Shown here: one piece after another, positions 1 to 64,000 of the stretch | Layout: each line of letters begins with the position of its first letter | Position numbering within the stretch: position 1 is the stretch's first letter | DNA from: Pseudomonadota bacterium | GTDB taxonomy: Bacteria > Pseudomonadota > Alphaproteobacteria > CACIAM-22H2 | Direction of reading: 5' to 3' | DNA length: 64,000 nucleotides | Assembly: GCA_041178225.1 (NCBI GenBank) | Contig: JBEGVV010000086.1 | Location: 472 to 64,471, forward strand | Translations under genes and position numbers: made by a program | The notes under the pieces: generated by a model | The model's database searches: none | What the model was told of the DNA's origin: nothing | What the model saw: the letters and a program-made list of their open reading frames with translations, nothing else

Positions 1-1330
1 CGCAGAACACGACGACTGGCCTGCCGGGCGCGGCGCATTTCGCGCCGATCGCCGCGGGGAAGGACCAGCCGAGCGATCCGGCCGCGCGCAGGTAGGATTG
101 GCGCGGCGAGGGCAGCTCCACCAGCGTGCCCGTCCAGATCCCCGAATAGCCGGTGTCGCTGACGAGGATCGCGTCCTCCGGCAGGGCGCGGGAGAGCTCG
201 GCGCAGAGCCGCTCTGGCCGGATCGGCGCATCGTCGCTGGCGAGGAGCGGCGCGACCTCCTGCCGCCATGCCGCGACCTGCGCCGCGGCATGGCGCGCCC
301 AGCTCGTCGCGTGGCGCCTGCGCACCGATGCCGCGAGCGCCGCGGCGGCGAGGCCCGGATCGGCGAGGATGGGCAGCGCGCCCGGCAGGTTGCGGCCGAG
401 CTCCGCGGGATCGATGTCGACCTGGATCGCGGGCGTGCCTTGCGGCGGCACGGTCCAGTCGGCGGTCACCTGGTCGCCGACGCCCGTGCCGAGCCACACG
501 ACGAGGTCGGCCGCGTGCGCGACGCGGTTGGCGCAGGGCGCGGAATAGGTGCCGATCACGCCGAGCGACAGGCGATGGGTCGTCGGCACGATGCCGCGCC
601 CGCCCAGCGACGTGGCGACCGGCGCGTCGAGCGCCTCGGCCAGCGCGAGCACCGCGCCATGCGCGCCGGCCTGCACCGCGCCCCAGCCGCAGACGACCAG
701 CGGCCGCTCGGCGCGGTCGATCGCCGCGGCCGCGGCGGCGATGTCCGCCGGATCGGGCAGCGGCCGGAAGGCGGGCGCGACGGCGAAGCGCGGCTCGGGC
801 AGGGGCGGCGCGGCGAAGGAGGCGGTCTCGACGATCTCGCCCTGCAGGCCGGCGAGGTCGAGATGCACGGGCCGCGGCGAGCCGGTGGTCGCCTCGCGGA
901 AGGCCTGCGCGAGAAGGCCGGGCAGCTGCGCGGGATCGTCGACGCGGGCCGAGAACTTGGTCGTCGCCGCGAAGGGCGGCCCGTGCTCGATCTCCTGGTA
1001 GGCGTTGCGGTGCTGGAACGCGGGCGCCTTCCGGCCGGTGAGCGCGATCACCGGGCTGCGCGCGAGGAAGGGGTCCTGCAGCCCGGCGCCGAGATTGGCG
1101 GCGCCCACGGACTGCGCCATGCAGATGCCCGGCCGGCCGCCGGCGCGCGCGTAGCCGTCGGCCATGTAGGCGGCGGCCTTCTCGGAATGCGCCATGACCC
1201 GCACGATGCCGAGCGCCTCGAACTCGACCAGCGCGCGACGCAGGATCGCGTCGACGAAGAAGACGTGGCCGACCCCCTGGCCGCGCAGCGCCTCGGCGAG
1301 GAAGCGCGCGCCGGTGAGCTGCTCGGCCAT
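1..1330 (-). CDS. thiamine-pyrophosphate-dependent enzyme (acetolactate-synthase-large-subunit-like); N-terminal part, gene continues past window start
   Basis: minus-strand frame reads MAEQLTGARFLAEALRGQGVGHVFFVDAI...AAYMADGYARAGGRPGICMAQSVGAANLGAGLQDPF, the TPP Pyr-domain signature; GGAGG is ~5 nt upstream of ATG (revcomp of cat at 1328-1330); absent from ORF track because it runs off the edge. Confidence 0.75.
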   Translation of the reverse strand, partial: MAEQLTGARFLAEALRGQGVGHVFFVDAILRRALVEFEALGIVRVMAHSEKAAAYMADGYARAGGRPGICMAQSVGAANLGAGLQDPFLARSPVIALTGRKAPAFQHRNAYQEIEHGPPFAATTKFSARVDDPAQLPGLLAQAFREATTGSPRPVHLDLAGLQGEIVETASFAAPPLPEPRFAVAPAFRPLPDPADIAAAAAAIDRAERPLVVCGWGAVQAGAHGAVLALAEALDAPVATSLGGRGIVPTTHRLSLGVIGTYSAPCANRVAHAADLVVWLGTGVGDQVTADWTVPPQGTPAIQVDIDPAELGRNLPGALPILADPGLAAAALAASVRRRHATSWARHAAAQVAAWRQEVAPLLASDDAPIRPERLCAELSRALPEDAILVSDTGYSGIWTGTLVELPSPRQSYLRAAGSLGWSFPAAIGAKCAAPGRPVVVFC

Positions 1331-1352
1331 GCGCGCCTCCCCCCGTGCCGGC

Positions 1353-3221
1353 TCAGAACGCCTTGCGCGTGCCCGGGCGGTGGCGGTTGGACGGCACGAA
1401 GCCCGAGCGCGCCGCCTCGCGCGGCTCGCGCACCCAGACCTCGCGGCCGGGATGCAGCCCGCCGCCGCGCGTCGCGGGCACCGCGAGATGGCGCGCGCGG
1501 TGCAGCAGGCGCGTGTCGGCGACGCCGCAATTCGGGTGGATGCCGCCATTGGCGGCGACCACCTTCTCCCATGCGGCCTTGCGGCGCGCGAGCGTCGCGG
1601 GATCCTTGAGCGCGGTGCAGTCCAGCGTGTTGGCGTTGAGGTCGGCGACGATCTCGTCGCCGTCCTCGATGAAGGCGATCGGGCCGCCCAGCGCGGCCTC
1701 GGGCCCGACATGGCCGATCACCAGGCCGACCGAGCCGCCCGAGAAGCGCGCGTCGGTCATCAGCGCGACGACGATGCCGCGCTCGCGGCACAGCGTCGTG
1801 ATGCGCGAGGTCGGGTCGAGCATCTCGGGCATGCCCGGCGCGCCGCTCGGTCCTTCGTAGCGCACGATGATCATGTCGTGGTTGCGGAAGGAATCCGGCG
1901 CCTTGTCGAGCGCCTCGAGCAGGCCGCGCTCGCCCTCGAAGACGCGCGCCCTGCCGCGGAAGACGTTGTCCTCCAGCCCGCCCTCGACGCCCGCGAGCTT
2001 GAGGATCGCGGAGAAGTCGGGCGAGAGGTTGCCGCCGAGCATGCGCAGGCCGCCGGTCGGCTTGTAGGGCTTGTCCACGGAATGGATCACCTCGCCATCG
2101 GCGCGCGGCGGGGCGAGGCGCGCGACCTGCGCGGCGAGCGTCTCGCCGGTGCAGGTCAGGACGTCGCCATTCAGCAGGCCGGCGTCGAGCAGTTCGCGCA
2201 CGATGACCTGCACGCCGCCGACGCGGTCGATGTCGACCATCGAATGCTTGCCGTAGGGCCGGGCGTTGGTCAGCACGGGGACGACGTGCTGCGAGAGGTG
2301 GTTGAACTCCTCCGGCGTCATCACGTCCTTCCAGAAATCCGCGAAGCCCGCGGCGCGCGCGATCTCCGGCACGTGCAGCACGACATTGGTCGAGCCGCCG
2401 ATCGCCATCGAGACGATCACCGCGTTGCGGATCGAATCGCGCACGACGATGTCGCGCGGCCTGAGGCCGCGCTCCATCAGCCGCGCCAGGTGGCCGACCA
2501 GCTCCTGCGGGAACTCCTTCAGCCGGCGCGGGTCGTCGGAGGGCGCGGCGACCATGTGCAGCGGCTGCATGCCGACGACGCCGATGAAGGTCTGCATCGT
2601 GTTGTAGGTGAACATGCCGCCGCAGCTGCCGATGCCCGGGCAGGCGTTGCAGGCGATGCGATGGCGCAGCGCCTCGTCGGGATGGCCCGCGACCTGGTAG
2701 GCGCTGACGATGTCCAGCGCCTCGCCGGTCGCCGGGTCCTTGCCCGGGCGGATCGTGCCGTCGGACATGATGATGCCCGGCTCGTTGTGCTCGAGCAGCG
2801 CCGCGAGCGTGCCGACCGGGGGCTTGTCGCAGGCGACGACGGCGATCGTCCCGGCGAGGCCGGTGCCCTCGAGATGCTCGCACAGCGCGTCGTTGGTGAC
2901 CTCGCGGCCGATCAGCGAGTAGCGCATCTCGCGCGTGCCGTTGCGGATGCCGTCGGAGACCGCGACCGTGTATTCCGGCTGCACGAGGCGCAGCGGCAGC
3001 TGGCCCGGGCCCTTGCCGATGCGGGCCTTCAGCGCCTCGTGGATCGCATCCACCTTCGCCATCACGCCGAGATAGCACTGGCTGTCGCCCTTCGTGCCGA
3101 CGACGCCAACCGAGGGCTCGTGGATCAGGTCGGGATCGGTCCCGAGCACGATGGCGAGGCCGTGGGTCTGGGCCGAGCGGCCGGGATGGCGGTCGATGCG
3201 CACGATCTTGGAACGGGTCAC
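1353..3221 (-). CDS. IlvD/EDD-family dehydratase (dihydroxy-acid / sugar-acid dehydratase)
   Basis: track ORF 1353..3287(-); CPGIGSCGGMFTYNTMQ [Fe-S] loop and conserved SDGTIRPG / GGPIAFIEDGD blocks; likely GTG start at 3221 (VTRSKIV) preceded by GAGGAAAAGCC; 21 nt upstream of the TPP-enzyme gene. Confidence 0.85.
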   Translation of the reverse strand: MTRSKIVRIDRHPGRSAQTHGLAIVLGTDPDLIHEPSVGVVGTKGDSQCYLGVMAKVDAIHEALKARIGKGPGQLPLRLVQPEYTVAVSDGIRNGTREMRYSLIGREVTNDALCEHLEGTGLAGTIAVVACDKPPVGTLAALLEHNEPGIIMSDGTIRPGKDPATGEALDIVSAYQVAGHPDEALRHRIACNACPGIGSCGGMFTYNTMQTFIGVVGMQPLHMVAAPSDDPRRLKEFPQELVGHLARLMERGLRPRDIVVRDSIRNAVIVSMAIGGSTNVVLHVPEIARAAGFADFWKDVMTPEEFNHLSQHVVPVLTNARPYGKHSMVDIDRVGGVQVIVRELLDAGLLNGDVLTCTGETLAAQVARLAPPRADGEVIHSVDKPYKPTGGLRMLGGNLSPDFSAILKLAGVEGGLEDNVFRGRARVFEGERGLLEALDKAPDSFRNHDMIIVRYEGPSGAPGMPEMLDPTSRITTLCRERGIVVALMTDARFSGGSVGLVIGHVGPEAALGGPIAFIEDGDEIVADLNANTLDCTALKDPATLARRKAAWEKVVAANGGIHPNCGVADTRLLHRARHLAVPATRGGGLHPGREVWVREPREAARSGFVPSNRHRPGTRKAF

Positions 3222-3475
3222 GGCTTTTCCTCGGCGATTTGCGGGGAGGCGATCTCCAGCCGGCATCTGCCCGGCCGGATGGCGCACCTCAAAATATATC
3301 GCCGGGAACCTCCGCGCGATGCAAGCTCATGGCGCGCATGGGGGACCTCCGGGCGCGGCATCGGCGCGCGCCGAATGCGGTGGACGGCGCGGATCCCCCG
3401 GCGTTGAATCGGGCACCCCGCGTCGTGTCGCCGCCACGCCCGGCACCGCGCCGACGCCAGCCACGGAGGACGGGC

Positions 3476-6400
3476 ATGGATGCCGAGGCTTCCCGGCTCG
3501 GCGAGCTGCGCGCGGCGATCCGCGCCGCCTGTCGCCGACCCGAGGCCGAGTGCCTGCCGCCGCTGCTCGACGCCGCGGCGCCGTCGCCATCCGAGGCCGC
3601 CGCCGCCGCGCGCCTCGCCGCCGACCTCGTCGCGCGGCTGCGCGCGCGCCCGCGCGCGATCGGCGTCGAGGCGCTGGTCCACGAATACGCGCTCTCCTCG
3701 CCCGAGGGCGTCGCGCTGATGTGCCTCGCCGAGGCGCTGCTGCGCATCCCGGACGACGCGACGCGCGACGCGCTCATCCGCGACAAGGTCGCGCGTGGCG
3801 ACTGGCGCGCGCATCTCGGCCATGGCGCGCCGCTCTTCGTCAACGCGGCGACCTGGGGCCTGCTCGTCACGGGGCGGCTCGTCGCGGCGGAGACGGAGGA
3901 TGGGCTCGGCGCCGCGCTCACGCGGCTGCTCGCGCGCGGCGGCGAGCCGGTGATCCGCAGGGCGATGGACCTCGCGATGCGGCTGATGGGCGAGCAGTTC
4001 GTGTCCGGCGAGACCATCGCGCAGGCCATCGCCGGCTCGGCGCCGCGCGAGGCGGCGGGGTTCCGCTTCTCCTACGACATGCTGGGCGAGGCGGCGGCCA
4101 CGGCCGACGACGCGGCGCGCTACCTCGCCAGCTACGAGGAGGCGATCGCCGCGATCTCCGCCGCGAACGCGGGCCGCGGGCCGGTCGCCGGCCCCGGCAT
4201 CTCGGTGAAGCTCTCCGCGCTGCATCCGCGCTACGCGCGCAGCCAGCGCGCGCGCGTCATGGGCGAGCTGCTGCCGCGCCTCGCCGGCCTCGCGCACGCC
4301 GCCGCGCGCGGTGGCATCGGCTTCAACATAGACGCCGAGGAGAGCGACCGCCTCGACATCTCCCTCGACCTGCTCGAGGCGCTGGCGAAGGACCCGTCGC
4401 TCGCGGGCTGGGACGGGCTCGGCTTCGTCGTGCAGGCCTATGGCAGGCGCGCGCCCTTCGTCGTCGACTGGGTCGTCGACCTCGCGCGTGCGACCGGCCG
4501 GCGGGTGATGCTGCGGCTGGTGAAGGGCGCCTACTGGGACAGCGAGGTCAAGCGCGCGCAGGCGGAGGGCCAGCAGGACTTCCCGGTCTTCACGCGCAAG
4601 GTCCACACCGACGTCTCCTACCTGGCCTGCGCGCGCCGCCTGCTGGCCGCGCGCGACGCGGTGTTCCCGCAATTCGCCACGCACAACGCGCAGACGCTCG
4701 CGGCGGTGATGGCGATGGCGGGGCCGGGCTTCCGCGACGGCGACTACGAGTTCCAGTGCCTGCACGGCATGGGAGAGCCGCTCTACGAGCACGTCGTCGG
4801 GCCGCTCGCCCGGCCCTGCCGCGTCTACGCGCCGGTCGGCACCCACGAGACGCTGCTCGCCTACCTGGTGCGGCGCCTGCTCGAGAACGGCGCCAATTCC
4901 TCCTTCGTGAACCGCATCCGCGACGCGCATGCGCGGATCGAGGACCTCGTCGCCGATCCGGTCGCGATGGCGCGCGCCATCGTCCCGGTGGGCGCGCCGC
5001 ATCCGGCGATCGCCCTGCCGCGCGACCTCCATGGCGCCGCGCGCCGCAACTCCGCCGGGCTCGACCTCGCCGACGAGGACACGATCGCCGCGCTCGAGGC
5101 CGCGCTCGCGGCGTCGCGCCTGCGCCATGTCGACCTGCCGGGCGGGGGGACCGCGCGGGCCATCACCAACCCGGCGGATCCGCGCGACCGCGTCGGCACG
5201 GCCCGCGACGCGGCGCCCGCGGCGATCGACTCCGCGATCGCCGCGGCGACGTCCGCCGCCGCGTCCTGGTCCTCCACGCCCGCGCCCGCGCGCGCCGCCA
5301 TCCTGCGTCGCGCCGCGGACGGGCTCGAGGCGGCGCGGCCGGAGCTCCTTCCGCTCCTCGTGCGCGAGGCCGGCAAGACGCTGCCCAACGCCGTGGCCGA
5401 GCTGCGCGAGGCGGTCGACTTCCTGCGCTACTACGCGGCCGGCGCCGAGGCGATGCCGGACGCGCCGTCGCTGGGGGTCGTCGCCTGCATCTCGCCCTGG
5501 AACTTCCCGCTGGCCATCTTCACGGGGCAGGTCGCGGCGGCGCTCGCGGCCGGCAACACCGTGCTCGCGAAGCCGGCGGAGGAGACGCCGCTGGTGGCCG
5601 CCGCCGCGACGCGCCTCCTGCACGAGGCCGGGGTGCCGCGCGACGCGCTCGCCCTGCTTTCCGGCGCGGGCGAGGTGGGCGCGGCGCTGGTCGCGGATCC
5701 GCGCGTGCAGGGCGTCGTCTTCACCGGCTCCACGGAGGTGGCGCGCGCCATCCAGCGCGTGCTCGCCGGGCGGCTGGCGCATGGCGGCGCGCCGGTGCAG
5801 CTCATCGCGGAGACCGGCGGGATCAACGCCATGGTGGTCGACAGCTCGGCGCTGCCCGAGCAGGCCGTCGCCGACATCCTCGCCTCCGCCTTCGACAGCG
5901 CGGGGCAGCGCTGCTCGGCGCTGCGCGTGCTCTGCGTGCAGGACGATGCCGCGGACAGGCTCCTTGGCATGCTGCGCGGCGCCATGCGCGAGCTGTCGAT
6001 CGGCGACCCGGCGCGCCTCGCGACCGACATCGGCCCGGTGATCACCGACGCGGCGCGCGAGGCCATCCTCGCCCATGTGGCGTCGATGCGCGCGCGCGGC
6101 TTCGTGGTCGATGCGCCGGAGGCACCGCCAGGCCGCTTCGTCGCCCCGACGCTCGTCGAGGTCGGCCGCGTCGCGGACGTGGGGCGCGAGGTCTTCGGGC
6201 CGGTGCTGCACGTCCTGCGCTACCGGCGGGAGGCGCTCGACGCGTTGCTCGAGGACATCGGCGCGTCCGGATACGCGCTCACCTTCGGCCTGCATACGCG
6301 CCTCGACGGCACCGTCGCGCGGGTGCTCTCGCGCGTCGCGGCGGGGAACTGCTACGTGAACCGCAACATCGTCGGCGCCACCGTGGGCGTGCAGCCCTTT

Positions 6401-6919
6401 GGCGGCTCGGGCCTGTCTGGCACCGGGCCGAAGGCGGGCGGGCCGCTCTACCTCGCGCGGCTGAAGGCGGGGCCGGTCGCGCTCTCGGTATCCGGCGGCG
6501 AACTCGCGGGCCCGGTCGGCGAGGCCAACCGCTACGAGTTGCGCCCGCGCGGCCGCGTTGCGGCGATGGCGCGCGAGGCCGCGGCGCTGCGCGGCCAGGT
6601 CGACGCGATCCTCGCGGCCGGGAACCGCGCGCTGGTCGACGCCGCGAACCCCGCACGCGCGGCCGTGGCGGGGCGCGCGGGCGTCGAACTCGTGGCCGAT
6701 CCGCTCGCCGACCCGGCGCTGCGCGCCGTCGCGAGCGACGACGAGGGCGAGGCGCTGCTCGCGCTGCTGCGCCGGCTCGCGGCGCGCGAGGGCGCCATCG
6801 TCCCGGTCATCCCCGGCGGCGCCGGTGGCTGCGATCCGCTGCGCCTGGTCGAGGAGCGCGTCGTCTCCACCAACACCGCCGCCGCCGGCGGAAACGCGAG
6901 CCTGATGGCGCTGGAGTGA
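3476..6919 (+). CDS. putA: bifunctional proline dehydrogenase / delta-1-pyrroline-5-carboxylate dehydrogenase PutA
   Basis: in-frame Met80 of track ORF 3239..6919 with GGAGG upstream; N-terminal arm/alpha domain (SPEGVALMCLAEALLRIPD), PRODH barrel, C-terminal aldehyde dehydrogenase (catalytic Cys in GQRCSA; ISPWNFP). Confidence 0.93.
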   Translation: MDAEASRLGELRAAIRAACRRPEAECLPPLLDAAAPSPSEAAAAARLAADLVARLRARPRAIGVEALVHEYALSSPEGVALMCLAEALLRIPDDATRDALIRDKVARGDWRAHLGHGAPLFVNAATWGLLVTGRLVAAETEDGLGAALTRLLARGGEPVIRRAMDLAMRLMGEQFVSGETIAQAIAGSAPREAAGFRFSYDMLGEAAATADDAARYLASYEEAIAAISAANAGRGPVAGPGISVKLSALHPRYARSQRARVMGELLPRLAGLAHAAARGGIGFNIDAEESDRLDISLDLLEALAKDPSLAGWDGLGFVVQAYGRRAPFVVDWVVDLARATGRRVMLRLVKGAYWDSEVKRAQAEGQQDFPVFTRKVHTDVSYLACARRLLAARDAVFPQFATHNAQTLAAVMAMAGPGFRDGDYEFQCLHGMGEPLYEHVVGPLARPCRVYAPVGTHETLLAYLVRRLLENGANSSFVNRIRDAHARIEDLVADPVAMARAIVPVGAPHPAIALPRDLHGAARRNSAGLDLADEDTIAALEAALAASRLRHVDLPGGGTARAITNPADPRDRVGTARDAAPAAIDSAIAAATSAAASWSSTPAPARAAILRRAADGLEAARPELLPLLVREAGKTLPNAVAELREAVDFLRYYAAGAEAMPDAPSLGVVACISPWNFPLAIFTGQVAAALAAGNTVLAKPAEETPLVAAAATRLLHEAGVPRDALALLSGAGEVGAALVADPRVQGVVFTGSTEVARAIQRVLAGRLAHGGAPVQLIAETGGINAMVVDSSALPEQAVADILASAFDSAGQRCSALRVLCVQDDAADRLLGMLRGAMRELSIGDPARLATDIGPVITDAAREAILAHVASMRARGFVVDAPEAPPGRFVAPTLVEVGRVADVGREVFGPVLHVLRYRREALDALLEDIGASGYALTFGLHTRLDGTVARVLSRVAAGNCYVNRNIVGATVGVQPFGGSGLSGTGPKAGGPLYLARLKAGPVALSVSGGELAGPVGEANRYELRPRGRVAAMAREAAALRGQVDAILAAGNRALVDAANPARAAVAGRAGVELVADPLADPALRAVASDDEGEALLALLRRLAAREGAIVPVIPGGAGGCDPLRLVEERVVSTNTAAAGGNASLMALE

Positions 6920-6950
6920 GGTGGTGGCGGGACCGGTCGGTCTCCCTGCC

Positions 6951-7721
6951 TCAGATCTTCACGCTCATGCCGCCATCGACGACGAGGACGTGGCCGGTGC
7001 AGTAGGCGGAGGCGTCGCTCGCGAGGAAGACGATGGCGCCGTCGAGCTCGTCCTCGCGGCCCCAGCGACGCAGCGCAGTGCGCGCGGCGAACCAGTCGCG
7101 CTTCCCGGGGTCCGCGCGCAGGGGCGTCGCCATGTTGTCCGGCGTCATCATGTAGCCGGGCGCGATGGCGTTCACCGTGACGCCGCGCGGCCCCCATTCG
7201 ACCGCGAGCGCGCGCGTCATGCCCTCGAGCCCCGCCTTGGCCGCGCAGTAGCTGGCATTGGCCTCGCGGGCGATGTGCGCGTTGACCGAGGAGATGTTCA
7301 CCACGCGGCCCCAGCCGCGGCGGAGCATGCCCACCGACGCCGCGCGCGCGAGGCGGAAGCAGGCGTTGAGGTCGACCTCGACGATCTCCGCCCATTGCGC
7401 GTCGGTGGTCTCGCTCGCCGTGATGCCGTTCCCGTAGCCGGCGTTGTTCACGAGGATGTCGAGATGGCCGCGTTCCGCCTCGATCCGGTCGACCGCGGCC
7501 TGCGTCGCCGCCGCATCGGTCGTGTCGAAGGCCATCGCGCTTGCCTCGCCGCCCGCGGCGACGATCGCCTTGCGCGTCGCCTCGATGCCCGCCTCGTTGC
7601 GTCCATTGACCACGACATGCGCGCCGCAGCGCGCGAGCGCCATGGCCATCGCGCGCCCAAGGCCGCGCGACGCGCCGGTCACGAGCGCGACACGTCCCGC
7701 CAGCGAGAAGATCCCCGTCAT
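6951..7721 (-). CDS. SDR-family oxidoreductase (gluconate-5-dehydrogenase-like)
   Basis: TGASRGLG Rossmann motif, NNAG, catalytic YxxxK (YCAAK); 256 aa. Confidence 0.88.
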   Translation of the reverse strand: MTGIFSLAGRVALVTGASRGLGRAMAMALARCGAHVVVNGRNEAGIEATRKAIVAAGGEASAMAFDTTDAAATQAAVDRIEAERGHLDILVNNAGYGNGITASETTDAQWAEIVEVDLNACFRLARAASVGMLRRGWGRVVNISSVNAHIAREANASYCAAKAGLEGMTRALAVEWGPRGVTVNAIAPGYMMTPDNMATPLRADPGKRDWFAARTALRRWGREDELDGAIVFLASDASAYCTGHVLVVDGGMSVKI

Positions 7722-7795
7722 CCCCGTCCTCCCTCGCGTCGCCGCGGTGCCGCGCTTGCCGCGGCCGCTCGGCGACGCCTAACCTGCCGCGCAGC

Positions 7796-9202
7796 ATGAC
7801 CGCGCCGCATCCCGAGGCAACAGGAACATTCGACGTCGCGGTCATCGGCGCGGGCGTGGTCGGCTGCGCGGTGGCGCGTGAATTCGCGCTCGCCGGGCTG
7901 CGCGTGGCGCTGCTCGAGCGCGGCGCGGACATCCTGTCCGGCGCGAGCAAGGCGAACAGCGCCATCCTCCACACCGGCTTCGACGCGCCGACGGGCAGCC
8001 TCGAGCTCGCCTGCATGCGCGAGGGTGCGCGCCGCTACCGCGCGATGCACGAGGAGGCGGGGCTGCCGCTGCTGGAGACGGGCGCGCTGCTCGCGGCCTG
8101 GACGCCGCGCGACCACGAGGCGCTGCCCGGCATCGTCGCGCAGGCCCATGCCAACGGCGTCGCGGATGTCCGGCAGGTCGGCGTCGACGAGGCGCGCGCG
8201 ATCGAGCCCGGCCTCGCGCCGGGGTTGCTCGGCGCGGTGGTCGTGCCGGGCGAGGCGATCATCGACCCGTGGTCGGCGCCGCTCGCCTATGCGCTGGACG
8301 CGATCGCGCAGGGCGCGCGCGTGCTGCGCGATGCAGAGGTCACGGGCGGACGGCGCGAGGACGGGGCCTGGACGCTCGCGACGACGCGCGGCGCGTTGCG
8401 CGCGCGGGTGGTCGCCAATTGCGCCGGGCTGCGCGGCGACCTCGTCGAGGCGATCGCGCGGCCGAGCCCCTTCGAGATCCGCCCGCGCAAGGGCCAGTTC
8501 GTCGTGCTCGACAAGACGGCGCGCCGGCATGTCCGCTCGATCGTGCTGCCGGTGCCCGACGCGCGCACCAAGGGCGTGCTCGTCTGCCCCACGATCTTCG
8601 GCAACGTGCTGGTCGGCCCGACCGCCGAGGAGCAGCCGGATCGCGAGCGCGCCGGGCTGGACGCGGAGGTGCTCGCCCGGCTCGTCGCGCAGGGAAGCCG
8701 CATCGTGCCGGCGCTCGCGACGGAGCCGGTGACCGCCGCCTATGCCGGGCTGCGGCCGGCGACGCAGCACAAGGACTACGTGGTCGAGGCAGTGCGCGAG
8801 GCCGGCTGGATCTCGATCGGTGGCATCCGCTCGACCGGCCTGACCGCCGCGCTCGGCATCGCCGCGCATGCGCTCGACCTGCACGCGGAGCATTTCGGCC
8901 TGCCGCCGCGCCCGCCGCGCGTCGCCACGCCGCGCATGCCGAATCTCGCCGAGCACCTGCCGCGGCCATGGATGCGTCCCGGGCGCGACGAGATCGTCTG
9001 CCATTGCGAGGGCGTCACGCGCGCGGAGATCGCCGCGGCGCTCGAGGGGCCCTTGCCGGCGGGCGACGTCGGCGGCCTCAGGCGGCGCACGCGCTGCATG
9101 CTCGGGCGCTGCCAGGGCTTCCACTGCATGCGCCGCGTGATGGAGATCGCCGCGCCGTCGCTTCCCGGCCTCGTCGAGCCGGTCGCCGGGGCGCGCGGGT
9201 GA
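7796..9202 (+). CDS. FAD-dependent oxidoreductase with C-terminal BFD-like [2Fe-2S]-binding domain (GlpA / HcnC / OoxB-like)
   Basis: N-terminal FDVAVIGAGVVGCAVA dinucleotide fold; C-terminal CHCEGVTRAEIAAAL...CMLGRCQGFHC BFD-type cluster motif. Confidence 0.8.
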   Translation: MTAPHPEATGTFDVAVIGAGVVGCAVAREFALAGLRVALLERGADILSGASKANSAILHTGFDAPTGSLELACMREGARRYRAMHEEAGLPLLETGALLAAWTPRDHEALPGIVAQAHANGVADVRQVGVDEARAIEPGLAPGLLGAVVVPGEAIIDPWSAPLAYALDAIAQGARVLRDAEVTGGRREDGAWTLATTRGALRARVVANCAGLRGDLVEAIARPSPFEIRPRKGQFVVLDKTARRHVRSIVLPVPDARTKGVLVCPTIFGNVLVGPTAEEQPDRERAGLDAEVLARLVAQGSRIVPALATEPVTAAYAGLRPATQHKDYVVEAVREAGWISIGGIRSTGLTAALGIAAHALDLHAEHFGLPPRPPRVATPRMPNLAEHLPRPWMRPGRDEIVCHCEGVTRAEIAAALEGPLPAGDVGGLRRRTRCMLGRCQGFHCMRRVMEIAAPSLPGLVEPVAGARG

Positions 9203-10167
9203 GGCGCTCCGTCGTCATCGTCGGCGGCGGCCCCGCGGGGCTCAGCGCCGCGCGCGTGCTCGCCGCGGCGGGGCTGCGCGACGTGCTCGTGCTCGAGCGC
9301 AATCCCGCGGCAGGCGGCGTGCCCCGCTTCTGCGGCCATCGCGGCTGGGGCATGCTGGATTTCGGTCGTTTCTGGACCGGGCCGGGCTACGCGGCCCGGC
9401 TGGTGCAGTCGGCGTCCGGCGCTGAGATCCGCACCAACGCGAGCGTGCTGGCGCTGCATCCGGGAGGCGAGCTCGATGTCTCGACGCCAGCTGGCATCGA
9501 GCGGGTCGCGGCGCGCGTGGTGCTGCTCGCCACGGGCACGCGCGAGTCGCCGCGCGCGGCCCGCCTGCTGCCCGGCACGAGGCCCTGGGGCGTGCTGAAC
9601 ACCGGCGCCTTCCAGGAGATGGCCCATGCCGGCGGCATGGTTCCCTTCCGCCGGCCGGCGATCATCGGGGGCGAGCTCGTCGGCTTCTCCGCGCTGCTCA
9701 CCGCGCGCCATGCCGGGATCCGGCCCGTGGCCCTGGTCGAGGAGGGCGCGCGGGTCGCCGCGCCCTGGCCTGCCGCCCTCGTCGCGCGCCTCGCCTTCGG
9801 CGTGCCGGTGCTCGCCGGCGCGCGCATCCTGGGCATCGAGGGCGGCGCCCGCGTCGAGGCGCTGCGCGTCGAGCATGGCGGACGCGAGCGGGTGATCACC
9901 TGCGACGGCGTCGTCGTCTCCGGGCGCTTCCTGCCCGACGCCGCCTTCGTGCGCACCAGCCATCTCGGCATGGACGGATCGACCGGCGGCCCAGCGGTCG
10001 ACGCGGACGGGCGATGCACCGATCCCGCCTTCTTCGCGGCGGGCAACGTCCTGCGCCCGGCGCGGCATTCCGGGGCCGTGGCGCGCGAGGGCATGGCCGC
10101 GGCGCGCGCGATCCTCCGCGCGCTGGATCGCGATGCCGTCGCATCCGCGCATGGGGCGGCGCGATGA
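9199..10167 (+). CDS. FAD/NAD(P)-binding oxidoreductase (pyridine-nucleotide-disulfide-type), translationally coupled partner of preceding flavoprotein
   Basis: GTG at aa 311 of track ORF 8269..10167 overlaps upstream stop (GTGA); VVIVGGGPAGLSAARVLA Rossmann motif; 322 aa. Confidence 0.7.
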   Translation: MRRSVVIVGGGPAGLSAARVLAAAGLRDVLVLERNPAAGGVPRFCGHRGWGMLDFGRFWTGPGYAARLVQSASGAEIRTNASVLALHPGGELDVSTPAGIERVAARVVLLATGTRESPRAARLLPGTRPWGVLNTGAFQEMAHAGGMVPFRRPAIIGGELVGFSALLTARHAGIRPVALVEEGARVAAPWPAALVARLAFGVPVLAGARILGIEGGARVEALRVEHGGRERVITCDGVVVSGRFLPDAAFVRTSHLGMDGSTGGPAVDADGRCTDPAFFAAGNVLRPARHSGAVAREGMAAARAILRALDRDAVASAHGAAR

Positions 10168-11597
10168 GCGGCGCGGGCGCGATCCTCGCCATCGACCAGG
10201 GCACGACCGGCACGAAGGCGATCGCGTGGCGCGATGGCGCGCTGCGCGAGGTCGGGCGGCGCGTCCATCGCCAGATCCGCCCGCGGCAGGGCCATGTCGA
10301 GCACGACCCGATGGAGCTGCTCGGCCACCTGCGCGAGCTCCTCGCGCAGGCAGGGCCGGTCGATCTCGTCGGCATCGCGAACCAGGGCGAGACCGTCGTC
10401 GCCTGGGACGAGGCGACCGGAAGGCCGCTGCACAACGCGCTGGTCTGGCAGGACGAGCGCACCGCCGACGAGGTCGCGCGGCTTCGCGCGGCTGGCGTCG
10501 AGGCGCTGGCGCTCGCGCGCGCGGGCCTGCCGCTCGATCCCTATTTCTCCGCGACCAAGCTGCGCTGGCTGCTCGACAACGCCGAGGGCGCGCGCGAGCT
10601 GCTGCGACTGGGGCGGCTGCGCCTCGGCACGAGCGACGCCTTCTTCCTGCGCAACCTCGCCGGCGCCGGCGCGACGGATCCCTCGACCGCATCGCGCACC
10701 AGCCTGATGGACATCCGCAGCCTGCGCTGGGACGAGGAGCTCTGCGCGGCCTTCGGCGTGCCGCTCGAGTGCCTGCCGGAGATCAGGCCGACGACCGGTC
10801 CCTTCGGCATCGCACCGGGCGGCGCGCGGATCGTGGCCAGCGTCGTCGACCAGCAGGCGGCGCTCTTCGGCCATGGCTGCGAGGCGCCGGGCGACATCAA
10901 GATCACCTTCGGCACGGGCGCCTTCGCGCTCGCGCTCTCGCCCGGCGTGCCCGAGGCGGGTGGCGCCGACGGCCTGCTGCCGACCTGCGCGTGGAAGCTC
11001 GGCGACGCGCCGCCGCGCCATGCGCTCGATGGCGGGATCCTCGCGGCGGGCGCCGCGCTCGAGTGGCTCGGCGAGGTCGGCCTCGTCGCGAGCCACGCGC
11101 AGCTCGACGGGTTCGAGGGGCCCTCGTCGCTGGAGCGCGGCATCGCCTTCGTGCCGGCGCTCGCGGGTCTAGGGTGCCCGCACTGGGACCGCGCGGCGCG
11201 CGGTTGCTGGCTCGGCCTCGACCTCGCGACCGGCGCCGGCGACCTGCGCCGCGCCGTGCTCGAGGGCATCGCGATGCGCGCGGCCGAGCTCGTCGGCGCG
11301 ATGCGCGCGCGGCTGGGATCGGTGTCGCGCGTGGCGGTCGATGGCGGGCTCGTGCGCAGCGCGTTCTTCCGTGTCTTCCTCGCGGATGCGCTGGGCCAGG
11401 CCGTCGAGGTCGCCGCGACGCCGGACATGACGGCGCTCGGCACGCTGCATCTCTGCCTTGCCGCGGCCGGGCGCGCGGAACGGCCGGGCGCGGGCGAGCG
11501 CCTGCGCGTCGAGCCGCGCGCGCCGCTGCCGCCGGAACTGCATGCGCGCTACGCGCGCGCGGTGGAGCTCAGCCGCGCCTGGGGCCGCGGGGGCTGA
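10164..11597 (+). CDS. FGGY-family carbohydrate kinase (glycerol-kinase-like)
   Basis: Met51 of track ORF 10014..11597, ATGA overlap with upstream stop; AILAIDQGTTGTKA ATPase fold, FGTGAF, GG...AAG motifs of FGGY kinases. Confidence 0.8.
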   Translation: MSGAGAILAIDQGTTGTKAIAWRDGALREVGRRVHRQIRPRQGHVEHDPMELLGHLRELLAQAGPVDLVGIANQGETVVAWDEATGRPLHNALVWQDERTADEVARLRAAGVEALALARAGLPLDPYFSATKLRWLLDNAEGARELLRLGRLRLGTSDAFFLRNLAGAGATDPSTASRTSLMDIRSLRWDEELCAAFGVPLECLPEIRPTTGPFGIAPGGARIVASVVDQQAALFGHGCEAPGDIKITFGTGAFALALSPGVPEAGGADGLLPTCAWKLGDAPPRHALDGGILAAGAALEWLGEVGLVASHAQLDGFEGPSSLERGIAFVPALAGLGCPHWDRAARGCWLGLDLATGAGDLRRAVLEGIAMRAAELVGAMRARLGSVSRVAVDGGLVRSAFFRVFLADALGQAVEVAATPDMTALGTLHLCLAAAGRAERPGAGERLRVEPRAPLPPELHARYARAVELSRAWGRGG

Positions 11598-11616
11598 CCG
11601 CCCCGGCGCGCCGCGG

Positions 11617-12915
11617 CTACATCATCTTGCGCGGCAGCCAGAGCGCGAGGTCCGGCACGAAGTAGAGCAGCGCGACCATCAGGCACATCAGCAGGAAGAA
11701 CGGGAAGGCCACCCAGCCGATATAGGTGATCTGGTGGCCGGTCATGCCCTGCAGCACGAAGAGGTTGAAGCCGACGGGCGGCGTGATCTGCGCCATCTCG
11801 ACGACGATCACGATGAAGATGCCGAACCAGACGAGGTCGAAGCCCGCGCGCTCGATCGTCGGCATCACCACCGCCATGGTCAGCACGACCATCGAGATGC
11901 CGTCGAGGAAGCAGCCGAGCACGGAGTAGAACACCGTGAGGATCAGGATCAGCATGCCCGGCCCGAGGTCGAGCGCGTCGATCCATTCCGCGAGCGCGCG
12001 CGGCAATCCCGTGAAGCCCATGGCCAGCGTCAGGAAGGCGGCGCCGGCGAGGATGAAGGCGATCATGCAGGAGAGCCGCGTGGCGCCCATCAGGCTCTCG
12101 ACGAAGACCTGGCGGTTCATGTCGCCCTGCAGCGTGGCCACCAGCAAGGCGCCCGCGACGCCGACGGCCGCGGCCTCGGTGGCGGTGGCGAAGCCGGCGT
12201 AGATCGAGCCGAGAACCAGCACGATCAGGCCGACCGAGGGCAGCAGGAAGCGCGCGGCGTGGATCTTCTCGAACAGGCTCGTGCGCATGTCGGCGGCGGG
12301 GATGCGGTCGGCGTTCGCGAGCGACCAGCCGACGACCCAGGCCATGAAGAGCCCGGCCAGCGCGAGGCCGGGCACCACGCCGGCGATGAAGAGCTGCGCG
12401 ATCGAGGTGTTCGTCTGCACGCCGTACACGATCATGATCAGCGACGGCGGGATCAGCAGGCCGAGCGTCCCCGAGCCGGCGAGCGAGCCGACGATCATGC
12501 CCTCCGGGTAGCCGCGCCGGCGCAGCTCGGGGATCGACATCTTCCCGATCGTCGCGCAGGTGGCCGCCGAGGAACCCGAGATCGCGGCGAAGATCGTGCA
12601 GCCGATGACGTTGGTGTGCAGCAGGCGGCCGGGCAGGCGCTGCATCCATGGCGCGAGGCCGCGGAAGAGGTCCTGCGACAGGCGCGTGCGGAACAGGATC
12701 TCGCCCATCCAGATGAACATCGGCAGGGCGGTGAGCGTCCAGGACGAGGAGGCGCCCCAGATCGTCGTCACCATCGCCGGGCCGACCGGGCGGCTGGTGA
12801 ACAGCTCCATCGCGATCCAGCCGGTGCCCAGCAGGGCGAGGCCGATCCACACGCCGGACCCGAGGATGGCGAACATCAGCAGGATGAGCAGGCCCGCGAT
12901 CTCGAGGTTGGCCAT
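11617..12915 (-). CDS. dctM: TRAP transporter large permease (DctM family)
   Basis: 432 aa polytopic membrane protein with typical DctM composition; clustered with DctQ and DctP. Confidence 0.88.
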   Translation of the reverse strand: MANLEIAGLLILLMFAILGSGVWIGLALLGTGWIAMELFTSRPVGPAMVTTIWGASSSWTLTALPMFIWMGEILFRTRLSQDLFRGLAPWMQRLPGRLLHTNVIGCTIFAAISGSSAATCATIGKMSIPELRRRGYPEGMIVGSLAGSGTLGLLIPPSLIMIVYGVQTNTSIAQLFIAGVVPGLALAGLFMAWVVGWSLANADRIPAADMRTSLFEKIHAARFLLPSVGLIVLVLGSIYAGFATATEAAAVGVAGALLVATLQGDMNRQVFVESLMGATRLSCMIAFILAGAAFLTLAMGFTGLPRALAEWIDALDLGPGMLILILTVFYSVLGCFLDGISMVVLTMAVVMPTIERAGFDLVWFGIFIVIVVEMAQITPPVGFNLFVLQGMTGHQITYIGWVAFPFFLLMCLMVALLYFVPDLALWLPRKMM

Positions 12916-12928
12916 GGCGCGGCGCGTC

Positions 12929-13444
12929 CTACTCGGTGTGCTGCAGTTCGGCGGTGAGGTCGCTCGCGGCCGGGTCGCGGCCGCGCAGCACCTCGACGAA
13001 CTCGTCGACGAAGGCGATGGCGAGCACCGTCACGCCCAGCGCCATCGCGCTCTGCGGGATCCAGAGCGGCGAGGCGTCCATCGCGTCGGAGCGCGAGTCG
13101 AACTCCCAGGACCAGTAGACCATGTCCCACGCGTACCAGGCGAAGAAGCCCGAGAGCAGGATGGCGACGGCGAGGCACCAGTACTCGATCCAGCGGCGCG
13201 CACGACCGCCGAAGCGCTGGATGACGAGGGTCACGCGGATATGCTCGCCGCGCCTGAGCGTGCTCGCGAGCGCGAAGAAGGAGGACGCCGCCATCGCGTA
13301 GCCGGCATAGGCGTCCGTCCCGCGCACGTAGAGGTCCGTGAAGCCGCCGACCACCTGCAGCAGCGTGACGACGAGGATCGCCACCATGCCGAGGCCCGCG
13401 GCCCAGGCGCTGGCGGCGTAGAGGCCGTCGAGGAACCTGCGCAT
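12929..13444 (-). CDS. dctQ: TRAP transporter small permease (DctQ family)
   Basis: 171 aa, 4 TM segments, directly upstream of dctM. Confidence 0.82.
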   Translation of the reverse strand: MRRFLDGLYAASAWAAGLGMVAILVVTLLQVVGGFTDLYVRGTDAYAGYAMAASSFFALASTLRRGEHIRVTLVIQRFGGRARRWIEYWCLAVAILLSGFFAWYAWDMVYWSWEFDSRSDAMDASPLWIPQSAMALGVTVLAIAFVDEFVEVLRGRDPAASDLTAELQHTE

Positions 13445-13504
13445 GCCCTGTGCTCCGGGGCCAGGGGCCGGCGCCCGCCCTGCGGCGGGGCCGGCCCCGG
13501 CCGT

Positions 13505-14506
13505 TCAGGCGCCTGCCTTGTATGCCGCGACGAGGGCCTGGCCGTCGGCGCCGGCGCGGCCGAGCCAGTCCTTGGCCAGTTCCTCGCCCCAGCGCTGGAA
13601 GCCGGCCTTGAGCGCGGCCGAGGGCGCCTCGACGGTCATGCCGTTCTTGCGGAACTCGTCGAGGTAGAAGTTGGCGAGCCGCTCGGACTCCGCCCAGCCG
13701 CGCGCCTCGGCGACCTCCGCCGCCTTGGCGACGGCGGCGCGCGTCGCGTCGTCGAGCGAGGCCCAGGCGCGCTGGTTCACCATGACCATGTTCTTCGGCA
13801 GCCAGGCCTGCACGTCGTAGAAGAACTTCACGTGCTCCCAGATCTTGGCGTCGTAGCCGGTCGAGCCGGAGGAGATCATCGAGTTGACGCGGCCCGAGGC
13901 GAGCGCCTGCACGAGCTCGGCCGCCTGGATGGTCGTGACGCGCATGCCGGCGAGCTCGGCGAAGCGCCCCGCCGAGGCGCCGTAGGAGCGGAAGGACAGG
14001 CCGCGCAGGTCCTCGGGCGCGTTGAGCGCCTTCGGGCTGTAGAAGCCCTGCGCGGGCCAGGGCACGGCGAAGAGCATGCGCACGCCGCGCGACTGCAGGC
14101 GCTTCTCGACCAGCGGCTTCTGCACGCCGGCGAGGCGCCGGGCCTGCGGGAAGGACGTGGCGAGGAAGGGGACGTTGTCGGCCCCGAAGAGCGCGTCCTC
14201 GTTCTCGAGCACGACCATGAGCAGCTCGCCCATCTGCGCCTGGTTCGTCTGCACCGCGCGCATGATCTCCGGCACCTTGAACAGCGAGGCGCCGGCATGG
14301 ACCGTGATCTCGAGCTTGCCGGCCGTCGCGTCCTTCACGTCCTTGGCGAACTGGATGAGGTTCACGGAGTGGAAGTTGGTCGCCGGGTAGCCGGCCGGCA
14401 GGTCCCATTTCCACTTCGCCTGGGACGCGGCGGGACGGGCGATGGCGGCCGCGGCGAGGCCGGCGGCGGCGCCGCGCGCGAGGCGGCGGCGGGAGATGGT
14501 CTGCAT
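13505..14506 (-). CDS. dctP: TRAP transporter substrate-binding protein (DctP family), Tat signal
   Basis: SRRRLARGAAAGLAAAAIA twin-arginine signal; 333 aa periplasmic SBP upstream of dctQM. Confidence 0.85.
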   Translation of the reverse strand: MQTISRRRLARGAAAGLAAAAIARPAASQAKWKWDLPAGYPATNFHSVNLIQFAKDVKDATAGKLEITVHAGASLFKVPEIMRAVQTNQAQMGELLMVVLENEDALFGADNVPFLATSFPQARRLAGVQKPLVEKRLQSRGVRMLFAVPWPAQGFYSPKALNAPEDLRGLSFRSYGASAGRFAELAGMRVTTIQAAELVQALASGRVNSMISSGSTGYDAKIWEHVKFFYDVQAWLPKNMVMVNQRAWASLDDATRAAVAKAAEVAEARGWAESERLANFYLDEFRKNGMTVEAPSAALKAGFQRWGEELAKDWLGRAGADGQALVAAYKAGA

Positions 14507-14731
14507 GGGGGGCTCCCTGTGTCTGCTTGCCTGGAGGGGGGCCCGGCGCTCGGCCGGGCGGGGTGGCCGGAGGCTAGGCCGCGGCGCGGAACCCGGTCAA
14601 GAAAGCCCCCCGGTAGGCGATGGCGCCGCGCCGGATGCCGGATTAACCTTGCGGCGACGACGGGTGTCGCGGGGTGGCGACGCCCGCGGGGACCGGGCCG
14701 CGCGGCGGCCCGCAACAGGGGAGACGCAGGA

Positions 14732-16021
14732 ATGTCACGGATTGGACGCAGGACCGCGATCGGCGCAGCGCTGGGCGTCGCGATGGCGGCGGGCGCTGCC
14801 TCGGCGCAGGACGTCGAGGTGAGGATGTACTTCCCGGTCGCCGTCGGCGGCCCGGTGACGAAGATCATCGACGAGTACGCCGCGGGCTTCGAGAAGGAGA
14901 ACCCGGGGATCAAGGTCAAGCCGATCTATGCCGGCGACTACCAGCAGACCGTCGCCAAGGTGCTGACCGCCATCAAGGGCGGCGACGTGCCCGAGACCGC
15001 GATCCTGCTCGCCGCCGACCTCTTCCTGCTCGAGGACGAGGGCGTGATCGTGCCGATCGAGGACTTCGCGAGGACCGCCGAGGACAAGGCCTGGCTCGCG
15101 ACCTTCTACCCGGCGTTCATGGAGAACGCGAAGCTCAAGGGCAAGGCCTACGCGATCCCGTTCCAGCGCTCGACGCCGGTGCTCTACTGGAACAAGGAGC
15201 ACTTCAAGGCCGCCGGCCTCGACCCCGACAAGGGGCCGCGCAACTGGGCCGAGATGCGCGAGATGGCGAAGAAGCTGACGAAGAAGGATGCCTCGGGCGC
15301 CGTCACGCAATGGGGCATCCAGATCCCGTCCGACGGCAACACCGCCTGGCTGTTCACCGGCATGACGACCGGCAACGGCGCGCGGCTCACCAACGCCGAC
15401 GGCAACAAGGTCTCCTTCGACGACCCGAAGGTCGTGGAGGCCGTGCAGGCCTGGCACGACCTCTCGCGCGTCGACGGCACGCAGCCGCGCGGCCTGATCT
15501 CCTGGGGCGCCACGCCGCGCGACTTCATCGACGGCAAGGCCTCGATGATCTGGCACACCACCGGCAACCTCACCAACGTCCGCACGAACGCGAAGTTCGA
15601 CTTCGGCGTCGCCTTCCTGCCCGGCCTCCGGCAGAACGGCGCCCCGACGGGCGGCGGCAACTTCTACATCTTCAAGGGCGCGCCGCGCGCCAAGCAGGAA
15701 GCGGCGTTCAAGTTCGTGAAGTGGATGACCACGCCGGAGCGCGCCGCCGACTGGTCGGTGAAGACCGGCTACGTCGCCACCTCGGCGGCCGCCTACGACA
15801 CGCCGACGCTCAAGGCCTACACCGCGGGCTTCCCGCAGGCGATCGTGGCGCGCGACCAGCTCAAGGAGGCCGTGCCCGAGCTCACGACCCACGAGAACCA
15901 GCGCGTGACCAAGGTCTTCAACGACGCGCTGCAGGCGGCGATGACGGGCTCCCGCCCGGCCGAGGCGGCGCTCAAGGACGCGCAGCGCGAGGCCGAGCGC
16001 ATCCTCAAGGACTTCAAGTGA
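14732..16021 (+). CDS. ABC transporter substrate-binding protein, family 1 (sugar / polyol / G3P type), orphan (no cognate permease/ATPase adjacent)
   Basis: 429-aa C-terminal portion of track ORF 12560..16021 starting MSRIGRRTAIGAALGVAMAAGAASAQ (Tat-like signal); GGAG upstream; followed by strong GC hairpin. Confidence 0.8.
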   Translation: MSRIGRRTAIGAALGVAMAAGAASAQDVEVRMYFPVAVGGPVTKIIDEYAAGFEKENPGIKVKPIYAGDYQQTVAKVLTAIKGGDVPETAILLAADLFLLEDEGVIVPIEDFARTAEDKAWLATFYPAFMENAKLKGKAYAIPFQRSTPVLYWNKEHFKAAGLDPDKGPRNWAEMREMAKKLTKKDASGAVTQWGIQIPSDGNTAWLFTGMTTGNGARLTNADGNKVSFDDPKVVEAVQAWHDLSRVDGTQPRGLISWGATPRDFIDGKASMIWHTTGNLTNVRTNAKFDFGVAFLPGLRQNGAPTGGGNFYIFKGAPRAKQEAAFKFVKWMTTPERAADWSVKTGYVATSAAAYDTPTLKAYTAGFPQAIVARDQLKEAVPELTTHENQRVTKVFNDALQAAMTGSRPAEAALKDAQREAERILKDFK

Positions 16022-16026
16022 GGCCC

Positions 16027-16060
16027 TGCCCCTTCCCGCGCCCCGGCGCGGGAAGGGGCG
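16027..16060 (+). terminator. GC-rich perfect inverted repeat (CCCCTTCCCGCGCC..GGCGCGGGAAGGGG, ~13-bp stem) immediately after SBP stop; no U-tract
   Basis: read directly from sequence 8 nt after stop at 16021; U-less hairpin terminators are common in high-GC alphaproteobacteria. Confidence 0.45.
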
Positions 16061-16139
16061 GACGGCCCGCGCGGGGCCCCGGCCCCGCGCGGCGCCCTCC
16101 TTCCCGCCTGCCCCTCCACAGCCGCCGCGCGCCGGTGCT

Positions 16140-16976
16140 ATGGATCGGGGCATGAGCCTTCCCCCCGGGGACGCGCCGGCGGTCGCGCTGCGCGGCGTCT
16201 CCATCTCCTTCGCCGTCGATGGCGGTGGCGCCTACGACGCCGTCGCACGGACCGACCTCTCGGTCGCGCCGGGCGAGTTCGTGGCCATCGTCGGGCCGAC
16301 GGGCTGCGGCAAGTCGACCCTGCTCAACGTCGCGGCCGGGCTGCTGCGCCCCTCGACCGGTGGCACGGAGATCCTCGGCGCGCGGCTCGAGGGCCTGAAC
16401 GCGCGCGCCGGCTACCTGTTCCAGCAGGACGCGCTGATGCCCTGGAAGACCGCGCTCGACAACGTCGCGGTCGCGCTCGAGCCGCAGGGCGTCGCGCGCG
16501 CCGAGGCGCTCGACCGCGCGCGGGCCTGGCTGGCGCGGGTGGGGCTCGAGGCCTTCGCCGCGCGCTACCCGCACATGCTCTCCGGCGGCCAGCGCAAGCG
16601 CGTGGCGCTCGCGCAGGTGCTGATCCGCGACCCCGCCATCCTGCTGATGGACGAGCCCTTCGGGCCGCTCGACGCGCAGACGCGGCAGATCATGGGCAAC
16701 CTGCTGCTCGACCTCTGGGCGCGCGACCGCAAGGCGGTGATGTTCGTCACCCACGACCTCGAGGAGGCGATCGCGCTCTCCGACCGAGTCGTCGTGATGT
16801 CGGCGGGGCCGGCGGCCTCGATCGTCGACGACTTCCGCGTGGACCTCGCGCGCCCGCGCGACATCGCGGAGATCCGCACCGAGCCGGCCTTCCACGAGAT
16901 ACACCGGGCGATCTGGGCCAAGCTGCGCGGCGAGGTGCGCAAGGCCTACGCGCTCGGGGAGGGAAGGGCGTCGTGA
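16140..16976 (+). CDS. ABC transporter ATP-binding protein (NitT/TauT family)
   Basis: Walker A GPTGCGKST, signature LSGGQRKRVALA, Walker B LLMDEPFGPLD. Confidence 0.9.
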   Translation: MDRGMSLPPGDAPAVALRGVSISFAVDGGGAYDAVARTDLSVAPGEFVAIVGPTGCGKSTLLNVAAGLLRPSTGGTEILGARLEGLNARAGYLFQQDALMPWKTALDNVAVALEPQGVARAEALDRARAWLARVGLEAFAARYPHMLSGGQRKRVALAQVLIRDPAILLMDEPFGPLDAQTRQIMGNLLLDLWARDRKAVMFVTHDLEEAIALSDRVVVMSAGPAASIVDDFRVDLARPRDIAEIRTEPAFHEIHRAIWAKLRGEVRKAYALGEGRAS

Positions 16977-17767
16977 ACCGGCTCGTCCTGCTCGCGCTGC
17001 GCATCGCCGTCGCGCTGATCCTGCTCGCGGCCTGGCACGTGCTGACGACGGTGCCGATCGGCGGCAGGAAGCTGCTCGACCCCTTCTTCTTCTCGACGCC
17101 GCTCGACGTGCTCGCGCGCGTCTGGAAGGACTTCGCGGGCGGCGGCATCTGGCGCCACCTCGGGATCACGCTGCTGGAGACGGTGCTGGCCTTCACCATC
17201 GGCTCGGTCGGCGGGATCGTCTTCGGCTTCGTCTTCGCGCGCGGCGAGCTCGTCGCCGCCGTGTTCGACCCGTACATCAAGGCCGCGAACGCGCTGCCGC
17301 GCGTGGTGCTGGCGCCGATCTTCGCGCTCTGGTTCGGCCTCGGCATCTGGTCGAAGGTCGCGCTCGGCTTCACGCTCGTGTTCTTCATCGTGTTCTTCAA
17401 CGTCTACCAGGGCGTGCGCGAGGTCAGCCCGACGATCCTCGCCAACGCCCGGATGCTCGGCATGAACGAGCGCCAGCTCCTGCGCCATGTCTACTGGCCG
17501 GCGGCGCTGACCTGGATGTTCTCCTCGCTGCATACCGCCGTGGGCTTCGCGCTGGTCGGCGCCGTCGTGGGCGAGTATCTCGGCTCGGCCGCGGGGCTTG
17601 GCTACAAGATCCACGAGGCGGAGAGCGTCTTCGACGTCACCGGCGTCTTCGCCGGGATGCTGATCCTCGCGGTCTTCGTGATCGTCATCGATTCCGTCGT
17701 CACCGCGATCGAGAAGCGCCTGCTCGTCTGGCGCCCCGGGCAGGCCTCGACGACGGCGCAGGGCTGA
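16973..17767 (+). CDS. ABC transporter permease (NitT/TauT family)
   Basis: 264 aa, 6 TM, GTGA overlap with ATPase stop. Confidence 0.85.
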   Translation: MNRLVLLALRIAVALILLAAWHVLTTVPIGGRKLLDPFFFSTPLDVLARVWKDFAGGGIWRHLGITLLETVLAFTIGSVGGIVFGFVFARGELVAAVFDPYIKAANALPRVVLAPIFALWFGLGIWSKVALGFTLVFFIVFFNVYQGVREVSPTILANARMLGMNERQLLRHVYWPAALTWMFSSLHTAVGFALVGAVVGEYLGSAAGLGYKIHEAESVFDVTGVFAGMLILAVFVIVIDSVVTAIEKRLLVWRPGQASTTAQG

Positions 17768-17789
17768 GGCAGCGACACAGGAGGAAACC

Positions 17790-18815
17790 ATGACCACTCG
17801 CAGGATGTTCACCGCCGGCGCGGCCGGCCTTGCCACGCTCGCACTCGCGCCCGGCGCCAAGGCGCAGGCGCTGGAGAAGCCGAAGCTGACGATCGGCGTC
17901 GGCGGCAAGCCGCTGCTCTACTACCTGCCGCTCACCATCGCGGAGACGCGCGGCTTCTTCCGCGAGGAGGGGCTGCAGGTCGAGACGAACGACTTCGGCG
18001 GCGGCTCGCGCGCGCTGCAGGCGCTGCTCGGCGGCTCGGTGGACCTGGTCACGGGCGCCTACGAGCACACGATCCGCATGCAGACCAAGGGCCAGGACGT
18101 GCGCGCCGTGCTCGAGCTCGGCCGCTTCCCGGGCATCGTGCTCGCCGTGCGCAAGGACCGCGCGGGGCAGATCAAGGGGCCGGCCGACCTCAAGGGCGCG
18201 AAGATCGGCGTCACCGCGCCGGGATCCTCGACCAACTTCTTCGTCAACTTCCTGATGGCGAAGGCCGGGGCCAACCCGAAGGACGCCGCCTTCATCGGCG
18301 TGGGCACCGGGCTGAGCGCGGTGGCCGCGATGAAGAAGGGCGAGATCGACGCGATCTCGAACCTCGACCCGGTGATCTCGAAGCTGGAGACCGACGGCGA
18401 CATCGTCGTCATGGCCGACACGCGCACCGAGGCCGGCACCAAGGCGATCTTCGGCGGCGCCAACCCGGCCGCGGTCGTCTACATGCGCAACGACTTCATC
18501 GAGCGCCACCCGAACACGACCCAGGCCATCGTCAACGCCTTCCACAAGGCGCTGCGCTGGATCGCCACGGCGAGCCCCGACGACATCGCGAAGTCGGTGC
18601 CGGAGACCTACTACCTCGGCGACCGCGCGCTCTACGTGCGCGCCGTGAAGGCCTCGCTCGAGACCTACTCGCGCGACGGCATCATCCGGCTCGACGGCAT
18701 GCGGAGCGCGCTCGGCATGCTCAAGGAGTTCGACGACGAACTGAAGAACGTCCGGGACGAGGACCTGCCCAGGACCTTCGTCGAGCGCTTCGCGCGCAAG
18801 GCGGGCGGCGGCTGA
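17790..18815 (+). CDS. ABC transporter substrate-binding protein (NitT/TauT / SsuA-like)
   Basis: 341 aa, signal peptide, completes ATPase-permease-SBP set. Confidence 0.8.
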   Translation: MTTRRMFTAGAAGLATLALAPGAKAQALEKPKLTIGVGGKPLLYYLPLTIAETRGFFREEGLQVETNDFGGGSRALQALLGGSVDLVTGAYEHTIRMQTKGQDVRAVLELGRFPGIVLAVRKDRAGQIKGPADLKGAKIGVTAPGSSTNFFVNFLMAKAGANPKDAAFIGVGTGLSAVAAMKKGEIDAISNLDPVISKLETDGDIVVMADTRTEAGTKAIFGGANPAAVVYMRNDFIERHPNTTQAIVNAFHKALRWIATASPDDIAKSVPETYYLGDRALYVRAVKASLETYSRDGIIRLDGMRSALGMLKEFDDELKNVRDEDLPRTFVERFARKAGGG

Positions 18816-18822
18816 CCCGGCT

Positions 18823-18846
18823 GGGCGGGTGCCCGCCCTGGCGGGC
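18823..18846 (+). terminator. overlapping GC hairpins GGGCGGG-TG-CCCGCCC-TG-GCGGGC after transporter operon
   Basis: 8 nt after stop at 18815; alternative stems, no U-tract. Confidence 0.3.
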
Positions 18847-18859
18847 TGATCCACCCGCT

Positions 18860-19534
18860 ATGGATCGGATAGCCGTGGCCGGCTTCGCGACCTGCATCGA
18901 TCCTTGCTCCCAAGGCCGTGGCGCGCTGGCGCCACGCCTCGCCGCACGAGCGGCGAGGCCCGGGGCCAGGAGGAGCAACGACGTGCTGGTCCTTAGCGAG
19001 ATAAGCGTGTCGCGCGCGCGTTTGGCCCGCATCCTCGCCGCCTGCGCGCGCGCGCCGGCCGTGGTGGTCGATTTCTACCGGCCCGTCGGCCTTGTCCACC
19101 AGCGCGAGCACTACTTCCTCGACGTGGTCGACGCCGAGGGCAACATCCAGGGATCGGTCGCCGCCGGAGAGGGGTGGTCCGGCGCGATGGTCTGGACGAA
19201 CCTGCACGAGATCAGGCGGGCCCTGCGGCAGCGGCAGGACGCGTTCGTCTGCCTCCAGGTCGGGCACGAGACCCTCCTCGTCGATGGTCGCCCGGTATCC
19301 TACGCGGATCCGCTCAAGGGCCTCGACATCGCGCGTGCCGAGGGCGGCCCCCCGGTCGTGGAGTTCGCGGACGAGCCCGAACCGGTCCTCGTCCTTGGAA
19401 TCGACGACACCGCCGATGCAGCCGATGGGCACGCGACCCTGCGCCATGCGGCGATCGAGGTCCCGCCGGCCATCGCCGGCTTGCCGGTCGAGGGCGTGGC
19501 ATGGCTCGGCGGCGAGGGAAAGCCGGCATCCTGA
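18860..19534 (+). CDS. hypothetical protein (no recognisable domain); alternative GTG start at 18983 after GGAGGAGCAACGAC
   Basis: track ORF; several rare codons (ATA, CTT, TTA-type) in its 5' region. Confidence 0.4.
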   Translation: MDRIAVAGFATCIDPCSQGRGALAPRLAARAARPGARRSNDVLVLSEISVSRARLARILAACARAPAVVVDFYRPVGLVHQREHYFLDVVDAEGNIQGSVAAGEGWSGAMVWTNLHEIRRALRQRQDAFVCLQVGHETLLVDGRPVSYADPLKGLDIARAEGGPPVVEFADEPEPVLVLGIDDTADAADGHATLRHAAIEVPPAIAGLPVEGVAWLGGEGKPAS

Positions 19535-19733
19535 CATCCGGAACGTGGCCGGGGCGCTCCATCCGGAACGGATGAATCCCCGGCGCGATCGCGGCGAATC
19601 GACTCATCTTGGCGCTGCCGCGTGCATGCGATGCTGGGTCGGGCCTTCCGCCCCGTCCTGGCCGCTTGCTCGGGGACATGTTCCCCGGGGCGTCGCCCCG
19701 ACGAATTGATCTTCGCAGGGTGGGTGGACTGAC

Positions 19734-20384
19734 ATGCGCATCCCAATGATCGCGGCCATGCCGATCGCGCTTGCGATGGCGCTGGCCGGGTGCAGCATGC
19801 AGCAGGCTGCGCCCTTCGTCGTCGTCCTCCCGGTCGCTGTCGAGCTCGCGCTCGCCGAGGCGACCAAGGACGCGCGCGAGATCGGGCGCTTCGGGGCCTG
19901 GACAGCGGCGCAGGCAGGATATCCTGGTCGCCGCGCCTGCTTCGTCTCCGCGGCGCCTGCCTCGACGCTTCAGTTGCCGACGCGCATCGCCGATGTCCCG
20001 GCATCGCCGTCCGCCGCGCGCAGCGCCCCCGCCCAGCGCAGGAAGGAAGCCGTCGCTTTGGTGGTGTCGCAGCGCAGCGCCGGCCCGGTTCGCGACGAGG
20101 TCTCCTTTCGCGCCGGCTGGGATCTCGCCGCGGGGCGCGAGGTCGCGATCTCGGTCGATGGCCGCCAGGTCGCGACGCTCGCGCGACGCACCGCGCTGGA
20201 GCCGGACATAGCCCATGCGCGCGACGCGGCAGCAGGACCCGCGATCGTCGCGGCCCTGCGCGCGGGCAAGCGCCTCGAGGTCGTGAGCATCGGGCCGGCG
20301 AGCGCGACGAACAGGGACAGCTTCGACCTCGCCAGGTTCGGCGAGGCGCTCGACGCCGCGAACGCGGCCTGCGGCCTGCGCTAG
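19734..20384 (+). CDS. lipoprotein (lipobox LAGC), possibly invasion-associated-locus-B (IalB)-like
   Basis: MRIPMIAAMPIALAMALAGCS signal peptide plus lipobox; 216 aa; convergent with TPR/beta-barrel OMP gene. Confidence 0.55.
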   Translation: MRIPMIAAMPIALAMALAGCSMQQAAPFVVVLPVAVELALAEATKDAREIGRFGAWTAAQAGYPGRRACFVSAAPASTLQLPTRIADVPASPSAARSAPAQRRKEAVALVVSQRSAGPVRDEVSFRAGWDLAAGREVAISVDGRQVATLARRTALEPDIAHARDAAAGPAIVAALRAGKRLEVVSIGPASATNRDSFDLARFGEALDAANAACGLR

Positions 20385-20448
20385 CGCGTGGTCGCCCGGG
20401 GCTGGCCTCTCGCAAGGGCGTCGACCATGCGCCAGGCCGCTGGCGCGG

Positions 20449-21858
20449 TCAGAAGCGCTTCACCAGGAGCGTCTGCAGGCGGAGATTCGAGTAGTCGTAG
20501 TTCGGGATGTTCGACCGGGCCGCGAAGTGCTCGGCGGAGAAGGTCAGCGTGACGTCCTCGAGCGAGGCGGCCACTTCCTGGCCGGCCCAGCCGAACAGGT
20601 TGCCGAGCGGAAGCGTGTAGCCGGTCTTGAAGCGGCGGTTGTCGTCGCGCCGCGAGAAGGAAGCGATCGACGCGTCCGGCTCGTCGTAGCTGTCCGTGCC
20701 GATGGACGCGGATGTCGCGATGAACTGTCCGTCGCCCAGCAGCCAGAGATGGCTCAGCGATGCCTCGTGCCCGCCATAGGCGTTGTAGGATTCCTCGGCC
20801 GCCTTGCGAGTCAGGACGAGGCTGGCGCCGAGGCGATGCGAGGGCGCGAAGGACCAAGCCCCGCCGATCTCTAGATCGTAGCGGCCGCCGCTGCGCGTCG
20901 GCGCCGTCGCGGCCGACGACGTCGCCTGGAACGTCTGGGTCTGCGCCCATGCGGAGGCATGGATGTCCACGGTCCTCGATGGCGCCCAGTCGGCACGCAG
21001 CTTCGTGCCTGAGGAATGGAGATAGGGCTGGTAGTCCAGCCGGACCCGGGAATGGGTCAGCAGGGGCGAGACCGAAAGTCCATCGGCCAGCTTGAGCGAG
21101 GCCCCGCCCTCGAGGCTCAGGGCGCCGAGGTCCTGGGTGTCGATCTCGACCTGGTTCGCGACGTAGCCGACCGCGTTGAAGACGAGCTCGTGCTCGTCCT
21201 GGTGGCCGAGGTCGTGGCGTATCCCGATCGTGCCAAGCAGGAGCTGGCCGATGTCGCTCTTGCGGTGGGGTGTCGCCGCGAAGGGAAGGTCGCCGACGAA
21301 GTTCACCTTCTCGCGCGGGAACGCGTTGCGGTTGCCGTTGTACTCGAGGCCGGTCCCGAGCGAGTACGCCACACGGGTGGTCCGGCTGCGCTTCGCGATC
21401 TCCTCGAGGTATCGCTGCGCCTCGATCCGCGATTCGGGCGAGAGCTGGCTGGCATCCAGCGCCCGCAGCTCGCGCTCGGCCTCCTGGATGTTGTCCAGGC
21501 GGAAGAGCACGATCGCGTAGAGGAGGCGGATCTCAGCGGTGGCGGGCGCGAGCAGCATGATGCGCTCGAGCGTCGTCACCGCGCTCTTGAGGTCGCCCTG
21601 CGCGACGCGCTGCTGCACGAAGCGGATGTTGAGCGCCACGTCGTCGGGGCTGCGCAGCAGTTCCTCGAAGGTCACCGTCGGCCCTGCCGGCCTGGCACGC
21701 TGGCGCGACGACCCGAGCCCTTCGCCCTCGGCCTCGAGCTGCTGCTGGATGCGCTCCGGGGCGCGTTCGGGCTGGGAAGGCTGTGCCAACGCCACGGCCC
21801 CGTGGAGCAACAGAAGGAGCGCGATCGATGCCCCGAGCCTGCCGTTTGCGTGTTCCAC
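20449..21858 (-). CDS. outer-membrane protein: N-terminal TPR-like periplasmic domain + C-terminal beta-barrel (Slam/DUF560-like architecture)
   Basis: signal peptide; TPR-like helices aa 60-160; alternating amphipathic strands; C-terminal ...LLVKRF (terminal Phe typical of OMPs); GTG start. Confidence 0.6.
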   Translation of the reverse strand: MEHANGRLGASIALLLLLHGAVALAQPSQPERAPERIQQQLEAEGEGLGSSRQRARPAGPTVTFEELLRSPDDVALNIRFVQQRVAQGDLKSAVTTLERIMLLAPATAEIRLLYAIVLFRLDNIQEAERELRALDASQLSPESRIEAQRYLEEIAKRSRTTRVAYSLGTGLEYNGNRNAFPREKVNFVGDLPFAATPHRKSDIGQLLLGTIGIRHDLGHQDEHELVFNAVGYVANQVEIDTQDLGALSLEGGASLKLADGLSVSPLLTHSRVRLDYQPYLHSSGTKLRADWAPSRTVDIHASAWAQTQTFQATSSAATAPTRSGGRYDLEIGGAWSFAPSHRLGASLVLTRKAAEESYNAYGGHEASLSHLWLLGDGQFIATSASIGTDSYDEPDASIASFSRRDDNRRFKTGYTLPLGNLFGWAGQEVAASLEDVTLTFSAEHFAARSNIPNYDYSNLRLQTLLVKRF

Positions 21859-22067
21859 GATTCGATCGTCCGGGAAGGGAACGGGGCGCGACGCCCGTTC
21901 TGGAGCGAGCTCGCAGCATCGGGTTTCGCCACGCGGCGCGCCGCCGAACTTCGACCAATGCGGAGATATCTCGCCCCTTGCTGTAGCGCGACGCGTGCTG
22001 CTGTCGGAGCGTCCGGCCCGCCTCGGCCAGCGGGGATCCCGGAAGCCTTGGAAACAGGCGAAACCCG

Positions 22068-23705
22068 ATGTCCAGATCCGCAGCCGTCCTTGCCATCGCC
22101 CTCGCGTCCTGGGTGGGAGCCGCCGCAGCCCCTTCCGGCGCGCAGCAGCCCGGCGATGGCCGCGTCGGCACCGCGGCGGCGGTTCGCGGGGCCGTTCAGC
22201 TCGCGGCGCTCGGGCCCGCGCCGACCAGTCTCGCGCGGCAGGTCGGCACGGTGGTCACGAGCGGATCCCCGCTGTTCCTGGGCGACGCGATCGAATCCGG
22301 GCCCGGGGCAGGGCTGCAGGTCCTGCTTGCGGACGAAACCGTCTTCACGATCGGCCCCGACGCGCGTCTCACCATCGACGAGTTCGTCTACAGCCCTGCA
22401 GGCGGTGCCGGGCGCCTCACGGCGACCGTCGCGCGCGGCGCCTTCCGCATGATCAGCGGGAAGGTCGCCGCGGCGGGACCGGACGCGATGCGCGTCAGGA
22501 CGCCGGTGGCCACGATCGGCATCCGGGGCACGATGGTCGGCGGCGAGGTCGGCCAACGGGGCGAGACCTTCGTCGTCCTGCTCGGCCCGGGCCCGCGCGC
22601 GATGGCGGAAGGCCAGCGCGTCGGCCGCATCGCGGTCTTCGCCAACGCGGCGCCGCCGGGCCAGGCCGTGGAGATCACGCGCGCGGGATTCGGCACCACG
22701 GTCTCGGCGCCGTCGATCGCGCCGCCGCCACCCGCGCGCATCGACCAGGCGCGCATCCAGCAGCTTGGCGCATCGCTGCAGAGCCGCGGCGCACCGCCGC
22801 CATCTCCGGCCGCGCCGGCCGCACAGCAGGGACAGGGCGGCGCGCAGGCCGCCGCCCCGCAGCAGCAAGGCCAGGCCGCGCCGGCCCCTGGCTCCGAGCC
22901 GCCGGCTGCAAGTGCGGCAGCCGCCGCGGCGATCGAGCCCGGTGCACCGCCCCCGACACCACAGGCGGCGCCCGCGCCGATCGTCCCGCCGGTCGCCGCC
23001 TTCGCGCCGCCCATGCCGACAGATCTCGGCGCGATGGTCGTCGACCTCGGCTCCGCGGTCCGCCTGGCGGTGCAGCAGGCGAACGAGCAGCAGCTGGCTC
23101 CGGGCAGCACCACCACCACGGCGACGAACGCGGCATTCACCCTGCCGGAGATCGCCCGCCAGGCTCAGCTCAATGCGACGCTGCCGCAGAACGTGGTGCT
23201 GCCGCTCGCCATCCAGCTCGACTGGTCGAACATCCCCGACCTCGACCTCCACATGACCGCGCCCGACGGTGCCGGGGGCAGGGCGCATGTCTTCTTCGGC
23301 AATACCGGCAGCTACAACTCGGCGCCTTTCGTGAAGCTCGGCAACGACCGCGTCGCCAGCATAGGCGGGTCCGAGGTCATGGCGATAAACGGGCTGACGA
23401 CGACGAACCTCCCGGCCGACAACCTGTATCGCGCCACGGTCCATAACTTCGGCGACCAGTCCGCAAGCGGCACGACGCTATCGAGCCTCTCCAACGCGAC
23501 GGTCAAGGTCGTGACCGGCGGCACGCTCGACGTGTCCGGCAACACGGGCGACCGGATCTCCGGCGGCACCACGCGCGGCGTCTTCACCGTGCCGCAAGGC
23601 GGTGCCGGGAACGCGTGGGTCGTGCTGGAGATCAATCCCCTCACGCGGGTCGTGAAGCCCGTCGGCACGATCACGAACATGCCCAATCCCGCCTCCGCCC
23701 CATGA
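22068..23705 (+). CDS. secreted FecR-domain protein with Pro/Ala-rich linker and beta-rich C-terminal domain
   Basis: signal peptide MSRSAAVLAIALASWVGAAAA; FecR-like block GDAIESGPGAGLQVLLADETVFTIGPDARLTIDEF...ARGAFRM...GIRGT; low-complexity PAPQ linker; divergent from the OMP gene. Confidence 0.65.
   Translation: MSRSAAVLAIALASWVGAAAAPSGAQQPGDGRVGTAAAVRGAVQLAALGPAPTSLARQVGTVVTSGSPLFLGDAIESGPGAGLQVLLADETVFTIGPDARLTIDEFVYSPAGGAGRLTATVARGAFRMISGKVAAAGPDAMRVRTPVATIGIRGTMVGGEVGQRGETFVVLLGPGPRAMAEGQRVGRIAVFANAAPPGQAVEITRAGFGTTVSAPSIAPPPPARIDQARIQQLGASLQSRGAPPPSPAAPAAQQGQGGAQAAAPQQQGQAAPAPGSEPPAASAAAAAAIEPGAPPPTPQAAPAPIVPPVAAFAPPMPTDLGAMVVDLGSAVRLAVQQANEQQLAPGSTTTTATNAAFTLPEIARQAQLNATLPQNVVLPLAIQLDWSNIPDLDLHMTAPDGAGGRAHVFFGNTGSYNSAPFVKLGNDRVASIGGSEVMAINGLTTTNLPADNLYRATVHNFGDQSASGTTLSSLSNATVKVVTGGTLDVSGNTGDRISGGTTRGVFTVPQGGAGNAWVVLEINPLTRVVKPVGTITNMPNPASAP
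22710..23013 (+). repeat. Pro/Ala/Gln-rich low-complexity coding repeats inside FecR-domain gene
   Basis: APPPSPAAPAAQQGQGGAQAAAPQQQGQAAPAPG...; GC-rich near-tandem DNA repeats. Confidence 0.5.
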
Positions 23706-23744
23706 GGGGCGCTTTCCCGTCCGCCGCGGGCGGCTGAGCCTGCG

Positions 23745-24116
23745 ATGCGAAGCGATGGCCGCGGCGCCTCGATGCGCCCTCGCGTCTTCCGTCCCGGCGA
23801 GATCGTCTTCCTCGAGGGCATGCACGGCGAGGAAGCCTTCCTCCTGAAGGAGGGCGCGGTGGAGATCTTCCGTTCGTCCGGGTCGGGAGAGGTGGTCCTC
23901 GCCACGATCACGCCCGGGGACATCTTCGGGGAGATGGCGCTCGTCGACTCCCGGCCGCGTTCGGCGAGCGCGCGCTGCGTCGGCGTCGTCGTGGCGACCC
24001 CGATCCCGCGCCGGCTCCTCGAGCAGGAACTCGCGCGGAGCCCGATGATCGTGCGGGCCCTCGTCGAGCGCTACATCCGCATCATCCGCGACGCCAATCG
24101 CCGGCTGGGGGACTGA
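23745..24116 (+). CDS. stand-alone cyclic-nucleotide-binding (cNMP) domain protein
   Basis: canonical phosphate-binding cassette FGEMALVDSRPRSASARCV; 123 aa; 1 nt before CHASE2 cyclase start. Confidence 0.8.
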   Translation: MRSDGRGASMRPRVFRPGEIVFLEGMHGEEAFLLKEGAVEIFRSSGSGEVVLATITPGDIFGEMALVDSRPRSASARCVGVVVATPIPRRLLEQELARSPMIVRALVERYIRIIRDANRRLGD

Positions 24117-24117
24117 C

Positions 24118-26373
24118 GTGACCATTCGCAGCTTCGCCGCCGTCCTTCGCCGCGGCATATCGGTCATCGTGCCGAGCGTCCTGCTCGTCCTCGTCCTCGT
24201 CCTGCGCCAGGCGGACCCGGGCGACGTGCTCACCGATTTCCGCAATCGCGTCTTCGACCTCTACCAGCGCCTCGAGCCGCGTGCCCAGTCGGACGCGCCC
24301 GTGCGGATCGTCGACATCGACGACGAGACGCTGGCGCGGCTTGGCATCCAGTGGCCATGGCCGCGCACGATCCTCGCGCGCATGACGACCGCGCTCGCCG
24401 AGGCCGGCGCCGCGGCGATCGTCTTCGACGTCGTCTTCGCGGAACCCGATCGCACGTCGCCGGCAAGCGCCGCCAGGATCTGGAACCTGCCCGAGGACGA
24501 CGTCGAACTGCGCGCGAGGCTCGAGGCCATTGCCGACCACGATCGCGTCTTCGCCGAGGCGATCGCCGCGGCCGGCAACGTCGTGACCGGCTTCGCCCTG
24601 ACGCCCGACAGGACGGCCGCGCGACCCCTGCCGCGCGGTGGCTTCGCCGTCGCGGGAGACGACCCGCGGGAATTCCTGCGCGGGCGCTATGCCGGGGCGG
24701 TGACGACCCTGCCGGACCTCGAGCGGGCCGCGGCGGGCAACGGCTTCATGAACTTCGCCCCCGGGACGGATCTCGTGGTCAGGTCCGTCCCGTTGCTCCT
24801 CGCCTCGCAGGATGGCCGGCTCCATCCGAGCCTGGTCGCGGAGGCCTTGCGGGTCGCGCAGGGTGCCCGCACCTCGATCGTGAAGTCGTCCGGAGCGAGC
24901 GGCGAGACGGCCTTCGGCGCGCGCTCGGGCATCAACCAGGTCAAGATCGGCCAGTTCGTCGTCCCGACCGACGCGCAGGGCGGCATCGTCGCGCATTATG
25001 CGCGCCGCCGGGACGGGCTCTACGTCCCCGCCTGGAAGGTGCTCGACGGGGCCGCGGACGCGGCGGAATTCGATGGCGCCATCGTCCTGGTCGGCACGTC
25101 GGCCGCCGGGCTGCGCGACCTGCGCCCATCTCCGATCGATCCGCTCATGCCCGGCGTCGAGGCGCATGCGCAGGCGCTCGAGCAGATCCTGCTCGGGCAC
25201 TTCCTGTCGCGTCCGGACTGGGCGGATGGCGTGGAATGGCTGACCACGCTGGTCCTTGGCGGCGCGATGATCGCGCTCCTCGCGACGGTCGGCGCCCTCG
25301 CGTCCGCCCTCGTCGGCTTCGCGGCGGTCGGAGGCATCATCGTCGCATCCTGGTACTGCTACCGCGAGATATTGTGGCTCTTCGACCCGGTCTTCCCGGC
25401 CGCGGCGTCGCTCGCCATCTACCTGTCGGGCTCCCTCATCGGCTACCTGCGCACCGAGGCGGAGCGCAAGCAGGTGCGTGGCGCCTTCTCGCAGTACCTG
25501 TCGCCGGACCTCGTCGAGCGGCTGGCGCGCGATCCGTCGTTGCTGCGCCTGGGCGGCGAGACCCGGAACCTCACGCTGATGTTCTGCGACGTCCGCGGCT
25601 TCACGTCGATCTCGGAGCGGTTCAAGGCCGATCCCCAGCGGCTTACCCAGCTCATCAACCGGTTGCTCACGCCGATGACCGAGGTGGTCCTCGAGCGCCG
25701 GGGGACGATCGACAAGTACATGGGCGACTGCATCATGGCGTTCTGGAACGCGCCGCTCGACAACCCGGCGCACGCCGTCGATGCCTGCGCCTCGGCGCTC
25801 GCCATCCAGTCCTGCCTCGCCGACCTCAACGCGGAGCTCGCGCGCGAGGCGTTGGCCGCCGGCGAGAAGCACCAGGACCTTGCCGTCGCGATCGGGATCA
25901 ACACCGGCGACTGCGTCGTCGGCAACATGGGATCGCGGCAGCGCTTCGACTACTCGGCGCTGGGCGACACCGTGAACCTGGCGTCGAGGCTGGAAGGGCA
26001 GTCGCGCGCCTATGGCGTCGACATCGTCGTGGGTTCCTCGACCCGCTCCGCGGCCGGGGGGCTCGCGGCGATCGAGCTCGACCTCATCGTCGTCAAGGGC
26101 AAGAGCGAGCCCGAGAGGATCCACGCTCTCCTCGGCGGCGAGGACGAGGCGCGCACGCCGGCGTTTCGCGACTTCGCGGCGCTGCACGACAGGATGCTCG
26201 CGGCCTATCGCGGGCAGGCCTGGGACGAAGCGGTCGAGATCTCGGCGCGCTGCGCCGCCGCCCGGCCGACCCTGTCCGCGCTCTACGCGATGTACGAGAA
26301 GCGCATCGCCCAATACCGGGCCGAACCGCCTGGCAGCGACTGGGACGGCGTCTTCGTCGCCAGGAGCAAGTGA
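24118..26373 (+). CDS. CHASE2-sensor class-III adenylate cyclase (membrane, periplasmic CHASE2 + TMs + cyclase domain)
   Basis: N-terminal TM, ~330-aa CHASE2-like region, 3 TM, then LTLMFCDVRGFTSISE...IDKYMGDCIMAFWNAP...GINTGDCVVGNMG (metal Asp and substrate Lys suggest adenylate specificity). Confidence 0.85.
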   Translation: MTIRSFAAVLRRGISVIVPSVLLVLVLVLRQADPGDVLTDFRNRVFDLYQRLEPRAQSDAPVRIVDIDDETLARLGIQWPWPRTILARMTTALAEAGAAAIVFDVVFAEPDRTSPASAARIWNLPEDDVELRARLEAIADHDRVFAEAIAAAGNVVTGFALTPDRTAARPLPRGGFAVAGDDPREFLRGRYAGAVTTLPDLERAAAGNGFMNFAPGTDLVVRSVPLLLASQDGRLHPSLVAEALRVAQGARTSIVKSSGASGETAFGARSGINQVKIGQFVVPTDAQGGIVAHYARRRDGLYVPAWKVLDGAADAAEFDGAIVLVGTSAAGLRDLRPSPIDPLMPGVEAHAQALEQILLGHFLSRPDWADGVEWLTTLVLGGAMIALLATVGALASALVGFAAVGGIIVASWYCYREILWLFDPVFPAAASLAIYLSGSLIGYLRTEAERKQVRGAFSQYLSPDLVERLARDPSLLRLGGETRNLTLMFCDVRGFTSISERFKADPQRLTQLINRLLTPMTEVVLERRGTIDKYMGDCIMAFWNAPLDNPAHAVDACASALAIQSCLADLNAELAREALAAGEKHQDLAVAIGINTGDCVVGNMGSRQRFDYSALGDTVNLASRLEGQSRAYGVDIVVGSSTRSAAGGLAAIELDLIVVKGKSEPERIHALLGGEDEARTPAFRDFAALHDRMLAAYRGQAWDEAVEISARCAAARPTLSALYAMYEKRIAQYRAEPPGSDWDGVFVARSK

Positions 26374-26386
26374 GCGCGCTGCCCGT

Positions 26387-27655
26387 TCAGGCGTCGACCT
26401 CGACTTCCGAGCGAGGGAGGCCGACGCAGGCGAGGCACGAGCCGGGGGCGATGTCCGCGCCCGGCTTGCCTGCGTAGCCGACCTCGCCGCGCCGCACGGC
26501 GGTCGTGCACGAGCCGCAATTGCCGGCGCGGCAGCCCGAGTCCATGGCTATCCCCGCGGCCTCGGCCATCTCGAGGATGGTCGCCGCGCCGTTCCAGGCC
26601 ACGCGCTTGCCCGATCGCGCGAACACGACGGCGAGCTCGCCGGCCGGCGCGGGCGCGGTGGCGGCCGGCGGGGCCGCACCCTTCACCGAGGCGGGGCCGA
26701 AGGCCTCGTGGTGGATTCGCCCGGGCTCGACGCCCGCCGCGCCGAGGCCCTCCACCACCGACTTCATCATCGGCGGGGGGCCGCAGAGGTAGAAATGCGG
26801 CGACGCCATGTCGCCGACGACGCGCCGGATCAGGTCGACGCTGACGCGTTCGGCATGCTGGAAGCGCTCGCCGGGGGCCTCGCCCGGCTCGGGGTCGCTG
26901 TAGCAGACGTTCATGCTGACGTTGGGGTTGCGCGCGGCGACCGCCGCGAGGTGGTCCGCCATCGCGTGCTCGGCGCCGTTGCGCACGCCGTAGAAGAACC
27001 AGACCGCGCGCCGCGCGTCGGCGTCGACGATCGCGTTGAGCATGGACAGGACGGGCGTCAGGCCGACGCCGCCGCCGATCAGGACGACCGGCGTCGTGTC
27101 GGCGGGGTCCAGCCAGAACGCGCCCGACGGCGCGCGCACGTCGACGATGTCGCCGACCTCCAGGTCGTCGTGGAAGAAGCAGGAGGAGACGCCGGGCGGG
27201 ATCTCGGGCTTGCCGGGGGGCGAGCCGACGCGCTTGATGGTCACGCGGAAATACTCGGCGCGCGGGGCGTCCGACAGCGAATAGCAGCGCGTCACGGGCT
27301 TCGGCTGCCCCGGTATGTTCAGCTTGAAGGTCAGGTACTGGCCGGGATTGAAGCCCGGCAGCGGGCGGCGGTCGTGGGGCTCGAGGTAGAAGGACCGCGT
27401 GTCGCGTGCCTCGAGCACCTTGCGCGCGACGACGAACTTGCGGAACCCGTCCCAGGTGCGCTCCGCCTTCTCGCGCTCGCGCGCGCGACGCTCGGCGATC
27501 TCGGCCACGCGGGCGGAGAGCAGCGCCCGCTCGGCCTCCGCGCTGCGTCGCGCGGTCCGGGTTGCCTCAACCTCTCGCCAGCCGGCGACGGCAAGCCTGG
27601 CGCCAAGCCCGGCGAGGAGGAGCGATGCCGCGGCGGGCAGCAACGTGTCGAGCAT
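26387..27655 (-). CDS. membrane-anchored FNR-type oxidoreductase: TM anchor + FAD-binding + NAD(P)-binding + C-terminal plant-type [2Fe-2S] ferredoxin
   Basis: N-terminal TM; RCYSLS FAD motif; VLIGGGVGLTPVLSML NAD(P) motif; C-terminal CRAGNCGSCTTAV...C; GGAAGG RBS; 18 nt after OMP gene. Confidence 0.8.
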   Translation of the reverse strand: MLDTLLPAAASLLLAGLGARLAVAGWREVEATRTARRSAEAERALLSARVAEIAERRAREREKAERTWDGFRKFVVARKVLEARDTRSFYLEPHDRRPLPGFNPGQYLTFKLNIPGQPKPVTRCYSLSDAPRAEYFRVTIKRVGSPPGKPEIPPGVSSCFFHDDLEVGDIVDVRAPSGAFWLDPADTTPVVLIGGGVGLTPVLSMLNAIVDADARRAVWFFYGVRNGAEHAMADHLAAVAARNPNVSMNVCYSDPEPGEAPGERFQHAERVSVDLIRRVVGDMASPHFYLCGPPPMMKSVVEGLGAAGVEPGRIHHEAFGPASVKGAAPPAATAPAPAGELAVVFARSGKRVAWNGAATILEMAEAAGIAMDSGCRAGNCGSCTTAVRRGEVGYAGKPGADIAPGSCLACVGLPRSEVEVDA

Positions 27656-27673
27656 GCGCGGGCCTTCCGTTTC

Positions 27674-29191
27674 TCAGAACTTGATACGCAGCTCGGACCG
27701 GATCCCGAGCAGGTCGTTGTCGCGGTCGCGGCGCGCGGCTATGGCATCGGCGCGGAAGATGAGCGCGTTGGTGAGCGGAAGCTGGTACCTGATACCGGCG
27801 CCATATTGCGGGCCGCGGGCCGCGCGGCCAGCCTCGAAGGCGCCTTCGCGCACGTCGAGCCCGGCGATCTCGACGACGATCTGCTGGTCGAGCTCGAAGA
27901 GGTACTGGATCCCGAGGGCGCCGCCATAGGTGTTGTGCGCGCTGTCGTCGAGCTTCGGGAAGTTCGTCAATCCGTCTGTCTCGAACAGGATGCCCGTGTT
28001 CTTCAGGATCCCGCCGGCGCCGGGGTCGCGCGCCAGGGACTGCGGCCGGTCGAAGCCCGCGAACAGGTTGAAGTACGGCACGAGCGTCAGCGGCTTGTGG
28101 CTGATCAGGGAGTTTTCCAGAAGCACCGCGAAGCCGTCCGCGCTCTGCTGGCGATTGCGCTCGCGGTCCTGGCCGAAGGCGCCGACGACGCGGACGCTGT
28201 TCGACAGCCAGCCGCCATAGCGGCGCGTGAAGGAGATCGCCGCGCTGTCGTAGCCCTGCTCCGCGAGCTCGCGGCGCCCGTCCACGCGACCGATCCCGAA
28301 CTCCCAGTGCCCTTCGTTGGCGTCCACGAACAGGGCGGCGCCCATGATCCGGGCGTCCTTGTCCGCGAAGTCGCCCAGGGCGTTGCGCAGCGCCGGGCTC
28401 GAGACCTTGTTGAACCCGGCGAACACGGAGACGTCCATGTTCGATATGCCCAGCGTCCGGCTGTTGCGGCCAGCCTGCCCGAATGCGACGCCGGTGATCG
28501 CATCGTCCATCCATACGCCATTGTGGAAGACCAGCGGCATGAGGCCTGCCGCGAAGGGAATGTCGACGGTGCTGTACGTGCCGAACGCCCCGGACGCGAT
28601 GTTGCCGAGGTCGCCCTCGAAGAAGAAGGCGTCCACGTTGCCGTCCAGGGTCGCCTCGCCTCGGCGCCGGTCGTCCCCGGCGAACTCGTAGCGCGTGAAC
28701 TTTCCATTGCGGTCGAAGGGGCGGAACAGCGCGTGGAAGCGCTCGGTCGACGTGATCGCGAGGTCCGCCTCGAGGTTGAGGCGCGTCGCGACCTGCCCGA
28801 CCTCCTTGCTGCCCGTGTCGTTGAACGCCATCGCGGCGCGCCAGTCGCCGTACACGACCAGCGACGGGCTGGCGGGGTTCTTCGCCCCGAGGAAGTGATA
28901 GGAGGGAGGGAGCGGGCCCTCGCGGTAGAGCGGCCGCCCGATCTCGATGAGCGGCCGCGGGGTCTTCACCTCGCGCTTGCCGCCATAGATGTCGACCTGG
29001 CGTTCCGCGTCATAGGCGCCCGTGCCGTAGGACGGATCGGGCTTGAAGACGCCGGGGTCGTGCGGCACGCGCTCGACGCCCGGAGACATCGCGGGTTCCT
29101 CCTCGGCCGCGCGCGCGGGCGCGGCCGGGGCCGAGGCGAGCGCGGCGGCGACGAGGAGGGGAATGAAGCCGCTGCGAAGGTCGATGGTCAT
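27674..29191 (-). CDS. outer-membrane beta-barrel protein (porin-like, ~505 aa) within cytochrome operon
   Basis: signal peptide MTIDLRSGFIPLLVAAALASAPAAPARA; amphipathic beta-strand pattern; C-terminal ...SELRIKF; AAGGA RBS. Confidence 0.7.
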   Translation of the reverse strand: MTIDLRSGFIPLLVAAALASAPAAPARAAEEEPAMSPGVERVPHDPGVFKPDPSYGTGAYDAERQVDIYGGKREVKTPRPLIEIGRPLYREGPLPPSYHFLGAKNPASPSLVVYGDWRAAMAFNDTGSKEVGQVATRLNLEADLAITSTERFHALFRPFDRNGKFTRYEFAGDDRRRGEATLDGNVDAFFFEGDLGNIASGAFGTYSTVDIPFAAGLMPLVFHNGVWMDDAITGVAFGQAGRNSRTLGISNMDVSVFAGFNKVSSPALRNALGDFADKDARIMGAALFVDANEGHWEFGIGRVDGRRELAEQGYDSAAISFTRRYGGWLSNSVRVVGAFGQDRERNRQQSADGFAVLLENSLISHKPLTLVPYFNLFAGFDRPQSLARDPGAGGILKNTGILFETDGLTNFPKLDDSAHNTYGGALGIQYLFELDQQIVVEIAGLDVREGAFEAGRAARGPQYGAGIRYQLPLTNALIFRADAIAARRDRDNDLLGIRSELRIKF

Positions 29192-29210
29192 CTCTGGCGT
29201 CCTTGGCGGC

Positions 29211-30992
29211 TCAGCGCACTTCGAAGGCGACGCTGTAGGGATGGATGTCGAGCATCCACTCGTTCATGGCCTGCTCCATCTCCCTCGTCGCCTTGACGAA
29301 CTTCATGAAGTAGATGGGCTCGGCCCGGCTGCGCATGCGCGCGGCGAGCCTGTACTTGCCGGGCTGCGAGAGCACCTGGGCGGGCACGGTGTAGTTCGCC
29401 ACGCGCGTGCCCAGGGGCGGGATGCTGCGCGCCTCCATCCTGATGCCAGGCGGATGGTTGAGTACCGTGGTCGGCACCGACGCGGGCCGGATGAATGGCC
29501 GCTGGTCGACGTCGAAGTTGATCGGCAGGTACATCTCGCGGTCCGTGCCCTTGACGTTCTGCGTCAGGAACTTGGTCTGCAGGTTGACCAGCTGGACGTC
29601 GCGCGGGACGCGCCCGGCGAGCACGTCGAGCGAGTGGATGTCGGCCATGTCGCCGTTCGAATCGACATAGCCGCTTTCCCACACGGTCCGGCCGTCGGGG
29701 GCCACGAGGGCGACGTTCAGCCAGATCTCCGGCTGTGCGCCCAGCGACCCGGACGGCAGGTTGTGGCCGCGATTGGTGTTGGTGATGCGATAGGAGAAGG
29801 AGAGCCCCTGGCCCGCCTTCGGCGCCGAGGCGAAGAACGGCCCGTCGAGCCTCGAGCCATTCTCCATCACCTTGCGGCGGAGCTCGCGCTTCTCCTCGAG
29901 GCGCACGAGGTTCTCCTCGACGATCTCGCGCGCTTCCTCGCGGTCGATGCGATCGCCCCAGGGCTCCGGGAAGCTCTGCTTGATCTCGCCGGACTCGACC
30001 TTGTCCTCGAACTCCGGCTTGCCCCAGCCGGCGCGGTGGTCGAACTTCAGCCAGTCGCGGATGTCGAACTTCGATGCCTTGGTGTTGATCGGGAAGATCC
30101 CGGGATGCGCGATCGGGTAGCCCGGGCCGTAGAAGGCGTGGTTGCTGTGGCGTCGGTTGGGGTTCACGGGCTTGCCGTTGACCACCGCGCTCGGTCCCGT
30201 GTCGTAGCCGTTGGCGACGCCGGGGGTCTTGCCCATGTGGCATTCCTGGCAGGTGGTGCCATCGGACATCGACGGGGAGGCACGGTACTGGTCCCAGACC
30301 ACCTCGAGCTTGATCCCCGGGTGGACGGCGACCTGGTGGCAGGAGACGCAGAACTCGGACTTCGAGATCTGGTCGAGCTTGAAGACGCCGAGATGGATCT
30401 TGTTGCCGCGCTCGCCCGGCCCGGTGGCGACGCGATAGCTGTCCTTCTCGGCGATCACCTCGCCAAGCTTCCCGCCTTCGCCCGAGCCCGTGACCGGCAC
30501 GTGGATGTCGCCCGGCACGACGCTGCGTTCGCCATTGGTCTTCGCGTACTGCTCCGAGATGCGGTGGCACGTGATGCAGGTGACGCCCTCGCGCGCGACC
30601 TCGCTGCGCTCCCATAGCGGACGCCAGCGCTCCTCGCCGCGCTGCGTGCCCACCTGCTGGTGGCAGCGCACGCAGAACCCGCCGATGGTGCCCGAGGACA
30701 GGTCGTTGATCGCCTGCTCGAACTTGTGGAACATCGGCGAGATCGACGCGTAGGCGTGGTTGGACGACGCCCACTCCGCGTAGATCTGGCCGTGGCAGGA
30801 CGCGCATTGCGCGGCGGTCGGATAGGACGTCTCCGCGAGCAGGTCGGCGTGCGGGTCCTTCTCGGTCGCCGTCGCCGAGGTCTCGGGCAGGGGCGCGAGC
30901 GCGCTCCCCACGACGACGCAGAACGCCAGCAGGCCGGCGGTCAGGAGCGAGAGGCCGATCCGCGATCGGCGCCGGAGCCCGTCATCTTGCAT
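29211..30992 (-). CDS. pentaheme c-type cytochrome (5 CxxCH in N-terminal 250 aa + 340-aa haem-free C-terminal domain), secreted
   Basis: CASCH, CVRCH, CITCH, CVSCH, CQECH; signal peptide; start overlaps decaheme gene end by 11 nt. Confidence 0.85.
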   Translation of the reverse strand: MQDDGLRRRSRIGLSLLTAGLLAFCVVVGSALAPLPETSATATEKDPHADLLAETSYPTAAQCASCHGQIYAEWASSNHAYASISPMFHKFEQAINDLSSGTIGGFCVRCHQQVGTQRGEERWRPLWERSEVAREGVTCITCHRISEQYAKTNGERSVVPGDIHVPVTGSGEGGKLGEVIAEKDSYRVATGPGERGNKIHLGVFKLDQISKSEFCVSCHQVAVHPGIKLEVVWDQYRASPSMSDGTTCQECHMGKTPGVANGYDTGPSAVVNGKPVNPNRRHSNHAFYGPGYPIAHPGIFPINTKASKFDIRDWLKFDHRAGWGKPEFEDKVESGEIKQSFPEPWGDRIDREEAREIVEENLVRLEEKRELRRKVMENGSRLDGPFFASAPKAGQGLSFSYRITNTNRGHNLPSGSLGAQPEIWLNVALVAPDGRTVWESGYVDSNGDMADIHSLDVLAGRVPRDVQLVNLQTKFLTQNVKGTDREMYLPINFDVDQRPFIRPASVPTTVLNHPPGIRMEARSIPPLGTRVANYTVPAQVLSQPGKYRLAARMRSRAEPIYFMKFVKATREMEQAMNEWMLDIHPYSVAFEVR

Positions 30993-32520
30993 CTTTCGTC
31001 ATCCGTGGCTTGAGCGCGTGGTTCTGGTGATAGGCGTGGCAGGTCAGGCAGCCATCCGGCGCCTTGCCCTGCTGGTGGCATGACGTGCAGGCCTCGATGC
31101 CGACCGGGACGAAGCCGGACGACGCGGGCTTGTCGCCTTGCAGGTGGCAGGACGCACAGGAACCGGCGCCGGGCATCGCGGCGACATGCGGGCGATGGTC
31201 GAAGCGGTGCAGTTGCCGCTGCGGCGCCGGCGATCGATTCCACGCGATGGTCCGTGGCCCGTCCGCGGGACCGGAGATGGCGTGGCACTTCAGGCACTGG
31301 CCAGGCCCGTCGGCGCCGAGGATCTCCGCGCGCACGGCCTCGAGGCGCTCCGCGTCGTCGTCGTCGGCCGGGCGCGGGCTGGCGGCGATCGCGTCGAGCC
31401 AGGCGCGGACGACCGGGTCGCCATGCGCAGGCCTCGCGTAGCGAAGCTCGAGCCCTTCGGCGCGCCATCCCGGCTGCGTGGCGCCACCGGGGGGCTCGTG
31501 CTCGCGGTTGCTCGCCCAGGCGCAGGCCGCCATCCGCGCGGTCTCGCCGGAGAGGCCGCGCAGGAGCCTCGCGCCGTCCCCGCCGAGGCGGCCGGCCGCG
31601 AGCGCCGCGATCGGCTCCGCGCCTTTGGCGACCATCGCGTCCGCGAGCTTGCGCAGCGGATCGGCATAGGCGGCCTGGTCGTCCGCCGCGGCACCGAGCA
31701 GGAACGCGAGCAGCGCGTTTGCAGGGTCGAGCGACACGGGCGAGGGGTCGGGCGCGTCGCCCGGGGGGCCACATGCCTCCGGCGCCTGCGGCGCTGGCTC
31801 GAGCTCGGGCCAGCGCATCACGACGAGGTCGCGGCGCGCGATGCCCTGGTCGTGGCATCCCGCGCAGGCCGCCTCGTAGCCGAGGGTCGCGACCGCACCG
31901 CCCTGCTTCTGCGGCTGGTGGCAGCCCAGGCATTGGCCGGCGGGGACGAACTCGGCGTTGCGCGGGTCGGCGAAGTGCTTCGAGATGTGCGACGCGTGGT
32001 CGAAGCTCGCCTTGCGGTCGCTAGCGGACGGATACCAGGGCGAGAAGGGCGGGTGGCCCGCCGCGAAGCCATGGAACTGGCGGGCGTGGCAGGACTGGCA
32101 CTGCGCGTCGGGCATGGCGCTGGCCGGCAGGCTCGCGCCGCGATGCTCGGCGTGGCACGCCACGCAGCTGGTCTGCGGCAGGTCCGCCCGCTTCTCGAAG
32201 ACGGCGTTGTGCGCGAGTGACTCGCGCCCGTCGAATCCATGGCAGGTGGTGCACGCGCCGTCGATGGCGTGCGGTCCGCCGGGCCGGAGCGCGGCGAGCG
32301 CCGCCGAGATCCATGCCGTCGCGCCGCGGCCATGCGCGGCATGGCAGGACGAGCAGCCTTCCTCGCCGAGGAAGGCTGCGTGCGACGGGGACAGGGGGCC
32401 AGCGTCGAGCGAGGAGGGAAGCCGCGCGTCGCGCGCGAAGCCGCCGGCGAGGATCACGACGAGCGCGAGGACGAGTGCCGCCGCAGCGAGCGCGATCCGG
32501 CCCCGGAGTTGCGCGTGCAT
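30982..32520 (-). CDS. decaheme c-type cytochrome (6 + 4 haems separated by ~185-aa haem-free insert), N-terminal signal/anchor
   Basis: Met at aa 341 of track ORF 30982..33540 followed by TM (IALAAAALVLALVVILAGG); CSSCH, CTTCH, CVACH, CQSCH, CLGCH, CAGCH ... CLKCH, CASCH, CTSCH, CLTCH; 512 aa. Confidence 0.8.
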   Translation of the reverse strand: MHAQLRGRIALAAAALVLALVVILAGGFARDARLPSSLDAGPLSPSHAAFLGEEGCSSCHAAHGRGATAWISAALAALRPGGPHAIDGACTTCHGFDGRESLAHNAVFEKRADLPQTSCVACHAEHRGASLPASAMPDAQCQSCHARQFHGFAAGHPPFSPWYPSASDRKASFDHASHISKHFADPRNAEFVPAGQCLGCHQPQKQGGAVATLGYEAACAGCHDQGIARRDLVVMRWPELEPAPQAPEACGPPGDAPDPSPVSLDPANALLAFLLGAAADDQAAYADPLRKLADAMVAKGAEPIAALAAGRLGGDGARLLRGLSGETARMAACAWASNREHEPPGGATQPGWRAEGLELRYARPAHGDPVVRAWLDAIAASPRPADDDDAERLEAVRAEILGADGPGQCLKCHAISGPADGPRTIAWNRSPAPQRQLHRFDHRPHVAAMPGAGSCASCHLQGDKPASSGFVPVGIEACTSCHQQGKAPDGCLTCHAYHQNHALKPRMTKDAR

Positions 32521-32681
32521 GCGGCGAGGGGCGCAGGGCGCATCGCCATGCGGGCATGTCCCGTCGGCCCGCGGCCCTCGTTCGCATGGGCGCCCCCACG
32601 CCACGGCGCGCCCGCAACGCCAGCCGAGGGGCGGCCGCTCGTAGCGGCTGCGGTCGTGGCGGAACTGGTCGCGCGAGCCGG

Positions 32682-33497
32682 TCATCCTGCGTACACGTGG
32701 ACGATGAGGGTGTGCCATGCCGCCATCACGAGGAAGGCGGTCGCCGCGGGCACGTGCACGAAGGTCCATGCGCGCAGCAGCGTCTGGAGCGCGTATTGCG
32801 CGTCCACGGCGCGCTTGTGCCGACAGATCTCGGCCAGCGCGTCGAGGTGCGGCCGCTCGTCGGCGGCGAGGAGCCTTTCGACCGCGGCGAGCCTCTGCCT
32901 TTCCCACGCCTCGGCGCCATGGCCACCAAGGACATGGCTGAGCGCGAAGCGCGGCCGCTCGAAATACCAGGCAAGGGTCTGCGCGTAGTAGGAACCCAGC
33001 GTCTCGTGGCCGGCCGCCCCGGCGGCCTCGACCAGCGCGTTCTCGGCCGCGGCGCGGAGCCTCGCCACCTCGCCGGGGATGCGCTCGTAGATCAGTTCCG
33101 GCCCGCTTCGCGCGAGGCGCGCGGGCAGGATCGCCTGCAGCACGTGCCCGGCGATCCCGGAGGCGACGACCGCGAGGAAGAGCACCGCGAGCGCGCGGTC
33201 GGCCGCGCCCGCCGGCCATGCGGTCCCGACATGGATGGCGTAGGCGCCGATCGCCGCGACGCCGACGATGACATGCACCGAGAGCCAGGCCGAGGCCCGG
33301 CCGAGGGGAAGCATGGGCAGGCGCCTGCGCACGCCGTAGATGGCGAGGGCTGCGACCATCGCCGCGAGGATCCAGCCCGTGGCGAAGTCGGGGTCGATGG
33401 TCGATGCGCGCCGCGTCGCGCGCCACGCCCCGAGCGCCGCGATCCCCGCCGCGGCGAGGATCCAGAGGCCAGCCGCGCGCCTCGACATCGCCCTCAT
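32682..33497 (-). CDS. integral membrane protein, 5 TM with conserved intramembrane His (possible di-haem cytochrome-b-type quinol-interacting anchor)
   Basis: 271 aa from MRAMSRRAAG; His in TM3 (SVHVIVGVAAIGAYAIHV), TM4 (GIAGHVL), TM5 (WHTLIVHV); ATGA overlap with upstream FeS gene; GGGGAG RBS. Confidence 0.6.
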   Translation of the reverse strand: MRAMSRRAAGLWILAAAGIAALGAWRATRRASTIDPDFATGWILAAMVAALAIYGVRRRLPMLPLGRASAWLSVHVIVGVAAIGAYAIHVGTAWPAGAADRALAVLFLAVVASGIAGHVLQAILPARLARSGPELIYERIPGEVARLRAAAENALVEAAGAAGHETLGSYYAQTLAWYFERPRFALSHVLGGHGAEAWERQRLAAVERLLAADERPHLDALAEICRHKRAVDAQYALQTLLRAWTFVHVPAATAFLVMAAWHTLIVHVYAG

Positions 33498-35182
33498 CGT
33501 CCCGCGCTCCCCGTGCCATGCACGAGCAGGTCCTTGCCACCGGTACGGCGCAACGCGTCCTGCGGGCAGGCGCGCACGCAGGCGGGGCCGCCCGGTTGCC
33601 CGACGCAGAGGTCGCACTTCGTCGCCTTGCGCACGGGCTTCCCCGCCTCGTCGACGACCGGCGCGCCCGACATGTCCGATATCTCGACCAGCCGGATGTT
33701 GTCGTAGGGGCAGGATGCGGCGCAGGTGCCGCACCCGATGCAGGTGTCGTCGTTGATCACGACGACGCCGCCGACCTCGTGGCGATGGATCGCGCCCGTC
33801 GGGCACCCGATCATGCAGACCGGGTCCTGGCAGTGCATGCAGGCATTCGCGACCATCCAGTGGTCGGAGACCGGTCCATGCCTCACGAAGCGCGGGTTGC
33901 CGTCATGCGTCGAGGCGCAGGCCCGCACGCAGTCGTCGCAGCGCACGCAGCGATCGAGGTCGATCAGCATCGTCTGCGTGCCGTTGATCCAGCGCTCGTC
34001 GACCATCCAGTCGACCAGCCCGTCCTCCTCGATGCGCCTTTCGGTCGCCAGCGCCGCTGGCGCGTCGCGCAGCCCCGGGAACACGTGCTTCTCGAGCACA
34101 TGGGCGGGGACGCGGAGCACGTCGACATGGCCGAGGGCGGCGAGGCTCTGCGACAGCCGGACCTCGCCGCCGCTCTTCCACGCCGCGTAGGTCTCGGCGA
34201 GGCCGAACTGGTCGCCGACGCCGAGATAGCTCACCGTGCGCCTGCCGCCGCCGACCGCGTGCGACAGCCTCGCGAAGCCGGAACGGACGAGGTAGATGCC
34301 GTCCGGCCGGCTGCCTTCCGCCGCGATGATCGGCTCGTCCGCCGCGTTCTCCTGGCCCGCGCCCTTGCTGCGCTTGAGCGCCACGTGCCAGTCGGCGTCG
34401 CCGTAGGTCTTGAACTTCACCTTCCCGGCGATCGCGGCCAGCGTCTCCGCGTCGAGGGAGGCGAAGAGCGGATGCGCCTGGAGATGGTTGAGCAGCGCGT
34501 TGCGGCGATAGTTCTCGTCGATCCGCCGCTTCCAGCCCGGGTCGAAGCGCCGGAGCTCCCGCAGCCCCTGCCAGCGTATCTCGAGCAGGCGCGCGCCGCC
34601 CTCCGCGAACACCGTGGCCGAGCGTGGCACGCGCCCGAGCGCGGCGAGCTCGCCGAATATGTCGCCCGCCTGGAGCGTGACGGTGCGGTTCCTGTCGAGG
34701 ACGCGCGGTATGTCCTGCAGGAACATGAAGGAGCGCGCGGCGTCCTCCGGCTTCAGTCGCGCGGCACGGCCGTCGAGGTCGCGCGCCTCGGGATGGGCCG
34801 GGCGGTTCCATGCGCGGGCGATGGTCTCGAGGATCCCCCGCGTCCGGGGCGCCTGGCGCCCGAGTTCCTCCCGCGGCAACCCCGGCGGCAGGACGACGCG
34901 CAGCGTGCCGTCGAGCACCAGGAAGGCAGAGTTGCCGTAGTCGCCCTCGCGGACCGCGATCGCGCCCGGGTCGAGGGAAACGATGCGCGCGTCGTTGCGG
35001 AGTATGCCGCGCAGCGGGATGCCGGGAGGGAAGTCCTCCGCCCGGATGGCGGCGATCTCCGGCCGCTCCATCAGGGCGTCCACGTCCGCGTCGGACATGT
35101 CCGCCCCGAATGGCACGTCCCACCGCGCGAGGCGACCTACGACCGTCGTTGGCCCGCCCGCGGACCTGCTTCCGGCGTTCAC
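33494..35182 (-). CDS. fusion protein: two cyclic-nucleotide-binding domains + NrfC/PsrB/DmsB-type four-[4Fe-4S] ferredoxin domain
   Basis: PBC FGELAALGRVPRSATVFA (canonical) and FGLAETY... (degenerate); CVRCDDCVRAC, CMHCQDPVCMIGCP, CIGCGTCAASCP, CDLCVGQPGGPACVRACP; GTG start at 35182 (alt ATG 35098). Confidence 0.82.
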   Translation of the reverse strand: MNAGSRSAGGPTTVVGRLARWDVPFGADMSDADVDALMERPEIAAIRAEDFPPGIPLRGILRNDARIVSLDPGAIAVREGDYGNSAFLVLDGTLRVVLPPGLPREELGRQAPRTRGILETIARAWNRPAHPEARDLDGRAARLKPEDAARSFMFLQDIPRVLDRNRTVTLQAGDIFGELAALGRVPRSATVFAEGGARLLEIRWQGLRELRRFDPGWKRRIDENYRRNALLNHLQAHPLFASLDAETLAAIAGKVKFKTYGDADWHVALKRSKGAGQENAADEPIIAAEGSRPDGIYLVRSGFARLSHAVGGGRRTVSYLGVGDQFGLAETYAAWKSGGEVRLSQSLAALGHVDVLRVPAHVLEKHVFPGLRDAPAALATERRIEEDGLVDWMVDERWINGTQTMLIDLDRCVRCDDCVRACASTHDGNPRFVRHGPVSDHWMVANACMHCQDPVCMIGCPTGAIHRHEVGGVVVINDDTCIGCGTCAASCPYDNIRLVEISDMSGAPVVDEAGKPVRKATKCDLCVGQPGGPACVRACPQDALRRTGGKDLLVHGTGSAGR

Positions 35183-35186
35183 CGCG

Positions 35187-36143
35187 TCACTTGTAGGTCG
35201 AGGGTGCCGGCAGCTTCGGGCCGACCTGGGCCGAGAGGTCCTTGCTGGCCAGCGCGTCGACGAACTTCTTCGCGTTGTCCTCGGTCGGACGGGCGAGCAG
35301 CGCGGCCGCCTCGGGGACCTGGCCCTTGACGCCGTCGATGGCGGCGCGGGCGGCGGACTTTATCTGGTCGAGCGTCTGCTGGAATTTCGGGTTCGTGGAC
35401 TTGCCCGTGGCCGCCGACGTCTGGACGAACGCGGCCGCGTGGCCCGTCAGGAACACGCGCGAAAGCTCCGCGACGCTCATCTGCGCGTTCTTCGTGACGT
35501 CGGGCGGGTAGAACCGATGCCGTACCGTGCCCTGCGAGTAGCGCACGAGCTCGAAGCTGGAGCCCGCCGGATGGCCGGCCGCCACCATCTTGGCGATCGT
35601 CTCCGCAGGCACGTCCGCGCGGCCCATGCCATGGCAGCTCAGGCAATTCTCCGCGACGTCGTAGAGGTTGGACGGCCAGATCATGCCCGCGGCCGCCGAC
35701 TTGCGGATCCGATCGGCCTTGTGGGTCGGGGACTCGGTCTCGCGCTTGGCTCCCGCGCCGTAGTCGTTGTGCATCGTCAGCCATGCCGACGCCTTGCCGT
35801 GGCAGCTCTCGCAGGACGGGCCCGACGTCGCGCTGGGCGCTGCCGAGGCGCTCGCCTGCGTGCTCGAGAAATGGCAGGCCGTGCAGACCTCGTTGCGCCT
35901 CATGTTCGTGTTGCCGCCGACCGCGGCGATGATGTCCTTCACCTCCGGCTTGCGGTGGATGTCCTTGAAGGAGGTCGCGTGCTTCGACGCTTCCCAGACG
36001 GCCGTCTCCGCCTTGTGGCAGTCGGCGCATTTCTGCGCCCCGACCATGAAGTGCTGGGCGCCGGCGACGGTGGCGACGAGGCTCGCGAGCCCGATGCCGG
36101 CGGCCAAGGCGGCACGCCTGAAGAAGTCGAACGCTACCATCAT
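35187..36143 (-). CDS. tetraheme c-type cytochrome, signal peptide
   Basis: CADCH, CTACH, CESCH, CLSCH; MMVAFDFFRRAALAAGIGLASLVATVAGA signal; GGGGGA RBS; first gene of operon. Confidence 0.85.
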   Translation of the reverse strand: MMVAFDFFRRAALAAGIGLASLVATVAGAQHFMVGAQKCADCHKAETAVWEASKHATSFKDIHRKPEVKDIIAAVGGNTNMRRNEVCTACHFSSTQASASAAPSATSGPSCESCHGKASAWLTMHNDYGAGAKRETESPTHKADRIRKSAAAGMIWPSNLYDVAENCLSCHGMGRADVPAETIAKMVAAGHPAGSSFELVRYSQGTVRHRFYPPDVTKNAQMSVAELSRVFLTGHAAAFVQTSAATGKSTNPKFQQTLDQIKSAARAAIDGVKGQVPEAAALLARPTEDNAKKFVDALASKDLSAQVGPKLPAPSTYK

Positions 36144-36239
36144 GTCCCCCGCTGGCCATTCACGGCAGGGCCCGCGCCCCGCCGATGAACCCGAATCCCC
36201 CGGACGGTAATCGCAGGCCGGCCCGGAACTCGCCGGTCA

Positions 36240-36782
36240 TCACGTCCGAACCGGTTCCATTGGCAGCGCTTGCGCGAAAGGAAGGCGCAGGGCGTCGCGT
36301 CCGGGCCTCGCGAAGGGGGTGCTGGCGCGGGGGCGCGCGGCGAGCCCGAGGTCCCAGCTGGCGCCGGCGTCCGGCCCGCCGACATCGCCGTCGCTCGCAA
36401 GGATCCTCGCGCAGGTCGATTCGGCGAGGACCTGGAGGAAATGCCGTCCGCGCACCCCCGCGCCGACGCGGCTTGCCCATAGGTTTATCTCGAGGCGTCG
36501 GGATGCAGCGGGGCGAAGGCCGCGCGCGACCTCCGCGTCGATGGCCGGCGCATCCGTGATGCAGAGTTCGCCTGGCGCGCCGATCCCGACGAGGTGCAGC
36601 GCCTCCAGGGCGTCGATCGCGAGCGCGGCGGCTATCGGCGGAAGCGGGTCCGCTTCGCCTTCGAGCAGGCGTAGCTCCACCTCGGGGCTGAGGCAGGCGA
36701 GCAATTCGCCGAGCCTCGGCAACGCGCGCGACGCGATGAGCAGTTCGCCGGGCATCGGAAGGCGGGCGATCGACGCATGCAT
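36240..36782 (-). CDS. hypothetical protein
   Basis: track ORF directly upstream (same strand) of cytochrome operon; GC3 ~80%; no recognisable motif. Confidence 0.35.
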   Translation of the reverse strand: MHASIARLPMPGELLIASRALPRLGELLACLSPEVELRLLEGEADPLPPIAAALAIDALEALHLVGIGAPGELCITDAPAIDAEVARGLRPAASRRLEINLWASRVGAGVRGRHFLQVLAESTCARILASDGDVGGPDAGASWDLGLAARPRASTPFARPGRDALRLPFAQALPMEPVRT

Positions 36783-36858
36783 GCGACCGATGTCCCATCC
36801 TCCGCGGCCCTCCGCGCGTAGCGAATGGTCCGCAGCGGATCGATGCGGCGATGCGCGA

Positions 36859-37416
36859 TCAGGCTGCGGGCGGGAGCAGGCTGCGTGGCCGCGCCGGCGC
36901 GGACTGGGCCGTGGACGCGTTCGCGCTTCGCTCCGGGGCGGCCGGGGATTCGGCAGGCGGCGGTATCAGGCGAAGCGGCGCGGGAGGCCGCGCCTGCGCC
37001 TGCGCCTGCGGCGTCTCCGCCGGGATGGCGGGGCCCGGCGGCGCCGCTCCGTCGGGCACGATCGCCGCGATCGCCTGCTCGACGATCGTCTTGCCCGTCG
37101 CCTCCTCCACCACGCTGTCCGCGACGGCCGCGACGAGGCCGATCGGGCCGGCGAGCAGGGTCGCGACGAATATCCGCATCGCCGGTATGGGCCTTTCCCC
37201 GGTCGCCGAGGAATAGATGCCGCCAACGACGGGGACGTACATCAGCGGGTTGAGGGACGACACGAGCGACTGGAAATCCAGCCGTGCGCCGGCTGGCCGG
37301 TTCTGGCCCGCGCGGGGAAGCGGCGGGGATGCGTCGATCCGCGATGTAGGCAGCGCCACGTCCTCGCCTCGATCCGGTTTCAAGCCCGCCTGGGGGCCGG
37401 GAGCGAACCGCAGCAA
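36859..37416 (-). CDS. hypothetical membrane protein (one TM, Pro/Ala-rich C-terminus); true start probably internal
   Basis: TM MRIFVATLLAGPIGLVAAVADSVV; track ORF. Confidence 0.35.
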   Translation of the reverse strand: MLRFAPGPQAGLKPDRGEDVALPTSRIDASPPLPRAGQNRPAGARLDFQSLVSSLNPLMYVPVVGGIYSSATGERPIPAMRIFVATLLAGPIGLVAAVADSVVEEATGKTIVEQAIAAIVPDGAAPPGPAIPAETPQAQAQARPPAPLRLIPPPAESPAAPERSANASTAQSAPARPRSLLPPAA

Positions 37417-37452
37417 GCTTCGTGCCAGCGTCGAACGCCAAGATCCTGTCTG

Positions 37453-38106
37453 TCAGCGCGGCGGTGGCGCCTTCCGCAATTCTATCTCGCGCACCGTGCC
37501 GGCCGCGTCGAGGACCAGGAATTCGGCATCCCTGGCCTGTTCTGGTGCAAGCTTGTCGACGTCCGGCGGGAAGCAGCGGCGGAACGCCATCGTTCCCTCG
37601 TCGGCGCGGCCCTCCACGCAGACCTCCGGCATCTCAAGCGACAGGGCGGTCGGATTGGCCACGCGATAGGCAACGAGGATCGCTCCCCCCTCGGCCTGCC
37701 GCCAGCTGGTGATCGCCGCCGATATCTCGGATGGCTTCACGCTGGCGCCCAGCGTCACGAAGACGCCACGCGTGGAAGGCATCCAGACGGCCAGGTGGTG
37801 CCGCGCGGCGAAGGCGCCGCCGGCAAGGCCACCGAGCAGGATGGCGAGCACCGCGAGCGCGAGGGCGACGCGCGCGAGCCTGCGGGCGTCGATGCCGCGG
37901 CGGCGTGGCTTCGGCTCGCTCTCCCCGGCCTGGTCCGCGGCGGGCCCGGGCGGAGGCACCTCGACATCCTTCGGCACCGCGTCCGGCATGACCCGCCAGA
38001 TCGCCGCGCAGCGGCCGCAGGAGAGAAGCCGCCCTCCGGGTGGAACCGGGATTCCCGCCGGCAGCGTCGTCGCCGCCGAGCAGTCGGGGCAGGCGAACGA
38101 GGGCAA
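37453..38106 (-). CDS. zinc-ribbon (MJ0042-type CxxC...CxxC) + TM + DUF3426-like protein
   Basis: MPSFACPDCSAATTLPAGIPVPPGGRLLSCGRCAAIW; TM LARVALALAVLAILLGGLAGGAFA; 217 aa. Confidence 0.6.
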   Translation of the reverse strand: MPSFACPDCSAATTLPAGIPVPPGGRLLSCGRCAAIWRVMPDAVPKDVEVPPPGPAADQAGESEPKPRRRGIDARRLARVALALAVLAILLGGLAGGAFAARHHLAVWMPSTRGVFVTLGASVKPSEISAAITSWRQAEGGAILVAYRVANPTALSLEMPEVCVEGRADEGTMAFRRCFPPDVDKLAPEQARDAEFLVLDAAGTVREIELRKAPPPR

Positions 38107-38121
38107 GGGAGCGCCCCCGCG

Positions 38122-38655
38122 TCAGCGCAGCGACCGCAGGCCGTCGACGAAAGCGTCGGCCTGCTCGCGCGCGGCGCGGGAGTCCCGCCGGTAGCTGGTC
38201 ACCGCGCCCAGGGTGCGATCGCGCAGCATGTGGAACTCGAAGCGGATGTCGTAGACGACCCCCTTGGTCGAGCGCTCGCCCGAGACCCGGATGAAGAGCC
38301 TGTCATGGGCGGGCAGGTAGACATAGGTCTGGTTGAAGATGCCGAGGGCGCGCGTGTAGCGAAACAGGCGCTCCAGCGCGGGGCGCTCCTCCGGGAAGCC
38401 GTCGCGAGGCGAGGCGAGCCGCCAGCAGTTGAACCGCAGCAGGAAGTTCTCGCCATCCTGCTGGAGCGCGCCCGTCAGAACGGCGGAAGCCCCGAAGGGG
38501 TCCGGTTCGTCGAGCTTGAAGTGCCGCACCGCGCCCGGGAAGTCGACCCGGCGGTCGCAGATCCGCACCTGCTCCGCATGCGCCGGCATCGCGCCCGCGG
38601 CAGCCAGGGCGATCGCCGCGGCGATCGCCATGCGATGCAGGCGCGCGGCCCTCAT
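38122..38655 (-). CDS. secreted hypothetical protein (177 aa)
   Basis: Met148 of track ORF; signal peptide MRAARLHRMAIAAAIALAAAGAMPAHA; ATGA overlap with upstream small ORF. Confidence 0.5.
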   Translation of the reverse strand: MRAARLHRMAIAAAIALAAAGAMPAHAEQVRICDRRVDFPGAVRHFKLDEPDPFGASAVLTGALQQDGENFLLRFNCWRLASPRDGFPEERPALERLFRYTRALGIFNQTYVYLPAHDRLFIRVSGERSTKGVVYDIRFEFHMLRDRTLGAVTSYRRDSRAAREQADAFVDGLRSLR

Positions 38656-38945
38656 TTCGCGGCGTTCGAGCGCCGGAGGGCCTCGATCTCCGCAGCGGTG
38701 AGGTCCCTTCTCTCGCCAAGGTATTCCCATGCATCGGCGGTCGGGAAGCGCCGCCGCGCCGCGGCCACCGCTTCGTCGGGGTGCGCGGCCGGGAACCAGT
38801 TGTCGATATGGGTCGAGGTCCGCCGCCGGAAGATCGAGCGGACGCGGTACTCGCTGAACTGCACGGACGACCCGGCATCCTGCCGCTTGCCGGTGCGCGC
38901 GGGTTCCGTGCCGCCGAGGGTGGATCGCAGCCAGCCGAGCACCAT
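38652..38945 (-). CDS. small hypothetical protein (97 aa)
   Basis: start abuts CBS-gene stop (TGAATG), stop overlaps next start (ATGA). Confidence 0.45.
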   Translation of the reverse strand: MVLGWLRSTLGGTEPARTGKRQDAGSSVQFSEYRVRSIFRRRTSTHIDNWFPAAHPDEAVAAARRRFPTADAWEYLGERRDLTAAEIEALRRSNAAK

Positions 38946-39380
38946 TCATTCCTCCAGCAACATGGCGAGCATGTCGCGCATCGAGACGATGCCGACCGGG
39001 GTCCGCCCCTCCCCGAAGACGACCGCGTGGCGGAATCCCCGCGCGAGCATCTCCCGGGCGACATGCCTCGCTCCGTCCTCGAGCGTCACGCCCCACGGGT
39101 CGCGCGTCATGGCGCTCGCCACGATGCGGTCCCCGTCGATCGGCGCGTCGGCCCCGGCCATGCGCAGGAGGTCGCGCTCCGTGAAGATCCCGGACAGCAT
39201 TCCGTCGTTGCGCAGCACGAGCACCGCGCCGATATTCGAGCGCGCCATGATCGTGGCGACGTCCCCGACCCGGTCGTCCTCGAGGACGCAGACGAGGCCG
39301 TCCCGTCGCACCAATCCCTGCCAGGAACCGATGCGCATGCCGTCCATCGCCCTTGCGTCACGCTTCTGCGTAGCGTTCAT
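38946..39380 (-). CDS. CBS-domain pair protein
   Basis: two CBS motifs (VATIMARSNIGAVLVLRNDGMLSGIFTERDLL ... VAREMLARGFRHAVVFGEGRTPVGIVSMRDML); 144 aa. Confidence 0.75.
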   Translation of the reverse strand: MNATQKRDARAMDGMRIGSWQGLVRRDGLVCVLEDDRVGDVATIMARSNIGAVLVLRNDGMLSGIFTERDLLRMAGADAPIDGDRIVASAMTRDPWGVTLEDGARHVAREMLARGFRHAVVFGEGRTPVGIVSMRDMLAMLLEE

Positions 39381-39783
39381 CGCATCCTCCCTCGCTATTG
39401 GCGGCGCCGTGGCCGCCGACCCGCCCGCCTCGCCGGCCGCGTCGGCAGGCGCGCTGGCCGCGATCGACCTGGGGCGCTTCGCCGTGACCTGCCCCGGCGT
39501 CGTCCCGGCGGGCGGCGCGCCGCCGCTCGCCTACAGCTTTCGCGCGACGATCCTGTCGGGCGCGGCCGACGCCGACGCGGTGCGTTCCAGCCTTCCGGGC
39601 TATCGCGACGCCGTGGTCGTGGTCTCGCATGGCTATTGCGGGTTCGTGGCGCGGAACGGGCGCCGCGCCAGCCCGGAGGAACTTGCGCGCCTCATCGAGG
39701 CGCGGGCGTCGGCGGCCGAGGATTCTCCCCGCGTCACTGTGACCCTGCCGGATTTCGTCGAGAAGCATCTCGAAGCTCGCTGA
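39337..39783 (+). CDS. secreted hypothetical protein (148 aa; alt start 39331)
   Basis: C-terminal part of track ORF 36319..39783; signal peptide MPSIALASRFCVAFIASSLAIGGAVAA; high GC3; overlaps CBS gene and the fliF-downstream ORF on opposite strand. Confidence 0.45.
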   Translation: MPSIALASRFCVAFIASSLAIGGAVAADPPASPAASAGALAAIDLGRFAVTCPGVVPAGGAPPLAYSFRATILSGAADADAVRSSLPGYRDAVVVVSHGYCGFVARNGRRASPEELARLIEARASAAEDSPRVTVTLPDFVEKHLEAR

Positions 39784-40075
39784 GTTCGTCGCGCGCATCC
39801 TCGACGGCCTGCGCGATCGCGGCGATCATGCCGTCGTGCGACGTCCGCGCGGACGCGGCGCGGCGAACCTCCGAGACCAGCCGCCAGAACGCGTTGCGGA
39901 TCGCGACGGCGTCCCTGTCGCCCGCGGGCCCCGGCACCATCGCGTGGCCGAACGCGCGCTCCGCCGCCGCGGCGGCGGCCGCCGCGCGCGCGGCGCGCAC
40001 TGCCGCGGGCCGGTCGAGGCGCAGCGCCTCGCCGATCTCGTCCACGAGCTTCAGGATGTCCGCCCTCGTGGTCAC
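39734..40075 (-). CDS. small hypothetical protein translationally coupled to fliF (GTGA overlap), 113 aa
   Basis: VTTRADILKLVDEIGEALRLDRPAAVRAARAAAAAAAAERAF...; in-frame C-terminus of long track ORF 39734..42619. Confidence 0.4.
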   Translation of the reverse strand: MTTRADILKLVDEIGEALRLDRPAAVRAARAAAAAAAAERAFGHAMVPGPAGDRDAVAIRNAFWRLVSEVRRAASARTSHDGMIAAIAQAVEDARDELSELRDASRRNPAGSQ

Positions 40076-41814
40076 GCGCGCTGCGTGAGCCAGCCCCGGA
40101 TGACGGAGGCGGCTTCCTCGGGATGCTTGTCGACGATCTCGGTGATGCGCTTGAGCGCCGAGGACTGGACCTGGCCCTCGATCTTGTCGATGTCGATCAT
40201 CTCGGCCATCGCCTGCGCGCGCTGCGCCTGCAGCGCCTGCATCTCGGATTCGATCTCGGCCTTCATGCGCGCGACCTCGTCGACCTCCTCGGTCGGGACC
40301 AGGGCCCCGCCGCCGCCCTCGATGGCGAGCGCCGCGGTGTCGGGGGCCGGTTCCTCGAACATCTTGGCGACGATCGGGCGCACCACGAAGAGGACGACGA
40401 GGGCCACGACCGCGCCGAGGATCGCGACCTGCGAGACAAGCTTGATGTCCTCCTTGGTGAAGTCGAACATCCCCGGAGCGCGTATGTCCGGCAATTCCAC
40501 GGGGCTGAACGGCAGGTTCACGACCTCGACGCTGTCGCCGCGTTCCTGGCTGAAGCCGACGGCCGATCGCACGAGCCGCTCGATCGCCTTCATCTCGTCC
40601 TCGCCGCGCGGCTTCCACGACTGGGTGCCCGAAGCGTCCGCCTGGCGCACCCCGTCGACGAGCACCGCGACCGACACGCGGCGGATCGAGCCGGGATCGA
40701 TGCTCTCGCGGACCTGCGTGCGCGATACCTCGAAGTTCGTCGTCTCCTCGGTCCGGCGCTGGTTCTCGCTGCCGCGGGTGCCCTGCCCCTGTCCCTGGGC
40801 CTGCTGCTCGGGCGGGATGTTCCGCGCCACCGACGCGTCCTGGTCGCCGCGCTGCTCCGACTTCGTCGACGCCTCCTCGACGGTCTGGACGGAACGCTCG
40901 ACGCGGCCCTTCGGGTCGAAGGCCTCGGTCGTCCGGACGACCGCGGCGTACGTGACGTCCACGTTGACGTCCGCCCGCACCCGTCCCAGCCCGACATGCT
41001 GCTCGACGAGCCGCTCGACGGCCGCGCGCAGCCGGCGCTCGTGCTCCAGCTTGTGCTCGAGCACGGCCGTGGCCTGGCCAGCCGCGCTCTCGCCGTCGCC
41101 GCGGGCCAGCAGGTTGCCCTGCGTGTCGACGATCGAGACGCGGCCGGGCGAGAGGTTCTTCACGGCCGAGGCGACGAGGTGGCGGATGGATTCCACGCGC
41201 TGGCGCGCCGAGTCCATGTTCGCCCTGAACTGGACGACGACCGAGGCGCGCGTGTCCGGCGCCTGCTGGGAGAACAGCTCGCGCGTCGGGATGACGAGGT
41301 GGACCCGCGCGCTCTCGACGCCGGCTATCGACGCGATGGTGCGCGCCAGCTCGCCCTCGAGCGCGCGGATCTGGTTGATCTGGAACAGGTTGGTCGTGGT
41401 CGACAGCGGGTCGATGCGATCGAATACCTCGTAGCCCAGCGAGCCCTTGCTGGGCAGGCGCTTCTCGGCGGCCATGACGCGAAGCTGCGCGACGCGGGAG
41501 CGCTCGACCAGCACGGTCTGCCCGGCATCCGCCACCTGGTACTTCTCGCGGGCCTGGTCGAGGTGGCGGGCGAGGGCGGCGCTGTCCTCGGGGGAAAGCT
41601 TGGAGAAAAGCGGGACGAAATCCGGCGCCGTGAGGTGGACGGTCGATGCAGCCACGGCGACGACGATGGCGGCAAGCGACGCCACCAGCCCGACGAGGCG
41701 GAGCGGGCCCAGCTTGCGCAGCGCGTCGATCAGGCGTCCCGCGGGGCCCCCGTCGAGGCGCTCGGCGGCCTCCGGCGGTGATGCGGCAGCTATCGCGGTC
41801 TCGGCCAACGTCAT
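40072..41814 (-). CDS. fliF: flagellar M-ring protein FliF
   Basis: NQIRALEGELARTIASIAGVESARVHLVIP matches FliF core; 580 aa; C-terminal VIRGWLTQRA. Confidence 0.92.
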   Translation of the reverse strand: MTLAETAIAAASPPEAAERLDGGPAGRLIDALRKLGPLRLVGLVASLAAIVVAVAASTVHLTAPDFVPLFSKLSPEDSAALARHLDQAREKYQVADAGQTVLVERSRVAQLRVMAAEKRLPSKGSLGYEVFDRIDPLSTTTNLFQINQIRALEGELARTIASIAGVESARVHLVIPTRELFSQQAPDTRASVVVQFRANMDSARQRVESIRHLVASAVKNLSPGRVSIVDTQGNLLARGDGESAAGQATAVLEHKLEHERRLRAAVERLVEQHVGLGRVRADVNVDVTYAAVVRTTEAFDPKGRVERSVQTVEEASTKSEQRGDQDASVARNIPPEQQAQGQGQGTRGSENQRRTEETTNFEVSRTQVRESIDPGSIRRVSVAVLVDGVRQADASGTQSWKPRGEDEMKAIERLVRSAVGFSQERGDSVEVVNLPFSPVELPDIRAPGMFDFTKEDIKLVSQVAILGAVVALVVLFVVRPIVAKMFEEPAPDTAALAIEGGGGALVPTEEVDEVARMKAEIESEMQALQAQRAQAMAEMIDIDKIEGQVQSSALKRITEIVDKHPEEAASVIRGWLTQRA

Positions 41815-41931
41815 GCTCCGGGAAATATGCGTTCAATCCAGCGCGCCCGACGGGCCGTGCCCGGCCGGACTCATGCCCAACCGCGTCGCGGCGGGCCGAA
41901 GTTTTGGTCCGAATCCGAGCGAACCGCCCGC

Positions 41932-42948
41932 CTACTCGATCAATTCGTTCGCCTCGCCTTCCTCCGGCACCTCGATCACGCCGCGCGCGATCAGGTCCTT
42001 GGTGGTGGTGATGATGCGCTGCTGGGCTTCGTCGACGTCCTTGACCCGGACCGGTCCCATCGACGCCATCTCGTCCTGGAGCAGCTTCGAGGCGCGTTCC
42101 GACATGTTCGAGAAGAAGAGCTTGCGCAGTTCCTCGGATGCGCCCTTGAGCGCGATCGCGAGCGCGTCCTTGTCGACCTCCCGCAGGATCGCCTGGATGT
42201 CGGTGCCGTTGAGCTTCAGCAGGTCGTCGAAGGTGAACATGAAGCTGCGGATCTTCTCCGCGTCGCCGGGCGCCTGGTCGTCGAGGAAGCCCATGAGCCG
42301 GTTCAGGTTGGCGCGGTCGAGGGCGTTGAAGATCTCCGCGAGGTTCTCCGAGGGGTTGCGCTTCTGCGAGCGGCCGAGATTCGCCATGAACTCCGTCCGC
42401 AGCGTGCGCTCGACGTCCTCGAGGACCTCCTTCTGCACGTGCTCCATCTTCAGCATGCGCAGCACGACGTCGCGGGACATCTGGTCGGGCAGCAGCGCGA
42501 TGACGCGCGCCGCCTGCTCGGCCTTGATGCGCGACATCACCACGGCGACGGTCTGCGGGTATTCGTTGCGCAGGTAGTTCGCCAGCACCGTGTCGTTCAC
42601 GTTGCCGAGCTTGTCCCACATCGTGCGGCCCGCGGGGCCGGTGATGTCGTCCATGATCGACTGGACGCGGTCCGGGTCCATGATGCTCGCGAGGAGCCGC
42701 TGCGTCGCCTCGACGTTGCCGATCACCGATCCGCCCGAGGACATCTGGTTGGCGAACTCCACGAAGAGGCGCTCCACGACCTTCGCGTTGACGCTGCCGA
42801 GCGACGACATCGCCTGCGACAGCTCGCGGATCTCGTCGTCGTCGAGGAACGTGAAGACCTTCGCAGCGTAGTCCTGCCCGAGCGCGAGCAGCATGATCGC
42901 CGCCTTCGACGGGCCGCTGAGCGACCGGAAATCGTCCTTCACCGCCAT
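41932..42948 (-). CDS. fliG: flagellar motor switch protein FliG
   Basis: N-terminal SGPSKAAIMLLALGQDYAAKVF and C-terminal MGPVRVKDVDEAQQRIITTTKDLIARGVIEV torque helix; start at Met21 of track ORF. Confidence 0.88.
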   Translation of the reverse strand: MAVKDDFRSLSGPSKAAIMLLALGQDYAAKVFTFLDDDEIRELSQAMSSLGSVNAKVVERLFVEFANQMSSGGSVIGNVEATQRLLASIMDPDRVQSIMDDITGPAGRTMWDKLGNVNDTVLANYLRNEYPQTVAVVMSRIKAEQAARVIALLPDQMSRDVVLRMLKMEHVQKEVLEDVERTLRTEFMANLGRSQKRNPSENLAEIFNALDRANLNRLMGFLDDQAPGDAEKIRSFMFTFDDLLKLNGTDIQAILREVDKDALAIALKGASEELRKLFFSNMSERASKLLQDEMASMGPVRVKDVDEAQQRIITTTKDLIARGVIEVPEEGEANELIE

Positions 42949-43310
42949 CTGGATGACCTGCGCCTGAGTTCCGACTGCCGCTCGAGGAACGTCTCGAGGC
43001 CCTCGCACTCCGCCCGCACGAGCCTGGCCTCGCCCTCGGCGAGCACCCGGTCGGCCGCGGCCTCGTCGGCCTCCGCCGCCAGTCGTTCGCCGTCCGCGGC
43101 CAGCGCGTCGAGCCTGGCGAAGAGGAGCGGGGGCGACGTGCAGGCGCCTGGCCGTGGCAGTTCGTCCGCCTGCGCCGAGATGGCGGCGCGCGCGACGACC
43201 GCGGCGCGCGCGCGCGCGTCGGCCTCGCCCATCCGGCCCTGCAGCCTCTCGAGGTCGAGGCGCCGGATCTTCAGGATCCGCCCGAGCGTCCTATCGCGGG
43301 CCGTTGTCAT
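42939..43310 (-). CDS. fliJ: flagellar export protein FliJ-like coiled-coil protein
   Basis: 123-aa coiled-coil immediately after fliI. Confidence 0.5.
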   Translation of the reverse strand: MTTARDRTLGRILKIRRLDLERLQGRMGEADARARAAVVARAAISAQADELPRPGACTSPPLLFARLDALAADGERLAAEADEAAADRVLAEGEARLVRAECEGLETFLERQSELRRRSSRWR

Positions 43311-43351
43311 GGTGGCCTGGCGTCATGATGGGCTGGGTCCCCTGGCTTCGA

Positions 43352-44719
43352 TCAACCGGGGTCGACTTCATCCAGAATTGCGCGTAGCGCGCGGACATCC
43401 CCCTCCAGTTCGGACCGATCGGCGGCCTCCTGGAGGAGCATGGCCTCGAGGCGGTCGTGGAACTCGATCGCCCGGTCGGTGCGCTGGTCGGTGCCGCGCT
43501 TGTACAGGCCGAGCCGCAGGAGGTCCTCCACCTCCCGGTAGGCGCTCTCAAGCGCGACGGCGCGCCGCAAGGCCTCCCTGTGCTCGGCCGACTGGACCTG
43601 CGGCGCCGCCCGCGACACCGACCTGACGACGTCGATGGCCGGGTAGCGCCCGCCATCCGCGATGCGCCGGTCCAGCAGGACGTGCCCGTCGAGGAAGCCG
43701 CGCACCGCGTCGCTGACGGGCTCGTTCATGTCGTCGCCCTCGACCAGGACGGTGATGAAGGCCGTGATGCCGCTGGTGCCGTCGAGCGGGCCGAGCCGCT
43801 CGAGCAGCCTCGGCATCTGGGCGAAGACGCTTGCGGGGTAGCCACCGATGCCGGTCGGCTCGGCGGCGGCCACGCCGATCTCGCGCAGCGCCGCGGCGAA
43901 GCGCGTGACGCTGTCCATGAGGAAGAGCACGCGCCGCCCGGTGTCGCGGAAGTACTCCGCGGCGGCCACGGCGAGGAAGGACGCGCGCCGGCGCAGGACG
44001 GCGGGCTCGTCCGAGGTCGACACGAAGACGGCGGCCCGCGCCCGCTGCTCGGGCGAAAGGTAGCGCAGGACGAAGTCGGCGAGTTCCTTGCCGCGCTCGC
44101 CGATCAGCGCGATCACGACCGCGTCGAAGCGTGCATGGGAGGCGAGCATGCCGAGCAGCGTCGTCTTGCCGACGCCGGATCCGGCGAAGATCCCGAGGCG
44201 CTGCCCGAGGCCGCATGTCAGGAAGGCGTTCATCGCGACGACGCCGATGTCGACCGGCTCCGTCGTGAGCCCGCGGGCCGCGGCCGGCGGGGGAGGGCGC
44301 CGCAGCGGATAGTCGCGGCCACCGTCCACCGCCGGGCCGCCGACCAGGCATCGACCCATTCCGTCGAAGACGCAGCCGAGCCAGGAATCGTCCGGGCGCG
44401 CGACGGCGCTCGCCGGCGACAGGCGGGCCTCGCATCCCGGCCCGAGCGCGGAGATCTCCCCGAAGGGAAGCGCGATGGCGTCCGGTCCATCGAAGGCGAC
44501 GATCTCCGCCGCCAGCTCGCTTCCGTCGCGTGCGCGAACGTGGACGACGTCCCCTATCGCGCCGTCCTCGGCCAGGCCGCAGAGCGCGATGCGCTGGTCG
44601 CTGATCGCGCGGACGCGGCCGGCGATCTCCGCCACGCGCGCGCCAGCGAGCGCCTCGAGCAGGCGTCGATGCGCGGGAAGTCCGGAGGGTGCAAAAAACT
44701 TGGCGTCTGCGACTGGCAT
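43352..44719 (-). CDS. fliI: flagellum-specific ATP synthase FliI
   Basis: Walker A GSGVGKTT, Walker B VLFLMDSVTR, T3SS ATPase family blocks; 455 aa. Confidence 0.92.
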   Translation of the reverse strand: MPVADAKFFAPSGLPAHRRLLEALAGARVAEIAGRVRAISDQRIALCGLAEDGAIGDVVHVRARDGSELAAEIVAFDGPDAIALPFGEISALGPGCEARLSPASAVARPDDSWLGCVFDGMGRCLVGGPAVDGGRDYPLRRPPPPAAARGLTTEPVDIGVVAMNAFLTCGLGQRLGIFAGSGVGKTTLLGMLASHARFDAVVIALIGERGKELADFVLRYLSPEQRARAAVFVSTSDEPAVLRRRASFLAVAAAEYFRDTGRRVLFLMDSVTRFAAALREIGVAAAEPTGIGGYPASVFAQMPRLLERLGPLDGTSGITAFITVLVEGDDMNEPVSDAVRGFLDGHVLLDRRIADGGRYPAIDVVRSVSRAAPQVQSAEHREALRRAVALESAYREVEDLLRLGLYKRGTDQRTDRAIEFHDRLEAMLLQEAADRSELEGDVRALRAILDEVDPG

Positions 44720-44770
44720 GCTTGTTGCGATGGAGGGCGTGGAATTGCCGCAAAGGAACCGCGCGCCGCC

Positions 44771-45490
44771 ATGGAGTCCACCAGTTTCCTCGCCTTATCG
44801 AAGCAAGTTGCGCTCGAGATGCGGCTGTCGAACGTCGCGAACAACCTCGCGAACGCCAGCACGCCCGGCTACCGGCGCAACGAGATGGCCTTCGAGGGGT
44901 TCCTCAGCCGCCAGCACGCCTCGGCGCCGATCCTCTACCCCGTGGAGCGCGGCGTGCGCGTCGACCTTGGCGAGGGGCCTGCGATCGCGACCGGCAACCA
45001 GCTCGACCTCTCGATCACCGGCAACGACCGCGCCTTCTTCGTCGTCGCCCGCGGGAACGAGACCTTCCTGACCCGGGCCGGCACGTTCCAGCTCGACGAC
45101 AGCGGCCAGCTCGCGACGGCCGCTGGCGACGTCGTGCTGGGAGCCTCCGGGCAGCCGATCGTCCTGCCGGGGCGCTCGGCGACGATCACGGTCACGGGCA
45201 ACGGCGCCGTCTACGAGGGCGAGGACCTCGTCGGGGAGCTCCAGCTCGTGGAGGTCGTCCCCGGCGCATCGCTCGACACGCGCGGCGACAGCAGGCTGAC
45301 GGCCTCCGCGACGCGGCCCGCCGAGGGCTACGCGATCAAGCAGGGCGTCGTCGAGCAGTCGAACGTGCAGTCGATCATCGAGCTCACGAAGCTGATCCAG
45401 CTCTCCCGCGACTTCGAGGCGCTGCAGCAGATCCAGGCGAGCGAGCACTCGCGCCTGACCGACGTGATCGAACGACTGCCCACGGTCTGA
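44771..45490 (+). CDS. flgF: flagellar basal-body rod protein FlgF
   Basis: N-terminal rod motif SNVANNLANASTPGY; C-terminal IELTKLIQLSRDFEALQQ; 239 aa. Confidence 0.85.
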   Translation: MESTSFLALSKQVALEMRLSNVANNLANASTPGYRRNEMAFEGFLSRQHASAPILYPVERGVRVDLGEGPAIATGNQLDLSITGNDRAFFVVARGNETFLTRAGTFQLDDSGQLATAAGDVVLGASGQPIVLPGRSATITVTGNGAVYEGEDLVGELQLVEVVPGASLDTRGDSRLTASATRPAEGYAIKQGVVEQSNVQSIIELTKLIQLSRDFEALQQIQASEHSRLTDVIERLPTV

Positions 45491-45500
45491 GGCCAATCCA

Positions 45501-46292
45501 ATGTCGCGTTCCCTTTCCATCGCTGCAACCGGAATGACCGCGCAGCAGGTCAATGTCGAGGTGATCGCGAACAACATCGCGAACCTCAATACGTCGGGGT
45601 TCAAGCGCCAGCGCGCCGAGTTCCAGGACCTTCTCTACCAGGTCCGCGGCATGGCCGTCGGGAGCCAGAGCTCGCAGGAAGGCACGATCGTGCCGACGGG
45701 CATCCTGCTCGGCTCCGGCGTTCGGCCCGCGGGCATCTACCGCATCCACGCGCAGGGATCCCTGATCGGCACCGAGAACTCGCTCGACCTCGCGATCCAG
45801 GGCAAGGGCTACTTCGTGCTCGCCCTGCCGAACGGCGAGACGGGCTACACGCGATCGGGCTCGCTGCAGCTGAGCCCGGCCGGCGAGATCGTCACCGCGG
45901 CGGGATACCGGGTGCTGCCAGGGTTCAACGTCCCCGGCAATGCGCGCCAGATCAACGTGAACGCGCAGGGCCTCGTTCAGGCCACCGTGGACGGCCAGGT
46001 CGCGCCCGTCGACCTTGGCCGCCTCCAGCTCGCGACATTCCCGAACGACGCCGGCCTCCAGGCGACGGGCGGCAACATCTATCGCGAGACCGCTGCGTCC
46101 GGCGCCGCCGTCGCGGGCCTCGCGGGCGAGCCCGGCTTCGGGACGATCCAGCAGGGCTTCATCGAGGCCTCCAACGTCGACATCGTGAGCGAGCTGACCA
46201 CGCTGATCACGGCGCAGCGCGCCTACGAGATGAACTCCAAGGTCATCCAGGCCTCGGACGAGATGCTCAAGGTCATGAACCAGATCCGATGA
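45501..46292 (+). CDS. flgG: flagellar basal-body rod protein FlgG
   Basis: ANNIANLNTSGFK; C-terminal SNVDIVSELTTLITAQRAYEMNSKVIQASDEML. Confidence 0.9.
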   Translation: MSRSLSIAATGMTAQQVNVEVIANNIANLNTSGFKRQRAEFQDLLYQVRGMAVGSQSSQEGTIVPTGILLGSGVRPAGIYRIHAQGSLIGTENSLDLAIQGKGYFVLALPNGETGYTRSGSLQLSPAGEIVTAAGYRVLPGFNVPGNARQINVNAQGLVQATVDGQVAPVDLGRLQLATFPNDAGLQATGGNIYRETAASGAAVAGLAGEPGFGTIQQGFIEASNVDIVSELTTLITAQRAYEMNSKVIQASDEMLKVMNQIR

Positions 46293-46999
46293 AGACGCGA
46301 AAGATCCTGGCGGCGATGGCCGCCGCGTTCCTCTGGAGCGCCACCGCGGACGCGGCTGGCACGCCGGCACGGCGATGCGAGGCCGGGCCCGGGCTCGAGG
46401 AGGAGCTGGTGCGCCAGCTCTTCGAGAAGATCGGGTCCTGCCCGATGCTCTCCCTCGGCATCGCGGACGCCCGCGCCCTTGCCGAGGCGAAGCCGGGCCT
46501 CGCCATCGTCAACCTGCGCGTCGACATGCGCGTCGGCACCTTCTCCGCGGTGCTCGCCCAGGCGCTCGATGCCGGTGGCACGAAGGTGGTCCGCCAGCTC
46601 CGCGGCGGCCTGTCGCTGCCGCGCGAGGTGCCGGTGGTGACGCGGCGCATCGTGCCCGGGGAGGTGATCGACGCCTCGGACATCCGGATGGTCTCCGTCG
46701 ACTCCCGGCACGTGCCGCCCAACGCGGTGCTCGACGCCGACCAGCTCGTCGGCCTCGAGCCACGCTGGCCGCTCGCGCCGCTCGTGCCGGTCTCGCGCGC
46801 CCAGGTGCGGAACGCACTCGCGGTCGAGCGGGGGGCGGGCGTGCGCGCCACGTTCCGCAGCGCCGGCATCGAGCTCACGACGCAGCTCGTCGCGGTCGAC
46901 GCCGGGGCGATCGGCCAGACCATCACGCTGCGCAATCCCTCCTCCAACAAGCTCGTGCGCGGTCGGGTCGTCGACTCCGGCGCGGTGGTGCTGGAATGA
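46289..46999 (+). CDS. flgA: flagellar P-ring formation chaperone FlgA
   Basis: signal peptide; C-terminal SAF-like domain; position flgG-flgA-flgH. Confidence 0.7.
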   Translation: MKTRKILAAMAAAFLWSATADAAGTPARRCEAGPGLEEELVRQLFEKIGSCPMLSLGIADARALAEAKPGLAIVNLRVDMRVGTFSAVLAQALDAGGTKVVRQLRGGLSLPREVPVVTRRIVPGEVIDASDIRMVSVDSRHVPPNAVLDADQLVGLEPRWPLAPLVPVSRAQVRNALAVERGAGVRATFRSAGIELTTQLVAVDAGAIGQTITLRNPSSNKLVRGRVVDSGAVVLE

Positions 47000-47763
47000 C
47001 GATGACCAAGGCGCCCGCCATCCTGGGCATCCTCGCCGCGCTGGCGGCGCTGCCGGGCTGCGCGAACCTCGACAGGCTCGCCGAGATTGGCAGCCCGCCG
47101 CGCATGACCCCGATTGCCGACGTGCGGCGCCCCTCGGAGATCGCGGCGATCCGCTACCCTGTCCCCGAGGCGCCCGAGCACGCGGCGACCGCGAATTCCA
47201 TCTGGCGGCAGGGCTCCAAGAGCTTCTTCAAGGACCAGCGCGCCTCCCGGATCGGCGACATCGTCACCGTCGCCATCAACCTCGCGGACAGCGCCGACTT
47301 CACGGCGGAGAGCTCGCGCACGCGCACGGACGCGAGCAGCCTCAACGTCGGCTCGCTCTTCGGCTTCCGCAACCAGCTGTTCAAGCGCCTGCCGTCCGAC
47401 GGGCCGTCGGGCCTCCTCAACTCGTCCGAGGTCTTCGGCCTGTCCGGGAGCGGCAACTTCGCCGGCACGGGCGGCGCGAAGCGCAGCGAGAACGTGAAGA
47501 TCAACCTGGCCGCGGTGATCGTCGAGGTGCTGCCCAACGGCAATCTCGTGATCGCGGGCAAGCAGGAGCTCCGGGTCAACCAGGAGATGCGCGACATACA
47601 GCTGACCGGGATCATCCGCTCCCAGGACATCGAGCCGAACAACACCGTGAGCTCGGACAAGATCGCCGAGGGACGGATCTCCTACGGTGGCCGTGGCCTG
47701 ATCACCGACTACCAGGCTCCAAGCTACGGCCAGCAGATGATCGAGATCCTGAGGCCGTTCTGA
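46996..47763 (+). CDS. flgH: flagellar L-ring lipoprotein FlgH
   Basis: lipobox LPGC; conserved FlgH blocks (IGDIVTV, GNLVIAGKQEL); ATGA overlap with flgA. Confidence 0.88.
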   Translation: MTMTKAPAILGILAALAALPGCANLDRLAEIGSPPRMTPIADVRRPSEIAAIRYPVPEAPEHAATANSIWRQGSKSFFKDQRASRIGDIVTVAINLADSADFTAESSRTRTDASSLNVGSLFGFRNQLFKRLPSDGPSGLLNSSEVFGLSGSGNFAGTGGAKRSENVKINLAAVIVEVLPNGNLVIAGKQELRVNQEMRDIQLTGIIRSQDIEPNNTVSSDKIAEGRISYGGRGLITDYQAPSYGQQMIEILRPF

Positions 47764-47776
47764 CCTCGGGCGCGGC

Positions 47777-48025
47777 CTAGGCGGTCAGCGACATGGCGCC
47801 GCCGCGCGCGCGCTCCCTGCGCCCGTCGGCGCGGTAGCCGGCGGGCGGGTCGACGCTCGACCCCGCCTGCCGCGACATCGCGGCTTCCTCCGCGCGCCGT
47901 CGCTCCTTCGCGTTCGCGAGCTTCTGCTCTTCCGCGGCGCGGCGCGCCTGCGCCTCCTCCGGGCCGGGGCGCGTGGCGCCGAGCACGCGGTCGCGGAGAG
48001 GATGCGAGGCGACTGCATGGCTCAT
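47777..48025 (-). CDS. small basic/acidic hypothetical protein (82 aa) coupled to J-domain gene
   Basis: ATGA overlap with upstream J-domain gene stop; Arg/Glu-rich. Confidence 0.35.
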   Translation of the reverse strand: MSHAVASHPLRDRVLGATRPGPEEAQARRAAEEQKLANAKERRRAEEAAMSRQAGSSVDPPAGYRADGRRERARGGAMSLTA

Positions 48026-48642
48026 GGGCGCGCGCGCTTCCTTCGTTCCTGGAGGACGTCGAATATGCGCATGAAGTAGCGGAATTCCGCGCTCGACGCA
48101 TCCGGATCGTCGCGGGAAGCGGCCGAATCGGGGTGGAACCGTCGCGCGAAGGCACGCCGCGCGGCCTCCAGGACGAAGTCGGGCGCCTCCGGGGAGAGGC
48201 CCACCCGCGCATAGAGGGCCGCGGTCGAGTCCCGGCTGGCGTCGTCCCCGGCCGGCTTCGGCGCGGCAGCGGCCTGGCCGGCCGCGACCTGCGACTTGAG
48301 CTGCATGTAGGAACGCTCGAAGTACCGCGATCGCTGCCCCACGACCTGCAGGGTCTCTTCCAGGCGCGCCATCTGCCCGCGCAGCGCCTCGACGGTCTCC
48401 TCGAGCCCGCGCGCGCGCTGCTCGCTTGCCGCGCGGCGCGGATCGACCTGGTCCTGGGCGGGGCGCGCCTCCGTGGAGCGCTCGCGCAGGGCATCCTCCA
48501 GGGTGACGACGCGGTCGCCATCCCTCCTGCGCCAGCGATAGGGCGCGCGCCGCGCCGCCGGCGCCGGCGCGTCCTGCGCGGCGTCCTGCCGCGAGCCGGC
48601 GATCCGCCGACGCAATCGCTCGAGCCATTCAATCCGGATCAA
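48022..48642 (-). CDS. coiled-coil protein with C-terminal J domain (DnaJ-like HPD motif); start uncertain (TTG 48642 or ATG 48372)
   Basis: ALYARVGLSPEAPDFVLEAARRAFARRFHPDSAAS...AEFRYFMRIFDVLQ fits J-domain helices I-III with HPD. Confidence 0.55.
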   Translation of the reverse strand: MIRIEWLERLRRRIAGSRQDAAQDAPAPAARRAPYRWRRRDGDRVVTLEDALRERSTEARPAQDQVDPRRAASEQRARGLEETVEALRGQMARLEETLQVVGQRSRYFERSYMQLKSQVAAGQAAAAPKPAGDDASRDSTAALYARVGLSPEAPDFVLEAARRAFARRFHPDSAASRDDPDASSAEFRYFMRIFDVLQERRKRARP

Positions 48643-48763
48643 GGTGCCGGACGCTAGCGGCTCGGCGGGCGCCCGCGGGGGGCGAGACGGGTCCGAAACG
48701 GACGCGAAGCGAGTCCGCCGCGGGGCGCGCGTCCCTATCGTTGCCGCGTGGAATGAGGGACGG

Positions 48764-49156
48764 ATGGCCAACACCTCCAGGCTGCTCGAGGGTGCGATGC
48801 GCTGGTGGTCCGCGCGCGGCGGGCTCACCGCGTCCAACGTCGCGCGTGCCGACATCCCCGGCGAGAAGTCCAGGGACTTCGCGCAGACGCTGGCGGAGCA
48901 CGTGAACAAGCCCGTCCCGCCCCGGCTGCCGATGGCGTCGACCACGCCCGGGCACCGCGCGGGTCGGCTTGGCGAGGCGGATCGCGTCGCGAAGGTGGTC
49001 GAGGAGCGCGGCACGTCGGTGATCAGCGGCAACGAGATCTCGGTCGAGGAAGAGATGATGAAGCTCGCCGAGATCTCCGCGCAGCACCAGCTCGCGGCGA
49101 CGACGTACCGGAAGAACGTGTCTCTCCTGCGCCTCGCGCTGCGCGGAGGCCGCTGA
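48764..49156 (+). CDS. flgB: flagellar basal-body rod protein FlgB
   Basis: Met41 of track ORF 48644..49156 after GAGGGA; C-terminal GNEISVEEEMMKLAEISAQHQLAATTYRKNVSLLRLAL rod motif. Confidence 0.8.
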   Translation: MANTSRLLEGAMRWWSARGGLTASNVARADIPGEKSRDFAQTLAEHVNKPVPPRLPMASTTPGHRAGRLGEADRVAKVVEERGTSVISGNEISVEEEMMKLAEISAQHQLAATTYRKNVSLLRLALRGGR

Positions 49157-49563
49157 TGCGCATCCGCGACATATTCGGCCTCTCGGGCTCGGCGATGAAG
49201 GCGCAGTCGACGCGCATGCGCGTGATCGCCGAGAACGTCGCGAACGCGGAGACGCTCGACAACGGGACGGGCGCGCCCTACCAGCGCAAGCTCACGGTCC
49301 TGCAGGCCAAGCTGGCGAACCGCACCGACCTGCGGAGCGTCGAGGTCGGCCGGATCGCGGCGGACCGGACGGCGGGCATCAAGAAGCACGAACCCGGGCA
49401 CCCGAAGGCCGACGAGTTCGGCTACGTGACCTATTCCAACGTCAATCCCATCGTCGAGATGAGCGACCTGCGCGACGCCGACCGCAGCTACCGCGCCAAC
49501 ATCCAGGTGGTCGACACGGCGAAGCGCCTGTTCCGGAATGCAATCGAACTCATGAAAGGCTGA
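49156..49563 (+). CDS. flgC: flagellar basal-body rod protein FlgC
   Basis: AENVANAET...YVTYSNVNPIVEMSDLRDADRSYRANIQVVDTAKRLF; TGATG overlap with flgB. Confidence 0.88.
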   Translation: MRIRDIFGLSGSAMKAQSTRMRVIAENVANAETLDNGTGAPYQRKLTVLQAKLANRTDLRSVEVGRIAADRTAGIKKHEPGHPKADEFGYVTYSNVNPIVEMSDLRDADRSYRANIQVVDTAKRLFRNAIELMKG

Positions 49564-49568
49564 AGCAG

Positions 49569-49847
49569 ATGAAGATCGATCCGACCAGGTCGGCGGGCCT
49601 GCAGGCCCTGCAGGGCCACGCCTCGTCCGCCAGATCCTTCGACGACGTCCTCAAGTCCACGTACCGCGAGGCCGCGCGCGCCGTCTCGGGCGTCGAGGAA
49701 GCGAACCGGCAGGTCGCGCTCGGCACCGCGGACGTCGACGCCGTGGCGACCACGGTCGCCGACGCCGAGGTGATGCTCGAGACGCTGGTGACGATCAGGG
49801 ACAAGCTGGTCACCGCCTACAACGACCTCGTCCGCACGCCGGTCTGA
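49569..49847 (+). CDS. fliE: flagellar hook-basal body protein FliE
   Basis: 92 aa; FDDVLKSTYREAARAV...VATTVADAEVMLETLVTIRDKLVTAYNDLVRTPV. Confidence 0.8.
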   Translation: MKIDPTRSAGLQALQGHASSARSFDDVLKSTYREAARAVSGVEEANRQVALGTADVDAVATTVADAEVMLETLVTIRDKLVTAYNDLVRTPV

Positions 49848-49859
49848 CGCGGAGGGGCG

Positions 49860-50147
49860 GTGGACGCGATCTCCTTCCTGACGCTCTGCGGCGAGGCGAT
49901 GCGCGTGACGGCGCTGGTGGCCGGGCCGCCGATCGCCGCGGCGTTCGTCGTGGGCGGCATCGTCGCCATGCTGCAGGCCGTGACCCAGGTCCAGGAGATG
50001 ACGATCACCTTCGTGCCGAAGGTCGTCGCGATCGTGGCGGTCATGCTGCTCGCCGGCACGGTCTCCCTCGAGGCGCTGCAGGCGTTCGGCCTCCGCACGA
50101 CCGAGCTCGTCAAGGAGTACAGGTATGTCGCCGGCAGACCAGGCTGA
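49860..50147 (+). CDS. fliQ: flagellar biosynthesis protein FliQ
   Basis: 95 aa, two TM; PPIAAAFVVGGIVAMLQAVTQVQEMTITFVPK. Confidence 0.8.
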   Translation: MDAISFLTLCGEAMRVTALVAGPPIAAAFVVGGIVAMLQAVTQVQEMTITFVPKVVAIVAVMLLAGTVSLEALQAFGLRTTELVKEYRYVAGRPG

Positions 50148-51108
50148 AGGCGAGGCGGCTCCGCAGCCGCCTCGTGCCGAGCTGTCGAGCGAGGAGATCT
50201 CGGCCCTGCTGGAGAACCGGCCGGCGGAGCCGCTGGGCGGCATCAAGGCCTATATCGAGCGCGTCGCGCAGGACGCGCAGGCCAGCAATCGCATGCCGAT
50301 GCTGGAGATCATCCTCGACCGCTTCGTGCGTTCCGTGAACACGACGATGCGGAACTTCACGTCCGAGAACGTCGACATCTCGATGGACAACGTCACGACG
50401 CAGCGATACGACGAATTCCTCACCGCGCTTTCCGTGCCGACGATGATCGCGATGCTCCGCTCCCAGAAGTGGAGCAACTACGCGCTGGTCGTCGTCGAGG
50501 CGCCGCTCACCTACGCGGTGGTGGACGTGCTGCTGGGCGGCCGGCACGGGGGCGACCTGCGCGGCCTCGAGGGGCGGAGCTTCACGACGATCGAGCGCCG
50601 CATGATCGAGCGCGTGGTGCGGACGCTGGTCGCCGACCTGACGGCGGCCTTCGCCGCCATCGGGGATCCTGCCTTCGCCTTCGACCGGCTGGAGACGAAC
50701 CCGAAGTTCGTGATGCTCGCGCGCCCGGAGACGCCGACGACGGTCGCGACGTTCCGGTTCTACATGGAGGACCGCGGCGGCAAGTTCATGGTGGCCCTGC
50801 CCGCCAACCTCCTCTACCCCGTCAAGGACCAGCTCGCGCAGCCCTTCCTGGGCGAGTCCTCCGACAACGACGCGAGCTGGAAGCAGACGCTCGGCGACCA
50901 GGTCGGTGCCGCGCCGGTGCGCGTCGACGCGGTGATCGACAAGCTGACGATCTCCCTGGACGAGGTCCTGGCCTGGCGTCCAGGCTCGCGGCTCGTCCTC
51001 AACGCGACCCCGGCGTCGCCGGTCGAGCTCAGGGCGGACAGCCTCACGATCGCGCATGGCGAGATGGGGCGCGTCGGCTCGCGGGTCGCGGTGAGGATCC
51101 AGTCGTGA
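50125..51108 (+). CDS. fliM: flagellar motor switch protein FliM
   Basis: LSSEEISALLE N-terminal CheY-P-binding-like motif; AAGGAG RBS; 327 aa. Confidence 0.85.
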   Translation: MSPADQAEGEAAPQPPRAELSSEEISALLENRPAEPLGGIKAYIERVAQDAQASNRMPMLEIILDRFVRSVNTTMRNFTSENVDISMDNVTTQRYDEFLTALSVPTMIAMLRSQKWSNYALVVVEAPLTYAVVDVLLGGRHGGDLRGLEGRSFTTIERRMIERVVRTLVADLTAAFAAIGDPAFAFDRLETNPKFVMLARPETPTTVATFRFYMEDRGGKFMVALPANLLYPVKDQLAQPFLGESSDNDASWKQTLGDQVGAAPVRVDAVIDKLTISLDEVLAWRPGSRLVLNATPASPVELRADSLTIAHGEMGRVGSRVAVRIQS

Positions 51109-51494
51109 TCGACCTCGCCGACCCCTACACGATCTGGCAGGTGTCGCAGACCGCGCTCGTGGTGGCGATGCTGGCCGTGATGTGGCGCCTGCACCGCAGG
51201 CTCGACTCCCTGCGCGATGCGCGGGAGGAGGCGGCGCGCTGGCTGGAGCAGTTCTCCGGCCTCGTGTCGCGGACGGAAACACTGCTGCGGCAGGCGAGGC
51301 AGCAGGCGCTCGCCTCCCAGCCGCAATCGACCGAGGTGAAGCAAGATGCCGAACAGCAGCAAGCCGACCGCGCCGCGACAGCGGCAGATCCAGCCGTCGC
51401 CGGCGCGCAAGGCCCCGCCCGGAGGAACGGACAGGACGCCTCCGCGGGAGTCCGGATCGCCCGGCTCGAGGATCTCCTTGGAAAGCTCCGCTAG
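51105..51494 (+). CDS. hypothetical membrane protein in flagellar operon (GTGA-coupled to fliM)
   Basis: GTG at aa 213 of track ORF 50469..51494; one TM then coiled coil. Confidence 0.4.
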   Translation: MIDLADPYTIWQVSQTALVVAMLAVMWRLHRRLDSLRDAREEAARWLEQFSGLVSRTETLLRQARQQALASQPQSTEVKQDAEQQQADRAATAADPAVAGAQGPARRNGQDASAGVRIARLEDLLGKLR

Positions 51495-51513
51495 GAAGCC
51501 CGCGCTGGGACGC

Positions 51514-52227
51514 GTGATCGTCTCGGCGTTCTCCGCGATCTCGCTGGCGGGCCTGTTCACGCTGTGGATGGGCGCGCCGCGCGCCGGCACGGCCGAGCCT
51601 CCGGCGCAGCGCGCGATCGCCGCGGTGTCGGCGCCTGCGGCGGAACGCCAGGCGTCGGCATGGCCGCGCCCGGCCACCGACCCACTCGACCTCACGCCGG
51701 ACCGGATGAGGCTCCTGGAGCAGTCGGGCGACCTCCTGCGCCGCGCGCAGGAGCGCGAGGAAAAGGTGACGCTGCGCGAGCGGCTTCTCGACGCGGGACG
51801 TGCCGAGCTCGAGCGCAAGGTGGCCATGTTCGAGCGCGATGCCGCCGGGAGCCGCGAGAGGCTGCGCGAGGCCCTCGAGCGCGACCTCGCGGACAGGCGC
51901 CAGAAGCTCGAGGAGAAGGAGAAGGAACTCGCCGAGCGTGAAGCCGCCGTGGCGCGCGTGCAGGACGACATGAAGCGGCAGGTCGGCCAGCAGTTCGACC
52001 AGATCGTCAGCTCCTACCTGGGCCTGAAGCCCAAGCGCGCGGCGCGCATCCTCGAGGAGCGTGGCGCGACCGAGGCGGCGGTGGTCCTGTTCCTGATGCC
52101 CGACGACGCGCGCAACCGGATCCTCGGCGAGATGGATCCCGCGATGGTCGCGGGGATCCTCAAGACGCCGTTCGCCGAGCGCATGCTTCCCGGGCGAGGC
52201 GCGGCCAGCGCGCGCCCGCAACCGTGA
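51514..52227 (+). CDS. motE: MotE-like flagellar motility protein (MgtE-N-like domain), start uncertain
   Basis: TM then coiled coil then KPKRAARILEERGATEAAVVLFLMPDDARNRILGEMDPAMVAGIL (MgtE_N-like). Confidence 0.5.
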   Translation: MIVSAFSAISLAGLFTLWMGAPRAGTAEPPAQRAIAAVSAPAAERQASAWPRPATDPLDLTPDRMRLLEQSGDLLRRAQEREEKVTLRERLLDAGRAELERKVAMFERDAAGSRERLREALERDLADRRQKLEEKEKELAEREAAVARVQDDMKRQVGQQFDQIVSSYLGLKPKRAARILEERGATEAAVVLFLMPDDARNRILGEMDPAMVAGILKTPFAERMLPGRGAASARPQP

Positions 52228-52604
52228 GGGGCGCCGCCATCCTGTCCGTCGCCGCGCTCGCCGCCGGCGCGGCGGTCGCCCAGACCGCCAGCGCGCCGGA
52301 CGTGCGCATCGACTACCCGAAGCTGATGATCCGCGTGCCGGCCGGCGGCGCCATGCCGCCCGCTCTTTCGATCGCGCCGACGGCGTACATTCCGGCCGAC
52401 AACCTCGAGCGCGCGCAGCGGCTCGAGGGCGAGATCCGCGTCCGGATCTTCGAGGCGGTGGCCAAGGCCTACCAGGGTCTTCCGCAAGGGGGCGCCGCCG
52501 GCCTCGACATCAAGCTGCTCGAGGAGCGCATCTCGGCGGAGATCGCCGAACTCTCCGGCGGCGGTCCCGTGCGCATCGTCTTCCGCGAATTCGCACTCCG
52601 CTAG
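52224..52604 (+). CDS. periplasmic hypothetical protein (signal peptide), GTGA-coupled
   Basis: MRGAAILSVAALAAGAAVAQTASA signal; 126 aa. Confidence 0.45.
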   Translation: MRGAAILSVAALAAGAAVAQTASAPDVRIDYPKLMIRVPAGGAMPPALSIAPTAYIPADNLERAQRLEGEIRVRIFEAVAKAYQGLPQGGAAGLDIKLLEERISAEIAELSGGGPVRIVFREFALR

Positions 52605-52624
52605 CCCGACCGGACGCACCAGCA

Positions 52625-52891
52625 ATGGACATCATGTTCTTCCTCGTCGCGGTCGTGATCGGCGCCGTGATCGCCGTGGTCCTCGCGATCAACATGCGCA
52701 TGTCCAGCGAGGTGGCGAGGCTGCGATCGGAGGTCGCCGAACTCGATCGCGCGCGTTCCGAGATCGCGGGGATGCTCGGCGAGGCCCGCGAGGCGATCGG
52801 CGCCGCCGATCGCGACATGAAGAACATGCGCACCGAGTTCCGCGCCGAGATCGACCAGAGGCTGAAGAGCGCCGCCGGCGGACAGGGGTGA
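52625..52891 (+). CDS. small membrane-anchored coiled-coil protein
   Basis: TM MDIMFFLVAVVIGAVIAVVLAI then coiled coil; 88 aa. Confidence 0.4.
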   Translation: MDIMFFLVAVVIGAVIAVVLAINMRMSSEVARLRSEVAELDRARSEIAGMLGEAREAIGAADRDMKNMRTEFRAEIDQRLKSAAGGQG

Positions 52892-53198
52892 CGGGCGGCG
52901 GCGATAGCGCCGATCCGGACCTGTCTTCGCGGGGGCGCGATCCGGCGTTCCATAGTTTCGCGCCATGAACACCGTCGTTCCATCCGGTCCCGGGTCGCGG
53001 GGCCGGAACGAACTCGAGACCGCCCAGCGTACCCGCGGGGACACGGGAACCGGCCTCGCGCGGCGCGGCGGCAGGGGCGTGACCGCCGACACGGGCGCGC
53101 CCCAGGCGGCGCTTGCCCGCCGGCTCGAGGACCTGCCGCGCCAGGCGGTCATGCCGCGGGGATCCTACGTCGACATCCTTGCCTGAGCCGGTGGCCCC

Positions 53199-54263
53199 AT
53201 GAGCGAGGAGAAGAAGGACAAGGCGGGCGGCGGCGACATCTTCATCAAGAAGATCAAGAAGGGCGCCCACGGCGCGCATGGCGGCGTCTGGAAGCTCGCC
53301 TACGCCGACTTCGTGACGGCCATGATGGCCTTCTTCCTGCTGATGTGGCTGCTCAACGTGACATCGGAGGAGATGAAGTCGGGGCTCGCGCAGTATTTCT
53401 CGCCCGACGCCATGTCGAGCTCGTCGAGCGGCAGCGGCGACGTGTTCTTCGGGCTCACCGTCACCGTCGAGTCGCCGATGCAGGCCCAGAGCGGCGGCGT
53501 CGCGACGATCATCCCGATCCCGGAATCCGTGCGCCAGGGCGATGGCGGTGCGAGCGGCACCGGCAGGGGCGAGGCGGCGCAGTCGAGCTCCGAGGCCACG
53601 CGGCAGGGTGGAACGGCGGAGTCGCAGCAGCAGGGCGCCGACGCCGCGCCGCAGCGCCCCGAGCCCACGCCGCCGGCGCCCGAGCCGCGCGAGGCGCAGG
53701 CGGCGGCCGGCGCCTCGGCGACGCCATCGCCCGATCCCCGGGGCGAGGTGCCTGCCGGGCAGGCAGCGGGAAACGCGCGCGAGCAGTCCGACGCGCGCGA
53801 CGTGGCTGCCCTGCAGCAGCGCCTGCTGCAGGCGATGCGCGAGGCGGGCCTGCGCGACGTGACACCCGCCAATCTCAGCGTCTCGGCGCGGCCGGATGGC
53901 GTGCTGATCGAGATCATGGACGCGCCTGGCATCGCGATGTTCGAGATCGGCAGCGCCAGGCCGCAGGAGGAGGCGCGGAAGTTCATCGCGGCGGTGGCGC
54001 GCGTCCTGCGCGAGAGGCAGGAGCAGATCGCGGTCTTCGGGCACACCGACGCGCGTCCGTTCCCGACCGCGAACTACACGAACTGGGAACTCGCCGCCGA
54101 CCGCGCGAACGCGGCGCGGCGCGTGCTGCTCGATGGCGGGATCCGCGCGGACCGGGTCGTCGAGGTGAACTCGCGCGCGGACATGCTGCCGCGCAATCCG
54201 GCGGATCGCTTCGCGCCGGAGAACCGCCGCATAGAGATCCTGCTCGTCCGGCCGCCGCAATGA
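53199..54263 (+). CDS. motB: flagellar motor protein MotB (OmpA-like C-terminal peptidoglycan-binding domain)
   Basis: N-terminal TM with conserved Asp (AYADFVTAMMAFFLLMWLL), Pro/Gln-rich linker, C-terminal OmpA-like FGHTDARPF...NRRIEIL. Confidence 0.88.
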   Translation: MSEEKKDKAGGGDIFIKKIKKGAHGAHGGVWKLAYADFVTAMMAFFLLMWLLNVTSEEMKSGLAQYFSPDAMSSSSSGSGDVFFGLTVTVESPMQAQSGGVATIIPIPESVRQGDGGASGTGRGEAAQSSSEATRQGGTAESQQQGADAAPQRPEPTPPAPEPREAQAAAGASATPSPDPRGEVPAGQAAGNAREQSDARDVAALQQRLLQAMREAGLRDVTPANLSVSARPDGVLIEIMDAPGIAMFEIGSARPQEEARKFIAAVARVLRERQEQIAVFGHTDARPFPTANYTNWELAADRANAARRVLLDGGIRADRVVEVNSRADMLPRNPADRFAPENRRIEILLVRPPQ

Positions 54264-54559
54264 ACGCGCTGCTTTCACCGGGCGCGGGGTTCCTCGTGCT
54301 GGCGCTCGGCGGCGCGGGCGCGCTCGTCGTGCTCGTCCTGCACGCGAGGCTCCAGTCCGAGCTCGAGTCGCTGCTGGCTCGCCAGAGGCAGGCGAGCACG
54401 GAACTCCGGAAGATCAGGATCGATGCCGCGGCGGTCCGGACGGAGGCGGAAAAGGTCGCGTCCAAGCTCACCGTCACGCGCGACTACCTTGGCAGCGAGC
54501 TCACCAAGGCGCTGGAGCCGCCGAAGCCCGCGCGCAAGCCCGCGCGCAAGGGAGCCTGA
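54260..54559 (+). CDS. small TM protein, ATGA-coupled to motB
   Basis: 99 aa; TM then coiled coil; Lys/Arg-rich C-terminus. Confidence 0.4.
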   Translation: MNALLSPGAGFLVLALGGAGALVVLVLHARLQSELESLLARQRQASTELRKIRIDAAAVRTEAEKVASKLTVTRDYLGSELTKALEPPKPARKPARKGA

Positions 54560-54563
54560 CGCG

Positions 54564-55784
54564 ATGCGCATGGCCCTCGCGTTCGCGTTCACGCTCGCCG
54601 CGGCTCTCATGCTCGCAGCCATGCCCTCGCGCGTGCACGCGCAGGCAGGCGTCTCGTTCGAGTCGGCCGTGGCGACCGCGCGGGTGCTCGCCGCGCGCCG
54701 GGACGTCGACAACGCGCGCGCCATCATCCGGGCGACGAATGCCTACGCCGCCGGCGGCGGCACGTCGCGTTCCCTCCCGGAGGCCCATGCCGCCGCCTTC
54801 GAGGCGCTGCTTGCGACGCACGGCGCGGCCTCCGCCGACTGGCTCGCGCGCGACGATGCGCAGCGCGCCCGCGTCCGCGACGCGCGCGTCGTCCTCGGCG
54901 CGGTGCGGAACCCCGGCAAGGCGAAGCCGGAGGCGGTCGCGCGGGCGGTCGGCGACGGCACCTGCCATCTCCTGCTCGACGCGACCGTGATCCGGCCGGC
55001 CGAGGCGCGCCGCGTCGTGGAGTCGGTGCTGGAGGGAGGGTTCGACTTCGCGGACGACCAGAAGCGCTGCCTCGTGCGCGCGGTCGCCTCGAACCCTGAA
55101 TTCGCCCACGGTCCCCTGCCGCCTCTCGGCGCGCTCGCGGCCTCGGGGGACGAGGAGACGCTCGCGCTCCTCGTGCAGTTCGCCGCCGCGCAGGGCAGCT
55201 TTCCCAAGGCGCTCGCATTCGCCGCCGAGGCGACGGATGCGGGCCAGAGGGCGCGGTTGCAGGCCGCCGTGGTGACGATGCGCCAGTTCGCGTCGATAGC
55301 CCTGCCCGAGCCCGACCTGCTGCGGGCGCTCTGGACCAACGCCCGGCAGCGGACGGGCGGCGAGAGGCTTCTCTTCGGCTCCCTCCTCGCTTCGCGCGCG
55401 ACCGCGGAGTTCTGGATCGCCGAGGCAGGGAACGTCGCGGAATTCGCCGGGCGTGATCCTGCCGCGCGTGCCGTGGTGGCCCTTGCCGCACGCCGTGCCC
55501 TCGCCGGCTCGACGCCGGCCTCGCGGGCCGCGCTCTGGTCGGCGGCTCCGTCGATGCGGCCCTCCGCGGACTTCCTCGTGGTGCACGCGGCCTTCTCCGA
55601 CCCTGCCGTCGAGGTCGCCATCCCCCCGGGCACCGATCCCGCGATCGCGCGTGCCATCCGTGTCGCGCGCGGCGCGGGTGCATCCTTCGGGCGCACCCTC
55701 GCCGAGTTCCCCGGCACCGGCGCCGGCGCGCTGGAGGTGGCGGCGCTGGTCGTCTCCGCGATTGGCGCTGCTCGTGCGGACTGA
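54564..55784 (+). CDS. secreted Ala-rich periplasmic protein (possible MotC-like motility protein)
   Basis: Met48 of track ORF after AGGGAG; signal peptide MRMALAFAFTLAAALMLAAMPSRVHAQA; 406 aa; position downstream of motB. Confidence 0.45.
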   Translation: MRMALAFAFTLAAALMLAAMPSRVHAQAGVSFESAVATARVLAARRDVDNARAIIRATNAYAAGGGTSRSLPEAHAAAFEALLATHGAASADWLARDDAQRARVRDARVVLGAVRNPGKAKPEAVARAVGDGTCHLLLDATVIRPAEARRVVESVLEGGFDFADDQKRCLVRAVASNPEFAHGPLPPLGALAASGDEETLALLVQFAAAQGSFPKALAFAAEATDAGQRARLQAAVVTMRQFASIALPEPDLLRALWTNARQRTGGERLLFGSLLASRATAEFWIAEAGNVAEFAGRDPAARAVVALAARRALAGSTPASRAALWSAAPSMRPSADFLVVHAAFSDPAVEVAIPPGTDPAIARAIRVARGAGASFGRTLAEFPGTGAGALEVAALVVSAIGAARAD

Positions 55785-56829
55785 GGCGCGCGTCCGCCTG
55801 GTGGCCTTCGTCCTGGGCGCGGTCCCGGCCGCGATGCTCGCGCTGTCGCCGGTCCGCGCGCATGCGCAGGTCGCGGCGACGGCGTGCGGCGGGGATTTCG
55901 AGGCGGCGCTGGCGAGGCTGGTGGCGATGCCGCCCGCGGCGATGTCGCCCGTCGACGTCTACAACGCCGCGTGGTTGCGCAGGATGCTCGGCGATCCGGC
56001 GCTGCTTCCCGCCGAGGCCCCCGCCCTTGATGGCGAGGTGACGGGGGCCTGCTCCGGGCGGCGCCTGGCAGCGCGGTTGGCCGAGCTGTGGCCGGGCTTC
56101 GCCGGAGGCAGCCTCGCGCCCGAACCGATCCGCGTCGTCGCCCTCGAGCGGGTGGTCGCGCAGGCCGCTCCAGCCCCGTCCCCGCCACCCGCGCCACCTG
56201 CGCCGCCTCCGCCACCCGCGCCATCTCCGCCTCCCGCGCCAACACCGCCGCCTGCGCCAGGCGCGCCACCGACGCTGCCCTCCATCGCCCCTCCGCCCGC
56301 CGCCGCGCCTCCCGCGGCCATCGCAGTGCCCAATCCTCCGCCGGCACCACTGGTCCCCGCGCCCCGGGCGGCCGCGATGCGCCCGCCATCGGCTCTCCCC
56401 GCCGCGATCATCCCGCCTCCGGGTCCTCCTCCGCCGCCTTCGTCCTCCCCGCCGCCGCGCCCCTCCAGCGCTCCGCCGGCACCGCCCGTGGTCCCCGCGC
56501 AGGCGCGATCCGAGACGCAGCCCGCCACGCCCTCGCGCGACGCGCCGCCGCGCGACGCCGCGCCGCGCGCGGTGGAACGTGGCCGCAAGCCGGCGCCCGT
56601 CGTGCTGCTCGGGGCGCACCAGAGCCGCGAGAGGGCGGAGGCCGCACTGGGCAGGCTCCGCGAGGCGCTCGGACCCGAGCTCGGCGCCCGCCTGTTGATC
56701 GATGGCAAGGCCCCGCGGCTGCGGATCCTGCTCTCGGACACGGAGCCGCAGGCGCGCTGCGAGGAACTCAAGGCGCGCGGCGTCGCATGTTCATTCCTCT
56801 ATCCCGCGGCCGACGGATCGTTGCGATGA
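55774..56829 (+). CDS. Pro-rich secreted protein with C-terminal SPOR (peptidoglycan-binding) domain
   Basis: signal peptide; long PAPPAPPPPPAPSPPPAP tract; C-terminal VVLLGAHQSRERAEAALGRLREALGPELGARLLIDGKAPRLRILLSDTEPQARCEELKARGVACSF (SPOR pattern). Confidence 0.55.
   Translation: MRTEARVRLVAFVLGAVPAAMLALSPVRAHAQVAATACGGDFEAALARLVAMPPAAMSPVDVYNAAWLRRMLGDPALLPAEAPALDGEVTGACSGRRLAARLAELWPGFAGGSLAPEPIRVVALERVVAQAAPAPSPPPAPPAPPPPPAPSPPPAPTPPPAPGAPPTLPSIAPPPAAAPPAAIAVPNPPPAPLVPAPRAAAMRPPSALPAAIIPPPGPPPPPSSSPPPRPSSAPPAPPVVPAQARSETQPATPSRDAPPRDAAPRAVERGRKPAPVVLLGAHQSRERAEAALGRLREALGPELGARLLIDGKAPRLRILLSDTEPQARCEELKARGVACSFLYPAADGSLR
56164..56524 (+). repeat. GC-rich near-tandem codon repeats encoding PAPP tract inside SPOR-protein gene
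   Basis: ccgcc(a/t)cc(c/t)gcgcc-type units; possible length-variable region. Confidence 0.45.
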
Positions 56830-56978
56830 GCCGCGGCAAGGACCAGGTGCGCGGCATCGAGGTGCCTGGCCGCCGGCCGACGCTGGCCTACCCGCTCCTG
56901 ATCGTTCGGCGGATGGGGATCCCGATCCTGCTGGCCTGCATGGCGCTCGACCTGCTCGTCCTGCTGCTGCTCGGCTGA
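56826..56978 (+). CDS. small hydrophobic membrane protein (50 aa), ATGA-coupled
   Basis: MSRGKDQVRGIEVPGRRPTLAYPLLIVRRMGIPILLACMALDLLVLLLLG. Confidence 0.35.
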   Translation: MSRGKDQVRGIEVPGRRPTLAYPLLIVRRMGIPILLACMALDLLVLLLLG

Positions 56979-56988
56979 GGCGGGGCCT

Positions 56989-57489
56989 TCACGGCAGTCG
57001 CGGCAGGACGACCCAGTAGAGGGCGCAGAGCCAGATCAGGGCCAGCGCCAGTCGCAATGCCGGCCGCGCGGCGCGCGGATCGCCCCCGAGCAGGGCCAGC
57101 GGACCCATGCAGAAGCGCCAGACCAGCGTGTCGAGCGACCTCGCCTCCGCGTAGATGGCGCTCTCCGCGCCATACACGCGGAACAGCGCGATGCGGAGCT
57201 TTCCCTGCACGGCGGGATCCGCGGTGGAAATGCCCTCGGAAAGAAGCGTGTCGCCCCCGAGCCGCGGGAACATCGCCTCGCTGAACCGCGCGTCGGCGAG
57301 TCCATGTCGCCGCAGCAACGCGCGTATGTCCTCGACCAGGACGGGATCGGCGGACGGGGACCAGATCGACTGGCGCAGCCGTGCCTCCGCGCGCATGAGC
57401 ACGTGGCGCGCGGCGAGGAATCGCCTGCGGGCGCGGACCAGCGCCGAGGCGTGGGCGATGATGGTCGCGAGGATCCAGAGCACGCTCAT
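56989..57489 (-). CDS. hypothetical membrane protein
   Basis: N- and C-terminal TM; ATGA overlap with upstream gene. Confidence 0.4.
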   Translation of the reverse strand: MSVLWILATIIAHASALVRARRRFLAARHVLMRAEARLRQSIWSPSADPVLVEDIRALLRRHGLADARFSEAMFPRLGGDTLLSEGISTADPAVQGKLRIALFRVYGAESAIYAEARSLDTLVWRFCMGPLALLGGDPRAARPALRLALALIWLCALYWVVLPRLP

Positions 57490-58037
57490 GGGGCGATCGT
57501 CCCCGCGGCCATGAGCCACGCGATCGCCACGAGCAGGAGCCAGCAGAACGCGTCGAATGCGTATTCCACCGCCGGCGGCGGATCGACGCCCAGGAAGCGG
57601 ATGATCGAGGACGGCGCGTTCAGGGGGTTGAGCGGGGAGCGATAGGCGCGAAGGTCCGCGGCGATCGCGCGGGTGCAGGCTGCCTCGAGGTCGAGCAGCC
57701 AGAGCTCGATCTCGACGGCGACGCGCGGGTTGCGCAGGAAGAAGTTGTCGACGAGGTCCAGCCGCCCGGTCCTGCCCTTGAGGCGGACGGTCAGGCGGCG
57801 GCGTCCCTCGCGCATGATCTCGTTCGCCCCGCGGTCGATCCGGTGCAGCTGGGCCGCGATCTCCGCGATCGCCCGGATGTCGCCCCCCTCGGCCTGCCAG
57901 GCCCGCGAGGCGGCGCGCAGCGCCCTGATGCTGCGTCGCAGCGCCCGGCGGTCGCGTATCGCCGAGAAGCGCGCCCAGACGAGCAGCGCGAGCGCGAGGA
58001 GGAGGAATATGTCGTCGGTCGCCGCGAGTGCCTGCAT
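57486..58037 (-). CDS. hypothetical membrane protein
   Basis: track ORF 57486..58052; TM at both ends. Confidence 0.4.
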   Translation of the reverse strand: MQALAATDDIFLLLALALLVWARFSAIRDRRALRRSIRALRAASRAWQAEGGDIRAIAEIAAQLHRIDRGANEIMREGRRRLTVRLKGRTGRLDLVDNFFLRNPRVAVEIELWLLDLEAACTRAIAADLRAYRSPLNPLNAPSSIIRFLGVDPPPAVEYAFDAFCWLLLVAIAWLMAAGTIAP

Positions 58038-58153
58038 GTCGCCCCGGTGCATCGTCTCCCCGGCGCTTTCACCACGGACCGTTCATTCGGACCGATCCGG
58101 ATCAGATGCCGGACCGGTGCATATCCCGCCCGCCTAGGATCCGCGCCGAGGCG

Positions 58154-59449
58154 ATGGGTTCAATGTGGAATTTCCTTTCCGGGCTCTTTGGCGGGCGCAA
58201 GCGCGGCGCGGCGTCGCCGCGCGCGGCGGCGGACGAGCCGTCGCCCGAACTCGTGCGCCTGGACGAGCTGGAGAAGCTCGAGGCCGCCACGCGCCACCTG
58301 ATCGAGCTCGATCGGGGACGGTATGAAGGGCGGCTCTTCGTCATGAGCCTCGACACCATCAGGCAACGCTACGGCAACACCTGGCGCTACATCGCCGAGA
58401 AGGCGCAGCGCACCGCCAGGACGCACATCACCCAGGCGCTCGGCCCGGGCGACGAGTGCACGCCGGTCGGGGACGTCGACTTCCTCGTTGCCATGCTTTC
58501 CGGCTCGAAGCGCGAGGCGCCGGCGCGGGCGCTGCGCATCGACCAGGGCGTCAGCTACGCCGTCACGGGCGAGGACCTCGGCATCCTCGGTGTATCCGCC
58601 AAGCAGGTGCAGGTCGCGGAGGACGGGGCGATCTCCTATCGCCCGCTGTCGCACGCGGACCTCGAGCGGGCCGAGGCCCAGCAGTCTCCGACCATCGACC
58701 TGGAGGCCGAACTCCTCGACGACGAGGAGGAGGACGACTCCTTCCCCACGATCGACGCGGTCCTCGAGGCGCTGGTGTTCCGCGTCGAGCCCATCGTGCG
58801 GCTAGCCGACGGCGTGGTCGCCTTCGAGCGCCTCGCCGCCTTCTCCCCGCCCCTCGGGTCGGACTCCGACGAGTGGACGATCATCGAGAACTTCCCCGAT
58901 CCGAAGGTCAGGGCGAAGATCGACCTGAAGTGCCTGAAGGCCTGCCGGGCGCAGCTCAGGCGCGTCGCCGCGCAGCGGTCGGGGCGCCGGGTGGTGGCGC
59001 CGGTGTTCTTCGAGACCCTGGCCAACAACTACACGCGCGGCCTCTTCCTCAAGATGGCGCAGAAGGTCCCCCAGCCGGCACGCAAGTCGCTGGTGTTCCA
59101 TGTCGGCGGCGTCCCCGCGGGCGTTGCCCAGTCGCGGCTCGCCGAACTCGGCTCGGTCGTGAAGCCCTTCTCGAGCGGCGCCTTCATCGGCCTGCCAGCC
59201 GACTTCTCGGGATTGGAGGCGCTGCGCGACCTCGTGCTCGTCGGCATAACGGCCGACGTCCCGGCTTTCGGGGACGCCAGCGAGCTGCTCTCGGCCGCCC
59301 ACGGCGCGGGCCTGCCGACATGGGTCTCCGGACTGCGCACGGACGAGGACAGGCAGCGCGCCTTGCTGCTCGGGGCTGCCTATGGGTCGGGCCCGCTCTA
59401 CCCGGCGGAAGTCCCGGCCGCGACCGAAGACGCCGACGCGGAGGCCTGA
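58154..59449 (+). CDS. hypothetical protein upstream of motA (possible degenerate EAL-like C-terminal region)
   Basis: Met43 of track ORF 58028..59449; acidic linker DDEEEDD; no confident domain. Confidence 0.45.
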   Translation: MGSMWNFLSGLFGGRKRGAASPRAAADEPSPELVRLDELEKLEAATRHLIELDRGRYEGRLFVMSLDTIRQRYGNTWRYIAEKAQRTARTHITQALGPGDECTPVGDVDFLVAMLSGSKREAPARALRIDQGVSYAVTGEDLGILGVSAKQVQVAEDGAISYRPLSHADLERAEAQQSPTIDLEAELLDDEEEDDSFPTIDAVLEALVFRVEPIVRLADGVVAFERLAAFSPPLGSDSDEWTIIENFPDPKVRAKIDLKCLKACRAQLRRVAAQRSGRRVVAPVFFETLANNYTRGLFLKMAQKVPQPARKSLVFHVGGVPAGVAQSRLAELGSVVKPFSSGAFIGLPADFSGLEALRDLVLVGITADVPAFGDASELLSAAHGAGLPTWVSGLRTDEDRQRALLLGAAYGSGPLYPAEVPAATEDADAEA

Positions 59450-59458
59450 GGCAGCGCC

Positions 59459-60307
59459 ATGTTCGTGGTCATCGGCATCGTCATCGTGCTCGTCTGCTGC
59501 CTGGGCAGCTACGTCGCCATGGGCGGGAAGCTCTCGGTCCTCAACCAGCCGCTCGAGTTCGTCATCATCCTGGGGTCCGGGATCGGGGCCTTCGTGGCGG
59601 GCAACCCGATGAGCATCATCAAGGGTTCCATCGGCGCGATGATCGCCGGCCTCAAGGGGCCGAAGATCAAGAAGGCGCACTACGTCGAGCTGCTGTCGAT
59701 GATGTTCGACCTCTTCAAGCTGGCCAAGCAGAAGGGGATGATGGCGCTCGAGCCGCATGTCGAGAAGCCGGAGTCGAGCGACATCTTCTCGAAGTACCCG
59801 CTCATCATGTCGGACCACCACATCGAGGAATTCATCCGCGACTACCTGCGCATGCTGACGCTCGGCACCGAGAAGGCGCACGAGCTGGAGGCCGTCATCG
59901 ACGCGGAACTCGAGTCGCACCACAAGGCCGACCACCTCTACTGCTCCGCCCTGCAGACCTTCGCGGACGCGCTGCCTGCGCTCGGCATCGTCGCCGCCGT
60001 CATGGGCGTCATCAAGACGATGGGCGCGATGGACCAGCCCCCGGCGGTGCTCGGCGGGCTGATCGGCGCGGCCCTGGTCGGCACCTTCGCCGGCGTGCTC
60101 CTGGCCTATGGCATCTTCGGTCCCATCGCCGCGGCGGCGAAGAACTCCCTCGAGGCCGACTCGCAGGTCTACAACGTCATCAAGGCCGGCATCCTCGCCT
60201 ACATGCAGGGCTATGCGCCGGCGGTCGCCATCGAGATGGCGCGCAAGACGGTCGAGGCGGGCGAGCGGCCATCCTTCTACGACCTGGAGGCGGCGCTTGG
60301 AAAATAA
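59459..60307 (+). CDS. motA: flagellar motor stator protein MotA
   Basis: 4 TM; conserved MotA cytoplasmic loop and C-terminal TM3-4 (ALPALGIVAAVMGVIKTMGA); 282 aa. Confidence 0.9.
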   Translation: MFVVIGIVIVLVCCLGSYVAMGGKLSVLNQPLEFVIILGSGIGAFVAGNPMSIIKGSIGAMIAGLKGPKIKKAHYVELLSMMFDLFKLAKQKGMMALEPHVEKPESSDIFSKYPLIMSDHHIEEFIRDYLRMLTLGTEKAHELEAVIDAELESHHKADHLYCSALQTFADALPALGIVAAVMGVIKTMGAMDQPPAVLGGLIGAALVGTFAGVLLAYGIFGPIAAAAKNSLEADSQVYNVIKAGILAYMQGYAPAVAIEMARKTVEAGERPSFYDLEAALGK

Positions 60308-60340
60308 CCGTCGCCGCGCCTCGATGGGGGACCTGGCCTG

Positions 60341-60934
60341 ATGTCGGCGCCAGCCAAGCAGCAGGACGCGGCCGCCGAGTCCGCAGAGGGCGAGCCGAAG
60401 AAGGGCTCGAAGCTCAAGCTCATCCTCGTCGTGCTCGTCGCGCTGCTCTTCGTGGCAGGCGGTGGCGTCGCCGCCGGCGTTTTCCTCCTGGGCATGAAGC
60501 TGCCCTTCATGAAGGCGCAGCAGGCCGAGGAGGGCGGCGAGGAAGGCGCGAAGGTCGACCCGAGGGAGGCGGAGCGGCGCGAGCAGGAAAAGCGCGACGC
60601 CGAGAAGGCCAAGCAGAAGGCGGCGGCGACCCGGAGCCTGTTCGTGCAGATCCCGCCGATCGTCGTCAACCTCGCCGACCGGGAGGCGAGGCGCTACGCG
60701 CGCGTCGTCCTGACCGTCGAGGTGGTGCTCCCGGAATCCGAGGTCGCGGTGAAGGAGAACATGCCGAAGGTCATCGACGCCTTCCAGATCTACGTCCGCT
60801 CGCTGACGGCCGAAAGCTTCGGGTCGATGGCCAGCATCCTGCAGGTCCGCCGCGAACTGCTCGCCAGGCTGAACCGCATCGATCCGCGCATCGACGCGCG
60901 GGCGGTGCTGTTCCAGGACCTGGTCGTCCAGTAG
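60341..60934 (+). CDS. fliL: flagellar basal-body-associated protein FliL
   Basis: single TM, FVQIPPIVVNLAD...RYARVVLTVEV FliL core. Confidence 0.8.
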   Translation: MSAPAKQQDAAAESAEGEPKKGSKLKLILVVLVALLFVAGGGVAAGVFLLGMKLPFMKAQQAEEGGEEGAKVDPREAERREQEKRDAEKAKQKAAATRSLFVQIPPIVVNLADREARRYARVVLTVEVVLPESEVAVKENMPKVIDAFQIYVRSLTAESFGSMASILQVRRELLARLNRIDPRIDARAVLFQDLVVQ

Positions 60935-60943
60935 GGGGCGAAG

Positions 60944-61960
60944 GTGAGCGATCTCGCGCCCGTCGAGCAGCAACCCGCCAGCGTGCAGTCGGCGCGCCCC
61001 GTCGTCCTGGTGGTCGACGACGACGTCGACACGGTGGAGGAGCTTTCCGACCTCGTCCGCTCCATGGGCTACCCCGTGCGCAAGGCCAGGGATCCCGGCC
61101 TCGCCCTGAACATGGTCGCCGAGTCACCGGACATCGGCGTCGTCCTCCTCGACCTGCGCATGCCGCGGCTCGACGGCCTCTCCCTCGCTACGCGCCTCGC
61201 GCGCGGCGGTACCGACGCGGCGCCGCAGTTCATCTTCATGTCGGGGCGCGCGACGATCGACGACACGATCGCCGCCGTTCGGCTCGACGCCGTCGATTTC
61301 CTGGTCAAGCCGGTCGCCCAGAAGGCGCTCGCCCGCGCCCTCGCGCGTGCCAACGACCTCATCGCGGGCAAGCGCCGCGACCTCCTGCGCAACGTCGAGA
61401 TCATGAGGTCCGTGGAGGCGGTGGCGAGCCATGCGATCAAGCTCGCGAACGAACTGTCGAGCATCGCGCCGCCCGCCGCGCGGCAGGAGTCGTCCGGCCC
61501 GGTCTTCACGCCGCGCGCGGCGCGCGCGCGCGGGCCAGCCAGCCAGCCGGGCGACCCGCAACCCGACGGTGGCGCCAGCGCGGCGCAACCGCCGATGGAC
61601 GGCGCGGACACGCGCGCGCGCAACGAGTTCCTGCGCAACCGGATAACGGCCCTGATCGCGGCGCGCCGCGCGCGCGCCAACTACTTCGACGCGTCGCTGT
61701 TCTCGGATCCCTGCTGGGACATGCTGCTCGACCTGATGAACGAACGGCTCGCGGGCAAGGAAGTCGCCGTGTCCAGCCTCTGCATCGCGGCGGGCGTGCC
61801 GCAGACGACGGGCCTGCGGCGCATCGACGACCTGATCCGCGCGGGCCTCCTCGTCCGTCGCGAGGACCCGCGGGATCGTCGCAGGGTGTTCGTCGACCTC
61901 GCCGACACCGCCGTCGAGCGGTTGAACCGCTACATGGACGAGATGAACACCCTGGGTTGA
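60944..61960 (+). CDS. response regulator: REC receiver domain + C-terminal MarR-type winged-helix DNA-binding domain
   Basis: VVLVVDDDVDT...phospho-acceptor Asp in VVLLDLRMPRLDG; C-terminal VSSLCIAAGVPQTTGLRRIDDLIRAGLLVRREDPRDRRRVFVDL (MarR DxR motif). Confidence 0.75.
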   Translation: MSDLAPVEQQPASVQSARPVVLVVDDDVDTVEELSDLVRSMGYPVRKARDPGLALNMVAESPDIGVVLLDLRMPRLDGLSLATRLARGGTDAAPQFIFMSGRATIDDTIAAVRLDAVDFLVKPVAQKALARALARANDLIAGKRRDLLRNVEIMRSVEAVASHAIKLANELSSIAPPAARQESSGPVFTPRAARARGPASQPGDPQPDGGASAAQPPMDGADTRARNEFLRNRITALIAARRARANYFDASLFSDPCWDMLLDLMNERLAGKEVAVSSLCIAAGVPQTTGLRRIDDLIRAGLLVRREDPRDRRRVFVDLADTAVERLNRYMDEMNTLG

Positions 61961-62098
61961 GGCGCGGCGGCGGGGCGGAATTTCGCCAATGGACCGTTTC
62001 GGACCATAATTCCGCGCCAATCTGGGCCTAGCATGGCCATTCTGTCGCAGCGGTCGCCGATCCGGGGACCGCCGCGCGCATCGGCTCATGGCCCCTGG

Positions 62099-62974
62099 AT
62101 GTCTCGGATGGAACCCACTCCCGCTCGCCGGCAGATTGGCGTCCTCGTCGCGGAGGACGATCCCGACCTGCGGCAGGAAATCGTCGATGGCCTGCGCGAC
62201 GCCGGGTTCCGCTGCCTCGCGGCCCCGGACGGCGCGGCGGCGCTCGAGGCATTGCGGCTGTGCAAGCAGCGCCTCGACGTCGTGCTCGCCGACATCTACA
62301 TGCCACGCCTCGGCGGCATCGGCCTGGTGGGCGCGATGGCGCGCGCCGACGACGTCGACCCCTGGGTCCGGACCATCCTGATGTCGGGGAAGGGCTCTCC
62401 CGAGATCATGCGCGAGAGCCTGCGGACCAACGCGATCGAGGTCCTTTCCAAGCCGGTCGACATGCCCGCGCTCGTCGCCGCCGTGGAGCGGGCGGGCGCG
62501 ATCGCGGCGGCGGCGCGCGCCAGGTTCAGGCCCGCGCAGGAGGCCGATGGCGGCCTCGCACCTGCCGCGGCCAGCGGCCAGGCCTCGCTCGGCTCCGACT
62601 TCCCCGTCCTGCTGGCCGAGCGCATCCGCCGCTTCATGGCCCTCGAGAGGGAGCGCTCCGAGGTCTTCGGGCGCGACCTGGTCGGCGCCCCCGCCTGGGA
62701 CATGCTGCTCGAGCTCCTCGACGCGAAGCTGCGCGGGCAGAGCGTGTCCGTCTCCAGCCTGTGCGTCGCCGTCGACACGCCGGCCACCACTGCCCTGCGC
62801 AGGATCGACGACCTGGTCGGCAGCGGGCTCGCGCGCCGGCGGCCGGATCCCGCGGACCGGCGGCGTGTCTTCGTCGAGCTCACCGACGAGGCGGTGGAGC
62901 GACTCGACCGCTTCCTGTCGAGGCGCAGCATCGCCGACGAGCGGCGCGGCGACCTCGCCATTCGGCGCGCATGA
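62099..62974 (+). CDS. paralogous response regulator: REC + MarR-type wHTH
   Basis: IGVLVAEDDPDL...VVLADIYMPRLGG; C-terminal VSSLCVAVDTPATTALRRIDDLVGSGLARRRPDPADRRRVFVEL. Confidence 0.75.
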   Translation: MSRMEPTPARRQIGVLVAEDDPDLRQEIVDGLRDAGFRCLAAPDGAAALEALRLCKQRLDVVLADIYMPRLGGIGLVGAMARADDVDPWVRTILMSGKGSPEIMRESLRTNAIEVLSKPVDMPALVAAVERAGAIAAAARARFRPAQEADGGLAPAAASGQASLGSDFPVLLAERIRRFMALERERSEVFGRDLVGAPAWDMLLELLDAKLRGQSVSVSSLCVAVDTPATTALRRIDDLVGSGLARRRPDPADRRRVFVELTDEAVERLDRFLSRRSIADERRGDLAIRRA

Positions 62975-63363
62975 TCGGCGGGCCGCACGCACCGGTCGCG
63001 ATGCCGGCGCGGCGCGTCCTCGTCGTCGACGACGACCCCGAGCAGCTGGACGAGCTCATGGAGATGTTCAGGGACGCAGGCATCTCCGCCGCCTCGGCGT
63101 GCGGCGCGACCGAGGCGATGGCGATGCTGTCGACCATGCGCCCGCAGCTCATGCTGGTGGACATCAAGATGCCGGGGATCGACGGCCTCAAGCTGGCGGA
63201 CTTCGCCCGTGCGATCGACCGGCGCATCATGATCGTCCTCATGTCCGGCGACTGGCATGCGGCCGAGAACTCGAGGGGCCGCGACGACGGGATCCTGGCG
63301 GTCGTCACCAAGCCGCTCGACCCGGCCTGGCTGGTGGAGACCGCGCGGGCATTGACGCACTAG
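62971..63363 (+). CDS. single-domain response regulator (CheY-like REC)
   Basis: ATGA overlap with previous gene; RVLVVDDDPEQ...LMLVDIKMPGIDG...TKP. Confidence 0.75.
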   Translation: MIGGPHAPVAMPARRVLVVDDDPEQLDELMEMFRDAGISAASACGATEAMAMLSTMRPQLMLVDIKMPGIDGLKLADFARAIDRRIMIVLMSGDWHAAENSRGRDDGILAVVTKPLDPAWLVETARALTH

Positions 63364-64000
63364 CCGCGATCCTGGCCCGGCGCCTCATGCCTTCGCATCT
63401 GGTACACGCGCACGAGTATCTGCGCGACCTCCGCGAAGCAGTCGTCGGGGATCGGCTCGTCCACGTCGACCTCGCGATAGAGCCGCCGGGCGACCGGTGG
63501 CACGCGCATGATGGGGACCGAAGCCCGCCAGGCGAGCCATCGCAGGCGCCGCGCGACCAGGCCCGCGCCCTTGGCGATGACGATGGGCGCGCCCATGCGC
63601 CCGGGTTCGTAGAGCAGCGCCACCGCGAAGTGGGTCGGGTTCACGACCATCACGTCGGCCTTCGCCAGCGGGTGCTTGCGGCTCGTCGTGCGGCGCTTGC
63701 GGCGGAGCTCTGCCAGCTTGCCCTTCACCTCCGGCCTGCCCTCGCTCTCCTTGAGTTCCTCCTTGAGCTCCTGGCGGGACATCCTCAGCTGGGCGCGGTT
63801 GGCCGTCCGCTTGACCAGCAGGTCGACGAGCGCGAAGGCGCCAAGCATGCCGAGCGCCAGCGGCAGCAGGACCAGGGTCGCCTCGAGGGCCAGCCTCCCG
63901 GCCTCGCGCGCGGTGGCGCCGACGCCAAGGGCGACATAGCCGCGGTGAAGGGCATGGAGCGCCAGGCCGAAGAGCAGCACCGCGGCAAGCAGCTTCGCCG
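63360..64000 (-). CDS. flhB: flagellar biosynthesis protein FlhB, C-terminal part (gene starts beyond window end)
   Basis: NPTH autocleavage motif (MVVNPTHFAVALLY), APIVIAKGAGLVARRLR; ORF continues past 64000. Confidence 0.85.
   Translation of the reverse strand, partial: AKLLAAVLLFGLALHALHRGYVALGVGATAREAGRLALEATLVLLPLALGMLGAFALVDLLVKRTANRAQLRMSRQELKEELKESEGRPEVKGKLAELRRKRRTTSRKHPLAKADVMVVNPTHFAVALLYEPGRMGAPIVIAKGAGLVARRLRWLAWRASVPIMRVPPVARRLYREVDVDEPIPDDCFAEVAQILVRVYQMRRHEAPGQDRG

Follow-up and report, generated by a model that had tools for sequence, protein, structure and literature searches.

Four genes in the 64,000-nucleotide stretch of DNA analyzed here (the window) form one module, encoding a TPR-barrel outer-membrane protein, a FecR-fold protein, a stand-alone cNMP-binding protein and a CHASE2 adenylate cyclase. 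We consider it probable that this module carries out trans-envelope cAMP signaling as a split counterpart of the NsrA-CyaK system of Sinorhizobium meliloti, a nitrogen-fixing symbiont. Since the split arrangement is found across several phyla, it yields a general rule that can be tested: FecR-fold couplers, and not small molecules, may be what switches CHASE2 cyclases.

Organization of the locus

The module and its flanking lipoprotein gene comprise the following features:

19734-20384, + strand: IalB-type lipoprotein (Pfam IalB, 6.6e-7; L-A-G-C lipobox)
20449-21858, - strand: TPR and beta-barrel outer-membrane protein, 469 aa (Pfam TPR_19, 2.4e-7; weak DUF2860)
21859-22067, no strand: divergent intergenic region of 209 bp between the barrel and FecR genes (sequence read directly)
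22068-23705, + strand: secreted FecR-fold protein, 545 aa (Pfam FecR PF04773, 1.2e-7)
23745-24116, + strand: stand-alone cNMP-binding protein, 123 aa (Pfam cNMP_binding, 6e-21)
24118-26373, + strand: CHASE2 class III adenylate cyclase, 751 aa (CHASE2, 2.4e-57; Guanylate_cyc, 5.9e-20)

The five reading frames are coding as judged by a third-codon-position G+C of 0.86-0.92, and the same genes (216, 469/458, 545/555, 123 and 751 aa) were called independently on four metagenome contigs from the same organism. Together with the Pfam matches, these data bear out all five genes and domain assignments of the first-pass annotation, which was also right about the 1-nt gap between the cNMP and cyclase genes and about the divergence of the barrel gene from the FecR gene across the 209 bp. 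Its claim that the cyclase gene ends close to the stop of a convergent FAD/NAD/2Fe-2S reductase gene stands as well, the distance being 13 nt as opposed to the 14 reported. Promoters presumably lie within the divergent region, which may have a regulatory role; no sigma-70 consensus site was found in positions 21859-22067, and a promoter and terminator scan of 19500-27000 returned no matches above the shuffled expectation. No Crp/Clr-like TGT-N10-ACA site was found in the window. Its 64 kb encode no Crp-type regulator (cNMP plus HTH), although another part of the genome could contain one, and no phosphodiesterase gene was found in the 64 kb.

The linkage of barrel, FecR and CHASE2 genes is conserved across phyla

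A search for relatives of the barrel protein yielded 91 homologues. All 32 well-flanked loci encoding such homologues contain FecR genes and 28 contain a CHASE2 cyclase gene, the corresponding counts for all barrel loci being 71 and 58 of 82. The FecR genes, present in one to four copies, lie directly downstream of the barrel gene and on the same strand in 29 of the 32 well-flanked loci, and most loci co-transcribe the two, whereas the barrel gene of the window is divergent. These loci belong to Alphaproteobacteria, Myxococcota, Elusimicrobiota, Omnitrophota and one spirochaete MAG, and their gene orders vary. Thus, the TPR-barrel/FecR/CHASE2 neighborhood that the first-pass annotation had read as a unit is conserved in at least four phyla. 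Because this conservation extends across loci, the arrangement is more than chance, and the linked barrel, FecR and CHASE2 genes constitute a conserved functional unit. Viewed from the cyclase side, the association is less tight: the 20 well-flanked metagenome loci that encode a close relative of the CHASE2 cyclase include only 8 with a FecR gene of the window type and only 4 with the barrel. Some of the loci examined also include a phosphodiesterase gene, of either the MBL-fold or the GAF-HD variety.

The lipoprotein does not share in this conservation. A homologue of the IalB protein occurs in only 1 of 83 barrel loci, that of a close relative, and no such family emerged from neighbor clustering; we therefore rejected it both as a member of the module and as a Slam cargo. 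The relay from outer membrane to periplasm to inner membrane that had been proposed for this locus has an experimental precedent in NsrA, described below, but loses its lipoprotein component.

Domain architecture of the envelope proteins

The cyclase is predicted to consist of a first transmembrane helix (residues ~12-30), a periplasmic CHASE2 domain (~31-370), three further transmembrane helices (~372-444), a class III catalytic domain (~480-665) and a helical tail. CHASE2 (PF05226) is matched over residues 22-382 with a score of 194.9 bits (cut-off 26.3), the catalytic domain matches PF00211, and the hydrophobic segments (6-34, 371-415 and 418-436) fit the order transmembrane helix, periplasmic domain, transmembrane helices and cytoplasmic output. 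From textbook class III motifs located by eye, we take D490 and D536 to be the metal ligands, K532 and D611 the adenine pair, and N620 and R624 the transition-state pair. The phosphate-binding cassette of the 123-aa cNMP protein (FGEMALVDSRPRSASA) is intact, and as judged from sequence the module proteins thus appear to retain their catalytic and cAMP-binding residues. The CHASE2 domain of the window cyclase shares 42-51% identity with its counterparts in trios from other phyla and 28% with that of CyaK. We know of no established ligand for CHASE2, a common bacterial sensor domain, and to our knowledge S. meliloti provides the only worked example, which points to an outer-membrane protein partner.

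The FecR-fold protein comprises a Sec-type signal peptide, a FecR/PupR-like beta domain (~30-240), a disordered linker of ~130 aa rich in Pro, Ala and Gln (~245-370) and a beta-rich C-terminal module (~375-545). Its single hydrophobic segment is N-terminal and signal-peptide-like, the FecR domain beginning at about residue 30. The FecR-like region, whose match to the FecR model was in question, scores 32.5 bits, above the cut-off of 24, and its fold also matches the PupR signaling domain: the AlphaFold model of the N-domain (pLDDT ~90, the C-terminal domain being of low confidence) superimposes on 6ovk_R in Foldseek with an E value of 1.7e-4 and an rmsd of 3.6 A over 160 columns. Within the FecR domain, Gly154-Thr155 is invariant in an alignment of 30 sequences.

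The barrel protein has a signal peptide, about three periplasmic TPR repeats (~64-158), a 14-strand beta-barrel (161-468) and a terminal Phe, the AlphaFold model (pLDDT 83.8) placing helices at 64-158 followed by 14 long strands at 161-468.

NsrA-CyaK is the closest known system

In S. meliloti, NsrA is required for signal perception by the CHASE2 cyclases CyaK and CyaD1/D2; the external signal for NsrA-CyaK is a protein, uL2, and the outer-membrane partner is needed both for its perception and for cAMP production (PMC7529298, PMC13001267). NsrA has 1190 aa, with a FecR domain (66-160), TPRs (378-587) and a C-terminal barrel. The nsrA gene overlaps the start of cyaK. A CHASE2 class III cyclase thus stands beside FecR, TPR and outer-membrane barrel modules in both cases, all three modules being present in the window, and the FecR domains are related (family HMM against the NsrA FecR domain, E 2.3e-8). 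This makes NsrA-CyaK the closest known system and the window its split counterpart: the modules fused in NsrA are divided in the window between the 545-aa FecR protein and the 469-aa TPR-barrel protein, encoded on opposite strands. The two systems also differ in their barrels, since that of NsrA is larger and weakly TonB-receptor-like whereas that of the window is Slam/DUF560-like with 14 strands. When NsrA was compared with the window barrel protein by BLASTP, only a TPR stretch aligned (E 0.046) and no part of the barrel did. Because the barrels have no detectable sequence similarity, the parallel may be convergent. Finally, the output of the S. meliloti system is the Crp-like regulator Clr, in contrast to the stand-alone cNMP protein of the window and possibly also a cNMP-FeS subunit.

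A further relative is the four-gene cluster of Campylobacterota, for which horizontal spread has been suggested, encoding a CHASE2 adenylate cyclase, a phosphodiesterase, a FecR-domain protein and a TPR protein (PMC9239204). It shows the same set of partner domains around the CHASE2 cyclase, and its phosphodiesterase has parallels in the loci examined here; that description is bioinformatic, covers one phylum and gives no mechanism, and the window differs in lacking the phosphodiesterase and in having the stand-alone cNMP protein.

From this comparison and the domain architectures, we infer the physical contacts, the direction of signal flow and the nature of the signal as follows. The 14-strand barrel with its periplasmic TPR repeats would sense or pass on a surface or envelope cue, and the secreted FecR-fold protein would link it to the inner membrane. 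FecR/PupR anti-sigma factors use the same fold to hold the periplasmic signaling domain of an outer-membrane transducer, and a long disordered linker is what might be expected of a periplasm-spanning coupler. The FecR-fold protein would then act on the inner-membrane cyclase by way of the periplasmic CHASE2 domain, and the cytoplasmic class III domain of the enzyme would produce cAMP. The putative local reader of this cAMP is the 123-aa cNMP protein, probably translationally coupled to the cyclase, and the cNMP-FeS subunit of the neighboring multiheme cytochrome complex may be a further one.

Alternative explanations for the conserved linkage

Although the window barrel itself has only a weak Pfam match to DUF2860 (23.4 bits) and does not reach SlipAM, among 21 members of its family SlipAM (PF04575) is matched by 6 (best 4.3e-9) and TPR_Slam by 11, and the protein is probably a remote relative within the Slam/DUF560 superfamily. 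Like Slam proteins of the type 11 system, it combines periplasmic TPRs with a 14-strand barrel, and in its family the partner genes lie directly downstream. The barrel could accordingly be a Slam-like secretion pore for which the FecR proteins are surface-exported cargo, the cyclase regulating or merely accompanying export. The usual order of a barrel gene followed by one to four tandem FecR paralogues resembles Slam plus cargo, and the FecR proteins are bipartite, a disordered linker joining their N-domain to a C-terminal beta domain, as is type 11 cargo, which carries a C-terminal targeting barrel (bioRxiv 10.1101/2020.01.20.912956). We nevertheless judge this explanation unlikely. The conservation is the reverse of that expected of type 11 cargo, for it is the N-terminal FecR domain that is nearly invariant across the family and the C-terminal domain that varies by lineage. 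The common C-domain gave no Pfam match at E<=5, no PDB sequence match by profile and, in a profile comparison, no resemblance to the fHbp/TbpB barrel (hhalign probability 0.3%, with an fHbp sequence that Pfam confirmed as FHBP_C/TbpB_B_D), and a profile search of a protein database returned only 13 short unannotated matches; none of these searches supported the FecR proteins as type 11 cargo. The C-domain of the window protein gave no family matches; its type occurs in only 2 of 83 loci and ends many unrelated proteins, one of which, when its neighborhood was examined, had no such barrel nearby. The conserved partners here are instead a FecR-fold protein and a cyclase, with no TbpB-type cargo barrel in the sequence and profile searches and no TonB-dependent receptor in the neighborhood. 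In the literature searched, DUF560 never appeared together with CHASE2 or FecR in one paper, and signaling from the envelope to a cyclase would give this uncharacterized DUF560 branch a likely role.

Alternatively, the FecR protein and the CHASE2 cyclase could form a periplasmic co-sensor pair, with the barrel serving a separate function, such as polymer export of the PgaA, PelB, BcsC or AlgE kind, and co-located for co-regulation. The best PDB matches of the barrel model in Foldseek include the TPR-linked polysaccharide porins PelBC, AlgE and BcsC along with generic porins, an NCBIfam model gave a weak match to the TPR region of PgaA, and FecR-CHASE2 pairs do exist without this type of barrel, as in Ensifer PDNC004, in several metagenome loci and in S. 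meliloti, where smc02177 adjoins cyaD1 (PMC5498481). We regard this explanation as improbable. The TM-scores of the porin matches are low (0.3-0.4) and the barrel has 14 strands, not 16-18. All-against-all clustering of the neighbors at 82 loci revealed no conserved family beyond the trio, and thus no shared synthase, glycosyltransferase or polymer-modifying gene. In the well-flanked loci the barrel gene always has a FecR gene as a neighbor, a tighter association than co-regulation alone would need.

It is highly improbable that the genes are functionally unrelated and adjacent by accident: in one related lineage (metagenome sample 3300059473) the closest barrel and FecR homologues, 50% and 51% identical to those of the window, are on separate contigs with no CHASE2 gene near, but linkage across phyla in varied gene orders contradicts this explanation.

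Classical Fec-type cell-surface signaling, in which an anti-sigma factor controls an ECF sigma factor, would account for the FecR match, the PupR-like fold and the conserved Gly-Thr but is contradicted by the architecture and can hardly be maintained, as the protein begins with a signal peptide and has neither a cytoplasmic anti-sigma domain nor a membrane anchor, and the Pfam-annotated genes in the flanking 10 kb to each side include no ECF sigma factor and no TonB-dependent transducer. What the module shares with FecA-FecR-FecI and PupB-PupR is a FecR/PupR periplasmic fold, here presumably at the interface with an outer-membrane protein, its own output probably being a second messenger and not a sigma factor. 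E. coli FecR self-cleaves at Gly181-Thr182 (PMC12036975), with which G154-T155 of the window protein lines up by eye in an ungapped alignment and in a non-significant HMM alignment; the match is not robust in BLOSUM local alignment.

cNMP proteins as candidate cAMP receivers and the neighboring multiheme cytochrome operon

Returning to the trans-envelope signaling module, the 64 kb contain only two cNMP-binding open reading frames, the 123-aa protein and a cNMP-FeS protein. Small cNMP proteins adjoin related cyclases elsewhere, one of them 36% identical to the 123-aa protein. The cNMP-FeS protein belongs to a convergent operon that may be a regulated target, its features being assigned from Pfam and gene calls:

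26387-36143, - strand: convergent multiheme cytochrome operon, possible regulated target
35187-36143, - strand: cytochrome c, first in transcription order
33494-35182, - strand: cNMP-FeS protein, candidate local cAMP receiver (cNMP_binding, 2.6e-20, in two stretches; Fer4 families)
after the cNMP-FeS gene and before the multiheme cytochromes, - strand: 271-aa open reading frame
within 30982-33540 and at 29211-30992, - strand: multiheme cytochromes
27674-29191, - strand: 505-aa protein with no family match
26387-27655, - strand: membrane-anchored FAD/NAD/2Fe-2S reductase, last gene

That a second cNMP receiver is encoded among the multiheme cytochrome genes, as the first-pass annotation had it, proved correct: the 33494-35182 product carries cNMP_binding and a 4Fe-4S dicluster region, with DmsB/HybA/NrfC-like NCBIfam matches that fall below their cut-offs. 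This protein may be supplied with cAMP by the window cyclase. A link between the trio and the cytochrome operon is not proven and has some support. In a second lineage, whose cyclase is 53% identical to that of the window, homologues of the last four operon genes lie directly upstream of the barrel-FecR-CHASE2 trio in another gene order, and at a further locus the gene of a third related cyclase comes directly after one for a multiheme cytochrome; the operon is absent from 80 genome loci.

A broader proposition, which we put forward as tentative and rather doubtful, is that a Slam/type 11 barrel branch has become the outer-membrane end of a widespread trans-envelope second-messenger pathway, that FecR-fold proteins are general periplasmic activators of CHASE2 receptors, and that in this lineage cAMP binds the cNMP domains of the FeS subunit and so acts directly on the multiheme cytochrome complex. 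If true, electron transport, whether respiratory or of the extracellular-electron-transfer type, would come under post-translational cAMP control in answer to a surface cue. Related cyclases elsewhere adjoin genes for a range of cNMP effectors, among them Crp-type regulators and NDH-2-cNMP, SulP-STAS-cNMP, MscS-cNMP and glutaminase-cNMP proteins, which suggests that redox and transport proteins, including the FeS subunit of the multiheme cytochrome complex, may use their fused cNMP domains to read cAMP produced at the envelope.

Gene content and domain architecture of the cluster

Since the window is ~72% G+C, spurious open reading frames are plentiful. The five genes and domain calls of the first-pass annotation were confirmed by third-position G+C, which picks out the proposed frames, by Pfam, and by four independent metagenome contigs of the same organism on which the same five genes are called:

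19734-20384, IalB lipobox protein (Pfam)
20449-21858, - strand, TPR-barrel protein (Pfam TPR_19 and a weak barrel match)
22068-23705, + strand, FecR protein (Pfam FecR, 32.5 bits against a cut-off of 24)
23745-24116, 123-residue protein (Pfam cNMP_binding)
24118-26373, + strand, CHASE2 cyclase (Pfam CHASE2 and Guanylate_cyc)

The proposed FecR domain thus scores above the model's cut-off, and the 1-nt gap before the cyclase gene and the divergent orientation of the barrel gene are as first described. The host is an uncultured alphaproteobacterium whose nearest genome is a lake metagenome-assembled genome (MAG) with a barrel protein 87% identical to that of the window. The cyclase has one transmembrane helix, a ~340-residue periplasmic domain (residues 31-370), three more transmembrane helices and a class III catalytic domain, the standard layout for CHASE2 receptors, and inspection of the sequence showed adenylate-type residues at all six canonical catalytic positions. 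The barrel protein was modelled with confidence (pLDDT 83.8) and has approximately three TPR repeats (residues 64-158) and, after them, a 14-strand barrel whose last residue is Phe.

The short convergent gap between the cyclase gene and the cytochrome operon was also borne out, with 13 nt (26374-26386) separating the stop codons of the cyclase and reductase genes. No terminator-like hairpin was detected in this gap, and the transcripts of the two genes probably each run into the opposing gene.

The barrel, FecR and cyclase genes are linked across phyla

To survey the cluster, a profile of 21 barrel homologues was searched against one genome per species; 155 relatives were found, 80 loci were kept, and all of their open reading frames were scored with HMMs built from the window proteins. 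FecR-domain genes were present in 71 of 82 non-redundant barrel loci and a CHASE2 cyclase in 58. When the survey was restricted to loci with 5 kb or more upstream and 8 kb or more downstream, all 32 had FecR genes and 28 had the cyclase; in 29, one to four tandem FecR genes lie directly downstream of the barrel gene on the same strand. The expected conservation of the gene neighborhood therefore holds for these three genes, in loci from Alphaproteobacteria, Myxococcota, Elusimicrobiota, Omnitrophota and a spirochaete MAG, and the same trio is found in a Pfam-annotated alphaproteobacterial MAG and an Elusimicrobia MAG. The CHASE2 domains of trios in other phyla are 42-51% identical to that of the window, which is consistent with the cluster having spread as one unit. 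The association is weaker when the cyclase is taken as the starting point: among 20 well-flanked metagenome loci with closely related CHASE2 cyclases, a FecR gene of this type was present in only eight and the barrel in only four. Homologues of the barrel and FecR genes from one metagenome sample lay on separate, unlinked contigs. All-against-all clustering of the neighboring open reading frames revealed no further conserved family in more than 40% of loci. The IalB lipoprotein, originally counted as part of the module, was rejected as a member, having a homologue in a single barrel locus.

A cyclase-free variant, composed of MBL-fold, barrel, FecR and GAF-HD (HD_5) genes, occurs in Marivibrio halodurans (L049, 8681-14910) and one alphaproteobacterial MAG (L041, 8825-14594), an arrangement in which the barrel-FecR pair appears to be connected to a phosphodiesterase-type output. 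M. halodurans is a cultured organism carrying this pair. In the lineage nearest to that of the window after its own (L010, 8030-13872, and the contig with gene list P0007), a divergent CYTH-CHAD gene adjoins the barrel gene; two FecR genes follow in L010 and none in the other contig, and there is no CHASE2 cyclase within 10 kb in either.

The cluster resembles a split NsrA-CyaK system

Perception of a plant or ribosomal uL2 protein signal by three CHASE2 cyclases of S. meliloti (CyaD1, CyaD2 and CyaK) depends on the outer-membrane protein NsrA, and the cAMP that these cyclases produce signals via Clr, a Crp-like regulator (PMC7529298, PMC13001267). At the nsrA-cyaK locus, which we took from pSymB, the nsrA gene overlaps the start of cyaK and encodes an 1190-residue protein annotated as "FecR domain-containing protein". 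Pfam assigns to it a FecR domain (66-160), a TPR array (378-587) and a weak C-terminal barrel match; thus, NsrA combines in one polypeptide the three partner modules that the window divides between two proteins. Between the two systems, the FecR domains are related, whereas relatedness of the barrels is not detectable. In addition, SMc02177, adjoining cyaD1, bears a FecR domain (PMC5498481), and a Campylobacterota survey described the clustering of genes for a CHASE2 cyclase, a phosphodiesterase, a FecR-domain protein and a TPR protein (PMC9239204). Given these precedents, the window cluster is a split form of an already known arrangement and not a new kind.

Cross-phylum linkage and the NsrA precedent both support the outer- to inner-membrane relay proposed in the first-pass annotation. 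On balance we favor an NsrA-like trans-envelope relay that would be built from separate parts (barrel, FecR protein and CHASE2 cyclase); its signal, its cAMP output and the contacts between its parts are all inferred.

Among cultured organisms, the closest cyclase (53% identical) is encoded on a plasmid of Ensifer sp. PDNC004 (L089, 1771-11869). Divergent from it are genes for a short TPR protein (104 residues) and a short FecR protein (220 residues), and an MBL-fold gene overlaps its 3' end. Next to these genes is an NHLP-type bacteriocin export system that has a cNMP-binding protein of its own.

The FecR protein and the role of the barrel

The FecR protein consists of a signal peptide, a beta domain (residues 30-240), a disordered Pro/Ala/Gln-rich linker of ~130 residues and a beta-rich C-terminal domain of poor model quality. 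The beta domain was modelled with confidence, and its Foldseek matches include the PupR cell-surface signalling domain and a Bacteroidales anti-sigma factor. This N-domain is strongly conserved in a 30-sequence alignment, in which R-G-T at residues 153-155 is invariant (30/30); the motif is also present in NsrA. In E. coli FecR, self-cleavage takes place between Gly181 and Thr182 (PMC12036975). The family Gly-Thr (Gly154-Thr155, encoded at 22527-22532) falls opposite this site when the sequences are compared by eye without gaps, and again at the only aligned node of an HMM alignment that is not significant, making it a reasonable idea that soluble FecR-fold proteins of this family may, like E. 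coli FecR, cleave themselves.

The C-terminal domain (23190-23705, + strand, residues ~375-545; motifs DLDLHMTxP, GSEV and NFGDQS) has no Pfam family and is widespread, with 534 cluster representatives at E<=1e-3. It is nearly always at the extreme C-terminus of proteins of ~110 to 3375 residues whose N-terminal regions are unrelated and mostly without annotation, suggesting a sorting or anchoring domain.

Alternatively, the barrel could be a secretion system with the FecR proteins as its cargo. Slam proteins of type 11 secretion have the same architecture of TPR repeats and 14 strands, and 6 of 21 barrel family members match SlipAM (best 4.3e-9) and 11 of 21 match TPR_Slam. The type 11 study (bioRxiv 10.1101/2020.01.20.912956) describes the clusters beyond the animal-associated one as uncharacterised and as coming mainly from water and soil. 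Against the cargo reading, the C-terminal domain common to the FecR family matches nothing in Pfam or among PDB sequences and does not resemble the fHbp/TbpB barrel in a profile comparison, and conservation is the inverse of that of type 11 cargo, the N-domain being invariant and the C-domain exchangeable. We therefore consider the cargo explanation unlikely.

Candidate cyclic nucleotide receivers and the cytochrome operon

The window contains only two cNMP-binding open reading frames. The 123-residue protein consists solely of a cNMP-binding domain, in which the phosphate-binding cassette is intact, and similar small proteins lie near related cyclases, supporting its proposed role as a receiver. 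The second, in the cytochrome operon as claimed, is a cNMP-4Fe-4S protein by Pfam. Proteins with cNMP domains adjoin the trio or related cyclases in many loci, and include Crp-type regulators, redox fusions (type II NADH dehydrogenase-cNMP and pyridine-nucleotide disulphide oxidoreductase-cNMP), MscS-cNMP, glutaminase-cNMP, cNMP-FHA, and a SulP-STAS-cNMP protein accompanied by a small stand-alone cNMP protein 36% identical to that of the window. Local read-out by varied effectors is thus a recurring theme. A convergent pair encoding a ~750-residue cNMP-domain protein (SulP-STAS-cNMP by Pfam in L104) and a ~140-residue stand-alone cNMP protein recurs downstream of related CHASE2 cyclases in four loci (L104, L110, L113 and L123), pointing to small cNMP proteins as a regular accessory of this cyclase clade.

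The cNMP-4Fe-4S protein (33494-35182, - strand) is a DmsB/NrfC/HybA-type FeS subunit with N-terminal cNMP-binding domains in two Pfam stretches. The surrounding operon (26387-36143) encodes MtrC/MtrF-like multihaem cytochromes, a 271-residue open reading frame, a 505-residue protein that matches no family and a membrane-anchored FAD/NAD/2Fe-2S reductase, apparently a candidate respiratory-type complex gated by cyclic nucleotide.

None of the 80 genome loci carries the cytochrome operon. It recurs, as homologues of its last four genes, beside the trio in one metagenome lineage (L093 and L172; contigs WLWI01000164.1 and WLWD01000057.1). There the genes are all on one strand, in this order:

multihaem cytochrome
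multihaem cytochrome
509-residue unknown protein
FAD/NAD/2Fe-2S reductase
glutamate dehydrogenase
barrel
FecR
CHASE2 cyclase
GAF-HD

Identity to the window is 59-74% for the 593-residue cytochrome (29211-30992), 54% for the unknown protein, 51% for the reductase, 33% for the barrel, 44% for the FecR N-domain and 53% for the cyclase. The proximity of operon and trio has outlived a rearrangement from convergent to co-directional. In a further locus (L138, 2-13130), a multihaem cytochrome gene lies directly 5' of a CHASE2 cyclase 49% identical to that of the window. These two findings raise a cytochrome link beyond mere adjacency to a plausible hypothesis, one that we rate as less likely than not; the two or three lineages behind it may be related by descent. 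The L138 cyclase is followed by an MBL-fold gene whose product resembles Apyc1, an enzyme that degrades cyclic nucleotides. Genes for cytochrome c', a multicopper oxidase and a cupredoxin lie close by, giving the locus a denitrification-like or redox setting.

Follow-up and report, generated by a model that had tools for sequence, protein, structure and literature searches.

Three response-regulator genes lie inside the flagellar gene cluster of the window (the whole 64-kb stretch of DNA that was analyzed). RRw1 and RRw2 are predicted to join a CheY-like receiver (REC) to a C-terminal MarR-type winged helix (wHTH), and REC3 is a stand-alone receiver. The trio probably represents uncharacterized motility regulators, a function that we infer. 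On balance, we favor the reading that RRw1 and RRw2 act as MarR-type transcription factors, controlled by phosphorylation, that specifically serve the motility regulon, with the co-translated REC3 sharing their phosphodonor. The coordinates of the trio and its placement between fliL and flhB, as given in a preliminary description of this DNA, were matched to the nucleotide (Table 1).

Table 1. Features of the response-regulator locus and its surroundings (positions in the window)
Feature	Position	Strand	Remarks
Candidate cis element CCGATCCGGAC (tentative)	52910..52920	+	Precedes motB and a conserved 73-aa ORF
Candidate cis element CCGATCCGGAT (tentative)	58092..58102	+	61 nt upstream of the probable 428-aa-protein/motA/fliL/RRw1 operon
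MotA	59459-60307		Upstream neighbor of the trio
FliL	60341-60934		Upstream neighbor of the trio
RRw1, 338-aa response regulator (REC, long helix, disordered linker, MarR-like wHTH)	60944..61960	+	GTG start; L087 call agrees
RRw1 receiver domain (residues 21-133)	61004..61342	+	Pfam Response_reg; CheY alignment; Foldseek REC matches
RRw1 extended α5 helix (residues 126-174), then linker (~175-219)	61319..61600	+	AF2 secondary structure; pLDDT profile
RRw1 MarR-like winged-helix domain (residues 220-338)	61601..61957	+	HTH_27; AF2; Foldseek; HucR 2fbk
31-bp intergenic block GACCGTTTCGGACCATAATTCCGCGCCAATC, candidate promoter/operator of RRw2-REC3	61992..62022	+
RRw2, 288-aa REC + MarR-like wHTH paralog	62108..62974	+	Conserved ATG; L087 call agrees
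REC3, 130-aa stand-alone receiver	62971..63363	+	Own start overlaps the RRw2 stop (ATGA)
FlhB	63360-63980	minus	Downstream neighbor of the trio

The public annotation of L087, a contig that carries an identical RRw1, was made independently and gives the same boundaries and protein lengths. The longest ORF of RRw2 starts at 62033, as against the conserved ATG used here. The GTG start of RRw1 is 9 nt past the fliL stop, so that RRw1 is probably the final gene of the operon formed by the gene for a 428-aa protein, motA, and fliL; no terminator-like site was found between fliL and RRw1. The third gene had been described as a bare REC coupled through ATGA, which agrees with the single Pfam domain found in REC3 and with the 4-nt overlap of its ATG and the RRw2 TGA, an overlap that L088, a relative with 75% identity, also has. 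The REC3 stop overlaps that of the convergent flhB. A scan of ORFs of the flagellar cluster revealed no further transcription factor, and positions 55000-64000 gave no Rfam match. FliX is encoded just outside the window, and its proximity implies that an FlbD-type system acts on the same cluster too, a point against the favored reading. For the 428-aa protein encoded upstream, homology to EAL domains is not supported: the Pfam match (E=0.053) covers only its last 40 residues, a PDB sequence search was empty, and hhalign against REC-EAL proteins gave a probability of 2%.

RRw1-type homologs are associated with flagellar genes elsewhere too: at 35-47% identity, they occur within flagellar clusters of at least six distinct gene arrangements, and the flagellar neighborhood is kept at 35-95% identity with differing local gene orders. 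In addition to L001-L003 and L005, the RRw1-type gene is found near FliR, FlgK, flagellin, FliW, FliS, and FliP (L082), near MotA, FliS, flagellin, and FliR (L083, L084), near MotA, FlgK, flagellin, FliW, and FliD (L093), after FlgC through FliM, MotA, and FliL (L085, L086), or between two gene groups, one with FlhB, FlgI, FliX, and FliP and one running from FlgC through FliG (L091). The Xanthobacter module (kinase, REC, REC-EAL, and REC-MarR, in this order) lies ~2 kb from fliF, and a small-REC partner recurs there as well as in L016, L083, L085, and L090. RRw1 groups with the flagellar-cluster homologs in 74/100 bootstraps. The tandem paralogs of the preliminary description are indeed paralogs (34% identity); a recent tandem duplication is contradicted by the tree, which places RRw1 and RRw2 as sister groups in only 4/100 bootstraps, and RRw2 is an old paralog.

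The intergenic DNA upstream of RRw2 contains a 31-bp block of which 28-31 bases are identical in each relative, whereas the flanking intergenic DNA diverges. The block overlaps a σ70-like promoter call (-35 TCGCCA at 61983, -10 CATAAT ending at 62010), in the spacer of which, at 61994, lies an element with a CCG-N3-CGG core. Two further candidate elements, CCGATCCGGAT and CCGATCCGGAC, are kept at orthologous positions in L003 and L089. In all, three orthologous promoter regions preserve the element CCGWTNCGGAY, which matches the window six times against 1.46 expected, having been defined from three of those six matches. In the distant flagellar loci L082, L083, and L085, the element is absent. 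Its orientation is always that of the downstream gene and it is palindromic in the CCG-N3-CGG core only, a combination of partial palindrome and fixed orientation that is unusual for the site of a MarR dimer. By-eye comparison gave no fit to a σ54 promoter (TGGCAC-N5-TTGC), a σ28 promoter (TAAA-N15-GCCGATAA), or a CtrA box (TTAA-N7-TTAAC). A direct-repeat form, GGAYC-N5-GGAYC, was also discarded, its enrichment not being significant (four matches where 1.94 are expected; 11/100 shuffles gave at least as many).

The wider (pseudo)receiver-MarR family comprises ~4,900 clusters at 50% identity, found mainly in Alphaproteobacteria in a genome scan, and not all of its members keep flagellar company. 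Azospirillum paralogs with degenerate receivers adjoin a hybrid kinase and an OmpR-type response regulator in a non-flagellar setting, flagellar genes are absent from the 10 kb around Tagaea-type kinase-regulator pairs, and the L092 clade adjoins Tad-pilus genes and a hybrid kinase. Such contexts, together with the REC-EAL c-di-GMP phosphodiesterase of the Xanthobacter module, would suit an alternative that we hold to be rather unlikely, namely that the trio are genuine phosphorylatable response regulators with another output (adhesion or pili, c-di-GMP turnover, surface polysaccharide), forming a motile-to-sessile switch co-expressed with motility genes; as the last gene of the motA-fliL operon, RRw1 would itself be an output of flagellar expression. 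Against this stand the recurrence of RRw1-type genes in flagellar clusters of independent arrangement, the conserved element common to the mot-operon and RRw2 promoter regions, and the fact that no alternative target genes are kept adjacent. The dedicated motility set proposed in the preliminary description, itself an inference, is strengthened by the recurrent flagellar placement of the RRw1-type genes; the wider family occurs in other settings as well.

All three receivers match Pfam Response_reg above its cut-off of 30.2 bits (RRw1, 74.6 bits, E=8.8e-21; RRw2, 69.2 bits, E=4.2e-19; REC3, 70.3 bits, E=1.9e-19). Aligned to CheY (D12, D13, D57, T87, and K109), each keeps the active-site quintet, as D25, D26, D70, S100, and K122 in RRw1, E16, D17, D62, S93, and K115 in RRw2, and D20, D21, D64, S92, and K114 in REC3. 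The AF2 model of RRw1 shows a (βα)5 fold with pLDDT >90 over residues 20-125, and Foldseek superimposes this receiver on REC structures with an rmsd of 1.0-1.7 Å and a target-normalized TM-score of ~0.9. By profile and quintet, and for RRw1 also by fold, the trio belongs to the CheY-like REC superfamily, and its phosphorylation is predicted. In NCBIfam, the receiver of RRw2 comes closest to CpdR (E=1.1e-16) and also matches the CckA receiver; assignment to a named NCBIfam family was rejected, as the matches cover the receiver only and reach 60.9 bits against an equivalog cut-off of 180, which indicates generic similarity.

No histidine-kinase core was found in the window or in the 7 kb beyond it on the L087 contig. 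The earlier statement that the window holds no kinase was upheld by regular expressions for H-box, G1, and Hpt motifs in all six frames, by tblastn of kinases from related loci against the window, and by phmmer --max searches of all six-frame ORFs, in which the catalytic cores of four kinases served as queries. Here, only the three REC domains matched significantly, by way of the receiver that one hybrid kinase contains. Among relatives, dCache_1-HisKA-HATPase_c kinases adjoin the module in L082 and L085, full-length homologs of the dCache kinase are located directly upstream of an RRw gene in at least nine Tagaea/Rhodospirillales loci, and more distant relatives have a sensor kinase immediately adjacent; a small REC often accompanies such pairings. 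The lack of a kinase within the 61 kb upstream or the 7 kb downstream of the trio, where relatives have an adjacent one, is what would be expected if the dedicated kinase had been lost and the regulators were served by a global phosphorelay (CckA-ChpT type) or acetyl phosphate, tying motility to the cell cycle or metabolism, and the CpdR and CckA matches point the same way. We consider this improbable, given that these matches reflect generic receiver similarity and that a dedicated kinase may be encoded elsewhere, the search having covered the window and the 7 kb beyond.

The receiver of RRw1 is followed by an extended helix, of which the segment 151-172 is kept across the family (consensus LxxLxxEVxRIAxxLxxL), and by a Pro/Ala-rich linker modeled with low confidence (whole-protein pLDDT, 83); the RRw2 linker is shorter and does not contain this conserved helix. 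The C-terminal model of RRw1 (pLDDT 92.3) consists of α1, α2, α3, the recognition helix α4, a β-hairpin wing, and α5, after which the protein ends, with α6 missing. The REC plus MarR-type wHTH composition reported in the preliminary description agrees with Pfam in that HTH_27 (PF13463) accompanies Response_reg above its cut-off of 22.2 bits in both RRw1 (26.9 bits, residues 272-321) and RRw2 (26.7 bits); MarR_2 (20.3 and 24.8 bits, cut-off 27) and the classical MarR model PF01047 (16.6 and 16.9 bits, cut-off 24.6) remain below theirs. The preliminary description had also set in advance, as the test of its reading, whether a non-DNA-binding fold fits the C-terminal domain better: in Foldseek, the top 50 PDB matches were all MarR-family regulators, several in DNA complexes, aligned over 103-125 columns with one over only 53. 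The best PDB sequence match of the RRw1 winged helix is HucR (2fbk, E=2.5e-4). The DRR motif noted earlier is located in the wing of both proteins ('DPRDRRRVF' and 'DPADRRRVF' in the pair), and their recognition helices are near-identical (PQTTGLRRIDDL and PATTALRRIDDL). Membership in the OmpR/PhoB, NarL/FixJ, or NtrC families was rejected, since no Trans_reg_C, GerE/LuxR-type HTH, or Sigma54_activat plus HTH_8 was found in the trio by Pfam at E<=0.1 and the NCBIfam matches concern the receiver only. The C-terminal domains of RRw1 and RRw2 are predicted to have the MarR fold.

Use of this winged helix for protein-protein contacts (for example with another regulator or a part of the flagellum) instead of DNA binding, which would mean that the proteins are no transcription factors, is very improbable. 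The missing α6 of the canonical MarR dimer interface would agree with it, as would the recognition helix, which varies unusually little among thousands of family members with differing contexts. In contrast, the top fold matches are all DNA-binding MarR regulators, the wing keeps the D-x-x-D-x-R-R signature of the family, and the helix keeps T-T-x-L-R-R-I, as DNA-contacting MarR proteins typically do.

In the preferred reading of RRw1 and RRw2 as motility-dedicated transcription factors, the gene for the sensor kinase, most likely one of the dCache type, would lie in another part of the genome, and the kinase would phosphorylate D70 (RRw1), D62 (RRw2), and D64 (REC3). This would lead to dimerization of the receivers through the α4-β5-α5 face and the 49-residue α5 extension, thereby pairing two MarR-like domains, which, having no α6 dimerization helix, may need receiver dimerization to bind DNA. 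The targets would be motility-gene promoters, with the response-regulator genes autoregulated, and foremost among the candidates are the operons that have CCGWTNCGGAY upstream (motB, 428-aa protein/motA/fliL/RRw1, and RRw2-REC3). RRw1 and RRw2, with their near-identical recognition helices, probably compete or heterodimerize at the same sites, and REC3 may serve as a phosphate sink or modulator.

The winged-helix topology of MarR regulators (such as HucR 2fbk, HpaR 7el3/22oz, SlyA 3q5f, ST1710 3gfi, MepR 4lll) matches the modeled C-terminal 120 residues, for which these proteins are the leading PDB matches in both fold and sequence, and the D-x-R-R motif of the wing and the recognition-helix pattern are shared with the RRw proteins. 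Classical MarR proteins consist of one domain, measure ~140-180 aa, and form constitutive dimers that respond to small ligands or oxidation; in contrast, the RRw domain, below the PF01047 cut-off and without α6, is placed behind a phosphorylatable receiver and a ~95-residue linker. In Alphaproteobacteria, the response regulators FtcR (Brucella), Rem (Sinorhizobium), LafR (Bradyrhizobium), and CtrA are transcription factors that activate flagellar genes and are themselves encoded within or close to flagellar clusters. Their outputs are of the OmpR/PhoB type (Trans_reg_C), whereas the trio contains no Trans_reg_C, GerE, or σ54-activator domain, and regulation by RRw1 and RRw2 is putative. Branched pathways in which one kinase serves several regulators, including a single-domain receiver, are represented by DivJ/PleC-DivK-PleD and the Sinorhizobium CheY phosphate sinks. 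The Xanthobacter operon, combining a histidine kinase, a small REC, REC-EAL, and REC-MarR, resembles them, as does the small REC coupled to RRw2 in the window; the differences are the MarR-type DNA-binding output, the lack of a linked kinase here, and the putative nature of the sink or modulator role of REC3. Like the trio, FtcR is not known to have a partner kinase in its own locus. The protein is called a master regulator of flagella in PMC9456535.

The REC-MarR architecture, which the preliminary description called unusual, is rare and yet not new: a census of Azospirillum two-component systems lists a 'MarR' response-regulator family, giving counts only (Borland et al., 2015, PMC4618731, Table 5), and JGI auto-annotation recognizes it. 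The Azospirillum proteins have the same REC plus MarR architecture (32-35% identity over the full length), and the members aligned have non-flagellar contexts and degenerate receivers, in which, for example, the acidic pair and Lys are replaced by 'IIGNDS' and 'TDP'. The comparison shows that thousands of sphingomonad and Azospirillum "winged helix DNA-binding proteins" are the degenerate-receiver form of this architecture. The term uncharacterized was apt, as full-text literature searches for REC-MarR and pseudo-receiver-MarR proteins turned up the census table only and no characterized member.

Flagellar master and checkpoint regulators vary greatly between alphaproteobacterial lineages, and we know of none for the uncultured freshwater Rhodospirillales-like group to which the window belongs. 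It is possible, if doubtful, that RRw1 and RRw2 are the first functional examples of the large (pseudo)receiver-MarR family and a new class of flagellar regulator, in which a dCache-kinase-driven switch of the stator (mot) operons and of their own genes would fill the place that OmpR-type FtcR, Rem, or LafR have in other Alphaproteobacteria. The conceptual surprise is modest, since the proteins would still be response regulators in an ordinary response-regulator role. Their placement in the flagellar cluster provides the first concrete, testable functional hypothesis for the receiver-MarR family, and the Xanthobacter operon offers a culturable system in which it may be tested.

Three same-strand ORFs (third-position GC 0.93-0.96, in a window of ~70-76% G+C) encode RRw1 and RRw2, response regulators with a receiver and a MarR-like winged helix, and REC3, a bare receiver. 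The ATG adopted for RRw2 is kept in relatives and was also chosen by an independent public gene call. Response_reg was identified in all three proteins (Pfam, E 1e-19 to 1e-21), RRw1 and RRw2 both scored above the curated HTH_27 cut-off, their MarR_2 and MarR (PF01047) matches being sub-threshold, and no Pfam domain beyond Response_reg was found in REC3. Alignment to CheY showed that all three receivers retain the acidic pair, the phospho-acceptor Asp, Ser and Lys. The flanking genes encode MotA, FliL and, convergently on the opposite strand, FlhB; the stop codons of REC3 and flhB overlap and share their last bases, which leaves no room for a terminator between the genes. ORFs, domains and flanks agree with the preliminary description of this trio at 60944-63363, and its structural interpretation as a REC and MarR-type pair with a bare REC in a flagellar locus holds.

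Coordinates of the features discussed (window positions unless a related locus is named)
Feature	Position	Strand	Remark
RRw1	60944-61960	+	338 aa; GTG start, 9 nt past fliL stop
RRw2	62108-62974	+	288 aa from conserved ATG at 62108; longest ORF starts at 62033
REC3	62971-63363	+	130 aa; ATG overlaps RRw2 TGA
REC3/flhB stop overlap	63360-63363	+/-	
Conserved 31-bp block	61992-62022		RRw1-RRw2 spacer
Candidate element	58092-58102	+	61 nt upstream of 428-aa-protein/motA/fliL/RRw1 operon
Candidate element	52910-52920	+	upstream of conserved 73-aa ORF preceding motB
Candidate element	48691-48701	-	upstream of likely true start of DnaJ-like gene
428-aa protein	58163-59449	+	conserved, no Pfam domain; first gene of motA-fliL-RRw1 operon
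73-aa ORF	52965-53186	+	unannotated; directly upstream of motB
406-479-aa protein	54564-55784	+	no Pfam domain; L085 11562-12857, L082 17024-18463
DnaJ-like ORF	48022-49032	-	weak C-terminal DnaJ match, E=0.005
Region upstream of flagellar cluster	23772-26373, 29211-36143		content judged by eye
Xanthobacter four-gene module	L008 6596-10762		Xanthobacter sp. VTT E-85238
Locus of REC + MarR/SarA-like homologue P0044	L092 7860-16747		between hybrid kinase and Tad/Flp pilus cluster

The source of the window is an uncultured freshwater alphaproteobacterium; the related locus L001 is 95% identical. Two MAGs at ~75% identity, labelled Rhodospirillales and Acetobacteraceae, have the full gene series in common with it: 428-aa protein, motA, fliL, RRw1, RRw2, REC3 and convergent flhB. 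Flagellar clusters of quite different gene order harbour RRw1-type homologues (35-47% identity): between FliP/PilZ and other genes (L082), adjoining MotA and FliR (L083, L084), after MotA-FliL (L085, L086), between FliP and FlgC (L091), and adjoining MotA and FlgK (L093). Outside such clusters, Azospirillum paralogues, whose receivers are degenerate, have a hybrid kinase and an OmpR-type regulator as neighbours, and Tad-pilus genes adjoin one further non-flagellar clade. A non-flagellar output of the trio, the rival explanation to which we give most weight, is unlikely. In the pilus-linked locus L092, P0044 is flanked by a hybrid kinase (PAS-HisKA-HATPase-REC) and by the pilus cluster, which comprises TadE, Tad, T2SSF and T2SSE, an arrangement suggesting adhesion-pilus control in other branches of the family. 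A contig labelled as an Opitutales MAG (L004, CAXRGI010000342.1, 5.9 kb) carries an RRw1-type gene, 43% identical to RRw1, that clusters closely with L085, an alphaproteobacterial sequence; the contig is probably mis-binned.

The preliminary description had reported no kinase in the window, and three approaches bear this out: no kinase core was detected by motif searches in six frames, by tblastn with kinases of related loci, or by phmmer --max with four kinase catalytic cores as queries and all 487 six-frame ORFs as targets. A public contig with identical RRw1 (L087) contains no kinase in the 7 kb past the window, where FlhB, FlgI, FliX, a FecR-like protein, flagellin and FlaG are encoded; a kinase is likewise absent in a relative at 75% identity. 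Near the homologue in L082 and L085 lie genes for a small REC, a ~360-aa REC protein whose C-terminus has no assignment and a dCache_1-HisKA-HATPase_c kinase, and Tagaea and MAGs related to it encode a full-length homologue of this dCache-type kinase directly upstream of the response regulator gene. As a rival explanation, a global phosphorelay as phosphodonor of the trio is improbable, and less likely than a non-flagellar output.

The full-length AF2 model of RRw1 (pLDDT 83, 85-sequence alignment) comprises a receiver (20-125), a continuation of its alpha5 helix over 49 residues (126-174), a low-confidence linker (~175-219) and a compact C-terminal domain. The receiver matched REC structures in Foldseek, including DctD, EutV and RssB, which share long alpha5 extensions. 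The C-terminal domain modelled alone (pLDDT 92.3, pTM 0.85) has the topology alpha1, alpha2, alpha3, alpha4, beta-hairpin, alpha5; unlike classical MarR proteins, in which alpha6 lies in the dimer interface, it stops after alpha5. Compared with the PDB for a better non-DNA-binding fold, it returned MarR-family regulators as all 50 best matches (HpaR, PA4135, ST1710, SlyA, MepR, AdcR and FabT among them), with 103-125 columns aligned in 49 and several being DNA complexes; its top PDB sequence match was the MarR protein HucR (E=2.5e-4). A non-DNA-binding role of this winged helix is very improbable.

In a neighbour-joining tree, 74 of 100 bootstraps united RRw1 with the homologues from flagellar clusters; RRw2 is an old paralogue rather than a recent tandem copy, because RRw1 and RRw2 were sister groups in only 4 of 100. 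The C-terminal domain alone retrieved 4,894 clusters (50% identity; E<=1e-10); among their 150 best representatives, HTH_27 occurred in 122 and a Pfam-recognisable receiver in only 21. One sphingomonad member, colinear with RRw1 along its entire length, carries a pseudo-receiver, since one acidic-pair residue and the conserved Lys are lost. Most family members (P0092, P0120 and most of the clusters) have a ~200-aa receiver-colinear N-terminal region without key active-site residues; many occur in Sphingomonadales, and these pseudo-receiver-MarR proteins are annotated solely as 'winged helix DNA-binding protein'. Given this prevalence of pseudo-receivers, the RRw proteins belong to a minority that still looks phosphorylatable.

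A 31-bp block in the RRw1-RRw2 spacer overlaps the region's only sigma70-like promoter call; relatives retain it well, whereas the intergenic DNA on either side has diverged. The core of the block, CCGWTNCGGAY, is found three more times in gene orientation (candidate elements in the table), and relatives at 75% identity keep the three plus-strand sites at the orthologous positions (L003, L005 and L089). The window holds 6 matches against 1.46 expected, three of the 6 having defined the pattern, and more distant flagellar loci lack it. It lies ~45-105 nt upstream of four flagellar-cluster transcription units, including RRw2-REC3, with an element containing CTAG 23-33 nt downstream. We tentatively regard it as a candidate regulon lead, not as evidence.

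Several neighbouring genes were also noted. The 428-aa protein has a homologue (55% identity) at the corresponding position in L085; assignment as EAL is not supported, with only faint likeness to the C-terminal end of EAL domains (Pfam E=0.053; hhalign probability 2%). The 73-aa ORF, left uncalled by public gene callers, is conserved in L003 and L089 with an invariant C-terminus, MPRGSY(V/I)DILA. The 406-479-aa protein adjoins REC, REC-X and kinase genes in L082 and L085. The DnaJ-like ORF was probably called too long; the N-terminal third appears non-coding, and translation more plausibly begins at a TTG near 48645. Translations of the region ahead of the flagellar cluster, judged by eye, suggested a small cNMP-binding protein beside a CHASE2-type adenylate/guanylate cyclase, then several cytochrome c proteins of multihaem type, as well as one protein that combines cNMP-binding with 4Fe-4S ferredoxin parts.

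The best-supported model for the trio is a branched two-component pathway. The architecture, active-site residues, operon layout and gene neighbourhood of the trio are observed here; we infer which kinase acts, that the regulators dimerise, which DNA they target and in which direction they regulate. A sensor kinase encoded elsewhere in the lineage, most likely of dCache type, would phosphorylate RRw1, RRw2 and REC3. The receivers would dimerise, aided by the long alpha5 helix, bringing together two MarR-like domains without alpha6, and the dimer would bind motility-gene promoters as well as those of the regulators' own genes. REC3, produced in fixed proportion to RRw2, may drain or modulate phosphate flow.

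Full-text literature searches found no characterised REC-MarR regulator. An Azospirillum two-component census tabulates a "MarR" response regulator family among its output domains, at 0-2 per genome (PMC4618731), and JGI auto-annotation recognises homologues of this architecture; it is therefore rare and without a characterised member, but not new. The Xanthobacter module (in gene order: kinase, 131-aa REC, 400-aa REC-EAL and 261-aa REC-MarR; also in L007, L009, L010 and L013), with fliF ~2 kb downstream in L008, L009 and L013, offers a culturable system for testing the family. RRw1 and RRw2 are probably response regulator transcription factors whose MarR-type output is uncommon and whose clade is tied to flagellar clusters.
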